Below are positions 1 to 58,668 of a stretch of 58,668 nucleotides of DNA, one piece after another. Numbering within the stretch: position 1 is the first letter of the stretch; the number at the start of each line of letters is the position of its first letter. The position numbers were made by a program, and so were the translations under genes. The DNA comes from an uncultured Candidatus Saccharibacteria bacterium (GTDB taxonomy: Bacteria; Patescibacteriota; Minisyncoccia; Minisyncoccales; JAGGXC01), in assembly GCA_964607015.1 (NCBI GenBank), contig CAZSHN010000001.1, positions 1 through 58,668 of the forward strand. Reading direction: 5' to 3'. Under the pieces are notes generated by a model. It was given only the letters and a program-made list of their open reading frames with translations. It did no database searches and was not told the origin of the DNA.

Positions 1-1115
1 ACTCTTTCTTCTGATTCATCAGGAGATAAATTAGCCACTTCTGCTAAATAAGAAGCTACTCTGCCGAAATAGAGGCACCTGAGAGCTTCGACAAGCTTAG
101 CATCCTTCTTTGGGTCAAAACAGCAAAGGAAATCATACATTATCTCTGTCCACATCCTTGAATCAATCTTAGGATTATTGTCTTTTTTCATTTCTTCCAA
201 TTTCGCTAATTTATCGCCAGAAAGACATTCTTTGAACCATTTTTTATTCAAATCAAATTCATCCTTGAATAAGTGCTTGAAATTATCATAGGTAGGAACA
301 GAATTTGGTATTTCAATAACCTTCTTTCCTTCAATAACAGGAATCTCTCTTACCTCCTCTACTTTCTTTATCTCTTCCAAATTATCCTTCAATTCTTTAA
401 ACATTGTTTCAACCACTTGAATAAACATCGGGCCTAGATTAGGAGTACTAGGTTTATGAACTTTTCTCCCCAAATCAACCTGACCCAACTTTTCTCCCGA
501 CAAAACAGCATTCAAGCTCATAAAAACATCTATTCCAAACTGATAAGTGGTATCTACCCATTCTTTTTCCATCCAAATATCAACCAACTTATCTGAGAAA
601 GAAAATTCTCCTCCAATTGGTTGACGAATATCTATTCCAAACAATCCATAAAGAAGCGGGTAGACAATATTATTGGTAATAGTTGCATCGTCTTTCTTTC
701 GATTATAGAAAGGAGCGATATAGCCATAACCCGATTCAATCGGCTCTATCATCTTTTTGACCCAAACTGGCCTTATACTTTTCAAATCAGCATCAACAAC
801 TAGCCCAGTCTTTGCTTCTAAATCTTTAAACAAAGAAAAAAGGTTGTAAAAATTCAACCCTTTACCCTTTTTTCCTGGCGAAGAACTTGCGTAAATCAGA
901 GGAATATTTGACTTGGCTCTGAAAAAAGCATCTCTTGTTCCGTCAGGAGAATTATTGTCAACATTGATTATTACACTTTTTTTGTCCGGAAAATACCTTT
1001 CAAGACCTTTAGCAACCTGCTCGACAACAAAACCAATTGTTCGAACTTCATTGTAGGAAGGAATACCTACTATTATTTCTGCTTTTTTAACTTTCTTCGG
1101 ATTAAAAACTTCCAT
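1..1115 (-). CDS. GT-A fold (family-2-like) glycosyltransferase, partial; the C-terminus lies beyond the left window edge
   Basis: Absent from the ORF track because there is no in-window stop. A reverse-strand ATG at 1115..1113 opens an unbroken frame to nt 1: MEVFNPKKVKKAEIIVGIPSYNEVRTIGFVVEQVAKGLERYFPDKKSVIINVDNNSPDGTRDAF... IPSYNE and DNNSPDGT resemble the N-terminal nucleotide-sugar-binding motifs of GT2 enzymes. The + ORF 621..803 is its antisense shadow. Confidence 0.6.
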   Translation of the reverse strand, partial: MEVFNPKKVKKAEIIVGIPSYNEVRTIGFVVEQVAKGLERYFPDKKSVIINVDNNSPDGTRDAFFRAKSNIPLIYASSSPGKKGKGLNFYNLFSLFKDLEAKTGLVVDADLKSIRPVWVKKMIEPIESGYGYIAPFYNRKKDDATITNNIVYPLLYGLFGIDIRQPIGGEFSFSDKLVDIWMEKEWVDTTYQFGIDVFMSLNAVLSGEKLGQVDLGRKVHKPSTPNLGPMFIQVVETMFKELKDNLEEIKKVEEVREIPVIEGKKVIEIPNSVPTYDNFKHLFKDEFDLNKKWFKECLSGDKLAKLEEMKKDNNPKIDSRMWTEIMYDFLCCFDPKKDAKLVEALRCLYFGRVASYLAEVANLSPDESEER

Positions 1116-1119
1116 AAGC

Positions 1120-1362
1120 CTACATCTGCATCATTTTTTCTGCTAATAGTCTTTGGATTCTCTTGATTGCATCATTAAAACAGTCTTTTACAACCTCTTC
1201 CTGTTTTTCTTTCTCCAGTTCACTGTTCAAACTTATTTCTTCTACCTCCATATTTCCGTTCATCTTTATCTTGACTCCTTCCTTCTCTATCTCTATCATT
1301 TCTTTTGCCAGAGAACTTTTAAGTTCTCTGAGTTGCTTCATTTTTTTAAGATTATCAAACAT
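1120..1362 (-). CDS. YbaB/EbfC-like nucleoid-associated protein (short form)
   Basis: 80 aa. It has an N-terminal helical KKMKQLRELKSSLAKE segment, then VKIKMNGNMEVEEISLNSEL and a C-terminal VKDCFNDAIKRIQ helix. This matches the YbaB layout (..VkV..nG...v..i.id ... A.N.A..). The two + ORFs at 1153..1393 are shadows. Confidence 0.55.
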   Translation of the reverse strand: MFDNLKKMKQLRELKSSLAKEMIEIEKEGVKIKMNGNMEVEEISLNSELEKEKQEEVVKDCFNDAIKRIQRLLAEKMMQM

Positions 1363-1396
1363 ATTTTTTTATTATTATTTTCTTTTTAATTAACAA

Positions 1397-1416
1397 ACAT
1401 AAGGAAAACCTTATGT
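1397..1416 (-). terminator. Hairpin downstream of the 1508..1834 gene (weak intrinsic terminator)
   Basis: ACATAAGG-AAAA-CCTTATGT is a perfect 8-bp stem, extendable with one bulge. On the minus strand a T-containing tail (TTTGTT) follows. Confidence 0.4.
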
Positions 1417-1507
1417 TGTTTTGATTCTTTATTTTACTATTTAATTTATTATTTGCAAACTAAAAATTCAAAGAGAGACAGGAAATAAGAAAAGTTATCC
1501 ACAACTA

Positions 1508-1834
1508 CTAATCTTCTTTTTCCTTTTCTTTCTGTGGAAAAGAATAAAGGTCTGGCTTCTTTACAATAATTTTGTAAATGTTTTCTATAAAATCTCCTCC
1601 AGCATATCCAATTATGAAAGATAAGGCAGGACTAAACGCTCCTAGAAAAGTAAATCCTAATTCTCTCACACTAACAGCGGCCAACAAGCCAACAATTCCA
1701 GAAAGAACCATCATGCTTATAAAATAAGGAAGCTTAAATTCAACTTCTTTATAAGAAAACTGGTGCTTAATAAATCCAACCAATCCTCTTATCGCTCCCC
1801 CGCCAAAACCAGCTAAGATAATACCTAGATACAT
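1508..1834 (-). CDS. Small integral membrane protein, unknown function
   Basis: 108 aa with about three hydrophobic, Gly-rich segments (LGIILAGFGGGAIRGLVGF, FISMMVLSGIVGLLAAV, FLGAFSPALSFIIGYAGG) and a charged C-terminal tail. Confidence 0.5.
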   Translation of the reverse strand: MYLGIILAGFGGGAIRGLVGFIKHQFSYKEVEFKLPYFISMMVLSGIVGLLAAVSVRELGFTFLGAFSPALSFIIGYAGGDFIENIYKIIVKKPDLYSFPQKEKEKED

Positions 1835-1847
1835 AAGCGTTTAAAAA

Positions 1848-2291
1848 TTATTTTTCATATTCCTGAAAAGAACCAATATCTAGCTCAAGGTCCATCCACA
1901 ATCCAGTAACTATATAATCTTTTCCTTTCTCTAAAGGATAGCATTCCAAATTAGAAGAATCACCTGAACATTCAACTCTTTTTCCTTCATATACTCCTCC
2001 TATTTCTATTTCTCCTTCTTCTCCTTTTAAAACAAGAGGGGCAGAACAAACCCCTTCTTGACAAACAACGTCTTCACTTGCTTGAGCAATACCCTTAACA
2101 GAAACTTCTCCTCCCATTAATTCTTCATGAGCAAGGAGATAAGAAGGAGTTTTCCAATCAATAGTAACCTCTCCGTTATCTGGTACATTGTTTTTGTCTT
2201 CGTTGTTATTTTTAAAGACAAATAATACTGCTCCGACTAAAACAATCAGAACAATAATTAAAATTATTCGAATAATATTTTTTTTATTCAT
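1848..2291 (-). CDS. Membrane-anchored or secreted hypothetical protein
   Basis: 147 aa. N-terminal signal anchor IIRIILIIVLIVLVGAVLFVF, then a Cys-containing soluble domain. No family recognised. Confidence 0.5.
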   Translation of the reverse strand: MNKKNIIRIILIIVLIVLVGAVLFVFKNNNEDKNNVPDNGEVTIDWKTPSYLLAHEELMGGEVSVKGIAQASEDVVCQEGVCSAPLVLKGEEGEIEIGGVYEGKRVECSGDSSNLECYPLEKGKDYIVTGLWMDLELDIGSFQEYEK

Positions 2292-2306
2292 ATTATATTA
2301 AATTAA

Positions 2307-4310
2307 TTATAATTCTAAATTATTAACTTCTTCCCATCCTTCTTCATTCAAAACAACGATCTCATTATCTCCTATCACATAAAGATAATCGTTAATATAG
2401 ATCGCTCTCCTTGATCTTACTCCGCTCACCACTCTTTCTAGATCAAGGAAATCCTCCTCGTAAGAGAAGACATATCCGCCTTGATTCCCTGGCAAAAAGA
2501 ATACTTCGTGTTTTTTGTCTAACAAGAAAGCATGATGAGTGTTTAATATATCAGACCAATACTCTTTCAAGAGATATTTATCAATTTCCTTTGGATCTTT
2601 AGGAGAGCTAACGTCAAATAAAGATATCTTTACTTGAGAACCTTCCTTCCCTATTCCCAATATCTTGTCCCCAGTAATTGGGTGAAGATAAGAAGAATAA
2701 CCAGGGATCTTTAATTCTCCTTCCATTTTAGGATTCTTAGGATTAGATAAGTCTAAAACGTAAAAAGGATCAATCTGCCTAAAGGTAACCAGATAGCCCA
2801 TGTCCTGGATAAACCTCACTGAATATATTCTTTCAGTAAGACCTAAATCAGTAACAGCCCCTATTGCTTCTAACTTGTCATTAAGAACGTAAACATCGTT
2901 AGCTGAATCCCCTAGCCTGCCAATCATTGACCAACCATCACCAACAGTAACAGCTATTCTCAAATTTCCTTGATATTCATCTAGAGAAAACTGATTAAGA
3001 GGTCTTCCTGGAACATTTCCTGAGGCTGTAATATTGAATTCGTCTAAACCAATTTTCACTATCCCAGTTTTTTCTAATTCTCTTTTGTGTTCTTTGTAAT
3101 AATCATCCATTCGGTTAGTAATATCATTTTCTACCTTTAATCTTTCATCATCATCTAAAGAATTAAAGTAACTGTTAATAATAACCTGGAATTCTGTCAT
3201 CTTTGCTGCATTGCTAATATCGTATCCTTCTAATTTCTCCAATTTTCTGATCACCTGATCGGAAATTATATCACTACATTCTTCTCTAAAGAAATCAGAC
3301 ATAAACTTAACATAATCCCCGTAGTAATAATAAGTTACATAAATTCCCTCCTGAGACATGTAAACCAGTGACTGGCCTGAAGATCCAACAAAAGAAATAC
3401 TTTTCTCAACTTCTCCAGTTGTAGGATTAAGAACAAAAGCATTATAAGTCACGTCAACAGAAACAGGGTCAACTGGATGATAGATGCTATTACATTTAAT
3501 CTCAAAATCAATTCCGTCTATAGCAAGAGGTCTTATCGGGCAAGGATGATAAGTATCAATATTTGTTTTGGTTACAAGATAAATCTTTCCATTATACACT
3601 CTAGCTTCTACCAAAGAAGTTCTTGATTTTAATTCTAAGTCCCATTCTTTCTCTGGAGATTCTGGATTAGAAACGTTATAGCCTAAAACATCTCCTCCGG
3701 AAAATACTATTAGCTTATTATCAACTAAAAGCATCTCTCCGCTCCTATCAATTTCCGAATCAATTTCCAACTCTTCTGGAGGAAAAGCATTTACAAGATT
3801 AATCCCTCCCCTTTGAGAAGGAGCAATCCCTCTTTCTAAAACAGGGTAATAAATTCTTCCGGAAGAAAAATAAATTTCTTTTCCATCTGTTTTTACAATA
3901 TCTGGTTCGTCTATTCCTTCAACTTGAACGTTTGTTCCAGAAACTCTTTCTGGTTCTCCGCCGCCAAGCCCATCGCCATTAATTGATTTCTCTTCCAATG
4001 AAGGGGGTGCCATTACCATATCATCACCAAAGGAGCGACCTCTTGCCGAAGAAATAAAGCCAGATCCGTAAGAAGCGCTATCCATGCTAGCCTCTTGAAG
4101 CCAATTCTTGAAATCTTCCTCAGAAGAAAAACTAGCAATCTCCTCTATTTCACTTGTTGTAAATTGAGGACGATTAATTATATCTCTAACTACTTTAGTT
4201 AGATTTGAAAAATTAAGATTTTCAAACCCAATGAAAACATAAACAGCAATAGCCATTGAGAGAACTATCAAAACCGCTATTGCTATTTTACTATCTATAT
4301 CTTTTCTCAT
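2307..4310 (-). CDS. Secreted/anchored beta-propeller domain protein (COG4880 / Beta_propel-like)
   Basis: 667 aa with an N-terminal TM helix. The motif TNVQVEGIDEPDIVKTDGKEIY matches the hallmark block (TNVQ..GVDE.DiVKtDG.yiY) of the archaeal/Firmicute beta-propeller family. C-terminal blocks (DPFYVLDLSNPKNPK, ELKIPGYSSYLHP, SLFDVSSPKDPKE) also fit. Confidence 0.75.
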   Translation of the reverse strand: MRKDIDSKIAIAVLIVLSMAIAVYVFIGFENLNFSNLTKVVRDIINRPQFTTSEIEEIASFSSEEDFKNWLQEASMDSASYGSGFISSARGRSFGDDMVMAPPSLEEKSINGDGLGGGEPERVSGTNVQVEGIDEPDIVKTDGKEIYFSSGRIYYPVLERGIAPSQRGGINLVNAFPPEELEIDSEIDRSGEMLLVDNKLIVFSGGDVLGYNVSNPESPEKEWDLELKSRTSLVEARVYNGKIYLVTKTNIDTYHPCPIRPLAIDGIDFEIKCNSIYHPVDPVSVDVTYNAFVLNPTTGEVEKSISFVGSSGQSLVYMSQEGIYVTYYYYGDYVKFMSDFFREECSDIISDQVIRKLEKLEGYDISNAAKMTEFQVIINSYFNSLDDDERLKVENDITNRMDDYYKEHKRELEKTGIVKIGLDEFNITASGNVPGRPLNQFSLDEYQGNLRIAVTVGDGWSMIGRLGDSANDVYVLNDKLEAIGAVTDLGLTERIYSVRFIQDMGYLVTFRQIDPFYVLDLSNPKNPKMEGELKIPGYSSYLHPITGDKILGIGKEGSQVKISLFDVSSPKDPKEIDKYLLKEYWSDILNTHHAFLLDKKHEVFFLPGNQGGYVFSYEEDFLDLERVVSGVRSRRAIYINDYLYVIGDNEIVVLNEEGWEEVNNLEL

Positions 4311-4438
4311 ATTTATTTAAAATAATTTTAACCACCTTAAACCTTTTAGATGTTCAAAGAATAAGTTTTTGACTATAATTTCATTTTATCATAACTACCA
4401 GTAAAAAAGAAAAAAGTTATCCAAAGGGTAAAAGGGAC

Positions 4439-4466
4439 TTGACATACTTTTTAAGAAAAATATAAT
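4439..4466 (+). promoter_or_regulatory. Consensus sigma-70-type promoter for the acidic micro-ORF
   Basis: TTGACA (4439..4444), a 16-nt spacer, then TATAAT (4461..4466). Both hexamers are perfect. Confidence 0.55.
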
Positions 4467-4519
4467 TCTGTTAAAGGTCGCTAAATAGAAAATATTTCTT
4501 CTTGAAAAAATAAAAAAAT

Positions 4520-4717
4520 ATGGAAAGAGAATTATATAATTTCTTTTCTTTTGATGAAGAAAATATGGAAGAAAATTTTAACGAAGGAATGGACGAAGAT
4601 TTTGATGACGATGACGACGAAGAAGACGAAGAAGACGAGGAAGAAGATTTTGACGAAGAAGATGAAGACGAAGAAGACGAAGAAGACGAGGAAGAAGATT
4701 TTGACGAAGAAGAGTAA
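4520..4717 (+). CDS. Poly-acidic (D/E-rich) 65-aa protein, unknown function
   Basis: The ATG ORF lies between a perfect promoter and a hairpin terminator. The product is MERELYNFFSFDEENMEENFNEGMDEDFDDDDDEEDEEDEEEDFDEEDEDEEDEEDEEEDFDEEE. There is no obvious SD. Coding status is uncertain, but the flanking signals favour the + strand over the Ser-rich antisense ORF. Confidence 0.45.
   Translation: MERELYNFFSFDEENMEENFNEGMDEDFDDDDDEEDEEDEEEDFDEEDEDEEDEEDEEEDFDEEE
4616..4713 (+). repeat. Perfect 47-nt direct repeat with a 51-nt (17-codon) period inside the acidic ORF
   Basis: gacgaagaagacgaagaagacgaggaagaagattttgacgaagaaga occurs at 4616..4662 and again, identically, at 4667..4713. Confidence 0.9.
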
Positions 4718-4749
4718 TTCACTTTATTTAAAATAAAAGTCTTGAAATA

Positions 4750-4777
4750 AAAAACCCTGCCTAACCGCAGGGTTTTA
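4750..4777. terminator. Bidirectional intrinsic terminator shared by the acidic ORF (+) and the PAS gene (-)
   Basis: AAAAA-CCCTGC-ctaacc-GCAGGG-TTTT. There are A/T runs on both sides, and it sits between convergent genes. Confidence 0.7.
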
Positions 4778-4797
4778 TCTTTATTTATAACAAAAGA

Positions 4798-5361
4798 TTA
4801 TTCTTCTATTTTTTTCTCAAGTTCTTTAATTCTTTCTTTTAATTCAATCATTTTTAACTCTCTTCCTATCATTGCCTGATTTAGTCTTTCCAAATCTTCA
4901 TTTTTCTTCTTTAATATTTCTTCAAAGTTTTTTCTTTCGCTCGTATCTCGAAGTACAGCCACGGTTCCCACGACCTCTCCTTCTTTTACAAGAGGAGATG
5001 CGTGTATTTCAACATTAATCTCTTCCCCGTTCTTCTTTTTCATAACAACTTCGTAAGGAGAAGTTTCTTCTCCTAAGAACCTTTTTGCCAAGCCCTTCAT
5101 TATCTTGGGCAAACTTTTAGGAGAAATCATTCCTTTTAAAGCCAAGTCTTTTATCTTATGACCAACAATTTCTTTTTCCTCGTACCCTCCTATTCTACAC
5201 AAGGCTTCATTCACTCTCACAATCTTCCTTTCCTTGTTTATAAAAACTATTGCATCATTAATACTATTAAAAAGATCTAAAAGGCTTTTAAGTTCATTCT
5301 TAAGCCTTTTAATTTCTTTTTCTTCCAAGCAAATTTTTTCTTCTTTTTTGTTTTTTGCCAT
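4798..5361 (-). CDS. PAS-domain protein flanked by coiled coils (no output domain)
   Basis: 187 aa. LLDLFNSINDAIVFINKERKIVRVNEALCRIGGYEEKEIVGHKIKDL ... GEEINVEIHASPLVKEGEVVGTVAVLRDTSERK is a typical PAS S-box core. The N- and C-terminal segments are heptad-like and K/E-rich. Confidence 0.75.
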   Translation of the reverse strand: MAKNKKEEKICLEEKEIKRLKNELKSLLDLFNSINDAIVFINKERKIVRVNEALCRIGGYEEKEIVGHKIKDLALKGMISPKSLPKIMKGLAKRFLGEETSPYEVVMKKKNGEEINVEIHASPLVKEGEVVGTVAVLRDTSERKNFEEILKKKNEDLERLNQAMIGRELKMIELKERIKELEKKIEE

Positions 5362-5398
5362 TTTTCTATTATATCAAAGAAAATAACGAAAATTAAAG

Positions 5399-6226
5399 TT
5401 AACTCAACAAAGCTTCTGCTTCTTTTCTCAAACTTCTCAATGTTTTTTGGGGAATTCTAGTTTTCTTAGAAAAACTTTTAATATCTATTCCCAAGATATC
5501 TTTTGCCATCATCATTCTTTTCTTGGCAAAAATATTAGCAACGTCGTCCCTAAGAGAAGGAAGGACGGTAATAGGATACATTTTCTTTTCTTCTATTAGA
5601 AGCTCCAGCCCTTTCTTTTTAGGATAACGCCAACCAAGAAGCTCAACTCCGACGCAACCAGAATACTTGGCAGCCTTTTCTGTAAACTTAGAGTTAGTAA
5701 CTAAGATACTTTCTACAGTACTGTCCTTAAAAGCACTTCCTTTTTTAATATCTAGATATCGGGCATAATTCATTAAAGCTACATTTGAATCTACCTTTCC
5801 TGCGGGATCGCTTCTGTACTTACATTCTCCAATAAGGACTACATCTCCTCTTTCAGCTAAAAAATCTATTTCATAACTACAACAATAACCATCTATTATT
5901 TGATTAAGCTTTACTTTAAACCCTCTTGAAGAAAAAACCTGCCCTATATATTTTTCAAAAGGAAATCCAGTCGGACCAAGCTTCTTCATAGCCTCTTTTA
6001 AAGAAAACTTAAGAGCGGGCTTAAGTTCTTTTTCAGACAAAAGCTCTTTTACTCTTTTATATATCTCAGCTGTCTTGATTCCTGGTTTTGCTTCTTTTTC
6101 AATAGTACCCGCTATCTTCTTAGCTAATTCTTTAGAAGCACCAACTCTTTTAGCTGACTCATAAACTTTTTGGAAAGAAAAAGGTTCTTTTTCTCCTCTA
6201 AGATTTATTACGTACAGAGAACTCAT
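5399..6226 (-). CDS. ATP-cone domain fused to a PD-(D/E)xK (Mrr-like) restriction-endonuclease-fold domain
   Basis: 275 aa. The N-terminus VINLRGEKEPFSFQKVYESAKRVGASKELAKKIAGTIEKEAKPGIKTAEIYKRVKELL has the ATP-cone pattern. The centre FEKYIGQVFSSRGFKV...SYEIDFLAERGDVVLIGECKYR has the nuclease-core pattern (D ... E-x-K). Confidence 0.7.
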   Translation of the reverse strand: MSSLYVINLRGEKEPFSFQKVYESAKRVGASKELAKKIAGTIEKEAKPGIKTAEIYKRVKELLSEKELKPALKFSLKEAMKKLGPTGFPFEKYIGQVFSSRGFKVKLNQIIDGYCCSYEIDFLAERGDVVLIGECKYRSDPAGKVDSNVALMNYARYLDIKKGSAFKDSTVESILVTNSKFTEKAAKYSGCVGVELLGWRYPKKKGLELLIEEKKMYPITVLPSLRDDVANIFAKKRMMMAKDILGIDIKSFSKKTRIPQKTLRSLRKEAEALLS

Positions 6227-6447
6227 AGATCAATAATTTCAAAAATTTTATTTCTATTCTTTAAACCTTTAATTATTCTAATTTTATTTTCAGGAATATT
6301 AAAATAATTAGATAAAATAATAAAAAGCTCTTTGTTCGCTCTTCCCTCTTTCGGCTTCTCTTTTATTTTAACTAAAAATTCATCCTCTTCTTTTTTAATT
6401 ATCTCTCTTTTTTTAGATCCAGGAAATACTTTTACTTTGATTAACAT
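6223..6447 (-). CDS. DUF167 (YggU/UPF0235) family protein
   Basis: 74 aa. IKVKVFPGSKKREI...FLVKIKEKPKEGRANKELFIILSNYFNIPENKIRIIKGLKNRNKIFEI matches the family pattern (PgakkdeI...veGkAN.al..fLa....v....i.i..G..sR.K.v.i). It overlaps the downstream gene start by 4 nt. Confidence 0.8.
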   Translation of the reverse strand: MLIKVKVFPGSKKREIIKKEEDEFLVKIKEKPKEGRANKELFIILSNYFNIPENKIRIIKGLKNRNKIFEIIDL

Positions 6448-6450
6448 AAA

Positions 6451-7005
6451 TTAAAGTCCTAAATCATCAGAGATACCCCTCATTGCTTCAAGAGATATTT
6501 TTACGAATTCTTCTAAACTCAATCCGAGATATTCCTCGCATCGAGAAATAACTTCTCGATTAGCTCCTTTGGCAAAAGCTTTTTCTTTGTACCTTTTTAA
6601 AACTGACTCAACTTTAAGATCTTCTAATTTTTTCGAAGGCAAAACTAAGGCCGAAGCAGCAATTAAACCAGTTATCGGATCAGAAACAAATAATGCTTTT
6701 TCAATTAAAGTCTTTGGTTCTATTCCATGCTTGTAATTATGAGTCTTTACCGCAGAAACAACATCTTCGTCAACTCTTAAGTCCTGCAACATGTCTGCCC
6801 CTACATAAGAATGCCTGTCAGGGTCTCTCTTCGTCATTTCACAGTCGATATCATGAACAAGGCCAGCCAACCCCCATTTCTCTTCATCTTTATCAAAATG
6901 ACGAGCAAGAGACCTCATTACCGCTTCTACTGCCAAGCAATGTCTTATTAAATTTTTGCTAAAAATATTTTGTTTAACTAATGCTAAAGCTTCTTCTCTT
7001 CTCAT
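6451..7005 (-). CDS. HD/HDIG-domain metal-dependent phosphohydrolase
   Basis: 184 aa. LIRHCLAVEAVMRSLA ... LAGLVHDIDCE shows the H...HD metal-binding signature. Confidence 0.75.
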   Translation of the reverse strand: MRREEALALVKQNIFSKNLIRHCLAVEAVMRSLARHFDKDEEKWGLAGLVHDIDCEMTKRDPDRHSYVGADMLQDLRVDEDVVSAVKTHNYKHGIEPKTLIEKALFVSDPITGLIAASALVLPSKKLEDLKVESVLKRYKEKAFAKGANREVISRCEEYLGLSLEEFVKISLEAMRGISDDLGL

Positions 7006-7010
7006 AATTA

Positions 7011-7508
7011 TTAATTAGCATATTGAAAATAAAGAGGGGTTCCATTCCAACCAGGGCTATTTGCCTCAAAAACCCCTGTTCCTCCTCCTGGGTCAGGAGA
7101 AGTGTTTGATAAGTTTACTGATTCGTTTGGATTCTCAAGATTAGCATAGATAGCACAATTGTCTCCTGTTCCGTCAACAACATAAATATATTTCGATTCA
7201 GCTTCTGTTCCTGTCTTTGGATCCCGGGGAAGATCAGAAAGATACTTTTCATATTTCGGATTTTCTGCTATCAATTCTTCTGCCAAAGAAACAAGATCAT
7301 ACTCCCCTGCTCCACCATCGGGAAGATAACAAGAATAAGTCAGCACTCTCCCAATTTGAGAGACATCTGTTTTTCTTTTAGAATCTCTTGCTTTAAATCT
7401 CGCACCAGAAAGAGAAACTAAAACAACGCTCGAAATAATTCCAATAATCGCTATTACAATTAATAGCTCGACTAAAGTAAAAGCTTTTTGTTTATTAACA
7501 AAAATCAG
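7011..7508 (-). CDS. Type IV pilin / pseudopilin (prepilin with N-terminal methylation motif)
   Basis: The track ORF (7011..7346) starts at an internal GTG. The frame is open upstream to 7532 and encodes ..NKQKAFTLVELLIVIAIIGIISSVVLVSLSGARFKARDSKRKTDVSQIG.., the canonical class III signal peptide plus hydrophobic helix. That stretch has no ATG/GTG/TTG. The best candidate start is CTG at 7508..7506, which forms a CTGA overlap with the upstream TGA stop. ATT at 7505..7503 is the alternative. Confidence 0.8.
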   Translation of the reverse strand: MIFVNKQKAFTLVELLIVIAIIGIISSVVLVSLSGARFKARDSKRKTDVSQIGRVLTYSCYLPDGGAGEYDLVSLAEELIAENPKYEKYLSDLPRDPKTGTEAESKYIYVVDGTGDNCAIYANLENPNESVNLSNTSPDPGGGTGVFEANSPGWNGTPLYFQYAN

Positions 7509-8170
7509 AGTAATTTAAAATCGTTAATAACTAAACCAAAGTTATAGCCAAGAAATTCTGCTGCTATTCTGCAATAAACCATTCTATCAGTAAAAATCTC
7601 AAAATATTCCATAACTGGAACAAAACCAGTATCAATCTTTAATACCAAGTCAATTCTTTTATTTTTATTATCAACCCTGACTTCACTTTCCTTGGTCGCA
7701 TAATTAACCCTGTCATGAATATCAGATCTAATCTCTTCCATGTCTTCTGTTATTACCCGAGATCTTCTAACATCAGATTTATCCGCCAAGATAGTAACCG
7801 CAGAAACATTATTAGTAAGAGCCATATCTCCTCTATCATGATTAGTTATCGATTGCATAATAATTGCCATCTCTTCTGGTTTAAACTCACCATTAAAAAC
7901 TTGATGAAAAAGAAGAGCTCCTAAATAATTATGATTACTTCTGCTAAGAAAGTTTCCCATGTCATGACAAAAACTAGAAATTGCAGCTAATTCTTTTTCT
8001 CTTTTATTTAACCCAATAGCCTCAGCTATTTCCTGAGCTCTCTCTGTCACAAAATTTGCATGACTTAGACCATGATCTGTAAAGGAAAGAGCTGCCAAAG
8101 CATCTCTGGTCTGCTTAATGAATTCTAATATTTGTTCGTTCTTTTTGACCTCTTCTAATGTAATAGCCAT
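7505..8170 (-). CDS. HD-domain phosphohydrolase
   Basis: 221 aa. HGLSHANFVTERAQEIA ... SSFCHDMGN gives the H...HD motif. Confidence 0.75.
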   Translation of the reverse strand: MAITLEEVKKNEQILEFIKQTRDALAALSFTDHGLSHANFVTERAQEIAEAIGLNKREKELAAISSFCHDMGNFLSRSNHNYLGALLFHQVFNGEFKPEEMAIIMQSITNHDRGDMALTNNVSAVTILADKSDVRRSRVITEDMEEIRSDIHDRVNYATKESEVRVDNKNKRIDLVLKIDTGFVPVMEYFEIFTDRMVYCRIAAEFLGYNFGLVINDFKLL

Positions 8171-8182
8171 TTAAATAAATTA

Positions 8183-8458
8183 TTATTTTTTAATTTTAAA
8201 AGAATTAAATTCTCCTTCGTATTCTTTCCATTCTATTCGGAGATCATCAACTTTTGCCCAAGAAGGACCTTCCTTTGCCCATTTTATCAAACGAGCTAAA
8301 TTATTCTCTTCCCCTTCTGCTACAAATTCCACCCTACCATCTTCTAAATTTCTAACCCATCCAGTCAACTTTAAATGATTAGCTTCTTTTTTCGTGTTCG
8401 CTCTAAAAAACACTCCCTGAACCTTGCCTGAGACAAAAGCATGAATTCTCTTTTTCAT
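8183..8458 (-). CDS. acyP: Acylphosphatase
   Basis: 91 aa. VSGKVQGVFFRANTKKEANHLKLTGWVRNLEDGRVEFVAEGEE matches the acylphosphatase signatures (V.G.VQGV.FR ... G.V.N..DG.V). Confidence 0.9.
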   Translation of the reverse strand: MKKRIHAFVSGKVQGVFFRANTKKEANHLKLTGWVRNLEDGRVEFVAEGEENNLARLIKWAKEGPSWAKVDDLRIEWKEYEGEFNSFKIKK

Positions 8459-8463
8459 ACTAC

Positions 8464-9168
8464 TTAAAATCCAGAAAATTCACTTATTTTAGAAATAGGA
8501 ACAACAAAAGTACCATCCTGAGTAATACTTTTCATTCCTACTAAATTCCCTTTTAAATCAAACAGTGGGCTTCCGGCCAAGATATTTTCATCTGAAATAT
8601 TGGTTTCTATTTCTTCTCCTGTCACATATTTCAGAATTCCCTCGTTAACTATATTCTTCAATTCTAAATTATCAAGAAATGTTCCAAGAAAGAATACTCT
8701 CTGGCCAAGCTCAACATCACTACTATTTGCAAACCCAACCGTTGACCATTTATCGCCTTCAGCTTTTAGCAGAACAAGACCATCTTTTCTTTTAATAACT
8801 TCGGCAGCAACGCTTCTTTCTTTAGAAATTAAAGTTACCTCAGAATCCTGCGGAACTGCCTCTGACACAGTAAGAACTAATCCATCTGAAGTAACAACAA
8901 CTCCAGTTCCGTTAACTGTTCCACTTAGGTTTTTCGCCCTAATTAAAACTACAGCTTTGTCCAGCTTTTTGATAGCCTCCCGAAGAGCAACATTTTCTTC
9001 AATATGAATCTCTTTTTCTTCAGTAATATAAACTGGTCTTCGCTCTAAATCATATTCTAAAAAAAGAGGCCTCTCTATAAAATAAGGCCACAAAATCTGG
9101 TCAGAGAAAATACCACCTACTATCCCAGTTAAAAATACTCCAATGATTATAAGAAGATTTTTGGTCAT
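8464..9168 (-). CDS. Membrane-anchored trypsin-fold (S1C/HtrA-like) paralogue, probably not catalytic
   Basis: 234 aa with an N-terminal TM. It aligns by eye with the protease domain of the HtrA at 11918..13150 (GTGVVVTSDGLVLTVSEAV vs GSGFIISKDGIVLTNKHVV; ILAGSPLFDLKGNLVGM vs GNSGGPLLNLKGEVIGI). His appears replaced by Glu and the nucleophile Ser by Ala. Confidence 0.6.
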   Translation of the reverse strand: MTKNLLIIIGVFLTGIVGGIFSDQILWPYFIERPLFLEYDLERRPVYITEEKEIHIEENVALREAIKKLDKAVVLIRAKNLSGTVNGTGVVVTSDGLVLTVSEAVPQDSEVTLISKERSVAAEVIKRKDGLVLLKAEGDKWSTVGFANSSDVELGQRVFFLGTFLDNLELKNIVNEGILKYVTGEEIETNISDENILAGSPLFDLKGNLVGMKSITQDGTFVVPISKISEFSGF

Positions 9169-9186
9169 TCCAAATATTTAATTAAT

Positions 9187-11877
9187 TTATTTATTTGCAG
9201 TAACTTTTTCTTTGTCTTTTATCTTCAAAATTTCCTTTGGTCCTTTGAAAGTAATTTCTCCTTTTTCTGCTCCAACGAATATCTGATCTCCTTCTTTAAT
9301 CTCTCTGGAGACTATTTTAAGGGCAAGAGGATCTAATACTTCTTGTTGAATTACTCTTTTAAGCGGCCTTGCTCCCAGATTAGGATCAAAACCTTTTTTG
9401 GCCAATAATTTCTTTGCTTCACTAGAAATCTTAAGCTTGAGGCTTTTCCTTTTTAATCTTTCTTTAACTTTCCTCAACTCAAGAGTAACAATTTTACTAA
9501 TTTCTTGCTTCCCTAAATAGTTAAAGATAACAATTTCATCAATCCTGTTTACAAATTCAGGGCGGAATTCTTTCTTTAAAGCCTCGGAAACCTTCTCTCT
9601 TAATTTTTCTTGACCTCCCTTGAAATCATCCTTGCCAAAACCAAGGCTGCTCATTTCTTTAATATTTTCGGAACCAACATTAGAAGTCATGATTAAAATA
9701 CAATTCTTAAAAGAAGCGGTTCTTCCTTTAGCATCAGTCAATCTTCCATCTTCTAATATTTGGAGAAGAATATTAAATACTTCTGGATGAGCTTTTTCAA
9801 TTTCATCTAAAAGAATAACTGAATAAGGTCTTCTTCTGATCTTGTCTGTTAATTGACCTCCTTCGTCATGACCGACATAACCAGGAGGAGAACCAATCAT
9901 TTTAGAGATAGCGTGCTTCTCCATGTACTCAGACATGTCCAATCTTACCAAGGCAGCCTCATCATTAAATAAAAATTCAGCCAAAGCTCTAGCAGTTTCT
10001 GTTTTACCTACTCCAGTAGGACCAAGAAACATAAAAGAACCTAATGGTTTATCTTCTTCTGAAATACCAGCTCGAGACCTGCGAATTGCCGAAGAGACTG
10101 CTTTAATTGCTTTCTCCTGACCAATAACTCTTTTCTTCAAAATCTTTTCCATCTTGGTTAATTTTTGAGCTTCGCTTTCCATCAGCTTGGTAACTGGAAC
10201 GCCAGTCCAGCGAGAAATAACTCTTGCAATATCTTCTTCGGTAACTTCTTGTTTTAATAAGCGATGTTTTTTCTGAACTTTAACCAATTTCCTCTCAGCA
10301 GAACTCAATTCTTTTTCTAATTCAGGTAATTTCCCATATTTTATCTCAGCTATTTTCTGAAGATCAGTGATCTGACCCATCTCAAGCTGAGAAGAAAGAG
10401 AATCTATTTTTTTCTTTGAGTCTTTAATTTTAGAAATCAACTCCTTCTCTACTCTCCATTTTGCTTCAATCTCTTCTGCTTTCTCTTTTAAATCAGCTAA
10501 ACTTCTTTTTACTGCCTTACATCTTCTCTTTGCCTTACTTTCTTTTTCATTTTTCAAGGCTTCTTTTTCAATCTCAAGCTTATTAATTTCCTGTTTTAAT
10601 TCATCTAACTCAGCGGGCTCTGATTCAATTTCAAGTCGAAGGCCGGAAGCAGCTTCATCCATTAAATCAACTGCTTTGTCTGGCAAGAACCTTCCTGCAA
10701 TATAGCGACGAGATAATTCTGCAGCTGCTATTAACGCTGAGTCTCTAATTTTAACTCCATGATGCACTTCATATTTTTCTTTCAAACCTCTCAAGATAGC
10801 CACTGCATCTTCAACAGAAGGCTCTGAAACATAGATTGGCTGAAACCTTCTTTCTAACGCTCCGTCCTTTTCAATATATTTCTGGTATTCTTTAGAAGTT
10901 GTAGCTCCAACTGCTCTTAATTCTCCTCTTGCTAAAGCAGGTTTAAGAAGATTGGAAGCATCTACTGCCCCTTCTGCTTTTCCTGCACCAACTAATGTAT
11001 GAAGCTCGTCAATGAAAAGAATATATTTATCTTTTGCTTTTCTAAGCTCTTTCAAAAAAACTTTAATTCTATTTTCAAATTCTCCTCTGAATTTGGTTCC
11101 CGCTACTAGAGCACCAATATCCAGAGAAATAAGTTGTTTATTTTTTAAACTTTCAGGAACAGACCCTTTTACTATTCTTTGAGCCAATCCTTCTACAATA
11201 GCAGTTTTTCCCACTCCTGCTTCTCCAATTAAAACAGGATTGTTTTTTGTTCTTCTTGATAATACCTGCATTAATCTTCTAATCTCTGACTCTCTTCCAA
11301 TGACTGGATCTAGTTTTTGCGCTTTAGCTTCTTTTGTTAAATTACGAGCATATTTTTCAATAACCTGATATTTTGATTCAGGATTAGGGTCAGTAATTTT
11401 CTGACCTCCTCTTATCTTTTTTAATGTTTCTAAAATGGAATCATAATCAAGCTCGTCGAAACTTAATCCTTCTCCAACTAACTTAGTTTTCTTTAAAACC
11501 TCTCCCGCCTTATTATCAAGCTGAACTAAAGCTAACAATAAATGTTCTACTGAAACATACTCATCCCCCATTTTCATCGCCTCTTGTCTTGCTTTTTCTA
11601 GAACACTGCCCATGTCTTGAGTTAAATAAAATTGTCCGATTCCCTGCGGCTTTGAGGATTGAGGAATATTTTCAACAGCTTTTTTGGTTCTTCTTTTTAA
11701 ATCTTCAACATCTACCCCTATCTCTTGAAAAGTAGTTAAAACTATTCCGCTTTTTTGAGAAAGTAACGCCAAAAGCAAATGCAAAGCATCTACTTGCTGA
11801 TGATTTTTCTTCTGAGCAATAGCACGAGCTTTCAATATCGCTTGTTGAGTTTTGTGAGTAAAATTAGAACCGTTCAT
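9187..11877 (-). CDS. clpB: ClpB disaggregase (two AAA+ modules with a middle coiled coil)
   Basis: 896 aa. It has a Clp-N repeat and two Walker A motifs ([15 protein letters not shown] and [15 protein letters not shown]). A long coiled-coil M-domain separates the two AAA+ modules, and the C-terminus has [10 protein letters not shown]. Confidence 0.95.
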
Positions 11878-11917
11878 AGTAATTACTTATTAACAAAATG
11901 AAGAACAAAGTCAAGCT

Positions 11918-13150
11918 TTACCTTTCTGCTAAAGTCACCTCTAAAATTTGCTCTTCTTCATCTCTTAAAATTTTCAATTCTACTTTATCTCCTGGATTAT
12001 AATCTAAAATTACTTCTGATAAAGGATTATCTGCAGCAATCTTTTGATCGTCAAACTGAAGAATAATATCATTTTGTCTTAACCCCACTTCTTCTGCTGG
12101 AGAATCAGAAAAGATTGGATCATCAATCAATTCTCCCTTTTTGTTTCTCCCAACCCAAGCTCCATAATCTACTGAAAGATCATATTCTTCTTTTAATTCT
12201 TCTGTTACAGGAGTGTAGTAGATTCCCAGGAAAGGATAACTAATTTCTCCTTTTTCTTTTACCTGTTCAATATCTCTTTTTGCTTTATTAATCGGAATAG
12301 CAAAGCTAATGTTTTGAGCTTCTAAAACTGTAGCAGTATTAATTCCAATCACTTCTCCTTTCAAGTTAAGCAAAGGACCACCTGAGTTTCCCTTATTAAT
12401 AGCTGCGTCTGTCTGAATAACATCTTCTATCGTTTCTACCATTCCTCCACCAGAAGCAGTCACCGCCCTTCCAAGACCAGAGATAACTCCTACAGAAACT
12501 GTATTTCTAAATTCAGATAAAGCGTTCCCGATAGCTACGACTGTTTGCCCAATTTTTAACTTAGAAGAATCTCCAAACTCTACAACTGGAAACTCTTTGT
12601 CAGACTCTTTAATTTGCAAAACTGCCAGATCTTGAATAGGATCTCTTGCTAAAACTTCTGTCGGAAACTTTTCTCCGTCTTTAGTAAAAACAGTATATTC
12701 AGCATCTTCATCCACAACCACATGTTTGTTTGTTAAAACTATCCCATCTTTTGAGATAATAAATCCGGACCCTCCTCCTACTTCTCTTTTCTCAGTTCCT
12801 TCTTCTCGATATTGAGGTATTTCAATATCAAGCCCTTCTCCAAAAGGGTTAATATAATATCTTTCAACAACCGGAACGTCCTTGGTAATTATAATACTGA
12901 CTACAGCAGGAGAAACTTTTTCTACTACTTCAATTACAGCTTGCTCTTGAGGAACGACAGGAGAATAATCTTCTCCTTCCTGATCGTCACCAGAAATATC
13001 AGGAAAATCAACTCCTAAATTAGAAAGGCTTTCTTTTATTTCTAAATAATAATAATTACTAGAAATAGCCCCAGCAAAGAAGCCAAACAAAGAAGAAATT
13101 AAAGCAACTATCACAATAATTATTAAAATTTTCCTCATTTCTTTTGGCAT
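11918..13150 (-). CDS. htrA: HtrA/DegP-family serine protease with a C-terminal PDZ domain
   Basis: 410 aa with a TM anchor. The catalytic triad context is intact (LTNKHVV, DLAVLQI, GNSGGPLLN). The PDZ-like tail is GAWVG...SPAEEVGLRQNDIILQFDDQKI. Confidence 0.9.
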   Translation of the reverse strand: MPKEMRKILIIIVIVALISSLFGFFAGAISSNYYYLEIKESLSNLGVDFPDISGDDQEGEDYSPVVPQEQAVIEVVEKVSPAVVSIIITKDVPVVERYYINPFGEGLDIEIPQYREEGTEKREVGGGSGFIISKDGIVLTNKHVVVDEDAEYTVFTKDGEKFPTEVLARDPIQDLAVLQIKESDKEFPVVEFGDSSKLKIGQTVVAIGNALSEFRNTVSVGVISGLGRAVTASGGGMVETIEDVIQTDAAINKGNSGGPLLNLKGEVIGINTATVLEAQNISFAIPINKAKRDIEQVKEKGEISYPFLGIYYTPVTEELKEEYDLSVDYGAWVGRNKKGELIDDPIFSDSPAEEVGLRQNDIILQFDDQKIAADNPLSEVILDYNPGDKVELKILRDEEEQILEVTLAER

Positions 13151-13230
13151 GATTCTTTAATATTAAGAGTTAAAGCTATTACTATTTTATCAATTTTGAC
13201 CTTAAAATCAATTTTTTTAAAATAGCTCAA

Positions 13231-14223
13231 TTACAATTTTTTTGCTTCGTTCCAGATACCAGGCATTCCTTTTTCCTCTTTTAGCCAATACCACCATTCA
13301 ACCCCCCAAAGATAAAAATGATCAATTCCTGTCCTTCTCGCAAAACTAATATTTTCTTTAAACTTCTCTAAATCCATAGTTTCCTTATGTTCTTCAAAAG
13401 GCAAATAAGGAATAAGAGTTGAACCCCATGGCTCTGCCTGTAACTCTCCACAAATAACCTCCTTGTCAAAAACCTTATCTATAATCTGGGCTTTCCGCCA
13501 ATAAAAGACAGGAGGAAAGGGATATTTAACATAATTATTAAACTCATTAAACCAAACCTTCCTATAAAGACTAAAACTAACTATGTCCCCTATCCTTGCC
13601 ACCTTAAACCAAAATCTGTTTGAGCCAGAATCGCTTATAATTATCGGACGATCTTCTTGATCAAGAAATCTAACTAACTCAACCTCTTTTCTCAAAAAAT
13701 CTTCTGTTATTTCTGGACATTCTCCAAAACTAAAGAAAGGTTCATTTTCAATTTGCCAGGCCCAAATAGAATCACTATCCCTGTATCTTAAAACAGTTTC
13801 TTCAATCACATCTAATACAGCTTGCTCCTGTTCTTTCTTGTCCAACCTTTCTGCCCATTCTGGAATATGACACTCCGGCCAACGAGGAACTTTTCTTCCT
13901 AAAGTAAAAACTAATTGAGCGTCTCTTTTCTCTGCTTCTTCAATCTGGAAATCAAGATCGTTGAAATAATAATTATTATCCTGAGGCTCGATCAGGTCCC
14001 AATAAGCAATAATTTTTAAATGATCAATTTTAAGATCATCTAAAATAGCTAAATAATTCTCTTTCCAATCTAGTCCCAAATCCTGGGATTGTTTCTGAGA
14101 AAAGGCAACTCCCCAAATAATACTTTCTGAAACAGGAGCCTTTCCAATAAAAAGCCAGGCAAAAAAGAGCAAAATAATAATTCCAATAATCCCAAGAAAT
14201 AATTTAATTTTGCTTTTAAACAT
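13231..14223 (-). CDS. Membrane-anchored clan GH-A (TIM-barrel) glycoside hydrolase
   Basis: 330 aa with an N-terminal TM. LKIIAYWDLIEPQDNNYYFNDLDFQIEEAEKRDAQLVFTLG resembles the GH5/GH42 N-terminal block. WAWQIENEP carries the NEP acid/base motif of clan GH-A. Confidence 0.6.
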   Translation of the reverse strand: MFKSKIKLFLGIIGIIILLFFAWLFIGKAPVSESIIWGVAFSQKQSQDLGLDWKENYLAILDDLKIDHLKIIAYWDLIEPQDNNYYFNDLDFQIEEAEKRDAQLVFTLGRKVPRWPECHIPEWAERLDKKEQEQAVLDVIEETVLRYRDSDSIWAWQIENEPFFSFGECPEITEDFLRKEVELVRFLDQEDRPIIISDSGSNRFWFKVARIGDIVSFSLYRKVWFNEFNNYVKYPFPPVFYWRKAQIIDKVFDKEVICGELQAEPWGSTLIPYLPFEEHKETMDLEKFKENISFARRTGIDHFYLWGVEWWYWLKEEKGMPGIWNEAKKL

Positions 14224-14224
14224 A

Positions 14225-15211
14225 TTATAAAGCTAGAAAGGCCAAGCCCATTACTATAAACCAAACTGCTAATGTTTTTTGAGCTACAACTCTTCTAGAG
14301 ACTTCTTCCTTCAATATATGAGGAAATTTAAAGAAAAAGATAAAAGCAAGGAAGATCAAGAATATATATTGAATACCAGACAAGGCATTAATTATTGGAA
14401 GAAAGATAGCCGGCGCTAAAAAGATTGCTCCATTTTGTAGAACTGTAGCTAGGGCAGCAGAGACTTTCCCAAAAAAGAAAGGATAAGCTACTTTCTTTAC
14501 TGTAAAACTTCTCTTGCCACTAAAGACCTTGCTTCTTACCTCAGCAGAGAAAAAGAAAACAAGAGCGGCAAGAAAAGTTCCAATTCTAATCCAAATAAAA
14601 CCAGTCCAGAATGGCAAGAAATTATAAACCATTTTAATAAGAACAAAAGCCAAGCCAAAGAAAAGAGAGGCAAAGAAAGCCATTTTAAGACTTCTCAGAG
14701 TAGCTCCTTTTTTCTCTTGGAGACTCAAGGCAATACTTCCTAGTATTAAAAATGCTAAAGCAAGAAAATTATAAAAAGTTAATGTTTCTTTTTCGAAACC
14801 AAGGTCCAAAGGAGCAAAAGTGAAGAGATAAATAAAACTTAAGGTAAACAAAGGAATGATTGCTCCAACGATCGGACCAATTCTTGAAACTTCAAACTCA
14901 ATAACTCCTTTGTAGTATAAATATAGGGCAAAAAGGAAAATGCTTCCTGCGATAAAACTTAAAATAATCAAAGGAAGGCTTGGAAGAAAAACAACCTCCG
15001 AAGGATCAGGAAAAATTCTTTGCAAGGGAGACAAAAAACCAAAAGAAACCAAGGATCCAATTGGGACCAAAACAAGAACAGCTAGAGAGAACGCTCCCGT
15101 ATAAAAAGAATACATTTTAGGAGATGGCAAAGGACCTCCTAAAATATACTTATCTAGAAAAGCAGATACCGCTAAAAGAATATAACTTAAAATTGCTAAA
15201 GTAATCCACAT
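14225..15211 (-). CDS. Polytopic membrane protein (about 10 TM; EamA/DMT-like permease guess)
   Basis: 328 aa, hydrophobic throughout, with two similar halves. It sits between two glycosidase genes with 1-nt gaps. Confidence 0.45.
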   Translation of the reverse strand: MWITLAILSYILLAVSAFLDKYILGGPLPSPKMYSFYTGAFSLAVLVLVPIGSLVSFGFLSPLQRIFPDPSEVVFLPSLPLIILSFIAGSIFLFALYLYYKGVIEFEVSRIGPIVGAIIPLFTLSFIYLFTFAPLDLGFEKETLTFYNFLALAFLILGSIALSLQEKKGATLRSLKMAFFASLFFGLAFVLIKMVYNFLPFWTGFIWIRIGTFLAALVFFFSAEVRSKVFSGKRSFTVKKVAYPFFFGKVSAALATVLQNGAIFLAPAIFLPIINALSGIQYIFLIFLAFIFFFKFPHILKEEVSRRVVAQKTLAVWFIVMGLAFLAL

Positions 15212-15212
15212 A

Positions 15213-16379
15213 CTAAATTTCTAATTTATTTTTCTTACAAATATCAGCATAATAAAACGCACTGGGACGAGGAATTCTTGCCATAGTATCATAATCAATC
15301 TCTACCAGACCAAACCTCGGCCAAAAACCTTTATCCCACTCCAAATTGTCCATTAAAGACCAATGCATGTAACCTCTGACATCTACTCCCTCCTCTATTG
15401 CTTTATGGACCCATTTCAAATGATCTTTAATAAACTTCTTCCTATTTTTATCTTCCGCATCGGCCAATCCATTCTCTGTAATATAGATTGGTTTTTTAAG
15501 AAAAGAGGCATCCTTCAGAACTTGATATATTCCCTCGGGATAAATCTCCCAACCTAAATCAGAAATAATTTTCTCTTTTGGTTTTTCTTCTTTTTTAAGC
15601 CAATTAAGTTTTATCCCCCTTCGAAAGTAGTAATTTAAACCAATAAAGTCCATGCAATCTTCTGTCTTTCTTAAAAAATAATCATTCCAAAAATAATCAG
15701 AAACACCTGCCAAAAAACCATTCACTGATCTTCCCTTGTAAGGATCAAAGAAAATATTGTGCTTAGAGATAGAAACCTTATTTTCTTCATCAGAACTCTT
15801 AATCACTGAATAGCTCTTATTATGAGCTTTAATTAAATTCCTAATTACTTTAAAGGTTTTCAAGAAACTCCTTTTTTGAGGCGGCCATTTTTTCTTAAGA
15901 TAAGAATTACCAGCATATACTAGTGGCTCATTAAGGGTTATCCAAAAATCAGAGTATCTTCCAAGTTCTTTTATTACCCTCTTAGCATAATTTAAAAAGT
16001 AATCTGATGATTTGGAATTAACCCATCCCCCTTTTTCTGCGAACCAAACAGGGACAGTCCAGTGATTTAAAGTAACGAAAGGAATAATTCCTCTTTCTCT
16101 CAAAGCTATTAATACTTTTTTGTAATGATCTATTTCTTTTTGATCAAACTCTCCTTCTTTAGGTTCTATTCTTGACCATTCAAGAGAAAAACGAAAAGCA
16201 TTTTGGTTTAATCTTTTAACTAAATCAAAATCATCTTCATATCTATTATAATGATCGCAAGCTTTTCCTGCCGGAAAAAAATAAGACCAATCACAATTAT
16301 CTATCCCTCCTTCTGTTTGATAGGAAGAGATAGAAGAACCCCATAAAAAACCTTTTGGAAAAGTTAAAAATTCCTCCAT
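15213..16379 (-). CDS. GH1-family beta-glucosidase/beta-galactosidase
   Basis: 388 aa. FLWGSSISSYQTEGG is the N-terminal GH1 signature, TLNEP holds the acid/base Glu and YITENG the nucleophile Glu. Confidence 0.9.
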   Translation of the reverse strand: MEEFLTFPKGFLWGSSISSYQTEGGIDNCDWSYFFPAGKACDHYNRYEDDFDLVKRLNQNAFRFSLEWSRIEPKEGEFDQKEIDHYKKVLIALRERGIIPFVTLNHWTVPVWFAEKGGWVNSKSSDYFLNYAKRVIKELGRYSDFWITLNEPLVYAGNSYLKKKWPPQKRSFLKTFKVIRNLIKAHNKSYSVIKSSDEENKVSISKHNIFFDPYKGRSVNGFLAGVSDYFWNDYFLRKTEDCMDFIGLNYYFRRGIKLNWLKKEEKPKEKIISDLGWEIYPEGIYQVLKDASFLKKPIYITENGLADAEDKNRKKFIKDHLKWVHKAIEEGVDVRGYMHWSLMDNLEWDKGFWPRFGLVEIDYDTMARIPRPSAFYYADICKKNKLEI

Positions 16380-16405
16380 TATCTATTTATAATAACATAA
16401 TTATA

Positions 16406-17902
16406 TCAATAACTTAAAAACTTGATCTCCTTCTTTTCCCAGACCCACCACGCAGAAAGGAAAAGCAAAGAATAAGAAATAACAAGCAAGGATAAGGGCA
16501 TACTATTCATTTCAATAGAAGAAAAAGAAAGTTTATAAAAGTAATTAATAACAAAAACAATGTAAGTTAAAAACATCCAGCAAATCCAAGAAAGAATCCA
16601 TCCTAAAAAAGGAAACAAGAGGCCAGAAAGAACAAATAAAAAACCAATTCCAACTAAGAAAGGTAAAATAGGAAGAACTAAAATATTAGTAAAAATAGTA
16701 ACTAAAGAAAAACTACCAAAATGATAAATTAATAAAGGAAAAACAAAAAGTTGAGCAGAAACAGTCATAGAAATAATTTTAACCAAACCAAAAAAATTAT
16801 TATTTAAAACCTTCTTGATTTTTTTCTCAAAGAAAGAAGAAAAAACAACTATTCCCAACACTGCTAAAAAAGAAAGTTGAAAACCAACGTCATACCTTAA
16901 AAGCAAAGGATTGAAAGTTAAAATTCCTGCAGCAGTAAAAACAATCACTCTCAAAGAAGAAGAACTCCTTCCTATCCTTTGAGCTAGGAGAATGAAACCA
17001 ACCATAATCCCTGCTCGAACAGCCGAAGCAGGCATTCCAATCATTACAATAAAAAGAACTAGAAAAATAATTGTAAGATAAAAAGAATATTTTCTATGCA
17101 ATCCAATGCCAATCAAAAAACTCATCAAAACAGAGGAAATAATTACTATGTGCATTCCAGAAATAGCGGTAATGTGTCTTAACCCAGAGACACTTAGTTT
17201 ATCCTTTAAGCTTTCAGGCATTCTACTTTTATCTCCGAGAATTAAAGAACCTAAGATGTAACTTTGAGGAGGAGAAAGATTTCTATGAATTACCTTTCTC
17301 ATTTTATCCTTTAACAAATATATTTTAGCTAATAATAAACCTTCTTCTCCAGTTGATGCTTTCTCTACCTTCGGCCAATAAGAAACAGAGTAAATTCCTT
17401 CTTTGGCCAAATACTTTTCATAATCAAAATCATCAAAAACCGGAGGTTTCTTTATCTCCCCTTTTATTATAAGCTTATCTCCATAATTATAATCAGAATA
17501 ACGCCCAACAGTAATTAAAATCTTACCTTTTACTTTCTCGTCAAAAACTTTTACAACATCAACTTCTATCTTCGTATTATCTTCTCTAACATCAGGCTCA
17601 TCTGAAACCACTCCTTCTAAAATAACTTCTCCTTGATCGCTATATTTGTTCAGCCCACTTTCAGATATTTTCATTTCTTTTGCTTGATAAACTAGAACTC
17701 CTGTTAGAACGAAAATAAGGCAAAAAGAAAAAACAATTATCTTTCTTTTCTTTTTAAATAAATAAAGAATAAAGAATAAAAATATTAACGGAAAAATAAA
17801 AAATGCCAGCTTGGTTAACTGACTAACAGAAAGAAAAGAGCTTATTCCTATTCCGACTATAAAAGAAATGCAAAAGAAATAAGATATTTTAGAAAGACTC
17901 AT
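16406..17902 (-). CDS. comEC: ComEC/Rec2 DNA-uptake channel protein (no C-terminal metallo-beta-lactamase domain)
   Basis: 498 aa. An N-terminal OB-like DUF4131 region (ILEGVVSDEPDVREDNTKIEVDV) is followed by the polytopic competence domain with SGLRHITAISGMHIVII. The protein ends right after the membrane domain. Confidence 0.85.
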   Translation of the reverse strand: MSLSKISYFFCISFIVGIGISSFLSVSQLTKLAFFIFPLIFLFFILYLFKKKRKIIVFSFCLIFVLTGVLVYQAKEMKISESGLNKYSDQGEVILEGVVSDEPDVREDNTKIEVDVVKVFDEKVKGKILITVGRYSDYNYGDKLIIKGEIKKPPVFDDFDYEKYLAKEGIYSVSYWPKVEKASTGEEGLLLAKIYLLKDKMRKVIHRNLSPPQSYILGSLILGDKSRMPESLKDKLSVSGLRHITAISGMHIVIISSVLMSFLIGIGLHRKYSFYLTIIFLVLFIVMIGMPASAVRAGIMVGFILLAQRIGRSSSSLRVIVFTAAGILTFNPLLLRYDVGFQLSFLAVLGIVVFSSFFEKKIKKVLNNNFFGLVKIISMTVSAQLFVFPLLIYHFGSFSLVTIFTNILVLPILPFLVGIGFLFVLSGLLFPFLGWILSWICWMFLTYIVFVINYFYKLSFSSIEMNSMPLSLLVISYSLLFLSAWWVWEKKEIKFLSY

Positions 17903-17904
17903 TA

Positions 17905-18843
17905 TTAACTTTTAAATCCATTGGCAATAACAACTACTTTTATTTCTCCTTCTTTCAATCCTTTGTCTCGAGCAGCTCCAAAAATAATCTTTGCACGAGG
18001 ATTAACACTTTTGGTAATTATTTTTGCCACTGTATTTACTTCAAAAAGAGTAAGATCTTTTGAGCCAGCGACATTGAATAGAACTCCTTTAGCTCCCTTA
18101 ATAGAAAAATTAAGCAAAGGAGAATTAATAGCTCTTAAGGTAGCAGTAGTCGCTCTTTTTGATCCAGTAGCTCTACCGATTCCAAAAATAGCAGGCCCGG
18201 AATTTTTCATTATTGACTTAATGTCAGCAAAATCAAGATTAATAATTCCTGGTTTAACAATCAAATCAGAGATTCCTTGAACTGCTTCTCTTAAAACTTC
18301 ATCGCAGGCCCAGAAAGCATCTTCTAACAAAATATCTCTATCTTTCATCTTTAATAATTTGTCATTTGGTATTACTAGAAGAGTGTCTACTTTTTCTCTT
18401 AACCTCTTTAATCCTTTCTGAGCAATTCTTTTTCTTGTATTTCCTTCAAAGGTAAAAGGCTTAGTAACTACTGCAATAGTTAAAGCTCCTGATTTTTTTG
18501 CAATTTCTGCAACAACCGGACTAGCGCCAGTACCAGTTCCTCCGCCAAGACCACAAGCAATAAAAATCATATCTGAGTCTTTAAGAACTTCTTCAATTTC
18601 TTCTTTGCTCTCTATCGCTGACTTCTCTCCTAACTTATAATCCATGCCAGTTCCAAGCCCTTGAGTTGCTTCTTTTCCTATCTGCATTTTCAAATCAGCT
18701 TTAGCTGATTTAATATCTTGAGCATCTGTATTCATAACAACAAGATCTACTCCGGAAATATCGTAGTCCATCATTCTAGTGATAGCGTTCGATCCTGACC
18801 CTCCTATCCCTATTACTTTTATTCTTGGTTTATTTTTTTTCAT
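17905..18843 (-). CDS. ftsZ: Cell-division GTPase FtsZ (core only, no C-terminal linker/tail)
   Basis: 312 aa. IKVIGIGGSGSNAITRM, NTDAQ and the tubulin signature GLGGGTGTGASPVVAEIAK are present. The protein stops at ..IKVVVIANGFKS, where the conserved core normally ends. Confidence 0.95.
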   Translation of the reverse strand: MKKNKPRIKVIGIGGSGSNAITRMMDYDISGVDLVVMNTDAQDIKSAKADLKMQIGKEATQGLGTGMDYKLGEKSAIESKEEIEEVLKDSDMIFIACGLGGGTGTGASPVVAEIAKKSGALTIAVVTKPFTFEGNTRKRIAQKGLKRLREKVDTLLVIPNDKLLKMKDRDILLEDAFWACDEVLREAVQGISDLIVKPGIINLDFADIKSIMKNSGPAIFGIGRATGSKRATTATLRAINSPLLNFSIKGAKGVLFNVAGSKDLTLFEVNTVAKIITKSVNPRAKIIFGAARDKGLKEGEIKVVVIANGFKS

Positions 18844-20072
18844 GGAATAAATATTCTAAAAAATCTTTTAATTTTTGAAGTTGCGCCTCTTGAACCAGAA
18901 AAAACTCTATCAGTTTCATACCCTTCTCCGTCTGATACTAAACCGCAAACAGAAGCAAGAGAAGGATCTTTTTCAAGGCCAACAAACCCTCTCGGCTTTC
19001 CAATTTTACAAGGAAGCTTCAAATCTCTCTTAGCTAAATCTTTTATCTTAGAAATCTTAGATCCTCCGCCAACAAGAACAATTCCTGCAGGTAAAAGTTT
19101 TTGTCTTGATATTTTTTTAAGCTCTTTGTTGACTTGGTCAAAGATTTCAGAAACACGAGCCTCAATAACATCAATAAGCATTTTTTCCGAGAAAGAAAGA
19201 GAGTCAGAAATTTCTATTTTTTTCTTCTTATACCTTCCCTTTTTCTTTTTCACTCTCATGCAAACTCCATACTCTCTTTTAATCTTTTCTGCTAAATCAA
19301 TGTCGCACTTCAAAGCAATAGCAATGTCATTAGTAATATGATTGGAGCCAATAGGGATCACTGCGGAATGAATCAATTTCTCTTCTTCAAAAACAACCAA
19401 TCCTGTTGTTTCTGCTCCAATATCTATTAAGGCGACTCCGAGTTCTTTTTGCTGATTTGTTAAAACTGACTCTGCTGCTGCGACAGAAGAATATCTTAAG
19501 TCAGCAAGCTGAAGGTCAGCACTAAGAATTGCTTTAGTTAAATTTTGTAAATAAGGAGAAAGCACTGACAATAAAAGTACATCTGTTTCTAGCCTAGTTC
19601 CTTTCATCCCTAAGACTTCTTTTATTCCTGCTTCTCCGTCAACAATAAACTCTTTTGGAAAAACATCAAGAATTTCTCTGTTAGAAGGAATGCTGACTGT
19701 TTGAGCATTTTGAATAACTCTATTTACATCTTCTTGGGAAATCTCTCTGTCAGCCCTGGAAACTGCTATCATTCCATGAGAAGATTCAATATTAATATGA
19801 GAACCATTAATATTAGAAAAAACAGAATCTATTTCATGGCCACTAGCATTTTCCGCCTCTTCTATTAATAAATTAATCTCTTCTGCTAATTCATCTGGCT
19901 TAACAACAATCCCTTTTCTTACCCCCACTGAAGGTCTGGTAGCACAAGCTAAAACTTCAAAATCAGTATCTTCCTCTCCTCTTGTAACAACTAAAACTTT
20001 TATCTTGTCACTTCCTATATCAAGCCCTGTTATAATGTTATTTTTTTTGCCAAACACAAAAAGATTAATCAA
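18840..20072 (-). CDS. ftsA: Cell-division protein FtsA
   Basis: 410 aa. Actin-fold motifs are present (ITGLDIGSDKIKVLV, ALIDIGAETTGLVVF, GIVLVGGGSKI), plus a C-terminal amphipathic helix KIKRFFRIFIP. It overlaps ftsZ by 4 nt. Confidence 0.9.
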   Translation of the reverse strand: MINLFVFGKKNNIITGLDIGSDKIKVLVVTRGEEDTDFEVLACATRPSVGVRKGIVVKPDELAEEINLLIEEAENASGHEIDSVFSNINGSHINIESSHGMIAVSRADREISQEDVNRVIQNAQTVSIPSNREILDVFPKEFIVDGEAGIKEVLGMKGTRLETDVLLLSVLSPYLQNLTKAILSADLQLADLRYSSVAAAESVLTNQQKELGVALIDIGAETTGLVVFEEEKLIHSAVIPIGSNHITNDIAIALKCDIDLAEKIKREYGVCMRVKKKKGRYKKKKIEISDSLSFSEKMLIDVIEARVSEIFDQVNKELKKISRQKLLPAGIVLVGGGSKISKIKDLAKRDLKLPCKIGKPRGFVGLEKDPSLASVCGLVSDGEGYETDRVFSGSRGATSKIKRFFRIFIP

Positions 20073-20503
20073 TTAATATTTGAAAGATAATAATTTTGTT
20101 TATCTTCCATTTTTTTAGCTTCTTCTTCAGACCTTTCATGGTCGTATCCTAATAAATGCAATATTCCGTGAATTAAAACTTTGGTCAATTCTTTTTCTTG
20201 ATCAATTTCTTGTTCACGAGCATCTTTCTTTACCTTTTCAAGACAAATCAGAACTTCTCCCAAATGATTATTTCTAATTTCAGGATAATCAGAAGAAACA
20301 TCTGATTCAGAAAAAGAAAGAACATTTGTTACTTCGTTCTTTCCTCGATAACTATTATTTACTTTCTTAATCTCTTCAGATTCAACTATCGCAATTGACA
20401 AATCTGCTCCTTCCTTATCTTCACCTTTTATTACTTCTTCGGCAACTTTCTTAATAAAAGATTTATCAATAGAAGAAGTGGTCAAGTTATTGATTTCTAT
20501 CAT
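20069..20503 (-). CDS. ybeY: Endoribonuclease YbeY (rRNA maturation factor)
   Basis: 144 aa with the metal-binding motif HGILHLLGYDH. Confidence 0.9.
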   Translation of the reverse strand: MIEINNLTTSSIDKSFIKKVAEEVIKGEDKEGADLSIAIVESEEIKKVNNSYRGKNEVTNVLSFSESDVSSDYPEIRNNHLGEVLICLEKVKKDAREQEIDQEKELTKVLIHGILHLLGYDHERSEEEAKKMEDKQNYYLSNIN

Positions 20504-20545
20504 AGCTTAAATATATATTATCAAACTAAAGAACCTAAATCAATA

Positions 20546-20573
20546 AAGGCGACGCTGGGGAAACGTCGCTTTG
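20546..20573 (-). terminator. Intrinsic terminator after the yqeY-like gene
   Basis: On the minus strand: GCGACG-TTTCCCCAG-CGTCGC followed by CTTTATTGATTT. Confidence 0.55.
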
Positions 20574-20598
20574 TAACAAAATACATAATAATAAAATA

Positions 20599-21096
20599 TT
20601 ATTGAGAAAGTAGGTTTCTAACTATTTCATTGACCATTTTCCCGTCAGCCTTACCCTTAACTTTTGGCATAATTGAACTCATCACTTTTCCTATGTCTTG
20701 CATTCCAGATGCTCCTATCTCGTTAATAACTTTTTCCGCTATCTCTTTAATTTCATCTTCAGACATTTGCTCTGGCAAATAATCTGAAAGAATTTCTATT
20801 TCTTTTTCTTCCTTCTCTGCCAATTCTTCTCTTCCAGCTTTTCTGTATTCAGAAACTGATTCTTTTCTCTTTTTCACTTCAGAAAAAATAACTTCAGTTA
20901 ACTCTTCTTGATTAAGCTTGCTTTTCTCCTCAAGTTCCTCCTCTCCTATCTCTCCTTTTTTAGATAGCTCTAACCTCTTCTCTTTTTCTTTATTTAGAAT
21001 AGCAGAAGTTAACATTCTTAAAGTAGAGGTTTTGAGTTCCTCTTTTTTCTTCAAAGAATTATTCAAGTCACTTTTGATCTTCTCTCTTAGGTCCAT
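20599..21096 (-). CDS. GatB/YqeY-domain protein
   Basis: The track ORF (to 21204) overlaps rpsU. The internal ATG at 21096 gives MDLREKIKSDLNNSLKKKEELKTSTLRMLTSAILNKEKE..., the standard YqeY N-terminus, with a C-terminal GKVMSSIMPKVKGKADGKMVNEIVRNLL block. Confidence 0.8.
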   Translation of the reverse strand: MDLREKIKSDLNNSLKKKEELKTSTLRMLTSAILNKEKEKRLELSKKGEIGEEELEEKSKLNQEELTEVIFSEVKKRKESVSEYRKAGREELAEKEEKEIEILSDYLPEQMSEDEIKEIAEKVINEIGASGMQDIGKVMSSIMPKVKGKADGKMVNEIVRNLLSQ

Positions 21097-21104
21097 AAAA
21101 CAAA

Positions 21105-21329
21105 TTATTGTCCAAGTTTTCTCTTCTTGTCGTACTCCTTTCTTAGTTCTTGCTTTTTCAAAGCATCTCTTTTCTTTAATTGGGCACTCTTTTCTTTTGT
21201 CCAATATCTTGTCTTTCTTGCTTGAAGTAAAACACCACTTTTTTTAACACTCTTGGTAAAGCGTCTAATCAAACTTTGGTTGCTTTCGTTTTGTTTACGG
21301 TTTACCTCTATTACCATGTTTCTCTTCAT
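21105..21329 (-). CDS. rpsU: 30S ribosomal protein S21
   Basis: 74 aa and basic. IEVNRKQNESNQSLIRRFTKSVKKSGVLLQARKTRYWTKEKSAQLKKR matches the S21 pattern (..v.....e....alrRFkr...k.G.l.e.r.r..yekp...rk). The start could instead be the second ATG (MVIEV). Confidence 0.85.
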   Translation of the reverse strand: MKRNMVIEVNRKQNESNQSLIRRFTKSVKKSGVLLQARKTRYWTKEKSAQLKKRDALKKQELRKEYDKKRKLGQ

Positions 21330-21346
21330 AAATTTTATTTACTTAA

Positions 21347-21712
21347 TTAACTTTTATATCCATCAATAGGACTAATATCTTCTCTAAGAGGAGCTCCTCC
21401 TAGAAGATGCAGATGAATATGCTCAATCTCCTGCCCTCCATGACGACCCACTCTTAAAAGAAGTTTATATCCATCTTTAGCAATACCAAGGTTATCAGCT
21501 ATTTCCTTGGCTGTCAAAATCATTTTTCCCATAAGTTCAATATCATCTTCTTCAACATCGTTTATACTAGCAATGTGCTTTTTGGGAATAATTAAAACAT
21601 GAACCGGAGTTAAAGGATTAATATCGTTAAAGGCAACTATTTCTTCTCCTTCGTAAACCAGTTCAGTCGATGTTTCTTTGTTTGCAATTTTACAAAAAAG
21701 GCAATCTTTCAT
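21347..21712 (-). CDS. HIT-family (histidine triad) nucleotide hydrolase
   Basis: 121 aa. CLFCKI is at the N-terminus and the histidine triad is HIHLHLLGG. Confidence 0.9.
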   Translation of the reverse strand: MKDCLFCKIANKETSTELVYEGEEIVAFNDINPLTPVHVLIIPKKHIASINDVEEDDIELMGKMILTAKEIADNLGIAKDGYKLLLRVGRHGGQEIEHIHLHLLGGAPLREDISPIDGYKS

Positions 21713-23049
21713 TATATTCTTTTTTTAATTTCTTTTACTACTTTATCAATGTCTACTGCAGTTTGTTTTCCAGTTTTCATGTTTCTTATCAATATCTCTT
21801 TGTCAATTACTTCTTTTTGACCAAGGATTAGCGAATATTTTACACCCCACCTGTCAGCAGCTTTTAGCTGAGATTTTAAAGAATCTTTATCAAATGCTGT
21901 AACAACTGACACTCTAGATTTTCTAAACTTTTCCATCAGTTTAAGACTTTCTATTTTTGCTTTCTTGCCAAGCTGAGCTAAGAAAACTTTAGGCTTCTTT
22001 TTCTTATAAGGCCTAATATCTCTGATTTTCATTAACTCAATTATTCTTTCTACTCCAGCTGCTACTCCAAAAGCAGGAATATCGTTGCCGCCTAGAGTTT
22101 TTGCTAAATCATCATATCTTCCTCCTCCGCCTAATGCATTCTTTGCAAGAGATTTAGAAATATCCTCTTCTTTCCCCTCTTCTAGGCTCTTTGAAAGAGG
22201 AAGACCGTCCTCGTCACTAGGCACTACTTCAAAAACTGTCTTAGTATAATAATCCAACCCTCTCACTAGATAAGGATTAAGGTGATAAGGCAACTCTAAC
22301 TCGTCTAAAAATTCTAACACTTCTTTAAAATGACCATGACATTCTTTACAAAGATGATCTATAATCTGAGGAGCCGAACTTACAATTTCTTTACATTTGT
22401 CCTGTTTGCAATCAAGAATCCTCAAAGGATTATCTTTAAATCTTTTCTGACAATCTTTACATAAAGAAGAGCGATATGATCTTAAATGATTCTTCAACAG
22501 TTTTTTGTAATAAGGTCGGCATTGAGAACAACCAATACTATTAATCTCTATAACCAGATTATCAAACTTTAATTTCTTTAATATTTCATAGAAGATTTGA
22601 ATGACCTGAGCGTCAATTACAGGATTTCCATCTCCTAAAACTTCTAACCCTGTTTGCCAAAATTGACGATACCTTCCAGCCTGAGGTCTTTCATAGCGAA
22701 AGAAAGGACCAAAATACCAAAGTTTTACTGGCTGAGGAAGGGTTTTCATTCCGTGTTCGATATAAGACCTAACTATTGGAGCTGTTCCTTCTGGCCTTAA
22801 GGCAAGCAAGTCCCCTCCTCTGGTCTTCAATACATACATTTGTTTTTGAACCACTTCTGTTCCTTCGCCAACTCCTTTTGTAAAGAGATCAGCGTCTTCT
22901 ACAATAGGAGTATCAATTTTACCAAACCTATAATACCTAGCTAAACTCTGAAACGCTTTATGCACTTCTTTAAAATACCTTTGCTCTTTAGGAAGAACAT
23001 CGTGCATTCCGGAAGGACTCTGAGCTTTTTTCTTTTTTTTCTTCACCAT
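21712..23049 (-). CDS. hisS: Histidyl-tRNA synthetase
   Basis: 445 aa. Class II motifs are present (LALRPEGTAPIVR, FRYERPQAGRYRQFWQ, GGGGRYD). It also has a Cys-rich insertion domain and a C-terminal anticodon-binding domain. Confidence 0.95.
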   Translation of the reverse strand: MVKKKKKKAQSPSGMHDVLPKEQRYFKEVHKAFQSLARYYRFGKIDTPIVEDADLFTKGVGEGTEVVQKQMYVLKTRGGDLLALRPEGTAPIVRSYIEHGMKTLPQPVKLWYFGPFFRYERPQAGRYRQFWQTGLEVLGDGNPVIDAQVIQIFYEILKKLKFDNLVIEINSIGCSQCRPYYKKLLKNHLRSYRSSLCKDCQKRFKDNPLRILDCKQDKCKEIVSSAPQIIDHLCKECHGHFKEVLEFLDELELPYHLNPYLVRGLDYYTKTVFEVVPSDEDGLPLSKSLEEGKEEDISKSLAKNALGGGGRYDDLAKTLGGNDIPAFGVAAGVERIIELMKIRDIRPYKKKKPKVFLAQLGKKAKIESLKLMEKFRKSRVSVVTAFDKDSLKSQLKAADRWGVKYSLILGQKEVIDKEILIRNMKTGKQTAVDIDKVVKEIKKRI

Positions 23050-23066
23050 AAATTACTTATTCGAGA

Positions 23067-23612
23067 TTAATAAGAAGGAACATAAATTTTAGAAAAAGAA
23101 TCAAAAGGCCATGCTCGCAGATAAGCTCTACCAATAATATTTTCTTCTCTAAGGGGGCCAAATTTTCTTGAATCAAAGGAAGCTATTCGATTATCACCTA
23201 AAACAAAATACTCTCCTTCCTGCAAAGAAACTCTCATATCTCCTGTAGTAGTTATACTAATAGGAATATAGCTATTTTCATAAAGAACTCTTTCTCCTTT
23301 TTGGTCATAAACAACAATAACTCCATCCTCTATTTCAATAGTTTCTCCAGGAAGCCCAATAACTCTCTTGATGTACCTGCTTGACTGAGGTCCTGGAGAC
23401 TCAAACACAATCACCTCTCCTCTTTTAGGAGAGTTAAATCTATAAGTTATTTCGTCAACAATTAAATAATCGCCATCAGAGAAATTAGGCTCCATTGATT
23501 CCCCTCTTACAACGAAAGGTTGGAATAAAAAAAACCTAACAGGAATCACTATCAATAATGCAATAATAACAATCTTTAATATTTCAAAAGTAAAAGACAG
23601 AAAATTCTTCAT
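23067..23612 (-). CDS. lepB: Signal peptidase I
   Basis: 181 aa with a TM anchor. Motifs are GESMEPNF (catalytic Ser box), YIKRVIGLPGE (Lys box) and GDNRIASFDSR. Confidence 0.9.
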   Translation of the reverse strand: MKNFLSFTFEILKIVIIALLIVIPVRFFLFQPFVVRGESMEPNFSDGDYLIVDEITYRFNSPKRGEVIVFESPGPQSSRYIKRVIGLPGETIEIEDGVIVVYDQKGERVLYENSYIPISITTTGDMRVSLQEGEYFVLGDNRIASFDSRKFGPLREENIIGRAYLRAWPFDSFSKIYVPSY

Positions 23613-23678
23613 AGTTTTATTATTATAACAATATTCTAAAATTTAACAAGTGCCCCTTTTTCTTCTCTTTTTCTACTG

Positions 23679-23687
23679 TGATATAAT
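23679..23687 (+). promoter_or_regulatory. Extended -10 promoter (TGATATAAT) immediately upstream of pth
   Basis: TG-A-TATAAT lies at 23679..23687, only 6 nt before the ATG at 23694. There is no SD. Confidence 0.4.
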
Positions 23688-23693
23688 ATAAGA

Positions 23694-24272
23694 ATGATTT
23701 TAGTAATAGGTTTAGGAAATCCAGGAAAAAAATACGAGAAAACCAGGCATAATATCGGCTGGGAAGTTTTAGATAAATTCAAAAATAAAAATGACTTCCA
23801 ATCCTGGAAAGAAGACAAAAAAACAAAAGCAATGATTAGCAAAGGAATGTTTGATAAAAAAGAGGTTCAGCTTATAAAACCTCTTACCTTTATGAATTTA
23901 TCAGGAGAAGCAATAAAGAACTTGTTAAATTATTATAAGATAAAGCCAGAAGAAATGATTGTTGTTCATGATGATATGGATATTGAATTCGGTAAGATAA
24001 AAGTATCGAAAAAAAGAGGAACAGCAGGACACAAAGGAGTCCTTTCTATAATAAATATGTTAAAAACAAAAAACTTCACCAGGGTAAGAATTGGAATAAA
24101 GCCTAAAAATAAAAAAATAATCAGTACAGAAAAGTTTGTTCTTTCCTCTTTTAATAAAAAGGAAGAAGAAAAATTAGAAGAAATCACAAATAAATCTATT
24201 GAAGCAGTAGAGGCAGTAATAAAAGAAGGGCCTCAAAAAGCAATGAACATTTTCAATAAAAAACTGGAGTAA
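23694..24272 (+). CDS. pth: Peptidyl-tRNA hydrolase
   Basis: 192 aa. LVIGLGNPGKKYEKTRHNIGW is the canonical Pth N-terminus. VVHDDMD and GHKG motifs are present. Confidence 0.95.
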   Translation: MILVIGLGNPGKKYEKTRHNIGWEVLDKFKNKNDFQSWKEDKKTKAMISKGMFDKKEVQLIKPLTFMNLSGEAIKNLLNYYKIKPEEMIVVHDDMDIEFGKIKVSKKRGTAGHKGVLSIINMLKTKNFTRVRIGIKPKNKKIISTEKFVLSSFNKKEEEKLEEITNKSIEAVEAVIKEGPQKAMNIFNKKLE

Positions 24273-24296
24273 TTAAATTTACTCCAGGATACAATA

Positions 24297-24491
24297 TTAC
24301 ATTTTTGAGTCAGACAAAACTCCTGCTAGCAAGAAAAGTGCACCGACAATAAGAATGATCACGCTGGGAACAACTAAATACATTTCCAAAAGAAGTACTG
24401 ATTTGATAAGACCGAAACATCCTAATAAAACAATTACGAGACCTAAATACATTATTGCTAGCACCAATTTGTTCTCTCTACCCTTCTTCAA
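24297..24491 (-). CDS. Small two-TM membrane protein, unknown function
   Basis: The track start (GTG at 24500) lies inside the SD AAGGAGGTG. TTG at 24491, 8 nt after GGAGG, is the better start. The product is hydrophobic (LAIMYLGLVIVLLGCFGL, VPSVIILIVGALFLLAGVL). Confidence 0.4.
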   Translation of the reverse strand: MKKGRENKLVLAIMYLGLVIVLLGCFGLIKSVLLLEMYLVVPSVIILIVGALFLLAGVLSDSKM

Positions 24492-24576
24492 TAAAATCAC
24501 CTCCTTTTATTATAAAGAACTTGCTAGTTAATTATAATCATAAAAACAAGTAAAAGTAAATAAAAAAAATAGGGTT

Positions 24577-25236
24577 TTAATCCCTATATATTTTTTTTAA
24601 TTTTTTTCGCGCGTCACAAAATCTTAGTATAGCAGTATTGAATCCTCCTACTGCAAACAATATTGTCATCCATCCTAGAAAAGTAAACGTTGGAGAGTTG
24701 GAAAAAATAACTATTTCCTCCCACCAGATAGAGTTCAAGACAAGTACGATTATCATAATAAGTAATCGCCAAACTCTTCCAAGTCCTCCGTAGTTTCTTG
24801 ATAAACCAACTGTTTTTGACAATGATCCAAGATTCGAGGTTAAAGAAACTCCTCCTACAGCAAAAGCCACTATAGGCCATCTAACAAATCCTCCTAATCC
24901 AATTGAGAGAATTAAGGCCAAATCAGCAACACGATCTAAGCTGTGATCAAGATAATCTCCTGACTTATTCTCAACGTTTCTTATTCTCGCCAAATTACCA
25001 TCTAAAGCATCAAGAAAAGAACTTAATGCTAATGCTATAGCTGCAAAAAAAAGCATAATTCTAAACTGATAAGTGCCAGCAGCATAAATAAAAAAAGAGG
25101 CAACAAAGGCAAGAAAAAGAGAAATTATTGTTATTCCATCGGGCGTAATAAAAGAAGGTACTTTTCTGCTGACCTTCTCTAAAACAATATCGCTTTTTTC
25201 TCTTGATGACGCAATACTTTCTTTTTCTTTAGACAT
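24577..25236 (-). CDS. CDP-alcohol phosphatidyltransferase family enzyme
   Basis: 219 aa, polytopic. The signature D-x2-DG-x2-AR-x8-G-x3-D-x3-D is seen as DALDGNLARIRNVENKSGDYLDHSLDRVAD. Confidence 0.85.
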   Translation of the reverse strand: MSKEKESIASSREKSDIVLEKVSRKVPSFITPDGITIISLFLAFVASFFIYAAGTYQFRIMLFFAAIALALSSFLDALDGNLARIRNVENKSGDYLDHSLDRVADLALILSIGLGGFVRWPIVAFAVGGVSLTSNLGSLSKTVGLSRNYGGLGRVWRLLIMIIVLVLNSIWWEEIVIFSNSPTFTFLGWMTILFAVGGFNTAILRFCDARKKLKKIYRD

Positions 25237-25430
25237 TCTATCTCTCTCCTATAAATATTTTTAAAAAAACTTTTTGTTCTTAAAGCTACCTGCGAGTGAA
25301 TAGGGCCTTCAAACATAAGCCTAAAAACCCTAAGTCTTTCAGCTACTTATTAAGTTAAGGAGGGATCACTTAATTTTTGCTACTCCCAGATAGCTTTAAA
25401 AGCAAAAAGCTTTACTTAAAGCTATTCTAT

Positions 25431-25458
25431 ATTATAATTAATTAAGGATTTTTGTCAA
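25431..25458 (-). promoter_or_regulatory. Consensus promoter on the minus strand, about 190 nt upstream of the CDP-alcohol phosphatidyltransferase start
   Basis: The reverse strand reads TTGACA (25458..25453), a 16-nt spacer, then TATAAT (25436..25431). Both hexamers are perfect. Confidence 0.55.
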
Positions 25459-25539
25459 GAAAAAATCTTTTCCACTATTCGTCTTTTGCAAAAGAAAGAA
25501 TAATTAGTTAAAAAGATAAAATTAACTTATTGAAAAAAA

Positions 25540-27573
25540 ATGAAACTCGTAATAGTTGAGTCTCCAACAAAAGCAAAAACAATCCAAAAATTCTTGGACC
25601 AAAAATTTAAGGTCCTTTCTTCTTATGGTCATGTAAGAGACTTACCTAAAACCAAATTTGGAGTTGATCTAGAAAATAACTTTCAGCCAAGCTATGTTAT
25701 TCCTAAAAAAGCAAAGAAAGTTATAAGGGAAATCAAGAAAGAGGCAAAGGAGGCAGAAGAAGTCGTTCTTGCTACCGATGAAGACAGAGAAGGAGAAGCA
25801 ATAGCATGGCACCTTTCTCAAGTCCTTAAATTTTCAGAAGATGATTATCAAAGAATTGTTTTTCATGAAATAACAAAATCTGCTATCAAAAAGGCACTAG
25901 ATTCTCCAAGAAAGATTAATGTTGATCTAGTGAATGCTCAACAAGCAAGAAGAATACTCGACAGGATTGTAGGTTACAAGCTATCTCCTTTTCTTTGGAA
26001 AAAAATAGTCAGAGGGCTATCTGCAGGAAGGGTTCAGTCTGTAGCCGTAAGATTGGTTGCTGACAGAGAAAAAGAGATTAAGGAATTTAAGCCAAAAGAA
26101 TATTGGCAAATTAAAGCTCTCTTGGAAAAAGAAGATAAAGAACTTGAATCACTTTTATCAGAAAGAAAAGGAAAAAAAATTCCAAAGCTTGGAATTAAAA
26201 CCGAAAAAGAGGCAAAAGAAATACTGGAAGAAGTGAAAAATGCAGAATACAAGGTAAAAGAGATTGAAAGAAAAGAAATAAAAAGAAACCCTCCCTCCCC
26301 TTTCACCACTAGTATTCTTCAACAAGAAAGCTGGAAAAGATTCCGAATGCCAGCAAGATTTACAATGAGAGTAGCTCAAAACTTATACGAAAAAGGATTG
26401 ATCACCTACCACCGAACTGATTCTTTTAATCTTTCTGAATCTTCTCTCTCTACAGCAAAACAAATTATTATAAAAAAATACGGAAAAGATTACTGGCCTG
26501 GATTTAAAAGAAAATATAAGGCAAAAGGAAAGGCTCAAGAAGCACACGAGGCAATAAGGCCGACCAATCCAAACAAAGAACCAGAAGAACTAAAGAAATT
26601 AAGTAAATTAAATCATAATCATTTCAAAATATATAAACTAATTTGGGAAAGATTTATTGCTTGCCAAATGAGCCAAGCAGTATTTGACGCTACACAGATT
26701 AAAATAAAAGCAAATGAATGTATTTTCAAAAGCTCTGGTCAGATTTTAAAATTTGATGGCTTCTTAAAGGTCTATTCTCAAAAATTCAAAGAGAGTGAAT
26801 TGCCAAACCTAGTAGAAGAAGACATACTAAAACTAATTAAAGTTGACCCTTCTCAACATTTTACCAAGCCACCAGGAAGATTTACTGAAGCTTCTTTGAT
26901 TAAGGAGTTAGAAAAGAATGGTATTGGACGACCCTCTACTTACGCTCCAATTATTGCTACTATAAAAGATAGAAATTACGTCGAAAAAGACGAACAGAAA
27001 AGATTTAAACCTACCGAGATAGGTTTAATGGTGAATGATCTTTTGGTAAAACATTTTCCAGAAATAGTAAATATTCAATTTACTGCAAAGATGGAAGATG
27101 ACCTTGATGAAATAGCACAAGGAGAAAAAGATTGGACTAAAATAATAAAAGAATTCTACGAACCATTTGAAAAAAACTTAAATAAAAAACAAAAAGAAGT
27201 AGTGAAAAAGAAACTAGTTGAAAAAACAGATCAAAAATGCCCTAAATGTGGATCTCCTTTAGTTATAAAGCTAGGGAGATTTGGAAAATTTTATGCCTGC
27301 TCTAATTTTCCTGAATGTAAATTTAGCAAACCTCTTCCTCCTCCAAAAATAGGAGTAAAATGCCCTGACTGCGGAGAAGGAGATGTGGTAAAAAGAAAAA
27401 CAAGAAAAGGAAAATTCTTCTTTGGATGTAGTCGCTTTCCTGAATGTAAATTTGCAACATGGAACAAACCAACTGGTAAAGAGTGTCCTCAGTGCGGAAA
27501 ACCATTAACAGAAACAAAAAGTGGTCAAGTAAAATGTTCCAATAAAGAGTGTAGCTACAAGGAAAGTAATTGA
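25540..27573 (+). CDS. topA: DNA topoisomerase I (type IA) with three C-terminal zinc ribbons
   Basis: 677 aa. It has the TOPRIM motif LVIVESPTKAKTI..ATDEDREGEAIAWH, the active-site region ITYHRTDS, and three CPxCG...C..FPEC-type fingers. Confidence 0.95.
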   Translation: MKLVIVESPTKAKTIQKFLDQKFKVLSSYGHVRDLPKTKFGVDLENNFQPSYVIPKKAKKVIREIKKEAKEAEEVVLATDEDREGEAIAWHLSQVLKFSEDDYQRIVFHEITKSAIKKALDSPRKINVDLVNAQQARRILDRIVGYKLSPFLWKKIVRGLSAGRVQSVAVRLVADREKEIKEFKPKEYWQIKALLEKEDKELESLLSERKGKKIPKLGIKTEKEAKEILEEVKNAEYKVKEIERKEIKRNPPSPFTTSILQQESWKRFRMPARFTMRVAQNLYEKGLITYHRTDSFNLSESSLSTAKQIIIKKYGKDYWPGFKRKYKAKGKAQEAHEAIRPTNPNKEPEELKKLSKLNHNHFKIYKLIWERFIACQMSQAVFDATQIKIKANECIFKSSGQILKFDGFLKVYSQKFKESELPNLVEEDILKLIKVDPSQHFTKPPGRFTEASLIKELEKNGIGRPSTYAPIIATIKDRNYVEKDEQKRFKPTEIGLMVNDLLVKHFPEIVNIQFTAKMEDDLDEIAQGEKDWTKIIKEFYEPFEKNLNKKQKEVVKKKLVEKTDQKCPKCGSPLVIKLGRFGKFYACSNFPECKFSKPLPPPKIGVKCPDCGEGDVVKRKTRKGKFFFGCSRFPECKFATWNKPTGKECPQCGKPLTETKSGQVKCSNKECSYKESN

Positions 27574-27605
27574 CAAAAACAACAAAGCTGTTAATTTAAA
27601 CCTAG

Positions 27606-27693
27606 GCCGGAGTGCTGGAATTGGCAGACAGGGTGGACTCAAAATCCACTGAGGTAACCCCTCGTGTGGGTTCAACTCCCACCTCCGGCACCA
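27606..27693 (+). tRNA. tRNA-Leu (anticodon CAA) with encoded CCA
   Basis: GCCGGAGTGCTGGAATTGGCAGACAGGGTGGACTCAAAATCCACTGAGGTAACCCCTCGTGTGGGTTCAACTCCCACCTCCGGCACCA. Acceptor stem is GCCGGAG/CTCCGGC, the anticodon loop is CT-CAA-AA, there is a long variable arm, and the T-arm is GTGGG-TTCAACT-CCCAC. Confidence 0.9.
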
Positions 27694-27698
27694 AAGGA

Positions 27699-27725
27699 AA
27701 AACCCCTCGAGAAGAGGGGTTTTCA
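27699..27725. terminator. Bidirectional intrinsic terminator between tRNA-Leu (+) and the PAP2 gene (-)
   Basis: AACCCCTC-gagaa-GAGGGGTT with an A-run upstream and a T-run downstream. Confidence 0.7.
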
Positions 27726-27737
27726 AGTTAGTAAGAA

Positions 27738-28247
27738 TTATTTTTTTATAAAATTATTAAAAATAACAATAACAATAAAAGCAGACAACACTCCTACTAA
27801 AAATCCTCCTAATATATCTGAAGGCCAATGAACCCCGGAATAAATTCTGCTTACTGCTATCCCAAAAGAACAAAGGAAAAAGAATAATCCTAACTTTTTA
27901 TTATAAGAAAAAATAACAGCCGAGAGCGCAAAAAAGAATGAAGTATGAGCAGAAGGAAAAGAATTACTTTTAAGCTGATCTACTAAAAGATTAACATTGT
28001 TTTCAACAAAAGGACGAGGCCTTTCCCAAATAATTCTAATTAACTCTGTTATTCCTCTAGACAAAAAAGCAGCTGAAAAAGCCATAAGAAAAACTCTCCA
28101 GCGCTTATTAAAGTTTAATAATAGAAAAATTAATAAAAAGGCAACCAGAATAAAAGGAAGATAGTGTGCTAAAAAAACTCCAGCACTATCAAGGTAAAAA
28201 TTCTCTAAAGCAATGTTATTAATTTTTTTGAATAAAAAAGCATCCAT
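27738..28247 (-). CDS. PAP2-family lipid phosphate phosphatase (BcrC/undecaprenyl-diphosphatase-like)
   Basis: 169 aa, polytopic. The three PAP2 motifs are present: KxxxxxxRP (ELIRIIWERPRP), SFPSAH, and SRIYSGVHWPSD. Confidence 0.85.
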   Translation of the reverse strand: MDAFLFKKINNIALENFYLDSAGVFLAHYLPFILVAFLLIFLLLNFNKRWRVFLMAFSAAFLSRGITELIRIIWERPRPFVENNVNLLVDQLKSNSFPSAHTSFFFALSAVIFSYNKKLGLFFFLCSFGIAVSRIYSGVHWPSDILGGFLVGVLSAFIVIVIFNNFIKK

Positions 28248-28873
28248 TATTCTTCTTTTTTCCTCAAAGCAGAACCAATTCTTAAAACACGAGGTTCGGG
28301 TCTAGTTAAATCTATTACTGTTGAGGGTTTGCTTAATTCTAAATCCCCTACATCTATTACCAAATCAGGTTGATATTTCTGGTTTTTAAATTGCTCAATC
28401 ACCCTATCAATTTTCACTAAGCTAGGTTTTCCAGAAATATTAGCTGAAGTTCCAGTTAAAGGTTTCTTAAACTTCTTAATAATCTCTTCAATAAGCTTAC
28501 AATTAGGTATTCTAAAACCAATAGTATCTTCTTTTCCAAAGAGAGCACAAGGAAGAGAACATTTTTCTTTTCTTCTTAGAATAACCGTTACCTTCCCTGG
28601 CCAAACTTCATCTAAAAATGATTCTTGGGAAGATCCAACAATAGCATAATCTTTTGCTGTTTCTATTTTTCTAATAAAAACAGAAAGAGCTTTACTCTTC
28701 TTTCTCTTTTTTATCTTAAAAACCTTCTTTACCGCCTTTTCGTTAGTTGCGTCAGCTATCAATCCATAGACTGTATCTGTTGGACAAACTACAACCTTAC
28801 CTTCTTTTAGAAAGTCGGCAACTTCTTTAATTAGCTCCTTTCTTTTCTCTGGATTATATTTTACAATCTTCAT
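28247..28873 (-). CDS. tsaC: L-threonylcarbamoyladenylate synthase (TsaC/YrdC/Sua5 family, single domain)
   Basis: 208 aa. Family blocks seen are GKVVVCPTDTVYGLIADA, IKKRKKSKALSVF and LTGTSANISGKPS. Confidence 0.9.
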   Translation of the reverse strand: MKIVKYNPEKRKELIKEVADFLKEGKVVVCPTDTVYGLIADATNEKAVKKVFKIKKRKKSKALSVFIRKIETAKDYAIVGSSQESFLDEVWPGKVTVILRRKEKCSLPCALFGKEDTIGFRIPNCKLIEEIIKKFKKPLTGTSANISGKPSLVKIDRVIEQFKNQKYQPDLVIDVGDLELSKPSTVIDLTRPEPRVLRIGSALRKKEE

Positions 28874-28922
28874 ATTTTATTGATTAACGTGTATTAATAT
28901 TAATCAATTAATACAAGCTAAG

Positions 28923-29876
28923 TCAAATTTTATTAACCTTAAAATCAATATTTTTTTTATTTCTTGCTTTCGTAGAATAGTATTGAGTTAATTGTTTAGC
29001 AGCCTTTATTACGCTATCAGAAATCTCTTTCGAGCCATAATTTCTAATTAAAGTAACTGGTCCAGGATATTCTTTCATTTCAATTAAAATATCTTCTTTC
29101 TGGGCAAGATTGCCAATCTTTTCATTTTCTTCTTCGTCTCTGCCCACAATTATAACTATCTCCTCTTCCCAAAAATGCCGGCCATATTTTAATAATTCAA
29201 TATCATTTCCATTACAATCAGGATAATTTTCAAAAAGATCTTTTAATCTTTTCCCAAACTCTGGGTCAGTTAATAAGCAACCTCCTGCAGGGCTTGGATA
29301 ATGCTCCACTCCAAGTTTATTTGCTAGCTCCATTTGTTTCTTTCTTTCTCTTCCTGAAAAATCAAGAAGATCGTCTCTATCAACAATTCCTTCTCTTTCT
29401 GGAATTGTTTCATCAAGCAATCTCGCTGAAAGAGGTCGAAGAAGATGTCCTTTGAGAGAAGATTCTTTTTCGATTAAAGAAAGGGCTTTTTTATTCTGAG
29501 ACATTGGTCTTTGTCCCAAAACCTCTCCTGTAGCAACAAAATCAAAACCCATTTTCTTCATAATCTCTTTTGCTTTTTTTAGCATAAAAAGATGACAATC
29601 AATGCAAGGATTCATTGATTTTCCGTAACCATGCTTTGGATTTTTAACCAACCTTAGATGTTCTTTAGAAAAATCAACTACCATCAAATCAATATCATTC
29701 TTCTCGACTGATTCTATGGCCTGTTTTGCGCTAAAAAAATAGCTTTTGAAGGTCAAAGCTTTTACTTTTATTCCTTGTTTCTCTAAAATCTTTACAGCTA
29801 GAATAGAATCCAGCCCACCGGAAAATAAAACTAGTGCTTTTGCTTTTTTGCTCATATTATTATCCCAGTCTATCAT
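28923..29876 (-). CDS. PP-loop ATP-pyrophosphatase, ThiI/MnmA-like predicted tRNA thiolase
   Basis: 317 aa. It has the PP-loop LVLFSGGLDS, NPCIDCHLFMLKKA, ATGEVLGQRPMSQ (like the ThiI GEsLGQvaSQ block) and PAGGCLLTD. Exact specificity cannot be determined from sequence by eye. Confidence 0.6.
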   Translation of the reverse strand: MIDWDNNMSKKAKALVLFSGGLDSILAVKILEKQGIKVKALTFKSYFFSAKQAIESVEKNDIDLMVVDFSKEHLRLVKNPKHGYGKSMNPCIDCHLFMLKKAKEIMKKMGFDFVATGEVLGQRPMSQNKKALSLIEKESSLKGHLLRPLSARLLDETIPEREGIVDRDDLLDFSGRERKKQMELANKLGVEHYPSPAGGCLLTDPEFGKRLKDLFENYPDCNGNDIELLKYGRHFWEEEIVIIVGRDEEENEKIGNLAQKEDILIEMKEYPGPVTLIRNYGSKEISDSVIKAAKQLTQYYSTKARNKKNIDFKVNKI

Positions 29877-29894
29877 TTTTCAATGTCAAGATAA

Positions 29895-29919
29895 ATAAAA
29901 AAGCACTCAAAAGAGTGCT
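29895..29919 (-). terminator. Intrinsic terminator ending the CofD-like to GGGPS gene string
   Basis: On the minus strand: AGCACTC-TTTT-GAGTGCT followed by TTTTTTATTT. Confidence 0.7.
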
Positions 29920-29924
29920 ATATT

Positions 29925-30671
29925 TTATTTATATTCTCTTACTGCTTTAACGATCTCTTTAAACTGATCCTTCTCTTTCTTCTCAACTACATTGCCAGTA
30001 ACGATGATATCTGCTCCTGCTTTTAGCTTCTCTAAGGCTGTTTCACGATTTTTGATTCCTCCTCCTACAATCAAGGGAATACCTGTGTTTTCTTTAATCG
30101 TTCTAATCATCTCATTAGAAACTGGTTCAGGAGAGCCTGATCCCGCTTCGAGATAAAGAAGTTTTGCTCCGAAATACTTTGCAAAGAATGCATACTGAAG
30201 AGCTTTACGACAATCATCTCTTCTTAACAAATCGGCTTTGCCTATCTCGCCTACTTTCATGCCAGGGCTAATTATAAGATAACCCATTGAAATTGGCTCT
30301 AAGCCCGCTGTTTTTATGTGCAACGTTCCTTTTGCTGCTTCTCTCACTATATAGCGAGGATCATTCGAATTAAGCAAGCTCATAAAAAGAACTCCGTCAG
30401 CTAAAACACTTAGCGCAGATGCTCCTGAAGGAAAGAGGATAATTGGAATAAACTTTTTAATTTTCTTTCTTATTCCTATTATTGTTTGTTCCACCTTAGA
30501 CTCTTCAGCCCCAGAAGATCCTCCGATCAGAATAACATCGGTTCCTGTAAGATATGAAAAAAGAGCAATCTCACCCGCAGCTTCTGATGATTGTTTGTCA
30601 GGATCAATAAGAGTAAAATGCAGCTTCTCTTTTCTTTCTATTCTTCTAGATAAATTTTCCCATGTTTTCAT
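29925..30671 (-). CDS. Geranylgeranylglyceryl / heptaprenylglyceryl phosphate synthase (GGGPS/PcrB family)
   Basis: 248 aa. It aligns by eye along its length with B. subtilis PcrB and archaeal GGGPS: HFTLIDPDK, DVILIGGSSG, LYLEAGSGS, IPLIVGGGIKN, GADIIVTGNVVE. Confidence 0.85.
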   Translation of the reverse strand: MKTWENLSRRIERKEKLHFTLIDPDKQSSEAAGEIALFSYLTGTDVILIGGSSGAEESKVEQTIIGIRKKIKKFIPIILFPSGASALSVLADGVLFMSLLNSNDPRYIVREAAKGTLHIKTAGLEPISMGYLIISPGMKVGEIGKADLLRRDDCRKALQYAFFAKYFGAKLLYLEAGSGSPEPVSNEMIRTIKENTGIPLIVGGGIKNRETALEKLKAGADIIVTGNVVEKKEKDQFKEIVKAVREYK

Positions 30672-31492
30672 ACTATACCCCCTATTAAAAAGGAAATTAA
30701 TGCTATAATCATTCCTAATTTTACAATGTTTTTTGCTTTTTTTGCATTTTTAAAAGAAGCAAAAATTGAAATTAAGAATGCAACGTCTGCTAATAATACT
30801 ACCAGAAAATACTCTCTTCCAAAAATCCCTTGAATCCAAGGATAAAAAGAAAATATTATCGCAGCTAATAGAAAAACTGAAGAAAAAAGCAATGTTCTTT
30901 CTGCTCCTCTCGTTATTGGCAAAGTTTTCCTTTCGCCTTTGTCGCCTTCTAGATCTTCAACATCTTTAATCATTTCTCTTCCCAGATTAGCTAGAAAAGC
31001 AAGAAGAGCCAAGAAAGCAGTATTATAGATTACTCCGATAGAAGCTCCGCCAAACAAAAACAGCGAACCAACTAAATAGCTTATAGCAAGGTTTCCTATA
31101 AAACCTCTTTCTTTTAATCCTTTCTCGTAAGAAATTAAGACAGCAACGCTTATCAATGCAATCAAGAAACAGATCCAGTTAACAAAGAATGCTAATCCGA
31201 GCCCAAGCAAGAAAGACATTAAGGCAAAAATACTTGTTTCTGATAAGCTTAATCTTCCTGAAGGAATAGGTCTTTTTGGATGAGCGACAAGATCAACTTT
31301 CCAGTCAAAGTAATCGTTTATAGCATTACCTCCTGCTATTATAAAAAAAGCAGCTAATGACGCTACGATGACAGATGGAAGATAACTGAAGGTTGCTCCT
31401 TCTACGAGAGAACCAATTATAACTGCAACACCTCCCATTAAACAGTTAAGAGGGCGGGATAATTCTAGATATGCTTTTATTTTTTCTTTCAT
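30668..31492 (-). CDS. UbiA-superfamily prenyltransferase, digeranylgeranylglyceryl-phosphate-synthase-like
   Basis: 274 aa, about 8 TM. The first Asp-rich motif is GGNAINDYFDWKVDLVAHPKRPIPSGRLS. The second is KDVEDLEGDKGERKTLPITRG, close to the archaeal DGGGPS pattern kDieDiegD...G..TlPi. It overlaps the GGGPS start by 4 nt. Confidence 0.8.
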   Translation of the reverse strand: MKEKIKAYLELSRPLNCLMGGVAVIIGSLVEGATFSYLPSVIVASLAAFFIIAGGNAINDYFDWKVDLVAHPKRPIPSGRLSLSETSIFALMSFLLGLGLAFFVNWICFLIALISVAVLISYEKGLKERGFIGNLAISYLVGSLFLFGGASIGVIYNTAFLALLAFLANLGREMIKDVEDLEGDKGERKTLPITRGAERTLLFSSVFLLAAIIFSFYPWIQGIFGREYFLVVLLADVAFLISIFASFKNAKKAKNIVKLGMIIALISFLIGGIV

Positions 31493-31544
31493 TCTTTCAC
31501 CTCTATATTTATTTATAAAGTACTAATCTCTTTTAACTCATTAT

Positions 31545-32180
31545 TTATAACTCTGTCAAGATGCTTCTTAACTCTTCTAAATCCTTAATTGAAAAATCAA
31601 TTTCTTTAACGTCTGATTGGTCTTTATACTTCCCCTCTCCCCTATTTATTCTAACTGTTGTCACTTCTGGAAAATATTTTTTAATTTCAGATAGTACTTC
31701 CGGACTATCATCAATGAAAATTAATTTTTCTTCTCCGCCTACGACTTCTTTTAAGGCATTGGTTTTGTCATTACTTTTTGTAACAAATACTTTTTCAAAA
31801 TAATCTCCGATTCCTGATCTCTTTATTTTCTCTCTGGAAAAAGAACCGTCATCTCCTCCATAAGAAATAATATAAAAATCGAAACGATCTTTGAATTCTT
31901 CTAAAAAAGAAACAACGTCAGAATAAACAAAATCAGGAAATCGTTTCATGATTTCTTCGGAAGCTTCTTCCATCTCTTTAACAGAAACTTCTGGTTTCTC
32001 TTTGTGAATAATTTCAAACTGTTTCTTTGGATTATAAGTCTTCCCTTCTTTTTTAGACTCTTGATAACTTTTATTAAAAAGATCACAGCTAACACCCAGG
32101 GAATCAAAATAATCCTTTATCTCTAAATAAAGTCTTTTAGCGGAAAAGAGAGTATGATCAAAATCAAAGACTATTTTCAT
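31545..32180 (-). CDS. HAD-superfamily hydrolase (phosphatase-like)
   Basis: 211 aa. Motif I is KIVFDFDHTLF, and a late acidic motif is LIFIDDSPE. Confidence 0.75.
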   Translation of the reverse strand: MKIVFDFDHTLFSAKRLYLEIKDYFDSLGVSCDLFNKSYQESKKEGKTYNPKKQFEIIHKEKPEVSVKEMEEASEEIMKRFPDFVYSDVVSFLEEFKDRFDFYIISYGGDDGSFSREKIKRSGIGDYFEKVFVTKSNDKTNALKEVVGGEEKLIFIDDSPEVLSEIKKYFPEVTTVRINRGEGKYKDQSDVKEIDFSIKDLEELRSILTEL

Positions 32181-32187
32181 AAAAATT

Positions 32188-33441
32188 CTACTTTTTCTTA
32201 ATTACACTCTGAGCTTTAGTGTAAAAAGTTGTATTGTCCTCTATGTTATTAAGAACAATAGAATGAGGTCCAATTTTACAATTGCCACCAATTAAAACTC
32301 CTGGCATTAAAGAAACATGAACTCCGATCTTTGTTTCGTTGCCAACTATAGCTCCCAACTGATTCAATCTGGTGTTGACTGCTTTTCCTTTCACAACAGA
32401 TTCTATTTCTTCTCTATCAATTCTAATATTAGCAGTGATAGTTCCTGCTCCTATCCTGCAGCCTCTACCAAAAATAGAATCTCCAAAATAACCAGAATGA
32501 GTATGAGCATTTCTCTGAAATATAGAGCGAGTTACCTCAGAAAAACCACCAATCAAACAATCCTCTTCAATATTAGAATATTCCCTAATTAAAGCATTGT
32601 TTCCCACTATAGAATTGTCTCCAATATAACAAGGACCCTTAACAACAGCTCCTTCAAATATTTTTACATTCTTTCCTATAAACACCTTTCCTGCAACCTT
32701 TGCTGAATCAGATATTTCAGCTGACTTATCAATATTTTTCTCTAAAAAATTATCAAACAGATAATTCTTCATATCAAACAAATGCCAAGGATATTTTAAA
32801 GAAAAAGTGCTTTTATCAGTTTTTACTATCCTTACGTCCTTTTCTTTTGCATACAAAAGTAACGCATCTTCAAGAGAGTACATATGGGCCGGAACTTTTT
32901 TAAGATATTCAAAGAACTCTTTTGGTAAAAAATAAGTTCCTACTACTTTCAAATTAGAAGGCTCTTTTCCTTTTTCTGGCTTCTCTATTAAGCCTAGAAC
33001 CTTATCTTCTTTAACCTTTAATATCCCATAAAGCCAAGGATTGTTAGTTTCTCCTGCCAACAATATCAACTTTCTTTTTTCTTTTTTGAATTTATCAAGA
33101 ATTAAATCAATATGTTCTTTTATGTCTATTCTTTCTGCATTAAGAACGAAAAATTGATCATCTACAAAATCTTTAGCTCTGAGAATTGCATCTCCTGTTC
33201 CTTTTGGTTCAGGTTGAATAACATACTTAACAGGAATTTTAGCATTGTAATCAGCAAGCTCTCTTTCAGCCTCTTTCCCAGGACCTTGAATAATTATTGC
33301 TTCTTTTATTCCTTTTTCTTCTAACCCCTTAATAAGCCAATAAATCAAGGGTTTCCCCATAATTTTAATAAGAGATTTATGGTAGCCGTTAATTGGCCAA
33401 AATCTTGAAGAAGCACCTGCTGATAAAATTACTGCTTTCAT
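32188..33441 (-). CDS. Bifunctional sugar-1-phosphate nucleotidyltransferase / left-handed beta-helix acyltransferase (GlmU-like, archaeal-type)
   Basis: 417 aa. The N-terminus MKAVILSAGASSRFWP is the nucleotidyltransferase G-x-G-x-R loop. The C-terminal third is made of hexapeptide repeats (IGDNSIVGNNALIREYSNIEEDCLIGGFSEV..., IGAGTITAN, IGVHVSLMPGVLIGGNCKIG). Confidence 0.8.
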   Translation of the reverse strand: MKAVILSAGASSRFWPINGYHKSLIKIMGKPLIYWLIKGLEEKGIKEAIIIQGPGKEAERELADYNAKIPVKYVIQPEPKGTGDAILRAKDFVDDQFFVLNAERIDIKEHIDLILDKFKKEKRKLILLAGETNNPWLYGILKVKEDKVLGLIEKPEKGKEPSNLKVVGTYFLPKEFFEYLKKVPAHMYSLEDALLLYAKEKDVRIVKTDKSTFSLKYPWHLFDMKNYLFDNFLEKNIDKSAEISDSAKVAGKVFIGKNVKIFEGAVVKGPCYIGDNSIVGNNALIREYSNIEEDCLIGGFSEVTRSIFQRNAHTHSGYFGDSIFGRGCRIGAGTITANIRIDREEIESVVKGKAVNTRLNQLGAIVGNETKIGVHVSLMPGVLIGGNCKIGPHSIVLNNIEDNTTFYTKAQSVIKKK

Positions 33442-33450
33442 AAAAATTAT

Positions 33451-34416
33451 TTAGATTAATGATTTAATAAGTTTTCCAACTTTTTCAAAACTATGTTCTA
33501 TTATTTTATCACTAATTAGTAAGTTTTCTCCAATAAATTTTTTCTCAGACAACCCTTCTCTAAATTCTACCATTCCCAAAAGCTCAGGATGTTTCTTTTT
33601 GTAATTAGTAATATTTCCGGGAGAAGGAAGATAATTATTATATATTACATAATCAAGTTCTCCAGATAAATAATTTTCAACTTCTTTGGCAAAATCAATA
33701 ACTGTAAAATCAGCCGTCTCTCCTCTCTTTGTCATTATATTAGAAATAAAAACTTTCTTTGCTTTACTCTTTGTTATTTCTTCTTTAATTCCCTCGGGTA
33801 ACAAGCAAGGAACCAAAGAGGAATAAAGATCTCCTGGGCCAATAATAATCATATCAGCGCTTCTAATTTCTTCTAAAACAGAGGGGAAAGCTTTGACTGG
33901 AGGATCTAAAAAAACTTTTTCTATCTTAAGATCCTGATTGTGTTTTTTAGGAACGTCAATTTCATCTTCTCCCATAATTTGCTCACCATTATCTAAAACA
34001 GCGCCGATATTACTTTTTTCAACTGTTATTGGCAAACACTTTCCTTCTACTTCTAAAAATTCATGTAAAACTTCTAATACCTTGTTGTAATCATCGAAAC
34101 TTTTTTCAAGAGAAGCTATAAACGCATTTCCAAGGTTGTGGCCTTTGTGCCCTCCTTCAAAAACCTCACCACCAAACCTAAAGCTAAAAAGCTCCTTCTT
34201 CCAATCTGGAGCCTTGGATAAAGCAAGGAGATGCCTTCTAATATCTCCTGGGGGAAGAATACCAAATTCTTTTCTAAGCTTTCCGCTAGAACCTCCGCTA
34301 TCAAACATAGAAGAGACAGAGACAATATCAATAGAATTATTTACTAAAGCAGGCAGAACTGCTTTAGTTAAAGCGTTTCCTCCACCAAAACAAACAATTT
34401 TCTTATTCTTTGACAT
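33451..34416 (-). CDS. YvcK/CofD-family protein (UPF0052, 2-phospho-L-lactate-transferase fold)
   Basis: 321 aa. Family blocks are KIVCFGGGNAL, MFDSGGSSGKLR, PGDIRRHL and IIIGPGDLYSSLVPCLL. Confidence 0.85.
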   Translation of the reverse strand: MSKNKKIVCFGGGNALTKAVLPALVNNSIDIVSVSSMFDSGGSSGKLRKEFGILPPGDIRRHLLALSKAPDWKKELFSFRFGGEVFEGGHKGHNLGNAFIASLEKSFDDYNKVLEVLHEFLEVEGKCLPITVEKSNIGAVLDNGEQIMGEDEIDVPKKHNQDLKIEKVFLDPPVKAFPSVLEEIRSADMIIIGPGDLYSSLVPCLLPEGIKEEITKSKAKKVFISNIMTKRGETADFTVIDFAKEVENYLSGELDYVIYNNYLPSPGNITNYKKKHPELLGMVEFREGLSEKKFIGENLLISDKIIEHSFEKVGKLIKSLI

Positions 34417-34471
34417 ACGTTTTCTTCTTTATCTGTATAATATAATTCTAACCCTTCCAGAATAAGATATC

Positions 34472-34502
34472 AAATAAAAAAGCTTAGAATTAATTCTAAG
34501 CT
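34472..34502 (-). terminator. Intrinsic terminator closing the orphan island (overlaps the TAG stop of the last island gene)
   Basis: The palindrome AGCTTAGA-ATTAAT-TCTAAGCT is followed on the minus strand by TTTTTATTTG. Confidence 0.7.
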
Positions 34503-34998
34503 ATAATGTTTCTATTGGTTTAACAAATTCCTTTACGTAAAAGAACCAGCTATCTCTTTGCTCTGCCCAATCATCATGTTTCTCTCTGTTCGGATTTTTC
34601 AGCTCTTCTAAGATTAATTTAGCAACATCTTCAGAACAGTCACATAGCCCAAGAATATTGCTATTACGATCCTGTAATTGCCATTTATACTTTTTCTTGT
34701 GACTCTCGATGAAATGTTGTTCTAAATTGCTAATTGCTTTCTTGATCTTTGCTTCCGTGTCAGTATACCAAAAGATTGTTCCTAGAGATTGTTCTAGTAT
34801 CGTTGCTATTAATCTAGCATCTTTAGCAGAAATACCATCGAGGCTTCCGCTATACCAGTCAACTATCTCTAGCAACTTTTTCTCTGCATCTTGATCTACC
34901 ATTTTATTGCAACCAACTGGAATGCCTGTTTTTATTCTTTTCACTAATCCGCCAATTTTACTTCCTATCTTTGTATGAATTGATCTTTCTTTATACAA
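34501..34998 (-). CDS. Hypothetical protein (island gene 5), no recognisable family
   Basis: The track start (TTG at 35013) lies inside the SD GGAGG. TTG at 34998, 8 nt after GGAGG, is preferred. The product is about 165 aa and looks helical (..LLEIVDWYSGSLDGISAKDARLIATILEQSLGTIFWYTDTEAKIKKAISNLEQHF..). Confidence 0.5.
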   Translation of the reverse strand: MYKERSIHTKIGSKIGGLVKRIKTGIPVGCNKMVDQDAEKKLLEIVDWYSGSLDGISAKDARLIATILEQSLGTIFWYTDTEAKIKKAISNLEQHFIESHKKKYKWQLQDRNSNILGLCDCSEDVAKLILEELKNPNREKHDDWAEQRDSWFFYVKEFVKPIETL

Positions 34999-35006
34999 TT
35001 TTAAAA

Positions 35007-35045
35007 CCTCCAATATCTTTTTAGCCCAAACTATTTATTTGTCAA
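35007..35045 (-). promoter_or_regulatory. Copy A of a duplicated 39-nt promoter/leader module
   Basis: The minus strand reads TTGACAAATAAATAGTTTGGGCTAAAAAGATATTGGAGG: TTGACA, 16 nt, TAAAAA, then GGAGG. It is 34/39 identical to copy B with identical spacing. Confidence 0.6.
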
Positions 35046-35053
35046 ATTAAAAA

Positions 35054-35428
35054 TCAACTTTTTGGAATGTTGTCCCATCCTCCATCTTGATATTTGGGAA
35101 TGCCAACTTCTTTCCATGTCACAAATTTAATACTGCTTTCCCCTCTTTCTTTCTTCCATGCTTCATACTCAGCCCTTACTCCACTTTTCTTCAAAGCATC
35201 CTTTCCTGTTTCTCCAAAGATCCATAGCTCATCACAGCGAAACATCATTTCTATTCCATCTTTTGCAGCTTGATATTTATTCCCATCAACTAAATCTGTC
35301 CATAGCTTATAAGGAGCTACAAGAAAAGGATCAATTGGCAAATGTCCTTTTTTATAAACATATTCCCAGATAAATTCTGAGTATTTCATAGTTTCACCGC
35401 TGTGCGCTGTGTAGATCAATTTTTTCAT
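35054..35428 (-). CDS. Hypothetical protein (island gene 4); faint resemblance to nucleoside 2-deoxyribosyltransferase-like / DUF4406-type flavodoxin-fold proteins
   Basis: 124 aa. MKKLIYTAHSGE... then ..MMFRCDELWIFGETGKDALKKSGVRAEYEAWKK. This recalls the pattern beta1-loop ... aD.vv.lg...S.G...E...A of that fold. The resemblance is weak. Confidence 0.45.
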   Translation of the reverse strand: MKKLIYTAHSGETMKYSEFIWEYVYKKGHLPIDPFLVAPYKLWTDLVDGNKYQAAKDGIEMMFRCDELWIFGETGKDALKKSGVRAEYEAWKKERGESSIKFVTWKEVGIPKYQDGGWDNIPKS

Positions 35429-35436
35429 ATTATTTT

Positions 35437-35445
35437 ATTCTATCA
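35437..35445 (-). promoter_or_regulatory. Extended -10 element (TGATAGAAT) 8 nt upstream of the island gene 4 ATG
   Basis: The minus strand reads GTTTCTGATAGAATAAAATAATATG. There is no SD between the -10 and the ATG. Confidence 0.35.
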
Positions 35446-35493
35446 GAAACTTATTTATTAATCGAGTAAAAATAAAAAAGAGGCTTTTAAACC

Positions 35494-36099
35494 TCAATAT
35501 TCTCTTTGTTTAGATAGTCCTTCAACTCGTGGACGGTATATTTTCCTGTTTAAACAATAAGGACAGATTAATGAAATTGTTCCATCATTGATATATATAT
35601 CTTCTATATCAAACACTGGAAATTCACATTTTGGACACTCAAGAGGAAAAGGTTCTTCTAAAGTATGCGTTCCTCCTTGAAGACATTTTATCTCAACATT
35701 AGGACCAATATCCTTCATGCTTGAAATATGATTTCCATCCGCAAGATAAAAACTATTCTTATTGTTCAACCGTACATTGAGAAATCTCGGATCAAGTTCT
35801 GGAGATCTATCTATTTCTACAGTTTTCCATCCCAAAGACTCATAAATCTTTTCAATTATTTCTATTAAGATTTTCTCATTATCATCAAGAGTATGATATT
35901 GAGAGACTTCCAGGGTGATGGTAAAAAATATATCCATTAAGTGTTCTGGAAATAGATTCTCGAAATCTAGTTTTCTGTCTATTTTTTCAATGATTTCTTC
36001 AATAACTTTTTCCTCTTCCTTTGTAATACTTTCTGAAGATCCACCTAAATATTTTTTCAAAAGTACTAATCTTCCTATCTCTTCTGGTTTTCTGGGCAT
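35494..36099 (-). CDS. Hypothetical protein with a C-terminal zinc ribbon (island gene 3)
   Basis: 201 aa. A good SD (GGAGGTAAATAAATG) precedes it. It has an acidic helical N-terminal half and a C-terminal CPKCEFPV...(21 aa)...CPYCLNR four-Cys motif. Confidence 0.55.
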   Translation of the reverse strand: MPRKPEEIGRLVLLKKYLGGSSESITKEEEKVIEEIIEKIDRKLDFENLFPEHLMDIFFTITLEVSQYHTLDDNEKILIEIIEKIYESLGWKTVEIDRSPELDPRFLNVRLNNKNSFYLADGNHISSMKDIGPNVEIKCLQGGTHTLEEPFPLECPKCEFPVFDIEDIYINDGTISLICPYCLNRKIYRPRVEGLSKQREY

Positions 36100-36106
36100 T
36101 TATTTA

Positions 36107-36145
36107 CCTCCAATATCTTTTTAGCTTAAAACATCTATTTGTCAA
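36107..36145 (-). promoter_or_regulatory. Copy B of the duplicated 39-nt promoter/leader module
   Basis: The minus strand reads TTGACAAATAGATGTTTTAAGCTAAAAAGATATTGGAGG. It lies exactly 1100 nt from copy A, immediately after a terminator hairpin. Confidence 0.6.
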
Positions 36146-36175
36146 ATAAAAAAGTGGAATAATTATAATTCCACT
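36146..36175 (-). terminator. Intrinsic terminator after island gene 2
   Basis: On the minus strand: AGTGGAAT-TATAATT-ATTCCACT followed by TTTTTTATTT. Confidence 0.7.
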
Positions 36176-36196
36176 ATATATTTCTACTTGCTGTCT

Positions 36197-36514
36197 TTAG
36201 CTAATCATTTCTATGGTCAAAAGATCTTCTATGAAGATACTCTTCAATCCGGCTTTAAACCTTACAACAAATGAATCTTCGAACACTTCAACAATAGTTC
36301 CTTTGATTTGTTTAATTCCTATTCTGGTTTGAAGAATTCCTTCTAAATTTTCTTTGTTTTCTTTCACAATTCCCAATATTATTTCTGATCCTTCCTGTTT
36401 CAATCTAAAAAGAAGATTTCTTTTTTGAAAGAAAACATCTTTTTCTTTTGCCAGTAATTCCTGCCTCGTTCTTTCTATTTCATTTCTTACGCTTACAAAC
36501 GAATAACTATGCAT
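36197..36514 (-). CDS. Hypothetical protein (island gene 2)
   Basis: 105 aa with SD AGGAGGTAAAATATG. It has an N-terminal helix (RNEIERTRQELLAKEKD), then a probably small beta-rich C-terminal part (IKGTIVEVFEDSFVVRFKAGLKSIFIEDL). Confidence 0.5.
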   Translation of the reverse strand: MHSYSFVSVRNEIERTRQELLAKEKDVFFQKRNLLFRLKQEGSEIILGIVKENKENLEGILQTRIGIKQIKGTIVEVFEDSFVVRFKAGLKSIFIEDLLTIEMIS

Positions 36515-36547
36515 ATTTTACCTCCTAAGATTAATTAGAAACTGAAC

Positions 36548-36751
36548 TTACTTCCAAGGATGATTGTCTATTACCTTTGTTCTCATGCAGTCATCGCATC
36601 GATTACCGAAAGGACCATCAAGTTCATCATTGTGCTCCTTGCTACAAAGAGGACATATTTTCTTTTCAAGTAATAGAATCTTGGCTTCTTTTTTAATCTT
36701 TCCATCCACAAACTTTTTAATTAACTCTCCAACTGTCATAGTTTTATTCAT
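36548..36751 (-). CDS. Hypothetical small zinc-ribbon protein (island gene 1)
   Basis: 67 aa with SD AGGAG 8 nt before the ATG. It has a CPLC...(17 aa)...CDDC four-Cys motif. Confidence 0.5.
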   Translation of the reverse strand: MNKTMTVGELIKKFVDGKIKKEAKILLLEKKICPLCSKEHNDELDGPFGNRCDDCMRTKVIDNHPWK

Positions 36752-36800
36752 TTTTAAAACTCCTAATTTATTTCTATTCTACAACAATCGTTTTGTCAAC

Positions 36801-36824
36801 AAAAAAACACCTTTCTGCAAGGCG
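36801..36824 (-). terminator. Intrinsic terminator after glmS
   Basis: On the minus strand: CGCCTT-GCAGA-AAGGTG (one G-U pair) followed by TTTTTTT, then TTGACA of the island promoter region. Confidence 0.55.
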
Positions 36825-36852
36825 TTAAACAAAAACGATTCTAATTAAAAAC

Positions 36853-38658
36853 CTATTCAACCGTAACTGATTTAGCTAAATTCCTTGGTTTATCAATGTC
36901 TAAACCAAGCTCTAGTCCAAGATAAGCAGCAAATAAATGAAGTGGAATTATAGAAAGGATGGGAGTTAACATTTCTAAGGTCTTTGGAATATAGATTACA
37001 TCGTCAGCTAAATTTTTAATTTCTTCGTTTCCTTCTGTTGCAATTGCCAAAACTCTGGCATTTCTTGACTTAACCTCCATAATTGCATTCTTCATCTTGT
37101 CATAAACTGAATCAGTAGGAATAATACAAATTACTGGAAACTTCTCATCAATAGTAGCTATTGGACCATGTTTTATCTCTCCCCCCGAAACTCCTTCTGC
37201 GTGAATTTTCCAAGCAATTTCTTTTAGCTTCAAAGCTCCTTCTTGAGCTATTGCCTGATTATATTTTCTTCCCAAATAATAAAAGTTTCTAAACTCAGAA
37301 TATTTCTTGGCTATTTCTTTAATATGGTCTTTTTGATCCAGTATTTTTTTAGAAAGACTAGGAATTTTTTCTAATTCAGACAATATCCTTTTCCCGGTAA
37401 TCAAACTCATCTCTTTCTTTCTTCCAAGGTAAACAGTAAGTAAAGCTAGAATAGAAAGTTGAGAAGCTAATGATTTAGTTGCAGCCACTCCGATTTCTGG
37501 TCCTGATCTCGTATAAACACCAGCGTCTGTTTCTCTGGCAATTGAAGAACCAACAACATTCACCAAGCCAAGAGTTAAGCTTCCTTTTCTCTTTGCTTCT
37601 TTGATTGCTTCAAGAGTGTCGGCTGTTTCTCCTGACTGAGAAATAGCTAAAACTGCTGTTTCTCTATCTAAAATAGGTTTCTTGTATCTAAACTCAGAAG
37701 AACATTCAACTTTTGTAGGAATTTCAGCATATTCTTCAAACATATACTCTCCTACCATTGCTGCAAACTTTGCTGTTCCGCAACCAAGTAAAACCATTCT
37801 CTTAATTTTATCTAGCTCAGAAGAAGTTTGCTCTAATCCTCCTAATCTTGCTAATCCGTTTTCTAAATCAAATCTTCCTCTAATACTTTCCTGAACTGCT
37901 TTAGGTTCCTCAAATATTTCTTTTAACATAAAATGAGAAAAACCTTCCTTGTCAGCTTCTTTAATTTCCCAGTCTATTTTTTCAATTGGTTTTTCTTTTA
38001 AAACCAAACAGTCATCTGAAGATATAACAGCTACTTCATTATCATCTAAATTAATCACTTGCCTGGTATAAGAAACCATTGCAGCAGGATCAGAAGAAAT
38101 AAAATACTCGTTATCAGAAACACCAACTAAAAGAGGTGCTCCTAATTTAGCTAAAACAATCTTATTAGGATCTTTTTTAGAAACAGCTGCGATTCCATAA
38201 GTTCCTTTAACATCTTTTAATGCTCTTCGAACTGCTTCTTCTAAGTTTCCTTCAAACTTATCTTCTATTAAATGACAAAGAACTTCTGTGTCAGTATCAG
38301 AAGTAAACTTGTGATTTTTTTCTAAGAGTTTTTTCTTGAGCTCTTCGTGATTTTCGATTATTCCATTATGAACTAAAAAGATTTCATCGTTACAATCAGA
38401 ATGAGGGTGAGCATTATTCTCTGTTACCTTCCCTGTTGTGGCCCATCTAGTATGCCCTATCCCTATATTACCTTCAAAATCAGAAAGCTTATCCTCCCAT
38501 TCAGAAATCTTTCCTACTCTTTTTAACAAAAAATGGTCTGAGTTGCTCAAAGCAAAAAACCCAAAGCTATCATAGCCCCGGTACTCAAGTCTTTTTAAAC
38601 TAGAAGATAATATCGGCAATGCAGGCCTTCTTCCAATGTAACCAACGATTCCACACAT
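36853..38658 (-). CDS. glmS: Glutamine--fructose-6-phosphate aminotransferase
   Basis: 601 aa. MCGIVGYIG is the N-terminal nucleophile Cys. Two SIS domains are present (ISQSGETADT), and the C-terminus is ..KPRNLAKSVTVE. Confidence 0.95.
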   Translation of the reverse strand: MCGIVGYIGRRPALPILSSSLKRLEYRGYDSFGFFALSNSDHFLLKRVGKISEWEDKLSDFEGNIGIGHTRWATTGKVTENNAHPHSDCNDEIFLVHNGIIENHEELKKKLLEKNHKFTSDTDTEVLCHLIEDKFEGNLEEAVRRALKDVKGTYGIAAVSKKDPNKIVLAKLGAPLLVGVSDNEYFISSDPAAMVSYTRQVINLDDNEVAVISSDDCLVLKEKPIEKIDWEIKEADKEGFSHFMLKEIFEEPKAVQESIRGRFDLENGLARLGGLEQTSSELDKIKRMVLLGCGTAKFAAMVGEYMFEEYAEIPTKVECSSEFRYKKPILDRETAVLAISQSGETADTLEAIKEAKRKGSLTLGLVNVVGSSIARETDAGVYTRSGPEIGVAATKSLASQLSILALLTVYLGRKKEMSLITGKRILSELEKIPSLSKKILDQKDHIKEIAKKYSEFRNFYYLGRKYNQAIAQEGALKLKEIAWKIHAEGVSGGEIKHGPIATIDEKFPVICIIPTDSVYDKMKNAIMEVKSRNARVLAIATEGNEEIKNLADDVIYIPKTLEMLTPILSIIPLHLFAAYLGLELGLDIDKPRNLAKSVTVE

Positions 38659-38660
38659 AA

Positions 38661-41066
38661 TTAAACTACAAAATTAATAAGTTTTCCTGGAACGAAAATA
38701 GTTTTCTTAATTTCTTTATCGTCTATCCAATTCTGTACTTTTTTCCGATCAAATGCAAGTTTTTCAACCTCTTTTTGAGAAATCTCTGAACTAACATCGA
38801 TTTCGTCTCTGACCTTTCCATTGATTTGAATAACGATTGTAACAACATCTTCTTCTACAAGACTAGGATCATACTCCGGCCACTTTTCTTGAAAAATACT
38901 TTCTTTATTTCCAATCCTGCTCCATAATTCTTCTGCAATATGAGGAGCAATTGGAGCAAGCAAAATCAGCATTCTCTCAATTACTTCTTTTCCAACATCG
39001 TCTTTGTTTTCTTGAGCAAAATTAACAAACTCCATAAAGGCAGCAACTGCAGTATTAAACTTTGTTTTTTCAGTATCTTCTTCTACTTTTTTATTCAACT
39101 GATGAACTCTCTTCAAAACTTCTTTACTGCTTTCTTTATTATCTTTACACCTTAAAACTAAACGCCAAACTTTACCTAAAAACTTATAAACTCCATTAAG
39201 ACTTTCTGTGCTCCAAGCTATTGATTGGTCAAAAGGACCCATAAACATTTCATAAACTCTCAGAGAGTCAGCTCCGTATTCTTTAACTATATCGTCAGGA
39301 TTAACAACGTTTCCTAAAGATTTGGACATCTTCCTTCCGTCTTCAGCTAAAACAATTCCATGAAGAGTTCTTTTGTTGTAAGGTTCTTTTGTTGGAGCTT
39401 TTTTGATATCAAAAAGAAATTTATATATGAAACGAGAATATAGAAGATGAAGAGTAATATGTTCTGGGCCTCCATTATACCAGTCAACCGGCAACCAATA
39501 ATCTAACTTCTTTGGATCAGCTAAATCATTATTATTCTCTGGATCACAATATCTCATATAATACCAATTAGAACCAGCCCAATTAGGCATAGTATCAGTT
39601 TCTCTCCTTGCTTCAGCGCCACATTTAGGACATTTAACATTTACCCATTCGTCAATTTTTGCTAATGGGGATTCTCCTGTCTCAGTTGGCTTGTAATTTT
39701 CAACAAACGGAAGTTCAACGGGTAAGTCTTTCTCCGGAACAGGAACAACTCCACACTTCTTACAATGAATAACAGGAATTGGCTCTCCCCAGTAATGTTG
39801 TCTGGAAAAAACCCAATCTCTTAATTTATAGTTTACCTTTTTCTCTCCAAAACCTTTTTCTTTTAACCATTTAGTAATTTTCTCTATCGCTTCTTCAGAG
39901 CTAAGACCATTAAAATCTCCTGAATTAATTAGCTTGCCATAATCAGTATAAGCTTCTTTAGAAATGTCTCCGCCAGAGACAACTTCTTTTATCTCTAATC
40001 CATATTTTTTAGCAAATTCATAATCTCTCTTATCATGAGCAGGAACCACCATTACTGCTCCCCCGCCATAAGTAGCCACTACATAATCTCCTATCCAAAT
40101 AGGAACTTTTTCTCCTGTGGCTGGATTAATACAATAAGACCCAGAAAAAACTCCTGTTTTTTCCTTGTCCATTTTTGTTCTTTCAAATTCTGTCTTCTCT
40201 TTTGATTTATCTATATAATCCTCTACTTCTTTTAATCTATCTTTTGTAATTACTTTTTCGACTAAAGAATGTTCAGGTGCTATTACAACGGCTGTTACAC
40301 CAAAAATAGTGTCAACTCTAGTAGTAAATACTTTGATAGCTTCGTTAGAATCTTCTATTTTAAAATCAATTTCTGTTCCATGGCTTTTCCCTATCCATTC
40401 TATCTGCTGCTTCTTTATTTCTTTCAAATAATCCAAATCGTCTAAATCTTCTATTAATCGATCAGCATAATCAGTAATCTTAAGCATCCATTGTTTTATC
40501 TCTTTCTGTTCTACTTTAGCGCCACACCTTTCACATTCTCCATGAATAACTTCTTCGTGGGCTAAACCAATCTTACAAGAAGGACACCAATTAATAGGAA
40601 CTTTTGCCTGATAAGCTAGCTTTTTTTTAAATAATTGTAAAAAAATCCACTGAGTCCATTTGTAATAATCTGGATCAGTGGTGTTAATTTCTCGAGACCA
40701 ATCAAAAGAAAGCCCTAGGTTTTTAATCTGATTAGTATAATTAGAAATATTCTCCTCAACTATTTTGCTAGGATGAACACCTTTTTTGATAGCATAGTTC
40801 TCAGCAGGAAGACCAAAAGCATCCCAGCCGATAGGAAAAAGAACATTATATCCTTGCATTCTTCTTTTTCTGGCAATTGCATCTAAGGCAGTATATCCTC
40901 TTACATGACCAACATGTAATCCTTGTCCTGAAGGATAAGGAAACTCAACTAAGATATATTGTTTTGCCTTTTCTGAAAAATCTTCTGCCTGATAAAAATT
41001 ATTCTTTTCCCAATAATCTTGCCACTTTTTTTCTATTTTTTGAGGATTATATTCCATGGTTTTCAT
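38661..41066 (-). CDS. leuS: Leucyl-tRNA synthetase
   Basis: 801 aa. It has PYPSGQGLHVGHVRGY (HIGH), KMSKSLGN (KMSKS), the CP1 editing domain and Zn knuckles. Confidence 0.95.
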   Translation of the reverse strand: MKTMEYNPQKIEKKWQDYWEKNNFYQAEDFSEKAKQYILVEFPYPSGQGLHVGHVRGYTALDAIARKRRMQGYNVLFPIGWDAFGLPAENYAIKKGVHPSKIVEENISNYTNQIKNLGLSFDWSREINTTDPDYYKWTQWIFLQLFKKKLAYQAKVPINWCPSCKIGLAHEEVIHGECERCGAKVEQKEIKQWMLKITDYADRLIEDLDDLDYLKEIKKQQIEWIGKSHGTEIDFKIEDSNEAIKVFTTRVDTIFGVTAVVIAPEHSLVEKVITKDRLKEVEDYIDKSKEKTEFERTKMDKEKTGVFSGSYCINPATGEKVPIWIGDYVVATYGGGAVMVVPAHDKRDYEFAKKYGLEIKEVVSGGDISKEAYTDYGKLINSGDFNGLSSEEAIEKITKWLKEKGFGEKKVNYKLRDWVFSRQHYWGEPIPVIHCKKCGVVPVPEKDLPVELPFVENYKPTETGESPLAKIDEWVNVKCPKCGAEARRETDTMPNWAGSNWYYMRYCDPENNNDLADPKKLDYWLPVDWYNGGPEHITLHLLYSRFIYKFLFDIKKAPTKEPYNKRTLHGIVLAEDGRKMSKSLGNVVNPDDIVKEYGADSLRVYEMFMGPFDQSIAWSTESLNGVYKFLGKVWRLVLRCKDNKESSKEVLKRVHQLNKKVEEDTEKTKFNTAVAAFMEFVNFAQENKDDVGKEVIERMLILLAPIAPHIAEELWSRIGNKESIFQEKWPEYDPSLVEEDVVTIVIQINGKVRDEIDVSSEISQKEVEKLAFDRKKVQNWIDDKEIKKTIFVPGKLINFVV

Positions 41067-41121
41067 TCGCTTTTATTGTGCCACGAAAAAAACGATCTTT
41101 CAAGTTTCTAAAAACCAGCTT

Positions 41122-41934
41122 CTAAATATCAAATAACCTTTTTGCGTTCTCTGTAGTAATTTTGGCTATCTCATCAAAGCTTTTCTCTTTAATCTTTGCT
41201 ATTTCACTAATGACGTGCTTAACATACAGAGGATTATTTCTCCCTTTTTCTGTAGGAGGAGTAAGATAGGGACAATCAGTTTCAACCAATATTCTGTCTA
41301 AAGGAGTTTTCTTTATAACTTTTTTCAAATTTAACTTAAAAATTATTCCATTGAATCCAAGATAAAATCCTTTGTCTAGATACTCTTTTGCTTGAGTTAC
41401 ATTTCCAGTAAAACAATGAATCACTCCCCTATTTCCGGAACCAATTAATTCTAAAAGATCTTCATGAGCTAAACGACAATGAACAATCAGTGGTAAATTT
41501 AATTCTTTAGCTAATTTTACTTGATCAAGGAAAGTTTCTTTCTGTCTTTTTTTAAATTCTTCAATCTTTTTATCGGTTTTTGGTTTATGCCAATAATCTA
41601 GACCAACTTCACCAATAGCAACAACTTTATCTGACTTTGCCAGCTCCTTATATTTTTCATAATCAAAGCTCTCCTCTCTTGATTTAAAATTAGCTTCTTC
41701 TTTATCAATCTTTAGTTTTACCAGCCCAGTATCTAAATGAATTGGGTGCAACCCAACAGCTGCAAAAACTCCTTCTTTGTACTTGCCAGCCATTTCAATC
41801 GCTTTTTGTGACGTATTCTGCTGAGTACCAACATTAATCATCCAAATATCATTACTCAAACATTTTCTGATTATTTTATCAGAATCATCGTCAAAAGCGC
41901 TAAAATTTAGATGAGCATGAGTATCAATTATCAT
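41122..41934 (-). CDS. tatD: TatD-family metal-dependent hydrolase/DNase
   Basis: 270 aa. Family blocks seen are IIDTHAHL, AIGEVGLDY, PLIVHCR, GVIHCFTG and LVETDCPYL. Confidence 0.9.
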   Translation of the reverse strand: MIIDTHAHLNFSAFDDDSDKIIRKCLSNDIWMINVGTQQNTSQKAIEMAGKYKEGVFAAVGLHPIHLDTGLVKLKIDKEEANFKSREESFDYEKYKELAKSDKVVAIGEVGLDYWHKPKTDKKIEEFKKRQKETFLDQVKLAKELNLPLIVHCRLAHEDLLELIGSGNRGVIHCFTGNVTQAKEYLDKGFYLGFNGIIFKLNLKKVIKKTPLDRILVETDCPYLTPPTEKGRNNPLYVKHVISEIAKIKEKSFDEIAKITTENAKRLFDI

Positions 41935-41961
41935 ATTTATTTAGTATATAGTTAAAAGAGT

Positions 41962-41985
41962 AGCAGTTCTTTTTTTAGAACTGCT
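41962..41985. terminator. Hairpin between the 42010 orphan gene and tatD
   Basis: AGCAGTTCT-TTTTTT-AGAACTGCT is a 9-bp stem. The T-run is strong on the + side and weaker (CTCTTTT) on the minus side. Confidence 0.45.
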
Positions 41986-42009
41986 TTTTTAAAAAATAGA
42001 GGAGTTTAT

Positions 42010-42492
42010 TTATGCTATTGTCGGCTTTGGTTCTCTGCTGAATATAGGGGGTAGATCTAGAAAAAACTTTTCTCCACTTAAAAGATCTTCTTCTTTGATG
42101 TGATCTACTATCTTTGAGCAAAGCACTTCAGGAACTTTTTCCTTAAGAATTTCGTTCATTCTTTTTTCTATTTTCTTGTTTCGAGCTTCTCCCGGTATTC
42201 TTATTGCTAATCTTATTGTATGAATAGTCTTTCCTCTTAGTTCGATGATCTCTTCTGGATCAAAAATTACTTGATTGCACATCTCTCCAATCGACTTAAG
42301 AATTTTAGAGTCTTCTTCAAACTCTTTTTTCGCCTTTTCATACAACTTAAACCAGTTTTCAAAACTTTCCTCTACTCCCTTACATATTCTTTCGAGTAAC
42401 TCTTCATATCTTGTTTTTATTTCCTCTTTCTTCTCTCCTCTTTTTATTATTTCTTTCTCACCTTTGTCTATATCAATTATTGCGTAACACAT
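42010..42492 (-). CDS. Hypothetical protein, no recognisable family
   Basis: 160 aa with a strong SD (AGGAGGCGGATACACACATG). The product is K/E-rich and looks helical. Confidence 0.5.
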   Translation of the reverse strand: MCYAIIDIDKGEKEIIKRGEKKEEIKTRYEELLERICKGVEESFENWFKLYEKAKKEFEEDSKILKSIGEMCNQVIFDPEEIIELRGKTIHTIRLAIRIPGEARNKKIEKRMNEILKEKVPEVLCSKIVDHIKEEDLLSGEKFFLDLPPIFSREPKPTIA

Positions 42493-42593
42493 GTGTGTAT
42501 CCGCCTCCTATTTTCTTTTCTCCTCTTTATATTATAAAAGGAGCTACTCTTTTTATAACATAATTGAATGTTTTTTTCAATAAAGACAAGAAA

Positions 42594-44117
42594 TTATCTG
42601 CTCTTGAGAAAGAGAATGGATCCTTTATTAATCTTTATCTTCTTCCTTTCAAAAGAACTTTTTTGAAAAACTTTTTTCTTTTCTTCTTCCGGATTAATTC
42701 CAACTTGCTTTAAAATTTCTTCAGAAGATTCAGGCATAAAAGGAGAAATAAGCCAAGATGAAAATCTAATCAATCTTAACCAGCAATAAAATTTATCTTT
42801 AAACTCTGGCCTATCAAAATCTTCTTTTGATTTCTCCCAAGGCTTAAATTGTTCAATATCTTCATCCATTCTTCTGAACAAATCAACAATACAGCGAAGA
42901 GAACGTTCGAAGTGAAGCTCTTCCATGTTTTTATTCCAGCGAGGATAACATTCTCTCCAAAACCAATCTTCTAATTCAAATGATCCTTTACTTCCCGAGA
43001 TTGACCCATCAAAATATTTCTCTACCATTGTTAGAACTCTATTTACAGTGTTCCCTATTCCATTAGCAAGATCAGCATTATATCTCTCTGTTAGTTTATC
43101 CCAAGAAATGTCTCCATCTTTTCCAAATGGTGCGGCAGACATAAGAAGGTAACGAGCAGCATCAGAACCAAGTTTTTCAATTATTTCTTCGGGCCAAATT
43201 ACATTACCAAGAGACTTGCTCATCTTTTGACTATTTATTGTAAAATACCCATGAACAAAAATCTTTTTTGGCAAAGAAATACCTAACGCCAATAATAAAG
43301 AGGGCCAAATTGTAGCATGCACTCTAAGAATATCCTTTGACATTAGTTGCAAGTCAGCTGGCCAAAATTTATTCTTAAATTTTCCTGCTTTCCCTTTCCA
43401 TCCAATCCCAGTTAAATAATTCAAAAAAGCGTCTACCCAAACATAAGCGGTAAATTTCTTATCAAAGGGCAATGGTATCCCCCACTTCACATTCTTCCGG
43501 GAAATAGAAATATCTTGCAGTCCTTGATCAATAAAAGATAAAACTTCGTTCTTTTTTTGTTCTGGTTTTATTATAAGCTCATCTTTTTCAATCTTTTCCC
43601 GAAGCTCGTCTTCGAAACTACTTAATCTAAAAAGATAACTTTCTTCTTCTATAATCTCTGGCTTTGTTTGGTGGTCAGGACATTTCCCATCAACCAAATC
43701 ACTCTCTGTTTTGTATTGTTCGCAACCAGAACAATAAAGCCCTTTATAAGTTCCTTTGTAAATAAAACCCTTGTCATATAAATTTTGCAAAGCTTCTTGA
43801 ATCGCCTCTATATGATCTTTGTCAGTAGTTCTAATAAAACGATCGTAGGAAATATTAAGATCTTCCCATGTTTCTTTAAAAAGACTAGAAACCTCATCGC
43901 ACAATTCTTGAGGTTTTTTCTTTTGCTTCTTTGCTGCCCTTTCTATTTTTATTCCATGCTCGTCTGTTCCAGTCAAAAAAAAGGAATCTCTTCCTTTGAA
44001 TCTATTGTAATAACGAGCTAAAACGTCAGCAGCAACGGTCGTGTAAGCATTACCTATGTGAGGCTGACCATTAGCATAATATATTGGAGTTGTTACGTAA
44101 AAATTATCATTCTTCAT
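42594..44117 (-). CDS. metG: Methionyl-tRNA synthetase (short form, no C-terminal EMAPII/Trbp111 domain)
   Basis: 507 aa. It has YYANGQPHIGNAYT (HIGH-type), KMSKSLGNVI (KMSKS) and a CSGC...CPDH knuckle. Confidence 0.9.
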   Translation of the reverse strand: MKNDNFYVTTPIYYANGQPHIGNAYTTVAADVLARYYNRFKGRDSFFLTGTDEHGIKIERAAKKQKKKPQELCDEVSSLFKETWEDLNISYDRFIRTTDKDHIEAIQEALQNLYDKGFIYKGTYKGLYCSGCEQYKTESDLVDGKCPDHQTKPEIIEEESYLFRLSSFEDELREKIEKDELIIKPEQKKNEVLSFIDQGLQDISISRKNVKWGIPLPFDKKFTAYVWVDAFLNYLTGIGWKGKAGKFKNKFWPADLQLMSKDILRVHATIWPSLLLALGISLPKKIFVHGYFTINSQKMSKSLGNVIWPEEIIEKLGSDAARYLLMSAAPFGKDGDISWDKLTERYNADLANGIGNTVNRVLTMVEKYFDGSISGSKGSFELEDWFWRECYPRWNKNMEELHFERSLRCIVDLFRRMDEDIEQFKPWEKSKEDFDRPEFKDKFYCWLRLIRFSSWLISPFMPESSEEILKQVGINPEEEKKKVFQKSSFERKKIKINKGSILFLKSR

Positions 44118-44126
44118 AATCCATTG

Positions 44127-45200
44127 TTATGAATCCCTTCTGTGCGTCCCAGAAAGAATCTCTTCTTTTCTCTCAGAAAAGAAATCTTTTAAAAATTCAA
44201 ATAAAATAGCAACCAAAGGAACCAAAAGAATAGCACCTAAAATACCCCAAAGCTTTCCTCCGATAAACAAGGCAATTAAAACAACTGCCGGAGAAATCTT
44301 AACAGTCTTGCTAGTTATTATTGGTAAAAAGATATTTTCCTGAAGCACTTGAATTAATCCTAGGGCAATCAAGACAAATCCTGCTTGTAAAAAACTATCC
44401 ATAGAAATAGTAAGGACAATAAAGGCTGATGCTACGATCGGACCAAGAATGGGAACAAAATCAAACATTCCCATTATCATGGCAAAGGAAACAGGATAAT
44501 CTATTCCCAAAATTTTGAAAGCAATATAGGAGCTAACACCAACAAAAACAACACCGATTATTCTAACTAAAAACCAACCAGTTACTTTCTTCTTGGACCT
44601 ATTCCAAAGATCAAGTAAGTAATTCTCATATTTTTTAGGAAAGAAAAGGGCTAAACCTTTTTCCATCAACCCTTTTTCAAAAGATAAAAAGATAGCCAAG
44701 CTAAAAGTAAAGAAAGTAGCTAAAATACCTCCAAAAAGAGCAAGAAGGGTTGAAAGCAGGTTGTCTTCCATCTTGCCAAATAGCTCCTGGAATTCTAATA
44801 AAAACTGACTAAAGCTATCAGGAGTTTCCACCCCTAAACTACTAAAAACAGGGGCTGCTTTTTCTAAATAATCAGGAATCTGCTCAGACAAAGTCACAGT
44901 AAACTTCTGCATTTCCGAAAAAAAGAAAGGTAACAATAAGTAAAGAGAATAACCAATAAGACCAAAAACAAGAAAATAAACAGAAACCACAGCTAAAACC
45001 CTAGGAACTTTCCTTTTAACCAAAAACCTAACAATAGGCTCAAATAGTATAGAAATAATTAAAGCAAAAATGAACCAGATTATAAATTCCCTGATTAAGA
45101 ATATAAAGTAGATGGAGAAAACAGCTACTAAAATTTTAAAGATTGTTCCCCAAGAAATATCTAAGAAATATTTTTGAGGAGAATCTATTTTTTCATCCAT
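44127..45200 (-). CDS. AI-2E / PerM-family membrane transporter
   Basis: 357 aa, about 8 TM. The family-typical C-terminal block is FDFVPILGPIVAS...LWGILGAILLVPLVAIL. Confidence 0.8.
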   Translation of the reverse strand: MDEKIDSPQKYFLDISWGTIFKILVAVFSIYFIFLIREFIIWFIFALIISILFEPIVRFLVKRKVPRVLAVVSVYFLVFGLIGYSLYLLLPFFFSEMQKFTVTLSEQIPDYLEKAAPVFSSLGVETPDSFSQFLLEFQELFGKMEDNLLSTLLALFGGILATFFTFSLAIFLSFEKGLMEKGLALFFPKKYENYLLDLWNRSKKKVTGWFLVRIIGVVFVGVSSYIAFKILGIDYPVSFAMIMGMFDFVPILGPIVASAFIVLTISMDSFLQAGFVLIALGLIQVLQENIFLPIITSKTVKISPAVVLIALFIGGKLWGILGAILLVPLVAILFEFLKDFFSERKEEILSGTHRRDS

Positions 45201-45209
45201 GTTATTAAT

Positions 45210-46475
45210 TTAAATATTTAATATTTTTTCAAAATTTTCTGCTTTTTTAAATGGACCAATTAAAGCAAGATTAAGATTCTCTGGTACAAATATCTCCTCC
45301 GCTACTTTTTTAAGATCTTCGACAGTTATCTCTTCCAATTGCTTAAACTTTTCTTCCGGAGTTAGAATTTTCCCCTTCAATACTTCTTGTGATGCATAGA
45401 AAGAAGCTAGGGTGTCAGAAGATTCAAGAGAAAGAGTTAGCGTTCCTCTAAGATAATCCTTTGCCTTGCGAAGCTCTTCTTCTCCAATCTTCTTATCTCT
45501 TATCTTCCTATACTCTTCAAGAATAACCTTAACAGCTTCTTCTGCTTTTTTATGATCTACCCCTACTCTTGTAACTAAGTAGCCTGTATCAGTGGCGCTA
45601 TCTGAAGCAGATTTAATATAATAGGCTAATCCTCTCTCCTCTCTTACCGACATAAAAAGACGAGAGCTCATAAAACCACCTAATATTGTCGCTAAGACAG
45701 ATTGAGATAATCTCCTTTTGTTAAACAAATCAAACCCTCTTACTCCAAGACAAAGATGCGTTTGATCAGTTTTTTTATGATGCAATAAAAGATTTGGTTT
45801 CTTTTGTTTTTCTTCAACTGGTAATTTAGGCTTAATCTTCTCACTATTTATCTTTGAGAAATAGTCTTTAACTTTTTCAATAGCATCTTTTTCATCTATA
45901 TTCCCTGCTACACAGACAATAGTATTTTTAGAAGAGTAATGATTGTTTACATAGTTTACAAAATTATCTCGCTTGAACTCTAAAATATTTTTCTTAGTCC
46001 CTATCGTTAGCCATCCTGCTGGCTGATCTCCATAAAGTAGTTTTTCCCAGAGATCTAGGATGTAAGACATTGGAGTGTCAAGATACATATTAATTTCCTC
46101 AATAATAACTCCTCTTTCTTTTTCTATCTCCTTGCTAGGAAATTTAGAATTAAGAAAAATATCTGAGACCCAATCTAGGGCTAATTCAAAATGTCTTGAG
46201 TCAGCTTTTGCCCAATAGCCAGTCAGCTCTTTTGAAGTAAAGGCATTAAAAATTCCTCCTACTTTATCAAGAGTTTCAACAACACTTAAAGGAGTAGGTC
46301 TTTTATCTGTTCCTTTAAAGAACATATGCTCTAAGAAATGAGAAATTCCATTCTCTTCTCTTGTCTCGTATTTAGAGCCTGCTCCCACCAACGCTAAAAC
46401 ACTAACTGCTTTAGTGTTCTTTGCTGGAACAGTAATAATCCTCAATCCATTTTCTAAAGTCGTTTTTTTATACAT
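45210..46475 (-). CDS. M16-family (pitrilysin-like) zinc peptidase
   Basis: 421 aa with the inverted zinc motif HFLEHMFFKGT. Confidence 0.9.
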   Translation of the reverse strand: MYKKTTLENGLRIITVPAKNTKAVSVLALVGAGSKYETREENGISHFLEHMFFKGTDKRPTPLSVVETLDKVGGIFNAFTSKELTGYWAKADSRHFELALDWVSDIFLNSKFPSKEIEKERGVIIEEINMYLDTPMSYILDLWEKLLYGDQPAGWLTIGTKKNILEFKRDNFVNYVNNHYSSKNTIVCVAGNIDEKDAIEKVKDYFSKINSEKIKPKLPVEEKQKKPNLLLHHKKTDQTHLCLGVRGFDLFNKRRLSQSVLATILGGFMSSRLFMSVREERGLAYYIKSASDSATDTGYLVTRVGVDHKKAEEAVKVILEEYRKIRDKKIGEEELRKAKDYLRGTLTLSLESSDTLASFYASQEVLKGKILTPEEKFKQLEEITVEDLKKVAEEIFVPENLNLALIGPFKKAENFEKILNI

Positions 46476-46860
46476 CTTTGAAATAATCTTTTAAAACACT
46501 TTTGTGATAAAAAGCAAAGCTAAGATCCTCTATTTGCTCCTTCGAAAACCACCCTACTTCTTTCACTTCTTTATCTTCTTTTTTAATTTCACCTTTTGCC
46601 TCTCCGGTAAAGACTAAAGAAACTGCGTGCAATCCCTTCTCTTTTATAATCTCATCGTAATAATTAAAGAATCTTGGTTCGAAATCTAACCCTGTCTCTT
46701 CTTTAATCTCTCTCTTTACTGCATCTTCTACTCTTTCGTTCTCTTCAATGTGTCCACCAGGAAAACACCAATAATCTTTGAAAGGTTCTATATTTCTTTT
46801 TGTAAGCAGAACCTTGTCTCCTTTTTTAATAATTGCTCCACAAGTTACTTTCGGCTTCAT
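46468..46860 (-). CDS. NUDIX hydrolase
   Basis: 130 aa. The Nudix box is GGHIEENERVEDAVKREIKEETGL. It overlaps the M16 start by 8 nt. Confidence 0.9.
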   Translation of the reverse strand: MKPKVTCGAIIKKGDKVLLTKRNIEPFKDYWCFPGGHIEENERVEDAVKREIKEETGLDFEPRFFNYYDEIIKEKGLHAVSLVFTGEAKGEIKKEDKEVKEVGWFSKEQIEDLSFAFYHKSVLKDYFKDV

Positions 46861-46864
46861 AAAA

Positions 46865-48193
46865 CTATTCTTCTAATATCTTTTCAAAATATTCTACTAA
46901 TTCTTCTATTTTAATTCTCTCCTGCTTCATAGTATCTCTATCTCTTACTGTCACATTGTTTTTCTCAAGAGTTTCAAAATCAACAGTAACTGCAAACAAA
47001 GTACCAATTTCATCTTGCCTTCTATATCTTCTTCCAATAGAACCAACCTCGTCGTAATAGCATTTGAAATGAGGGTTTAATAGGTCAAACACTTCTTTCG
47101 CTTTCTTTGTTAATTCTTCTTTATTTTTAACTAAAGGCAAAACAGCAACTTTGATCGGAGCTAATTCTTTATTAAATTTCAATACTCTTTCAACCTTCTT
47201 GGTAGCCTTAGTTGTTTTTGTTCTACCTCCTTCTATCTCTGTATATCCTTCTACCAAGAAAGCAAGAAGCGATCTCCCTAACCCTCCTGATGTTTCAATT
47301 ATATGTGGGAAGTATTCTTCTTTTGTTTCTTGGTCAAAATATTTCAAATTCTTACCAGAGTGTTTCGCATGGTTAGATAAATCCCAGTCTCCCCTATTAT
47401 GTACTGCTTCTAACTCTCCCCACCCAAAAGGATACTTATACTCAATATCTGCTCCTTGTCTTGCATAATGAGGCAAATCATCTTCAGGAATTTCTTTAAC
47501 TCTAAGATTCTCTTTTTTAAGTCCCATTTTTTGATACCATTCAATCCTTTGATTCTTCCAATATTCAAAATAATTTTCTGCTTCGTCTGGATGACAGAAC
47601 CACTCCATTTCCATCTGTTCAAACTCCCTACTTCTATAAATAAAGTTCTTAGGATTAATTTCATTTCTAAAGGCTTTTCCTGATTGAGCAATACCAAAAG
47701 GAACCTTCATTCTCATAGAATTCAATACATTCTGAAAATTAACATATATTCCTTGAGTGGTTTCTGCTCTTAAATAAGCAGCTGAACTCTCTTCCTCTAA
47801 CGCTCCAACAAAAGTCTTCATCATTAGATTGAATTTACGAGGTTCAGTAATTTCTCCTCCACATTCCGGACATTTATCTTTTGTAATTTCTTCTTTTTTA
47901 AATCTTTTGTGACAATTCTTGCATTCAACTAATAAATCAGCAAAACCTGCACTTAAATGTCCTGATGCTTTCCATATTTTAGGAGACATTAAAATAGCTG
48001 AATCTAATCTAACTATATCTTTATGATTAGTAAGCATCTCTTTCCACCAAGCATTCTCAATATTCTTTTTAAGTTCAGCTCCTAAAGGACCGTAATCATA
48101 ACCTGAACCAAACCCTCCATAAATTTCAGAAGAGGGAAAGATAAACCCTCGATGTTTGCAAAGTGAGATAATTTTTTCCATTACTTCTTCCAT
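46865..48193 (-). CDS. glyQS: Glycyl-tRNA synthetase (homodimeric alpha2 type)
   Basis: 442 aa. Blocks seen are LCKHRGFIFPSSEIYGG, FRNEINPKNFIYRSREFEQMEME, ETSGGLGRSLLAFL and a C-terminal anticodon-binding domain. Confidence 0.9.
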   Translation of the reverse strand: MEEVMEKIISLCKHRGFIFPSSEIYGGFGSGYDYGPLGAELKKNIENAWWKEMLTNHKDIVRLDSAILMSPKIWKASGHLSAGFADLLVECKNCHKRFKKEEITKDKCPECGGEITEPRKFNLMMKTFVGALEEESSAAYLRAETTQGIYVNFQNVLNSMRMKVPFGIAQSGKAFRNEINPKNFIYRSREFEQMEMEWFCHPDEAENYFEYWKNQRIEWYQKMGLKKENLRVKEIPEDDLPHYARQGADIEYKYPFGWGELEAVHNRGDWDLSNHAKHSGKNLKYFDQETKEEYFPHIIETSGGLGRSLLAFLVEGYTEIEGGRTKTTKATKKVERVLKFNKELAPIKVAVLPLVKNKEELTKKAKEVFDLLNPHFKCYYDEVGSIGRRYRRQDEIGTLFAVTVDFETLEKNNVTVRDRDTMKQERIKIEELVEYFEKILEE

Positions 48194-48229
48194 TGTTACT
48201 ATTTTAACTTTTTTTTAGAAATAAAAAAA

Positions 48230-48250
48230 CCTTTGTAATCTATACAAAGG
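48230..48250 (-). terminator. Intrinsic terminator after the 48276..49958 surface-protein gene
   Basis: On the minus strand: CCTTTGTA-TAGAT-TACAAAGG followed by TTTTTTTATTT. Confidence 0.7.
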
Positions 48251-48275
48251 CTTTTGAAAAATAAAGTCAAGTTTA

Positions 48276-49958
48276 TTATTTAACTATTCCCATCTCTTCA
48301 GAAATAGTATCATCGTCAGGCAAAGTAGTGTCAGTAGAAGAAGCAGTATCGCTTAAAATCTGTTCCGTCCATTGATCTTCTCCTGATACTTCGGATTCAT
48401 TAATCAATACAGCTGGCTCCCCTCTTTGAGAGGATGTAGGCAATAATCTTATTTGGAAAGAAATAGTTGGCGCTGAATTAATAACTCCTTCTCCAGGATC
48501 TAAATCACCGACATCCCAGATAATTTCTCTTGAATCGGTATCAAAAACAAAATCTTCTTCCTCTTCTTCTGGATATATCTTTCCTGTTAATTCAACTTCA
48601 TCAGGTAAAATAGTCCTCACCTTAACATCTTCCACTTTATTATAATGATTATTAACCTGCCAAGTAACAGTATAAGTAGTTCTTCTTCCTACTTCTGGAG
48701 GAATTGGTCCTGAATTACCAAAAACCTCATCTTCGTAATAAGCTTTTTGAATAAGCTCTAGCCTTGAATTAACTTTTGTTTCAAATTCTTCTCTTGCTTC
48801 CGAAAGAATAATCTTATCTTTAACTAGCGGGTTCTTGTCTCTGTCGACATTGGATATCTCCCAATCATCTTTCAGCTCTATCCAGAAATCAATCTCCCCT
48901 TCTTCCTGACTGTCCAAGAAAGCAAGCTGAGGATTATCTCTCCAATCAAAAATAATGGAATTATCTCCAAGCTTAAAGTCTCCTCCTGGAGCTTTTATGC
49001 TTTCTAAATCAATAATCGACCCTTCTAGTTGAACTACCATAAACAAATTGCTCAAGGGTTCTTCTCCTAGATTTTTAAATATTACATCATAATGAAGCAA
49101 GTCTCCTGGATCAGCAGTATATTCAGGACTACCATTAATTTGCTGAGTGATATAAATGTCTGGCTTTACAATTTCTATTCCTTTGTTAATTTCTTTCAAT
49201 GAAACAAATTCTCCGTCTTTCCAACTTCCTAGCTCAGCCTTAAAAATCTTCTCTTCTCCTAGTGAGCCCTGAAGACTTCCCGTTACTTCAATTCTTCCCC
49301 CTTCTGCTCTGTTTAAAAGACCGATTTCCCACTCTTTCTCTCCTAAAGGATTGGGGTCTGATTTTTCAAAATCAAAACCAGAAGGATAATCCATTTTTAC
49401 TCTTAAACTAGAAAGAGGAAAATCTACATTAGAAAAATAATTCAATCTAACCTTTAGATTCTCTCCTGGTTCCACTTTTGAAGGCAAGTCAAACTGAAAA
49501 CTAATAGGAACTTTTTTAATTATTGTAGTAAAAGTAGTCTTAGAATCATACCAGGCATTCAGATTCTTAGGCTGGTAATTCATAGTAGCTTTCGCTATTC
49601 GAGGCTCTTCTTCTTTTCCCAACAACCTACATTTAAAAGAAATGGTTTTTTCTTCTCCAGGATAGATTGCTTCTCCTAGCTCTTCTTTTCCTATTTCTTG
49701 CCTAATCGATTCTCCTGATTCAAGAATTGAGTAATCAGGATACTCAAAAATTAACTTCGGGTTTTCCAATCGAACATCGCCATTGTTTTTATACTTAACA
49801 ATATACTCTACTTCTTCTCCTAAGCTAGCTTCTGTCGGACCCAATATCTCTAACTTTAGAACTTCCTTAGAATAAGTATTGTTCTGATAATACCAAAGCC
49901 CTGCTAACCCAAGGGTAACAGTTAAAAACGTTAAAAGAATGATAAATTTTTTCTTCAT
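48276..49958 (-). CDS. Membrane-anchored surface protein with about four DUF11/CARDB-like beta-sandwich repeats
   Basis: 560 aa with an N-terminal TM. A recurring motif G(E/D)x3-Yx-V-x3-N-x-G appears as LGEEVEYIVKYKNNGDVRLENP, PGENLKVRLNYFSNVDFPL, PGDLLHYDVIFKNLGEEPLSN and VGRRTTYTVTWQVNNHYNKVEDV. Confidence 0.5.
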   Translation of the reverse strand: MKKKFIILLTFLTVTLGLAGLWYYQNNTYSKEVLKLEILGPTEASLGEEVEYIVKYKNNGDVRLENPKLIFEYPDYSILESGESIRQEIGKEELGEAIYPGEEKTISFKCRLLGKEEEPRIAKATMNYQPKNLNAWYDSKTTFTTIIKKVPISFQFDLPSKVEPGENLKVRLNYFSNVDFPLSSLRVKMDYPSGFDFEKSDPNPLGEKEWEIGLLNRAEGGRIEVTGSLQGSLGEEKIFKAELGSWKDGEFVSLKEINKGIEIVKPDIYITQQINGSPEYTADPGDLLHYDVIFKNLGEEPLSNLFMVVQLEGSIIDLESIKAPGGDFKLGDNSIIFDWRDNPQLAFLDSQEEGEIDFWIELKDDWEISNVDRDKNPLVKDKIILSEAREEFETKVNSRLELIQKAYYEDEVFGNSGPIPPEVGRRTTYTVTWQVNNHYNKVEDVKVRTILPDEVELTGKIYPEEEEEDFVFDTDSREIIWDVGDLDPGEGVINSAPTISFQIRLLPTSSQRGEPAVLINESEVSGEDQWTEQILSDTASSTDTTLPDDDTISEEMGIVK

Positions 49959-49979
49959 AATATACTTATTGTATCAAAT

Positions 49980-50705
49980 TTATGAGGGATTTAAAATATC
50001 TTTGAAATAAGAAAGATAAACATTAGAAATATCTTCTAGTTTTCTTTCGTAACTTTGGTCAATGTTTATTTTTTTTAAACCTTCCCAATCCTCTCTAATT
50101 AAAAACCTTAACAACTTTATTGTTTCAGGGTCAATCTTTCTCCCAGATTTCAATTCTCTAAAACAATTGTTGCAAATTACTCCACCCTGATCTGGATTGA
50201 AGTAAAGGTTTTCTGGAACTAATTTTCTTTGACAAAAAGAACAATTATTTAATTCTGGTTGATACCCTAAAATAGTTATAAGGTTCCAAAAGAAATAATA
50301 ATAAACAAGAGAATCAGAAACAAAAGAATTATTAAGTTTTTCAAATACTCCTAAAACTAGATCCCATATTTCTTCTTCTTTTTCTTCTCCTCTCACTAAA
50401 GAATCGACATCTTCTCCAATCTCTGTCGCTATCCTTAATTTTTCTAAACTATCATTGATATTACTAAACTTATTTTTTGAAACAGCATCAGTCAGAATCT
50501 TATATCTCTTTCCTTGAATAAAGCCAATTTCTGACAAAGAAAAAAGAGAAACTCCTGATTTAAGCTTAGATTTTATTTTCCTGATAGATTTTGCTAATAC
50601 TTTTATCTTCCCAAAATCCTTGGTAAGGATAGTAAGAAATTGATCAGCTTCTCCTCTATCTTCTTTTTTAAGCACAATTCCAGGAGTCCGGTAATGAACA
50701 AACAT
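49980..50705 (-). CDS. recO: DNA repair protein RecO
   Basis: 241 aa. The OB-fold N-terminus is GIVLKKEDRGEADQFLTILTKDFGKIKVLAKSIRK. The Zn motif is CSFCQRK...VICNNC. Confidence 0.9.
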   Translation of the reverse strand: MFVHYRTPGIVLKKEDRGEADQFLTILTKDFGKIKVLAKSIRKIKSKLKSGVSLFSLSEIGFIQGKRYKILTDAVSKNKFSNINDSLEKLRIATEIGEDVDSLVRGEEKEEEIWDLVLGVFEKLNNSFVSDSLVYYYFFWNLITILGYQPELNNCSFCQRKLVPENLYFNPDQGGVICNNCFRELKSGRKIDPETIKLLRFLIREDWEGLKKINIDQSYERKLEDISNVYLSYFKDILNPS

Positions 50706-50707
50706 AA

Positions 50708-53700
50708 TTATATCTTCTTAATTGCGAGCCACAAATCTTTTTGTTCAAATTTTGTTTCTCTTTCAGCTCCAAATGCTAATTTTTCCTTCTTTCCAAATTC
50801 TATTTTTTCTGCCTTGGCTTCTTTTAATATAACTTCTTCGTTTCTTGTCAAAACATCATTAAGTTCTTTATCTCCGGAAAAATAAATAACAATCTTGTGT
50901 CTTGGTTTGTACCCTGCTTTCTTTCTCATTGATTTTATATAACGAAGGACTTCTCTTACCGTCCCCTCTTCTCTTAACTTTGGAGTAATAACAAGATCTA
51001 ATTCTATTTCTTCTTTAATATTCTCAAAAGAGACTTCTTTAACATTCACTTCTTCTTTAATTAAATCAATCAATTCTTTTTCTTTTAAATCTAATTTCTT
51101 TTTATTGATCTTCAAGGAAGCAAGAGGTTGTCTTACTTTAATCCCGGCATCTGCTCTTTTGTTTAAAGTCAGAGCAACTATTTTTCTAATATCACTCATC
51201 TTTCCTTCCAATTCTTTATCTATTAACTCTTTAACAGGACCGGGATAATCACACAAATGAACTGACTCTTCCTTTCCTTTATAAGAAGGAAGTTCTCTGT
51301 AAATACTTTCGGCAAAGAAAGGAGTAAAAGGAGCTATTAGCTTAGTTAATTCTATTAAAGTATAATTTAAAATCTTCGTAGCCTCTTCTTTTTCTTTCTC
51401 GCTTTCTGGTTTTTGAAATCTTGTTCTTGATCTCCTGATATACCAATTAGATAAATCATCAACAAAACCTTCAAAAAGTCTGGCAGCATCTACTATTTGA
51501 TATTCTTCCATTTTTTTATCTATCTCCCCTTTCAGACTTTCTAATTTAGAAATAATCCATTTATCTAACAAATTATTAGGATTAATATCTAGATCAATTT
51601 CTTCTTTATCAGAATACATAGATAAAAACCTAAAACTATTCCATAAAGTACCAAAGAACTTTCTAGAAAGATCTTTAAGTTCTTTAAAGTCAAATCTTTT
51701 AGGCTCTCCCGCAGAATTAATAGTATAGAAATAGAATCTTGCACAATCAACTCCAAAATCTCTTGCTACTTCTTGAGGGTCAACAATAATTCCTCTTGAC
51801 TTAGACATCTTTCTCCCTTTTGCATCTAAAACTATTCCAAGAGAAATCACATTCTTGTAAGAGATTCCGAGTCCAAGCAAAGTAGAGATAGCAAGCAATG
51901 TGTAGAACCACCCCCTGGTCTGATCCACTCCTTCGCAAATAAAGTCAGCTGGGAAAAATTTATTGTCATCAATCATTTCTTTATTCTCAAAAGGATAATG
52001 AAGCTGACCATAAGGAACAGATCCAGAATCAAACCAGCAATCTATCACTTCAGAAACCCTCTTCATAGAAGATCCGCATTTAGGACAATTAAATTCAACT
52101 TCATCCACGTATGGTCTGTGAAAATTAAGATTTCCTTTTTTGTCATAAGGGAATTTTTTAAACTTGATTTTCCTTATCTCATTATTGCTAGGAACAAGTT
52201 CAGAAAACTGTTCCATTGTTTCTTTGTTATTCAAACCTTTAATAGCGGCCTGTAAAAGCCAAAGGGGACCTCCATGACTAACTATTAAAATATTCTTTCC
52301 TTTATATTTCTTTTCTAGCTCTTTTATAAAATCAAGGGTTCTTAACTTAATCTCATTAAAACTCTCTCCCCCTTCAGGAGGATTGTTAAATCCTTTTTCT
52401 GTTCCTAAGAATTCTTTTTTCCAATTCTTAACAGGCTTCCCATCAAATTCACCAAAATCCATTTCTCTTAATCTCTCGTCAAAATTTATCTTCACTCCTA
52501 TCTCTTTAGAAGCCATTTCTGCTGTTTCTTTTGTTCTTAATAAATCAGAGGAGAAAATTAAATCTATCTTTTCTTCTTTTAAATTTTTAACCAATTCAGA
52601 TACTTCCCTTCTCCCTTTAGCAGTAAGAGGACAATGTCTTTTTTCTGGCCACGAACAAAGCCTTTCTTCTTCCTGAGTACAAGAGTGGCCATGCCTCATT
52701 AAATAATAATTATTACTGCTAAATTCTTGTGAAGATAAATCTTCTCTAGATCCAATTACTTCAAGATGGTCACAATCAGAACATTTCCATACAGGCAGTG
52801 GAGTTCCCCAATACCTTTCTCTGGTTAAATTCCAATCTTTAATTCCCCTTAACCACTCACCAAATCTTCCCTCTTTTAAATGTCCCGGAATCCAATTAAT
52901 CTTCTCGTTATTAGCCAGTAAATCATCTTTTACTTTTTGCATATTAACGAACCAGCTTTTTTTAGCATAGTAAAGAAGAGGCGTATCGCATCTCCAGCAA
53001 AAAGGATAATCATGAACACATTCTTCTTCCTTTAGAATTAAATCATTCTTTTTCAACTCTTCAATAATTAAGGAATCAGCACTTTTTACAAATTTGCCTG
53101 CCCACTTTTTTACTTCTTTTTTAAATTTCCCTTCGTCATCTATTGTAACTAAAACAGGTAAATCATTTTCTTTTCCAATATTCATATCATCTTCACCAAA
53201 AGCAGGTGCTACATGAACTAATCCTGTTCCTTCTTCTAAGGAGACGAAGTCTGCTCCAATTACTTTATAAATATTCTTTTCTCCTTTCGCTGATTTAATA
53301 TTAAATAATGGCTCATACTCTACTCCAATCAAATCCTTTCCTTTTATTCTATCTACTATTTCTCCCTCAATTCCTGAATTTTCCAATCTTCCCTTAGCTA
53401 CAACTAAATTCTCTCCATTTACTTTAACTTTGTAATAAATAAATTCAGGATTAACAGCAATAGCTACGTTAGCAGGTAAAGTCCAAGGAGTAGTAGTCCA
53501 AGCAACCAAATAAGAATTTTTAAGATTAGACTTTCCTTTAACTTTAAATTTAACGTAAATAGCTGGATCTTTTGTTTCCTTATATCCTTGAGCTACTTCA
53601 TGAGAAGAAAGAGACGTTCCACATCTCGGACAATAAGGAATAACTTTATAATCTTCATAAAGAAATCCTTTCTCCCAGATTCTTTTCAATGCCCACCAAA

Positions 53701-54151
53701 CAGATTCCATGTAATCAGGCTCACAAGTAATATAAGGATTATCCAAATCCAACCAGAACCCTATTCTTTTGGTGAACTCTTCCCACTCACTTTTATAATT
53801 AAAGATATTTTTCTCACACTCTTGAGCAAACCTCTCAATACCAATCGCTTCAATTTCTTTTTTACTCTTTACCTTAAGCTGTTTTTCTGTTTCCATTTCA
53901 GTAGGTAAACCATGCGTATCCCATCCTGCCTTTCTTTCAACGTAAAACCCCTTCATTGTTCTGTGACGCAAAATAGCATCTTTAAAAGAGCGCGCTAAAA
54001 GATGATGGATTCCAGGTTTTCCATTAGCAAAAGGAGGCCCTTCGTAAAAAACAAAACGAGGATTGTCTTTACTCTTCTCTAAAGTTTTTTGAAAAATATT
54101 GTTATCTTCCCAAAATCTGAGAATTTCTTGTTCTTTTTTAGGTAAATCCAT
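50708..54151 (-). CDS. ileS: Isoleucyl-tRNA synthetase carrying an internal histidine-phosphatase (PGAM-like) domain insertion
   Basis: 1147 aa. It has PPFANGKPGIHHLL (HIGH), KMSKSRG (KMSKS), CP1 editing blocks (TTTPWTLPAN, GTGLVHVAPAFGEDD) and Zn knuckles. An RHG...SHGG phosphatase domain lies in frame at aa ~473-675, between WKCSDCDHLEVIGSREDL and NFHRPYVDEVEFNCPKCGS. Confidence 0.95.
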   Translation of the reverse strand: MDLPKKEQEILRFWEDNNIFQKTLEKSKDNPRFVFYEGPPFANGKPGIHHLLARSFKDAILRHRTMKGFYVERKAGWDTHGLPTEMETEKQLKVKSKKEIEAIGIERFAQECEKNIFNYKSEWEEFTKRIGFWLDLDNPYITCEPDYMESVWWALKRIWEKGFLYEDYKVIPYCPRCGTSLSSHEVAQGYKETKDPAIYVKFKVKGKSNLKNSYLVAWTTTPWTLPANVAIAVNPEFIYYKVKVNGENLVVAKGRLENSGIEGEIVDRIKGKDLIGVEYEPLFNIKSAKGEKNIYKVIGADFVSLEEGTGLVHVAPAFGEDDMNIGKENDLPVLVTIDDEGKFKKEVKKWAGKFVKSADSLIIEELKKNDLILKEEECVHDYPFCWRCDTPLLYYAKKSWFVNMQKVKDDLLANNEKINWIPGHLKEGRFGEWLRGIKDWNLTRERYWGTPLPVWKCSDCDHLEVIGSREDLSSQEFSSNNYYLMRHGHSCTQEEERLCSWPEKRHCPLTAKGRREVSELVKNLKEEKIDLIFSSDLLRTKETAEMASKEIGVKINFDERLREMDFGEFDGKPVKNWKKEFLGTEKGFNNPPEGGESFNEIKLRTLDFIKELEKKYKGKNILIVSHGGPLWLLQAAIKGLNNKETMEQFSELVPSNNEIRKIKFKKFPYDKKGNLNFHRPYVDEVEFNCPKCGSSMKRVSEVIDCWFDSGSVPYGQLHYPFENKEMIDDNKFFPADFICEGVDQTRGWFYTLLAISTLLGLGISYKNVISLGIVLDAKGRKMSKSRGIIVDPQEVARDFGVDCARFYFYTINSAGEPKRFDFKELKDLSRKFFGTLWNSFRFLSMYSDKEEIDLDINPNNLLDKWIISKLESLKGEIDKKMEEYQIVDAARLFEGFVDDLSNWYIRRSRTRFQKPESEKEKEEATKILNYTLIELTKLIAPFTPFFAESIYRELPSYKGKEESVHLCDYPGPVKELIDKELEGKMSDIRKIVALTLNKRADAGIKVRQPLASLKINKKKLDLKEKELIDLIKEEVNVKEVSFENIKEEIELDLVITPKLREEGTVREVLRYIKSMRKKAGYKPRHKIVIYFSGDKELNDVLTRNEEVILKEAKAEKIEFGKKEKLAFGAERETKFEQKDLWLAIKKI

Positions 54152-54155
54152 AATT

Positions 54156-55727
54156 TTACATTTTTTCAGGAGCAGAAACTCCCATTAAATCTAAAACTTC
54201 TTTTAATATTATTTTGGTTGCTAGAGCTAAAGACATTCTTGCTTCTTTCATTTTTTTATCATCACAAAGAATCTTACAATCTCTATAAAATTTATGAAAA
54301 TCTTCCGCTACCTTAATGCCGTATTGAGGTAAACGCTGAAGCTGAAAATCATTCGCTGTTTCTTCAACTATTTCCGGTAGTTTAATCAATTCTTTAATCA
54401 AGCTAATTTCTGAAGGATGTTTTAATAATTCAAAGTTTCCATTTAAAGATTTCTTTTCTTGCTCTAAAACACTACAAATTCTAGCATGAGCATACTGAAC
54501 ATAGTAAACAGGATTTTTCTTGGACTGTTCTTTGGCCAAGGAAAGATCAAACTTTAAATGAGTACCAGCTGATCTCTGCAAGAAAAAAAATCTTACCACG
54601 TCAGAACTTACTTCTTCAAGTAATTCATCCATTGTTACATACACCCCCTTTCTTTTAGACATTTTTAACTCCTTTCCTTTGTCTAAAAGAGTAACGAATT
54701 GAAGAAGAACAAATTCTAACTGGTCTTTATACCCTAAAGCTTCTACTCCAGCTTTTAAACCAGGAATATCACCATAATGATCAGCCCCCCAAATATTTAT
54801 TACTTTGTCAAAACCTTTATCTTTAAATTTGTAACTATGATAAGCTATGTCCCCTGCTAAGTAAGTAGGTGTTCCGTCTTTTCTAATCAAAACTCTATCT
54901 CTCTCGTCTCCAAAATCTTTGGACTTAAACCACAAAGCTCCTTCTTTTTTATAGACTAGTCCTTTTTTATCTAAAGAATTAATGACTTTTTCTATTGCTT
55001 TTGATTCATGTAATTCTTTTTCAAAAAACCATTCATTATAATCAATGCCAAGCTTATCAGTAGTTTTTTTGATCATTTCTTCTAATATTATCTTTGCTGC
55101 TTTTTCTCCTGCTTTATAAGGATCTTTCTCTTTTATTCTTTTATTTAACTGATCTATATATTCTCCTTTGTATTGAGCTTGATTGTCTTTTAAAACTGAA
55201 TGACCAAGAGCAAGTATTTGATTACCGTAATTATTAACATAATAAGCTTTTTCAACTTCAAAGCCAGCTTTCTCAAGAACATTCCCTAAAACGTCTCCAA
55301 AAGGACCTCCTCTGGCGTTTCCTATCGTTAAGGGACCAGTAGGATTGGCGGAAATAAACTCTACTTGAACTTTTTTCCCTTTTCCATTATTAAGCTTGCT
55401 AAATTTTTCTTTTTTGTCTAGAATCTTCTTTAACTGTTCTTCAAGATAATTATCAGAGAGAAAAAAATTAAAAAACGGTCCTTTCTGTTCAACTCTTTTA
55501 AAATACTTTTTAAAACCCTTGTCTTTCCTGGTCTCCTCTAAAACCTCGGAAAGTTCACTCGGGCCACAATAGTCTTTTCTCTTTTTTTTACAACAATTAT
55601 AAGGGATGGCTGCATAATCCCCATATTTTTCTTGAGAAGGCCTTTCAATTTTAATCTCTTTGCATGTTATTCCCTTCTTTTTGCAGGCTTTCTCTACAAC
55701 TTCTTTTATCTTTTCTTTTGCTTCCAT
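54156..55727 (-). CDS. argS: Arginyl-tRNA synthetase
   Basis: 523 aa. It has SANPTGPLTIGNARG (HIGH-equivalent), the MSKRKG region, and a DALR anticodon-binding C-terminus ending ..LDLMGVSAPEKM. Confidence 0.93.
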   Translation of the reverse strand: MEAKEKIKEVVEKACKKKGITCKEIKIERPSQEKYGDYAAIPYNCCKKKRKDYCGPSELSEVLEETRKDKGFKKYFKRVEQKGPFFNFFLSDNYLEEQLKKILDKKEKFSKLNNGKGKKVQVEFISANPTGPLTIGNARGGPFGDVLGNVLEKAGFEVEKAYYVNNYGNQILALGHSVLKDNQAQYKGEYIDQLNKRIKEKDPYKAGEKAAKIILEEMIKKTTDKLGIDYNEWFFEKELHESKAIEKVINSLDKKGLVYKKEGALWFKSKDFGDERDRVLIRKDGTPTYLAGDIAYHSYKFKDKGFDKVINIWGADHYGDIPGLKAGVEALGYKDQLEFVLLQFVTLLDKGKELKMSKRKGVYVTMDELLEEVSSDVVRFFFLQRSAGTHLKFDLSLAKEQSKKNPVYYVQYAHARICSVLEQEKKSLNGNFELLKHPSEISLIKELIKLPEIVEETANDFQLQRLPQYGIKVAEDFHKFYRDCKILCDDKKMKEARMSLALATKIILKEVLDLMGVSAPEKM

Positions 55728-55789
55728 ATTATTTTTAAGTCTATCCTATTTTGCTTAAAATTTAAAGGGTTTAATGATAAACTAAATAT

Positions 55790-56251
55790 ATGAAGATTAT
55801 TACTAAAAACAAGAAGGCTTATTTTGATTATGAAATCCTGGAAACATTCGAGGCAGGGATAAAATTGACTGGACAAGAAGTAAAATCTATAAAGAACGGA
55901 AAGATAAGCATCAAAGGATCTTACGTAGTTTTGAAAAAACAAGACAAGAAAGAAATTCCAGAAGTTTTTATGATTGGATGTACAATCCCGCCTTATCAGC
56001 CAAACAATACTCCTTCTGATTATAATCCTGAAAGATCTAGAAAATTACTTTTAAAGAAACAAGAAATAAAACATTTAATAGGAAAATCAAAAGAAAAAGG
56101 GTTGACAGTTATCCCCTTAAAGGTTTATACTAGGAAAGGTAAAATCAAGCTAGAAATAGCTACAGTTAAAGGAAAGAAGAAAGTTGACAAAAGAGAGAAA
56201 ATAAAAAAGAGAGACGTAGATAGACAGATTAGAAATGCACTTAAAAGATAA
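55790..56251 (+). CDS. smpB: SsrA-binding protein SmpB
   Basis: 153 aa. KKAYFDYEILETFEAGIKLTGQEVKSI..GK is the canonical SmpB N-terminus, and the C-terminal tail is basic. Confidence 0.95.
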   Translation: MKIITKNKKAYFDYEILETFEAGIKLTGQEVKSIKNGKISIKGSYVVLKKQDKKEIPEVFMIGCTIPPYQPNNTPSDYNPERSRKLLLKKQEIKHLIGKSKEKGLTVIPLKVYTRKGKIKLEIATVKGKKKVDKREKIKKRDVDRQIRNALKR

Positions 56252-56253
56252 AT

Positions 56254-56607
56254 GGGGATGTTTGAGATTCGACAGAAATCAAACTTCCTGAATAACCAAG
56301 CTGAGCATCCTGAAACCTCATAAAACTTTCAGGAAAACAATAAGTGAAAACTTATCAGAACAACCAGCTTTAGCATTTGCCTAAAGCCATCGATTTTAGT
56401 GATGCTCGATAGCTAAAATAGGTGTCATATATCGAGATACAGACAACTGTTCTTGCCTCAGAGCAATTGTCTAAATCAATGAGGCTAGGAATTCTATAAT
56501 TTTTGCTTGTTTTCCTAATAGATTTCCGAAACTTAAAACAAGTTAAGCTTGTAGAGTTATTCAAGAATAAATTTCTGGACGAGGGTTCAATTCCCTCCAT
56601 CTCCACA
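56254..56607 (+). ncRNA. ssrA: tmRNA (SsrA), one-piece
   Basis: The 5' end GGGGATGTTTGAGATTCGACAG and the 3' end GGACGAGGGTTCAATTCCCTCCATCTCCAC form the tRNA-like domain. An internal tag frame reads ..AGT GAA AAC TTA TCA GAA CAA CCA GCT TTA GCA TTT GCC TAA (..SENLSEQPALAFA*, stop at 56382..56384). It starts 2 nt after the smpB stop. Confidence 0.9.
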
Positions 56608-56635
56608 AAAAAAATATTAAACATCATTCAAAAAT

Positions 56636-57139
56636 TTGATTAAGAAACCACCTGTAAATAAAAGAATAAAAAGCGAAAAAGTAAGACTAATTGATGAAAA
56701 CGGAGAACAAATTGGAGTCACAGAGCGCGAAAAAGCGCTCCAGATTAGTAAGGAGCGAGGATTAGATTTAGTTCAAGTTACTGGCAAAGTTGACCCTCCT
56801 ATTTGCAAGATAATGGATTACGGAAAATATCTTTACCGACAAGAAAAGAAAGAAAGAAAGAATAAAAGCAAAAGTGTTCTAAAGAGTATAAGGATTGGTT
56901 TTAATACTTCCCCGCACGACCTCGAAACAAAAGCAAATACAATTCAAAGATTTCTAAAGAAAGGAGACAAAGTGAAAATAGAAATGAGACTACGAGGAAG
57001 AGAAAAAGCCTTAGGAAATATCGCTAAAGACAAACTAACAGGTTTTGTAAAAAGCATAAACGAAAAAACCCCAGTTAAAGTAGAAAGAAAAATCAAAAGA
57101 AAACCAAATGGATTAACCGTAATAATCTTTAAAGAATAA
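56636..57139 (+). CDS. infC: Translation initiation factor IF-3
   Basis: 167 aa. INKRIKSEKVRLIDENGEQIGV is the N-domain and KEIRIGFNTSPHDLETK...V is the C-domain. The start is TTG at 56636 or the adjacent ATT at 56639; AUU is the classical infC start. Confidence 0.95.
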   Translation: MIKKPPVNKRIKSEKVRLIDENGEQIGVTEREKALQISKERGLDLVQVTGKVDPPICKIMDYGKYLYRQEKKERKNKSKSVLKSIRIGFNTSPHDLETKANTIQRFLKKGDKVKIEMRLRGREKALGNIAKDKLTGFVKSINEKTPVKVERKIKRKPNGLTVIIFKE

Positions 57140-57144
57140 ATATT

Positions 57145-57330
57145 ATGAAAACAAGAAAATCAGTTAAAAAAAGGTTTAAAGTTACCAAGAACGGAAAAGT
57201 CCTAAGGAGACTTAGTGGACAAGATCATTTCCGAGCAAAAAAAAGCGGAAAGCAGATCAGACAAAAAAGAAAATGGGTTGAGGTTTCTAAACCTTTGGCT
57301 AAAAGGGTAAAAAAACTAATCAATAAATAG
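57145..57330 (+). CDS. rpmI: 50S ribosomal protein L35
   Basis: 61 aa. MKTRKSVKKRFKVTKNGKVLRR..GQDHF matches the L35 pattern. Confidence 0.95.
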   Translation: MKTRKSVKKRFKVTKNGKVLRRLSGQDHFRAKKSGKQIRQKRKWVEVSKPLAKRVKKLINK

Positions 57331-57331
57331 T

Positions 57332-57676
57332 ATGCCAAGAGTAAAAAGAGGAAAAACCGCACACAAAAGAAGAAAGAAATTCACCAAACAAACCAAGGGT
57401 TTTCGTTGGGGAAGAAAATCAAAATATAAGGCAGCAAAAGAAGCATTGATGCATGCTTGGACTTATTCTTTTAGAGATAGAAGAACAAAGAAAAGAAATT
57501 TCAGGAAGTTATGGCAAACTCAAATTTCTGCTGCTTGTAAGCAAAATGACATTTCTTACAACAAATTTATCAACGGGCTTAAAAAAGAAAAAATTGAGCT
57601 AGACAGAAAAATCTTAGCTCAACTCGCAAAAGAAAAACCAGAGATATTTAAAGAAATTGTGAGCAAGGTAAAATAA
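57332..57676 (+). CDS. rplT: 50S ribosomal protein L20
   Basis: 114 aa. MPRVKRGKTAHKRRKK...AYRDRR-like block and LDRKILAQLA match the L20 pattern. Confidence 0.95.
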   Translation: MPRVKRGKTAHKRRKKFTKQTKGFRWGRKSKYKAAKEALMHAWTYSFRDRRTKKRNFRKLWQTQISAACKQNDISYNKFINGLKKEKIELDRKILAQLAKEKPEIFKEIVSKVK

Positions 57677-57699
57677 TTTTACTAAGAATGGAAAATAAA

Positions 57700-57726
57700 A
57701 AGGAGCTTTAATCGAGCTCCTTTTTT
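57700..57726. terminator. Bidirectional terminator between rplT (+) and the convergent hypothetical gene (-)
   Basis: AAGGAGCT-ttaatcg-AGCTCCTT is followed by TTTT. On the minus strand the hairpin includes the last codons and stop of the 57708 gene and is followed by a T-run. Confidence 0.65.
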
Positions 57727-58079
57727 ACATCTTCATAATATTTATTTAGTTCTATTCTTTTTCTTACAAGTTCATCCCCTACTCTTCCTATAGCACCTCC
57801 TATGTTATGAGAAATATTTATAATTTTATTTAATTCGTCTTCGTTTCTTAATTCTACTTTTTTTATAACTTCCTTTAACTCGTCTTTCTCCTTTTTTGTT
57901 AGCTTTCCAGATTTTTCTTTAAGCTTCAGCACCGTCTCTAAGTTTTTCCTCATCTTGTTAAATAATTTCTCAAAGTTACATTCTCCAACAAGATTTTTGA
58001 TCTTTGTTTCTGTTTCTCTAAAAGATTTATAGATATCTTCTGCTTCAGTAAGTTCCTTTTTGTCAAAATAGCTACTCAG
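57708..58079 (-). CDS. Hypothetical helical protein, probably initiating at CTG
   Basis: The track ORF starts at ATG 57953, which has no SD. The frame is open upstream to 58094. A strong SD, AGGAGG (58092..58087), lies 7 nt before an in-frame CTG (58079..58077). That gives a 123-aa product: (M)SSYFDKKELTEAEDIYKSFRETETKIKNLVGECNFEKLFNKMRKNLE... Confidence 0.5.
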   Translation of the reverse strand: MSSYFDKKELTEAEDIYKSFRETETKIKNLVGECNFEKLFNKMRKNLETVLKLKEKSGKLTKKEKDELKEVIKKVELRNEDELNKIINISHNIGGAIGRVGDELVRKRIELNKYYEDVKKELD

Positions 58080-58115
58080 TTTCGACCCTCCTATTTATCT
58101 AAAACCGATAAATCT

Positions 58116-58367
58116 TTATAACACACCTTCTTTTTTGAGTAAAGATCTTTTCTTTTCAACTCCTTTATTGTATCCTCCTATTTTTCCATTAGATCTAATC
58201 ACTCTATGACAAGGAATTTTGGGGTCATTGTTTTTATTTAAAATGTTGCCAACGGCTCTCCAGGCATTAGAATCCCCAGCTAATTTAGCAACTTCTTTGT
58301 AACTCATCGTTTTTCCTTCTGGAACATTTTTAACTACACTATAAACTTTTTTCTTAAAGTTGTTCAT
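58116..58367 (-). CDS. Stand-alone MGMT/Ogt C-terminal (DNA-binding, active-site) domain protein
   Basis: 83 aa. VPEGKTMSYKEVAKLAG..NAWRAVGNIL..N...PCHRVIRSNGKIGGY includes the PCHR active-site Cys motif. There is no N-terminal Ogt domain. Confidence 0.85.
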   Translation of the reverse strand: MNNFKKKVYSVVKNVPEGKTMSYKEVAKLAGDSNAWRAVGNILNKNNDPKIPCHRVIRSNGKIGGYNKGVEKKRSLLKKEGVL

Positions 58368-58668
58368 TTTCGGAAATAAATTTATGCGCTTTTTCTAAAA
58401 CCTTCTTAGAATTATCGAAAGTTAACTTCTCCAAGGCGTTTCTATAATCAAGCCAAAGATAATCATCATGTTCATGAGAAAGTTCAACTTCTTTTGTTTT
58501 AGTTTCAGCCAAAAGAAAAGTTGCTATTTTCATTATATTTTTTCCTTTCAACTTAAAGAAAAACTTAATCCATTCTTTGAACCCTTCTATAAATTTTACA
58601 TCTTCTATACCGGTTTCCTCTTTAATTTCCCTTCTAGCTGTGTCTTTCAAGCTCTCTCCTTTTTCTAT
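58354..58668 (-). CDS. NUDIX hydrolase, partial (N-terminus beyond the right window edge)
   Basis: The frame stays open to the window end: ..IEKGESLKDTARREIKEETGIEDV is a Nudix box (GE..x7..REl.EEtG). The track Met at 58650 is internal. Confidence 0.75.
   Translation of the reverse strand: MEKGESLKDTARREIKEETGIEDVKFIEGFKEWIKFFFKLKGKNIMKIATFLLAETKTKEVELSHEHDDYLWLDYRNALEKLTFDNSKKVLEKAHKFISENEQL

Follow-up and report, generated by a model that had tools for sequence, protein, structure and literature searches.

Two overlapping genes of a small-genome Parcubacteria (CPR) bacterium probably form a bicistronic cassette, captured from archaea, whose products are an active group-II GGGP synthase (GGGPS) and an active DGGGP synthase (DGGGPS). 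The pair lies within a stretch of DNA of 58,668 nucleotides that was analysed as a whole (hereafter, the window). It is under purifying selection, its pairing is conserved, its catalytic residues are intact and its context is non-chimeric. Some reservation attaches to the functional reading because the genes for supply and activation, namely those for glycerol-1-phosphate (G1P) dehydrogenase (G1PDH), a polyprenyl diphosphate synthase and CarS/CdsA, are absent from the window.

The gene pair and its two enzymes

The upstream gene (30668..31492, minus strand, 274 aa, ATG start) encodes a UbiA-fold membrane prenyltransferase that is DGGGP-synthase-like, and the downstream gene (29925..30671, minus strand, 248 aa, ATG start) a group-II GGGP synthase of the PcrB/TIM-barrel family, both by Pfam, NCBIfam and PDB matches. 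The two overlap by 4 nt (30668..30671, minus strand), the letters ATGA being common to the UbiA stop TGA and the PcrB start ATG (minus-strand junction ...GGTATAGTATGAAAACATGG). The same -4 overlap is present at loci L001, L085, L168, L169 and L170, and the two genes are probably translationally coupled through it. A Shine-Dalgarno-like GAGGTGA (31497..31503, minus strand), presumably functional, stands 4 nt 5' of the UbiA ATG. A terminator-like hairpin (29902..29919, minus strand), recognised as a consensus match, begins 5 nt past the PcrB stop and consists of a 7-bp stem and a 4-nt loop followed by a T-run; terminator-like sites number 11 in 8 kb, compared with 4.0 +/- 2.0 in shuffles. The promoter scan returned 26 sites against 26.4 expected, which is chance level in AT-rich DNA here. 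The first-pass annotation had described both genes and their 4-nt overlap, and the ORF list agrees with it exactly. The motifs that it named are likewise all found in the translations, LIDPDK, GGS, LYLEAGSG, GGGI and GADIIVTGN in the 248-aa protein and NAINDYFDWKVD...RPIPSG and KDVEDLEGDKGERKTLPI in the 274-aa protein, so that the observation of an overlapping PcrB/UbiA pair is confirmed.

The family assignments proposed in the same annotation, GGGPS/PcrB for the shorter protein and a resemblance to DGGGPS for the longer, were both upheld by profile and structure searches. For the 248-aa protein, Pfam PcrB (PF01884) scored 187.7 bits against a cut-off of 23.9 (E=2.8e-55), and the NCBIfam models TIGR01769 (the GGGP equivalog; 230.2 bits, cut-off 161.55), NF003198 (276.5, cut-off 247) and TIGR01768 (202.9, cut-off 113.25) were passed as well. 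In the PDB, the protein matched T. acidophilum GGGPS (6NKE) at 200 bits, 4MM1 at 184, 4JEJ at 125 and 1VIZ/2F6U at 56. By group, this amounts to 184-200 bits for the IIa structures, 125 for IIb (F. johnsoniae) and 56 for group I (A. fulgidus, B. subtilis). Because it reaches 200 bits with T. acidophilum GGGPS and 56 with B. subtilis PcrB, the protein is assigned to group II and not to PcrB group Ib. A lipid of the Bacillus PcrB heptaprenyl style, which had been put forward as an alternative, is therefore not supported; a heptaprenyl enzyme of this type was rejected on these scores and on that of the HepGPS model NF003197 (52 bits, cut-off 260). The heptaprenylglyceryl phosphate synthases of Bacillus and Staphylococcus (PcrB, group Ib) do share the Pfam family, the TIM-barrel and the G1P acceptor, but they score only 36-56 bits with the Parcubacteria GGGPS, and Bacillus, unlike the Parcubacteria pair, has no partner DGGGPS.

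Residue lists for GGGPS and DGGGPS were drawn from PMC9385802 and then mapped onto both proteins; the Tyr/Tyr/Glu and loop residues of GGGPS were mapped by motif, the M. thermautotrophicus numbers of that review differing from the PDB chain numbering. In the PcrB protein, the Mg2+/diphosphate residues D23 (counterpart of AfD13 and MtD25) and S52 (counterpart of MtS54) are invariant in 66 of 66 aligned sequences. The G1P-orienting residues Y131, Y173 and E175 are conserved in the GGGPS alignment, as are the phosphate-binding loops (beta-alpha 6, 7 and 8) G177-S178-G179, G203-G204-G205 and T225-G226. The positions checked also included N227 and the chain-length limiter, L87, which is Leu or Ile in the clade and V86 in the C20-specific M. 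thermautotrophicus enzyme, an indirect hint of C20 chain specificity here. Archaeal group-IIa enzymes (T. acidophilum 6NKE, T. volcanium 6JO3 and M. thermautotrophicus 4MM1) align over their full length at 184-200 bits and have the same Mg2+/diphosphate residues, Tyr/Tyr/Glu, three phosphate-binding loops and hydrophobic limiter, the difference being the bacterial host in the present case. Position 227 of the Parcubacteria GGGPS is Asn, as in group I, whereas Thr is usual in group II. Moreover, W141, the aromatic anchor of the hexameric M. thermautotrophicus GGGPS, is Glu here, which would favour a dimer over a hexamer.

For the 274-aa protein, Pfam UbiA scored 136 bits against a cut-off of 34.2 (E=1.8e-39). 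The NCBIfam models for DGGGPS gave 186-286 bits, compared with 82 for EboC, 74 for ChlG, 45 for haem O synthase, 37 for UbiA and 34 for MenA, so that the lead of DGGGPS over every non-DGGGPS subfamily exceeds 200 bits. M. jannaschii DGGGPS (6M31) was matched in the PDB at 161.9 bits (E=1.8e-46, residues 2-273), the second match being a chlorophyll synthase at 48.7 bits, and the named database neighbours are archaeal DGGGPS. N59, D63, D67, Y122, K127, F145, D177, D180 and D184 are conserved, and the motif equivalents of M. jannaschii N62 and D66-x3-D70, Y125-x4-K130, and D180, D183 and D187 are all present. Thus motifs 1, 2 and 3 of 6M31 are kept, together with its tunnel residues I29 and F148, although overall identity is modest and tunnel S171 is Ala here. 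Across the Parcubacteria clade the residues just listed for the UbiA protein, F145 aside, are retained except for D180H in one member.

UbiA-superfamily proteins are often mis-assigned (PMC6431249), and the DGGGPS equivalog model NF009521 was narrowly missed, at 286.1 bits (about 10 short of its cut-off of 296), as was NF009523 at 235.9 bits (cut-off 269) by a wider interval. The protein might then be a quinone, haem O, chlorophyll or other aromatic prenyltransferase whose adjacency to PcrB is incidental. Such an identity is very improbable given that families other than DGGGPS reach at most 82 bits, that DGGGPS is the only strong PDB match (162 vs 49 bits), that the residues shown by mutagenesis to be important in the M. 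jannaschii enzyme are all kept, and that its gene stays next to that of GGGPS in each of two gene orders. By score the homologue does not side with the quinone, haem O or chlorophyll enzymes, DGGGPS being its best match, and a prenyltransferase of any of these three kinds was rejected on the NCBIfam and PDB scores.

Conservation of the pair in related genomes

Archaeal-type genes in a bacterial contig could reflect an assembly or binning chimera, or else an inactive relic. Indeed, one relative, L087, shows decay, its UbiA gene being missing and its CDP-alcohol transferase gene frameshifted. The ether-lipid pathway appears to be decaying in L087, so that at least one lineage can do without it. 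For the pair under study, however, an origin as chimera or relic is scarcely credible. At least eight other assemblies, obtained from different samples, carry this gene block too, which refutes the chimera, and the pair is adjacent in every checkable Parcubacteria-clade locus, in two gene orders and two contexts. Its identity declines in parallel with that of housekeeping genes across the relatives. Its GC content matches that of the neighbours, as does GC3 (0.28 for GGGPS and 0.23 for DGGGPS, against 0.19-0.26 in 12 neighbouring genes). The chimera check thus identified the contig as bacterial and not an archaeal chimera, that possibility being ruled out by synteny in independent assemblies, composition and the identity gradient.

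Against a relic stand dN/dS values, relative to a sister genome, of 0.12 for DGGGPS and 0.15 for GGGPS (0.07-0.10 for three neighbouring genes), along with intact catalytic residues. Among 13 GGGPS and 11 DGGGPS members of the Parcubacteria clade, each mapped catalytic residue is kept in all or in all but one; the tunnel-lining positions 26 and 145 show a conservative change in one member each. Within this Parcubacteria lineage, the cassette is vertically inherited.

Neighbouring genes and the predicted lipid

The bacterial context noted in the first-pass annotation is borne out by FtsZ, FtsA, ComEC, YbeY, ClpB, RecO, SmpB, IF3, L20, TopA (bacterial), LepB, Pth and tmRNA. A HAD-family hydrolase (31545..32180, minus strand, 211 aa; Pfam Hydrolase, 26.9 bits) flanks the pair upstream; a PDB search with it gave no useful match. 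The downstream flank is a ThiI-like PP-loop ATPase with an NFACT-R_2 domain (28923..29876, minus strand, 317 aa; Pfam). At locus L018, a HAD-ThiI-like fusion protein is 41% identical in its N-terminal half to the former and 66% identical in its C-terminal half to the latter.

Two nearby lipid genes that had been claimed on first reading proved real by Pfam. One encodes a CDP-alcohol phosphatidyltransferase (24577..25236, minus strand, 219 aa; PF01066, E=3.3e-13) with the full DxxDGxxAR...G...D...D motif, syntenic in L001, L085, L086 and L170. Its best NCBIfam match is archaetidylinositol-phosphate synthase (NF040950), at 107.8 bits below a cut-off of 180, followed by bacterial PIP synthase at 46 bits and PgsA at 22. 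Homologues outside its own lineage are at most 41% identical, the nearest with an organism name being Methanococcoides at 30%. The homologue search returned only same-lineage relatives and weak archaeal matches, leaving an archaeal origin of this gene unsupported. Conserved synteny suggests a tie to the pair and makes the transferase a candidate for the head-group step. The other is a UppP/PgpB-like PAP2 lipid phosphatase (27738..28247, minus strand, 169 aa; Pfam PAP2, 78.7 bits, E=4.3e-22), with weak NCBIfam matches to undecaprenyl-diphosphatases. It always lies three genes downstream of the pair, is syntenic in all type-A loci, and also follows the UbiA homologue in L018; a role for it in the ether-lipid pathway is speculative. 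No annotated ORF of the 58.7-kb window encodes a G1P dehydrogenase, polyprenyl diphosphate synthase, CarS/CdsA or geranylgeranyl reductase, in agreement with the earlier statement that the G1P dehydrogenase and CDP-archaeol synthase steps are absent from it.

The chemistry proposed for the pair, from substrates to product and downstream steps, draws on family knowledge. The soluble TIM-barrel GGGPS would hold glycerol-1-phosphate through GSG 177-179, GGG 203-205 and TGN 225-227, and Mg2+-geranylgeranyl diphosphate through D23 and S52, and would make the first ether bond to give GGGP. The nine-helix UbiA-fold enzyme, with its Asp-rich motifs N59/D63/D67 and D177/D180/D184, would then add a second geranylgeranyl group at C2. 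This would yield DGGGP, the unsaturated archaetidic-acid core on which archaeal lipids are built. Either the CDP-alcohol transferase, which is syntenic, or the PAP2 phosphatase may act at a later step.

The same enzymes may instead make a minor or specialised lipid, such as the anchor of a glycolipid or lipid carrier, a lipid of another chain length, or one built on a G3P backbone. The low-abundance heptaprenylglyceryl lipid of Bacillus PcrB offers a parallel, and CDP-archaeol synthase, G1P dehydrogenase and a saturase are all absent from the window. The ever-present PAP2 phosphatase could dephosphorylate the product, L087 apparently copes with having lost the second step, and lipidomics of CPR-rich samples assigned CPR bacteria only fatty-acid-based lipids (PMC7242380). 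Nevertheless, this GGGPS belongs to group II and not to group Ib (200 bits to T. acidophilum GGGPS vs 56 to B. subtilis PcrB), its Leu/Ile limiter is no smaller than the Val found in M. thermautotrophicus GGGPS, which is C20-specific, and its G1P-orienting Tyr/Tyr/Glu is conserved. A phospholipid pathway would also agree better with the presence of a prenyltransferase dedicated to the second step and of a CDP-alcohol transferase in conserved synteny. A minor lipid is thus possible but doubtful.

Salvage offers another way to account for the missing supply genes. Isoprenoid diphosphates, G1P or lyso-ether lipids would be imported from a partner archaeon and rebuilt into diethers. Some Parcubacteria-related bacteria parasitise methanogenic archaea (PMC12281837), the cassette is archaeal in type, precursor-supply genes are absent from the window, and CPR genomes generally have no complete lipid pathways (PMC7242380). 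Nothing at the locus points to a host, however, and the chemistry would be that of the GGGPS-DGGGPS cassette proposed above, with only the source of substrates differing; salvage is accordingly regarded as quite unlikely.

Origin of the cassette and the lipid divide

The occurrence of such pairs in some bacteria, already mentioned in the first-pass annotation, is correct according to PMC7852524 and PMC6431249. In Ca. Cloacimonetes and other members of the FCB group, both archaeal ether-bond genes occur in bacteria, co-localised in Cloacimonetes; egsA and carS are not nearby, likewise here (PMC7852524). The Cloacimonetes GGGPS/DGGGPS pair gives archaeal-type lipids in E. coli (PMC7852524; PMC6431249). 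Co-localisation within bacteria seemed confined to Cloacimonetes, and Parcubacteria were mentioned only as one genome, in 2020 (PMC7852524). With the Parcubacteria pair, a phenomenon known from other bacteria extends to a second bacterial lineage.

All trees were built by neighbour joining (NJ). With GGGPS and DGGGPS concatenated, the related Parcubacteria pairs form one clade (100% bootstrap); the Parcubacteria DGGGPS clade is supported at 96%. An FCB-type bacterial clade stands apart at 100%, its DGGGPS sequences in the tree coming from KSB1, Calditrichaceae and others, without Cloacimonetes. GGGPS branches among Thermoplasmatota, and support of 96% puts M. thermautotrophicus and a bacterial (Acidiferrales) sequence outside. 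Grouping of the Parcubacteria clade with Thermoplasmatota has NJ support of only 23-29%. Because this support is 23% in the DGGGPS tree alone and Methanocellales DGGGPS matches, which have no adjacent GGGPS, are equally similar, the naming of a donor from single-gene NJ trees was abandoned.

Gene order provides a further line of comparison. The DGGGPS->GGGPS order and the -4 overlap are shared by 20 of 27 archaeal cassettes. The cassette present in many Thermoplasmatota is alike in both respects, but identity to it is only 45-53%, and the flanking genes of the Parcubacteria pair are all bacterial. From these sequence comparisons we infer a single old capture of the cassette from archaea. The most likely source is an archaeon in which DGGGPS->GGGPS formed a cassette of the Thermoplasmatota type, with transfer presumably running from archaeon to bacterium. 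The affinity of the Parcubacteria pair is with Euryarchaeota/Thermoplasmatota, whereas Villanueva et al. (2021) tied their bacterial clade to TACK archaea (PMC7852524).

In the debate on the lipid divide, natural evidence for mixed membranes comes chiefly from GGGPS/DGGGPS pairs of bacteria, and the argument has so far been based on the FCB group. The Parcubacteria pair, which is real, selected, vertically inherited, of Thermoplasmatota-cassette architecture and apart from the FCB clade, supplies a second, independent test case and, being a compact unit of only two genes, lends itself to expression and assay. Complete pathways to fatty-acid lipids are missing from CPR genomes, and both the origin of the lipids in these bacteria and their type have been called elusive (PMC7242380). 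In a bolder and rather unlikely scenario, a family-level Parcubacteria lineage would build much of its membrane from archaeal-type diether isoprenoid lipids, having acquired the entire cassette from a Thermoplasmatota-like archaeon in an event separate from that in the FCB group. Its own divergent AIPS-like CDP-alcohol transferase might add the head groups, and the bacterium might live on an archaeal host. If true, the lipid divide would have been crossed naturally a second, independent time, by a bacterium perhaps without any fatty-acid lipid synthesis. Scans with two peptide patterns each detected at least one named Parcubacteria genome among species-representative genomes and at least three Parcubacteria-clade loci among metagenome contigs.

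Identity of the gene pair

The archaeal-type ether-lipid gene pair that the first-pass annotation described in a bacterial genome is real, and the evidence presented here supports that reading. The ORF listing places a 274-aa UbiA-fold ORF at 30668..31492 (-) and a 248-aa PcrB-fold ORF at 29925..30671 (-), overlapping as proposed. At the junction, which reads GTATGA, the UbiA gene ends and the PcrB gene starts within a shared ATGA. Reading of the sequence also located a Shine-Dalgarno-like GAGGTGA on the minus strand, 4 nt before the UbiA ATG, and a terminator scan detected a terminator-like hairpin followed by a T-run at 29919..29902 (-), beginning 5 nt past the PcrB stop codon; thus, the pair looks bicistronic. 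No promoter was callable at the pair with a scan that performs at chance level in the AT-rich DNA of this window.

The resemblance of the UbiA-family enzyme to archaeal DGGGP synthase (DGGGPS) was borne out by both profile and structure searches. The protein matches Pfam UbiA (E=1.8e-39), and among NCBIfam models it scores best against the DGGGPS equivalog NF009521 (286.1 bits, 10 under the cut-off of 296), with the EboC, chlorophyll, haem O, UbiA, and MenA models all at or below 82 bits. Its sole strong structural relative is the DGGGPS of M. jannaschii (6M31), which aligns over the full length (E=1.8e-46); the next match, chlorophyll synthase, scores 49 bits.

Assignment of the 248-aa protein to the GGGPS/PcrB family was likewise upheld by its match to Pfam PcrB (E=2.8e-55) and by scores above three NCBIfam cut-offs, including that of the GGGP equivalog TIGR01769 (230 versus 161.6 bits). 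Among structures, it scores highest against the group IIa enzymes of T. acidophilum (200 bits) and M. thermautotrophicus (184 bits), followed by the group IIb GGGPS of Flavobacterium johnsoniae (125 bits), and reaches only 56 bits against the group I structures (A. fulgidus GGGPS and B. subtilis PcrB).

Functional residues listed in a review (PMC9385802) were transferred to both proteins through HMMER alignments; the Tyr/Tyr/Glu numbers given there for M. thermautotrophicus disagree with the PDB chain numbering, and these positions were therefore mapped by motif. The DGGGPS carries N59, D63, D67, Y122, K127, F145, D177, D180, and D184, and the GGGPS carries D23, S52, Y131, Y173, E175, and three phosphate-binding loops. 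At the position of the group II chain-length limiter, the latter has L87, corresponding to V86 in the M. thermautotrophicus enzyme.

Bacterial context and conservation

The remainder of the window is bacterial, as first reported: it encodes FtsZ, FtsA, ComEC, YbeY, ClpB, RecO, SmpB, IF3, L20, a bacterial-type topoisomerase I (TopA), signal peptidase I, peptidyl-tRNA hydrolase, and a tmRNA. GC content is 0.30-0.35 throughout. The minus strand holds nearly all genes longer than 90 aa, with strongly negative GC skew along the sequence, except at ~25.5-27.6 kb and 55.8-57.7 kb, the sites of plus-strand genes. Among named sequences, those closest to the UbiA protein come from Parcubacteria, and a GenBank Ca. 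Parcubacteria MAG shares 62% (TopA), 64% (M16 peptidase), and 54% (LeuRS) identity with the window; these protein similarities, as distinct from a marker-gene phylogeny, lead us to infer that the window belongs to Parcubacteria/CPR.

The pair sits in a block with the order (HAD)-UbiA-PcrB-ThiI-like-Sua5-PAP2-TopA, usually preceded by CofD-like and GlmU genes and followed by CDP-OH transferase-Pth-LepB-HisRS. A check for an archaeal chimera, a concern of the first-pass annotation, revealed none: the block occurs in at least eight other assemblies from different samples (loci L001, L002, L085, L086, L088, L168, L169, and L170), and GC3 of the pair (0.28 and 0.23) is in line with that of its neighbours (0.19-0.26). 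Across relatives, DGGGPS/GGGPS identity falls from 87/71% to 55/50% and then 48/46%, and TopA identity declines in the same order (83%, 71%, and 62%), a parallel that fits vertical inheritance. Relative to a sister genome, the dN/dS ratios of DGGGPS and GGGPS are 0.12 and 0.15, compared with 0.07-0.10 for TopA, Sua5, and GlmU. Catalytic residues are conserved in 11-13 clade members, with exceptions at three positions, in one member each. Judged from these sequence comparisons, the pair is not chimeric and is under selection.

The GlmU-like protein of the block (32188..33441, -) is another archaeal-flavoured gene, exceeding the threshold of TIGR03992, an archaeal-type model (305 versus 292 bits), and falling far short of those set for bacterial GlmU models.

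Origin of the cassette

That similar pairs occur in some bacteria had already been pointed out; indeed, they are established for the FCB group, in work that mentions one Parcubacteria genome and describes co-localised bacterial pairs as seemingly confined to Cloacimonetes (PMC7852524). We found no further treatment of the Parcubacteria pair in the literature beyond that mention. Outside CPR, the nearest GGGPS sequences are from Thermoplasmata (48-53% identity) and the nearest DGGGPS sequences from Methanocellales and Thermoplasmata (45-46%). In many Thermoplasmatota loci, DGGGPS is directly followed by GGGPS, matching the architecture found here, and 20 of 27 archaeal cassettes with this order have the same 4-nt overlap. 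Methanocellales DGGGPS loci contained no GGGPS within the flanks examined.

Neighbor-joining (NJ) trees with bootstrap recovered a Parcubacteria DGGGPS clade (96%) separate from the FCB-type bacterial sequences (KSB1, Calditrichaceae, and others; 100%). The window GGGPS clade (67%) was placed among Thermoplasmatota sequences, with M. thermautotrophicus and an Acidiferrales sequence falling outside at 96%. Two gene orders exist: type A, the window's family (UbiA then PcrB, -4 overlap), and type B (PcrB then UbiA, gap of ~35-50 nt; loci L003, L005, and L089), whose neighbours differ and include a trypsin-like protease and an aminotransferase. Type B is nevertheless monophyletic with type A, and the concatenated pair unites all Parcubacteria at 100%. 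We infer that a Thermoplasmatota-type cassette was acquired once, then passed down vertically and rearranged on one occasion. The Thermoplasmatota-type donor itself is a supported hypothesis rather than a result, because the sister relationship receives 23-29% bootstrap in distance-based trees built without Cloacimonetes sequences. The locus contributes a lineage-wide overlapping cassette in Parcubacteria, forming a clade apart from FCB and resembling Thermoplasmatota in architecture, together with a candidate linked head-group enzyme (a CDP-alcohol transferase, 24577..25236).

Linked genes and predicted pathway

On either side of the pair lie a HAD hydrolase gene and a ThiI-like/NFACT-R_2 gene. 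In L018, a locus of another bacterial MAG (uncultured bacterium SRR24791474_concoct_33, 6627..13636), these two are fused as a single 519-aa ORF whose halves share 41% (HAD) and 66% (ThiI-like/NFACT-R_2) identity with the window proteins, which suggests that the pair was inserted between two genes with linked functions. The DGGGPS-like UbiA of L018 is a different one (39% identity; NF009521, 252 bits), and PcrB is absent. An unannotated 297-aa ORF, which matches only cis-isoprenyl transferase, and that faintly (E=0.0035), starts 1 nt past the UbiA stop codon, and a PAP2 gene comes next. In the window, the ThiI-like gene (28923..29876, -) encodes a PP-loop ATPase (ThiI/MnmA/QueC-like) fused to an NFACT-R_2 RNA-binding domain, and it is conserved as the immediate downstream neighbour of the pair in every type-A locus.

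The CDP-alcohol transferase possesses the full signature motif; its top match is archaetidylinositol-phosphate synthase (107.8 bits, under the cut-off of 180), and homologues outside its own lineage match weakly. In L087, a related locus (JGI 3300027690, Ga0209164_1000210, 8756..16819), an MFS/UNC-93 transporter gene stands in place of UbiA and HAD, a frameshift lies within the DxxDGxxAR motif of the CDP-alcohol transferase, and the GGGPS shows an E175D substitution unique among 66 sequences. This apparent co-decay, a single case that might stem from an assembly error, hints that UbiA, GGGPS, and the CDP-alcohol transferase act together.

The most likely route would convert G1P and GGPP to GGGP and then to DGGGP, and coupling at translation would match the output of the soluble enzyme to that of the membrane enzyme. 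As the first reading had noted for the G1P dehydrogenase and CDP-archaeol synthase steps, the annotated ORFs of the 58.7-kb window include no G1P dehydrogenase, GGPP synthase, CarS/CdsA, or saturase. This absence is not decisive, because a Cloacimonetes pair yielded archaeal-type lipids in E. coli without added G1P dehydrogenase, and CarS is replaceable by bacterial CdsA (PMC7852524; PMC6431249). Should lipid chemistry show archaeal-type membranes in these bacteria, the finding would matter greatly, since the origin of CPR lipids has been described as elusive (PMC7242380).

Elsewhere in the window, the class-I catalytic domain of a 1147-aa isoleucyl-tRNA-synthetase-like protein (50708..54151, -) is interrupted at residues 483-644 by a PGAM-like histidine-phosphatase domain (His_Phos_1), an uncommon arrangement that represents an insertion or a fusion. 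A GH1 glycosidase gene (15213..16379, -) is followed by two ~330-aa ORFs, one matching nothing but GH42, and that weakly, the other lacking any Pfam match; this region (13231..16379, -) may constitute a small glycan-use cluster.

Follow-up and report, generated by a model that had tools for sequence, protein, structure and literature searches.

A histidine phosphatase domain nested in the CP3 loop of type-2 isoleucyl-tRNA synthetase of Paceibacteria-type CPR bacteria

The stretch of DNA analysed here (the window, 58,668 nt) carries on its minus strand, on which all features described below are located, an open reading frame (ORF) of 1147 aa at 50708..54151 that profile and AF2 matches identify as ileS, encoding a type-2 isoleucyl-tRNA synthetase (IleRS) with a nested phosphatase. 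Only 4 bp upstream it is abutted by argS (54156..55727), an ORF for an ArgRS of 523 aa, and directly downstream it is followed by the ORF of recO (49980..50705), and ileS is positioned inside a conserved housekeeping block with the order argS-(HP)-ileS-recO-DUF7619-class II aaRS-M16-AI-2E. No second ileS was found within the 58.7-kb window. The NCBIfam profile TIGR00392 (ileS), whose cut-off is 621.4 bits, scores the protein at 927.6, the match being divided into two stretches by an insert, and a Pfam search of the ORF likewise returns tRNA-synt_1 in two stretches (E 1.4e-116), along with Anticodon_1 and DUF5915. Its type 2 status is based on the DUF5915 match and on the best PDB relatives, the IleRS2 structures 8C8W and 1ILE, with which the AF2 model of the ORF agrees at TMt 0.79 and 0.87, respectively; the full-chain model has a confident fold, with an interdomain geometry of pTM 0.80. 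At the sequence level, matches to the IleRS2 of P. megaterium (8C8U-8C9D) and of T. thermophilus (1ILE) reach E ~1e-250, and the type-2 C-terminal domains (DUF5915) are common to these enzymes and the window IleRS. NCBIfam models for exceptional forms of the enzyme were not reached, with scores of 333 vs 1999 for NF040702, 811 vs 1900 for MupA and 802 vs 1900 for MupB (NF000257/8). The window ileS is probably the housekeeping type-2 IleRS gene of a Paceibacteria-type CPR bacterium.

Profiles, alignments and translation divide the synthetase into an N-terminal part (aa 1-472; 52736..54151), comprising the first Rossmann half, the CP core, the CP1 editing domain, CP2 and the first half of CP3, and a C-terminal part (aa 676-1147; 50708..52126), comprising the rest of CP3, the second Rossmann half (WFDSG), the anticodon-binding domain and the DUF5915 C-terminal domains. 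An earlier note on this DNA had described the flanking synthetase as intact, which holds for KMSKS (aa 781-785; 51797-51811), found in the translation and conserved in the family alignment, and for the CP1 editing blocks and the zinc knuckle. The motif that it called HIGH is in fact GIHH (G47-I48-H49-H50, aa 47-50; 54002..54013), which on its sequence is a non-canonical, swapped G/AXHH variant of the class I signature, with H49 invariant and G47 and H50 conserved at 90% or more in the family alignment. The G/AXHH signature is found in many IleRS2 and is functional in them (PMC10485003). In CP1, the Thr-rich peptide W218-TTTPWTLP (TTTPWTLP at 53474-53497 by translation) and the G308/G310/H313/D322 block are invariant in the family alignment, and editing activity is predicted. 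The CP3 zinc knuckle, assigned as in TtIleRS (PMC7191050), consists of a first half at C457-S-D-C460 (52772..52783) and a second half at C689-P-K-C692 (52076..52087), and all four cysteines are invariant in the family alignment.

It is at the tip of this knuckle, between C457xxC460 and C689xxC692, that the phosphatase is inserted. The insert as delimited in the earlier note (aa 473-675; 52127..52735), and borne out by profiles, alignments and translation, contains the histidine phosphatase and both linkers. As that note had recognised, it stands in frame between two IleRS blocks that are normally close together: in the alignment to P. megaterium IleRS2, query aa 440-469 correspond to 8C8W 442-471 and query aa 673-787 to 484-596, and ~203 aa stand where that enzyme has a loop of ~12 aa (14 aa in the closest insert-free relatives). 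Compared with other type-2 IleRS, the window protein thus carries ~190 extra residues, an independent enzyme domain, in a CP3 loop that measures 12-14 aa in insert-free IleRS2. The translation contains all of the motifs that had been quoted for it, namely LMRHGHS, PLTAKGRREV, IFSSDLLRTKETAE, LREMDFGEFDGK, PEGGESF and ILIVSHGGPLW. Its His_Phos_1 core (Pfam envelope aa 483-644; 52220..52705), located by profile and by AF2/Foldseek, scores 131.2 bits on PF00300 against a cut-off of 21.7 (E 4.9e-38) over profile positions 2-165 of 194, and the profile search supports the nested arrangement of His_Phos_1 within tRNA-synt_1. An intein-like element was considered for the insert and rejected.

The proposal that the insert is a branch-1 histidine phosphatase is also upheld by structure prediction, as the AF2 model of the domain by itself (pLDDT 95.6) adopts the alpha/beta/alpha fold of the superfamily, and its best Foldseek matches are PhoE (1H2E), PspA (4IJ6), a riboflavin-pathway HFP (9MMH) and CobC, at TMq 0.78-0.86 and rmsd 2.2-2.8 Å. 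By profile, motifs and fold, the domain belongs to branch 1 of the histidine phosphatase superfamily, with a predicted phosphatase activity. Among solved structures its best sequence match is PhoE/YhfR of Geobacillus stearothermophilus (1EBB, 1H2E; E 5e-17), and it has the length class (~190-210 aa) and the RHG, R, E, H catalytic set of PhoE/YhfR, PspA (4IJ5/4IJ6), CobC (6NRU/6E4B) and HFP (9MMH). These proteins are free-standing small-molecule enzymes, whereas the window domain is nested in a synthetase or, in relatives, coded between argS and ileS. No equivalog phosphatase model of NCBIfam was reached: the best match of the insert alone, CobC TIGR03162, gave 104.8 bits, below the cut-off of 162.9, and PspA gave 69 vs 350. 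The modelled fold is of the short PhoE/PspA/CobC type and not that of dPGM, whose structures fit the domain worse than the short phosphatases do (rmsd 4.5-7 Å, TMt 0.56-0.62) and whose architecture is longer (~230-250 aa vs ~186 aa). Membership in dPGM was also rejected on its NCBIfam profiles (TIGR01258, 38.7 vs 81.7; NF010713, 28 vs 305; archaeal NF038349, 79 vs 225). Short archaeal dPGMs exist, and a mutase activity of the domain may thus still be envisaged.

Residue invariance was compared over 191 domains, of which 171 are nested and 20 are free or fused copies. R486 and the nucleophile H487 of the RHG motif (52688..52696), R539 as the second phosphate-binding Arg in the SDLLRT motif (52535..52537), equivalent to PhoE Arg59 by alignment, and H626 as the second catalytic His in VSHG (52274..52276) are identical in 191/191. 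E563 in the LRE motif (52463..52465), the predicted proton donor and counterpart of PhoE Glu83 and dPGM Glu89, matches the Glu of 'LRE' in PhoE by alignment, and the position is always acidic (E in 137, D in 54); the same alignment rules out E596 of the GES motif as the catalytic acid. Position 493 is N or Q in ~93% of the homologous domains, and the phosphatase domain as a whole diverges ~1.8x faster than the IleRS body. All residues for its own chemistry are retained in each of the two parts, synthetase and phosphatase, and the phosphatase is apparently catalytically active, so far as conservation allows it to be judged, in agreement with the competence previously suggested for it. A decayed domain was rejected, since orthologous inserts retain the catalytic Arg and His residues.

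This nested arrangement is shared by 115 of the 120 best protein clusters and is present at 64 of 80 GTDB species loci of Paceibacteria-type CPR bacteria; the genome scan was seeded with an alignment of six phosphatase sequences. More than 170 independently assembled sequences (NCBI, JGI, ENA, Logan) carry the nested domain with the same junctions and linkers, a recurrence that excludes chance and chimeric assembly. GC content is 0.32-0.36 and uniform across both junctions, and the reading frame is continuous. Many of the nested proteins are named 'class I tRNA ligase family protein' at NCBI, and not IleRS. The earlier note knew of no description of this architecture, and our literature searches found none of an IleRS-nested phosphatase either; the words 'phosphatase' and 'Patescibacteria' are both absent from a 2026 survey covering 96,219 IleRS architectures. 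An IleRS with an additional catalytic-type domain has a curated precedent in NF040702 (ileS_w_GNAT), where the domain is a GNAT instead of a histidine phosphatase. Branch-1 phosphatases are also joined to nucleic-acid or nucleotide enzymes in the mycobacterial RNase H/acid phosphatase (NF005567, Rv2228c type) and in a MutT1 Nudix plus histidine phosphatase protein (NF052459), but these are end-to-end fusions with non-synthetase partners, in contrast to the nested insertion of the window; the phosphatase half of NF005567 matches the insert with 88 bits, and the scores are far below the cut-offs of both models (326 and 475).

At the remaining 16 of the 80 GTDB loci, ileS lacks the insert and the phosphatase is a separate gene of ~190 aa placed between it and argS, with all three genes on one strand in 16/16. 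The nearest insert-free sister clade of the query (bootstrap 100; L081/L082) also has argS-HP(191 aa)-ileS, with junctions formed by a gap of 1 nt and an overlap of 11 nt, and is otherwise identical in synteny. The nested domain is the same protein as this free-standing argS-ileS gene of sister genomes, and secondary loss of the domain in five insert-free relatives was rejected because the phosphatase is present there as a separate upstream gene. Further forms are rare: C-terminal fusions to ArgRS by stop-codon read-through occur in only three clusters, the phosphatase has been inserted at no fewer than two further sites of IleRS, and some proteins carry 2-4 phosphatase copies, with RHG kept in all of them; the other-site and multi-copy variants include one genome with a different GC content and without an argS neighbour. 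At the loci whose gene calls were examined, no recO-ileS fusion was found despite the adjacency of these genes. In L077 ORF2 (P0191), a paralog resembling IleRS, the nested domain persists although its nucleophile His is lost (RPG/RAG), and the synthetase motifs are lost too. In the bootstrapped NJ trees that address the number and direction of nesting events, the backbone support is ~0-10% and the phosphatase tree is without resolution. Sliding-window identity places the query clade nearer to its insert-free sister everywhere except in the segment spanning the insertion point (0.67 vs 0.70), and this dip is weakly suggestive of recombination or of shared constraint.

More distant relatives of the phosphatase are fused to TsaC, in 4-5 clusters only. 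TsaC is another enzyme that converts amino acid and ATP to acyl-AMP and PPi. TsaC of the same phylum is fused to many unrelated domains, including 2H/CPDase-type cyclic phosphodiesterases and NUDIX, and the phosphatase-TsaC fusion is therefore not very specific and was down-weighted.

Taken on its sequence features, the domain may well be an autonomous phosphohydrolase that is derived from the neighbouring gene and tethered 1:1 to the type-2 IleRS, a reading for and against which we find the balance about even. Beside the architecture, the invariant catalytic set, the short-phosphatase fold and the origin between argS and ileS, the repeated tethering to synthetases, as ArgRS fusions, at other IleRS sites and in multiple copies, was counted in its favour, together with the more distant TsaC fusions at reduced weight. 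H487 would accept the phosphoryl group, which R486, R539, H626 and Q493 would hold, and E563 would protonate the leaving group; the phosphatase would be held permanently on the synthetase, one to one, and would leave isoleucine activation, editing and transfer unchanged. As the likeliest role, to which we would assign somewhat under half of the total weight, the domain would dispose of PPi, AMP or a related nucleotide, small phosphorylated compounds that adenylate chemistry on the enzyme yields as products or by-products, and their removal would draw charging forward or keep it clear in a cell of minimal metabolism. Against this it must be said that PPi and AMP are made by all synthetases and diffuse freely, so that a tether specific to IleRS is not obviously needed. 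The literature searched gave no report of a short branch-1 histidine phosphatase that acts as a PPase, with phosphoanhydride cleavage documented for PPIP5K-type members only, and nothing on the PPase content of Paceibacteria. Genes of unrelated function (recO, peptidase M16, a transporter) are also part of the synteny block, which makes adjacency alone weak evidence.

That the phosphatase is mechanistically coupled to charging, such that the IleRS of a large bacterial clade would be a bifunctional enzyme conditioning its own reaction, is a tentative proposal that we regard as rather doubtful. With such coupling, PPi or nucleotide by-products would be hydrolysed on leaving the KMSKS side, or a blocking phosphate would be stripped from the tRNA 3′ end, and selection would repeatedly have moved the protein out of the adjacent gene and into one internal synthetase loop or another.

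The tethered phosphohydrolase has to be weighed first against a housekeeping metabolic phosphatase unrelated to charging, or the phosphoglycerate mutase 'missing' from some Parcubacteria, that became fused through genome compaction with no mechanistic link to the synthetase. We judge this unlikely, although several observations speak for it: the closest matches by structure (PhoE, PspA, CobC, GpgP, the riboflavin HFP) are without exception phosphatases of small-molecule pathways, the synteny block is conserved as a whole together with its functionally unrelated genes, the ArgRS fusion takes no more than read-through of a stop codon, and a passage of Jaffe et al. was also counted for it. Of the speculative roles that the earlier note put forward (tRNA-end repair, hydrolysis of an inhibitor, moonlighting after fusion), the last would be in keeping with an origin from the argS-ileS gene. 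On the other hand, in-frame insertions at three or more IleRS positions, along with multi-copy variants, would be difficult to account for if tethering were not selected, and for the mutase the dPGM models stay far below their cut-offs and the longer dPGM architecture is missing.

Alternatively, the substrate could be a macromolecule, the domain clearing a blocking 2′/3′-phosphate (or pyrophosphate) from tRNA 3′ ends, or reversing an inhibitory phosphorylation of the synthetase, in a repair or anti-toxin function. Members of the histidine phosphatase superfamily that act on proteins are familiar from SixA, PGAM5 and Sts-1, and the enzymes to which the domain is tethered (IleRS, ArgRS, TsaC) all bind tRNA; the fusions of TsaC to 2H/CPDase-type phosphodiesterases and NUDIX would add an RNA-end-processing theme in the same phylum. 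To our knowledge, no histidine phosphatase acts on RNA ends, the closest relatives are small-molecule enzymes, and nesting in IleRS would limit any repair to tRNA-Ile. With a net charge of +7.5 per 100 aa across the family, the domain exceeds the IleRS body (+4.1) in basicity, but the net charge of the query's own domain is only +2 and the signal is confounded by the Lys-rich proteome. Taken together, a macromolecular phosphatase appears distinctly improbable to us.

There is very little to recommend a catalytically irrelevant structural insertion, such as a tRNA- or partner-binding module built on the phosphatase fold. The paralog L077 ORF2 (P0191) illustrates that the fold can persist without catalysis, and the interdomain geometry is confidently predicted; yet the synthetase motifs of this dead paralog are also lost, as in a general pseudoenzyme, the free-standing form is a complete enzyme by itself, and in a fast-diverging domain the four core catalytic residues are kept in 191/191 with an acid that is always E or D. 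An artefact of assembly or gene calling, in which a chimeric contig joined ileS fragments to a phosphatase gene, is a general possibility in metagenome assemblies that has nothing else in its favour and next to no probability here, given that junctions and linkers agree in more than 170 sequences from separate assemblies and sources, that the frame is continuous and the composition uniform, and that AF2 folds the complete chain with confidence.

Few enzymes are as conserved as the aminoacyl-tRNA synthetases, and additional domains at their termini are familiar, above all in eukaryotes. An intact second catalytic domain inside the core of a bacterial class I synthetase, maintained in hundreds of species, is unusual. 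Close relatives with identical synteny present four states of the phosphatase, as a separate and tightly packed gene, as a fusion at the end of ArgRS, as a domain nested in IleRS, and in variants with other IleRS insertion points or 2-4 copies, and this series is rare natural material on the origin of domain insertion. For genome interpretation, automated annotation demotes many nested IleRS to 'class I tRNA ligase family protein', and pipelines may register a 'phosphoglycerate mutase' where the nested domain is present, which could distort metabolic reconstructions of Parcubacteria. If the tethered phosphatase acts on a product or substrate of the synthetase, it would represent a requirement of translation that is specific to ultra-small CPR bacteria.

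The ileS ORF of the window (50708..54151, minus strand) encodes a protein of 1147 aa, and its residues 473-675, the translation of 52127-52735, contain all of the phosphatase motifs quoted in the earlier note. Pfam finds in this protein tRNA-synt_1 in two pieces, His_Phos_1 at aa 483-644 (E 4.9e-38), Anticodon_1 and DUF5915, and the NCBIfam ileS model TIGR00392 scores 927.6 bits against a cut-off of 621.4. The nearest solved structures to the synthetase body are P. megaterium IleRS2 (8C8W) and T. thermophilus IleRS (1ILE). Alignment places aa 440-469 on 8C8W 442-471 and aa 673-787 on 8C8W 484-596, and therefore a loop of about 12 residues has been replaced by about 203 residues. This loop is flanked by C457xxC460 and C689xxC692, with all four cysteines invariant in the family alignment; they make up the zinc motif that, in T. 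thermophilus IleRS, has been assigned to the CP3 subdomain (PMC7191050). The insertion point is fixed, lying in a peripheral zinc knuckle that naturally brings the ends of the insert together. Translation and family alignment bear out the earlier claim of an intact KMSKS motif (aa 781-785) and an intact CP1 editing peptide (TTTPWTLP), whereas the motif taken for HIGH is actually GIHH (aa 47-50; 54002-54013, minus strand), the swapped G/AXHH variant, whose G47, H49 and H50 the family alignment of 120 sequences shows to be conserved. G/AXHH is functional in IleRS2 and gives mupirocin hyper-resistance (Brkic et al., PMC10485003). The AF2 full-chain model from a 120-sequence alignment has a pLDDT of 89.8 (insert at 90-96) and a pTM of 0.80, matching IleRS2 structures with a TMt of 0.79-0.88. 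Judged from the translated protein, one chain evidently holds two complete predicted active sites.

Among solved proteins, the insert is nearest in sequence to PhoE, a phosphatase of broad specificity (1EBB/1H2E, E 5e-17), with CobC and PspA next. The domain-only model (pLDDT 95.6) superimposes on PhoE, PspA, the riboflavin-pathway HFP, mycobacterial GpgP and CobC with a TMq of 0.75-0.86, dPGM being a poorer structural fit than these short phosphatases. The CobC-, PhoE-, PspA- and GpmB-like NCBIfam matches all fall under their cut-offs, those of the dPGM family models far under. From these sequence and model matches, the insert is therefore assigned to branch 1 as a short phosphatase-type member, predicted as unlikely to possess mutase activity. 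Alignment to PhoE predicts E563 of the "LRE" motif as the proton donor and rules out E596 of "GES". Over 171 nested and 20 free or fused domains, R486, H487, R539 and H626 are kept in 191/191, G567 is invariant, R604 is near-invariant (189/191), position 563 is E (137) or D (54), and position 493 is N or Q in about 93%. The phosphatase domain diverges about 1.8 times faster than the IleRS body; since the catalytic residues are kept while the rest of the domain diverges, sequence conservation indicates that catalysis is under purifying selection.

GC content is even over both insert junctions, and an artefact was rejected because the architecture is widespread among relatives. Of the 120 protein clusters that match best (52-85% identity; from NCBI, JGI, ENA and Logan), 115 combine PF00133 and PF00300 in the same way, with inserts of 200-227 aa and source names of Patescibacteria, Parcubacteria, Paceibacterota, Pacebacteria and Nealsonbacteria. 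When one genome for each GTDB species was scanned with a pattern, 399 loci proved to encode a relative, and among the best 80 of them, 64 have the domain nested in IleRS at the identical site. In the hit table, the NCBI label of many nested IleRS is "class I tRNA ligase family protein" instead of isoleucine--tRNA ligase, presumably because the insert upsets the naming model, and metabolic pipelines might also mistake the phosphatase domain for a phosphoglycerate mutase. Since precomputed Pfam annotations already display it, the architecture is unseen rather than hidden. The two domain families are familiar ones, and so is the presence of extra domains in synthetases; NCBIfam even has a curated family for an IleRS with a GNAT domain. 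No paper reporting a histidine phosphatase inside or beside IleRS turned up in literature searches, and the words "phosphatase" and "Patescibacteria" are both absent from a 2026 survey covering 96,219 IleRS architectures.

The nested domain derives from a tightly packed neighbouring gene, and this origin as a separate gene between argS and ileS is new here. In all 16 free GTDB loci, a phosphatase gene of 190-210 aa immediately precedes, in the same orientation, an ileS that lacks the insert, and argS can be seen upstream in 15. Five insert-free IleRS clusters form the sister group to the subclade of the window's protein (bootstrap 100), and their locus runs argS, His_Phos (191 aa), ileS (954 aa), recO, DUF7619, class II aaRS, M16 and AI-2E, with the His_Phos gene packed between a 1-nt gap and an 11-nt overlap. 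The window has the identical order except that the separate phosphatase gene is missing: argS (54156-55727, minus strand; ileS starts 4 bp later), ileS, recO, DUF7619/DUF11, class II aaRS (46865-48193, minus strand), NUDIX, M16 and AI-2E. The protein after recO (48276-49958, minus strand; 560 aa), whose N-terminal segment is hydrophobic and which matches DUF11/DUF7619 weakly, keeps this place in every related locus examined (L081-L083). MetRS (42594-44117) and LeuRS (38661-41066), both on the minus strand, bring to five the synthetase genes on one strand within 17 kb (38661-55727), and among ArgRS, IleRS, the class II enzyme, MetRS and LeuRS the phosphatase is present in IleRS alone. On the plus strand, smpB (55790-56251) and, after a 3-bp spacing, the tmRNA gene (56254-56606; tag peptide ENLSEQPALAFA) diverge from the argS-ileS block; the smpB/argS junction is also kept in loci L083 and L084.

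In distance-based NJ trees of the IleRS body, nested and free lineages pair three times (support 100, 100 and 74) and the backbone is without support. A C-terminal linker, (F/L)x(K/N)x(L/F)PY(N/D)....(L/I)(D/N)(F/L)H(R/K)P, is common to all nested forms and confined to them, the phosphatase of the window's clade is nearer to other nested domains than to the sister's free domain, and the clade is nearest to its sister in all alignment windows but the one that covers the insertion point. These observations would fit either repeated nesting events or one event after which the CP3 and phosphatase segment spread by recombination.

The phosphatase has been tethered covalently to IleRS repeatedly, and rarely to ArgRS. 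Read-through fusions at the ArgRS C-terminus are limited to three clusters, including P0130 (L083 6001-8070), in an otherwise identical synteny block with no ileS between the fusion and recO, and P0273 (L084 7001-9163), followed by ileS. In the IleRS protein P0165 (L086 503-4156) the phosphatase lies about 50 residues downstream of the canonical site, matching the lowest-confidence loop of the window's protein (aa 710-740; pLDDT block means 58 and 68). Proteins P0132 (L087 1932-6191; a 48% GC contig, argS not nearby) and P0235 have a second copy ahead of the anticodon-binding domain, P0152 has two tandem copies and P0125 four. P0187 is also among these other-site or multi-copy variants, all of which keep RHG. 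At locus L077, an ordinary nested ileS (5100-8645) is directly followed by a 1015-aa IleRS-like paralog (8649-11693), 36% identical to its neighbour and nested likewise; this paralog and P0191 have jointly lost CP1, HIGH, KMSKS and the phosphatase nucleophile (RPG/RAG for RHG), and by sequence they look like double pseudoenzymes. Fusions of TsaC with a histidine phosphatase (4-5 clusters) are real, but TsaC fuses promiscuously in this phylum. TsaC/YrdC (threonylcarbamoyl-AMP synthase) acts as a hub for fusions in Patescibacteria (proteins P0391-P0506; L085 977-2140), most copies having an MGMT-like PF01035 domain, and other partners being TruB, a 2H/CPDase cyclic phosphodiesterase, NUDIX, GNAT and a DNA glycosylase domain.

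As to function, we tentatively favour, at somewhat less than an even chance, that the domain clears away a small phosphorylated compound, a product or by-product such as PPi, AMP or a nucleotide; this is the sole chemistry common to IleRS, ArgRS and TsaC. An unrelated housekeeping phosphatase, or a missing PGM, fused through genome compaction is a lesser possibility, in keeping with close relatives that are all metabolic, a synteny block of mixed content and the reported patchy distribution of PGM in Parcubacteria (PMC7304191). A macromolecular substrate, either a tRNA-end phosphate or a phospho-synthetase, is unlikely, and a purely structural role of the insert is very improbable. The domain probably acts as an autonomous phospho-histidine hydrolase carried 1:1 on the synthetase, and we lean slightly towards the phosphatase being functionally coupled to the synthetase.
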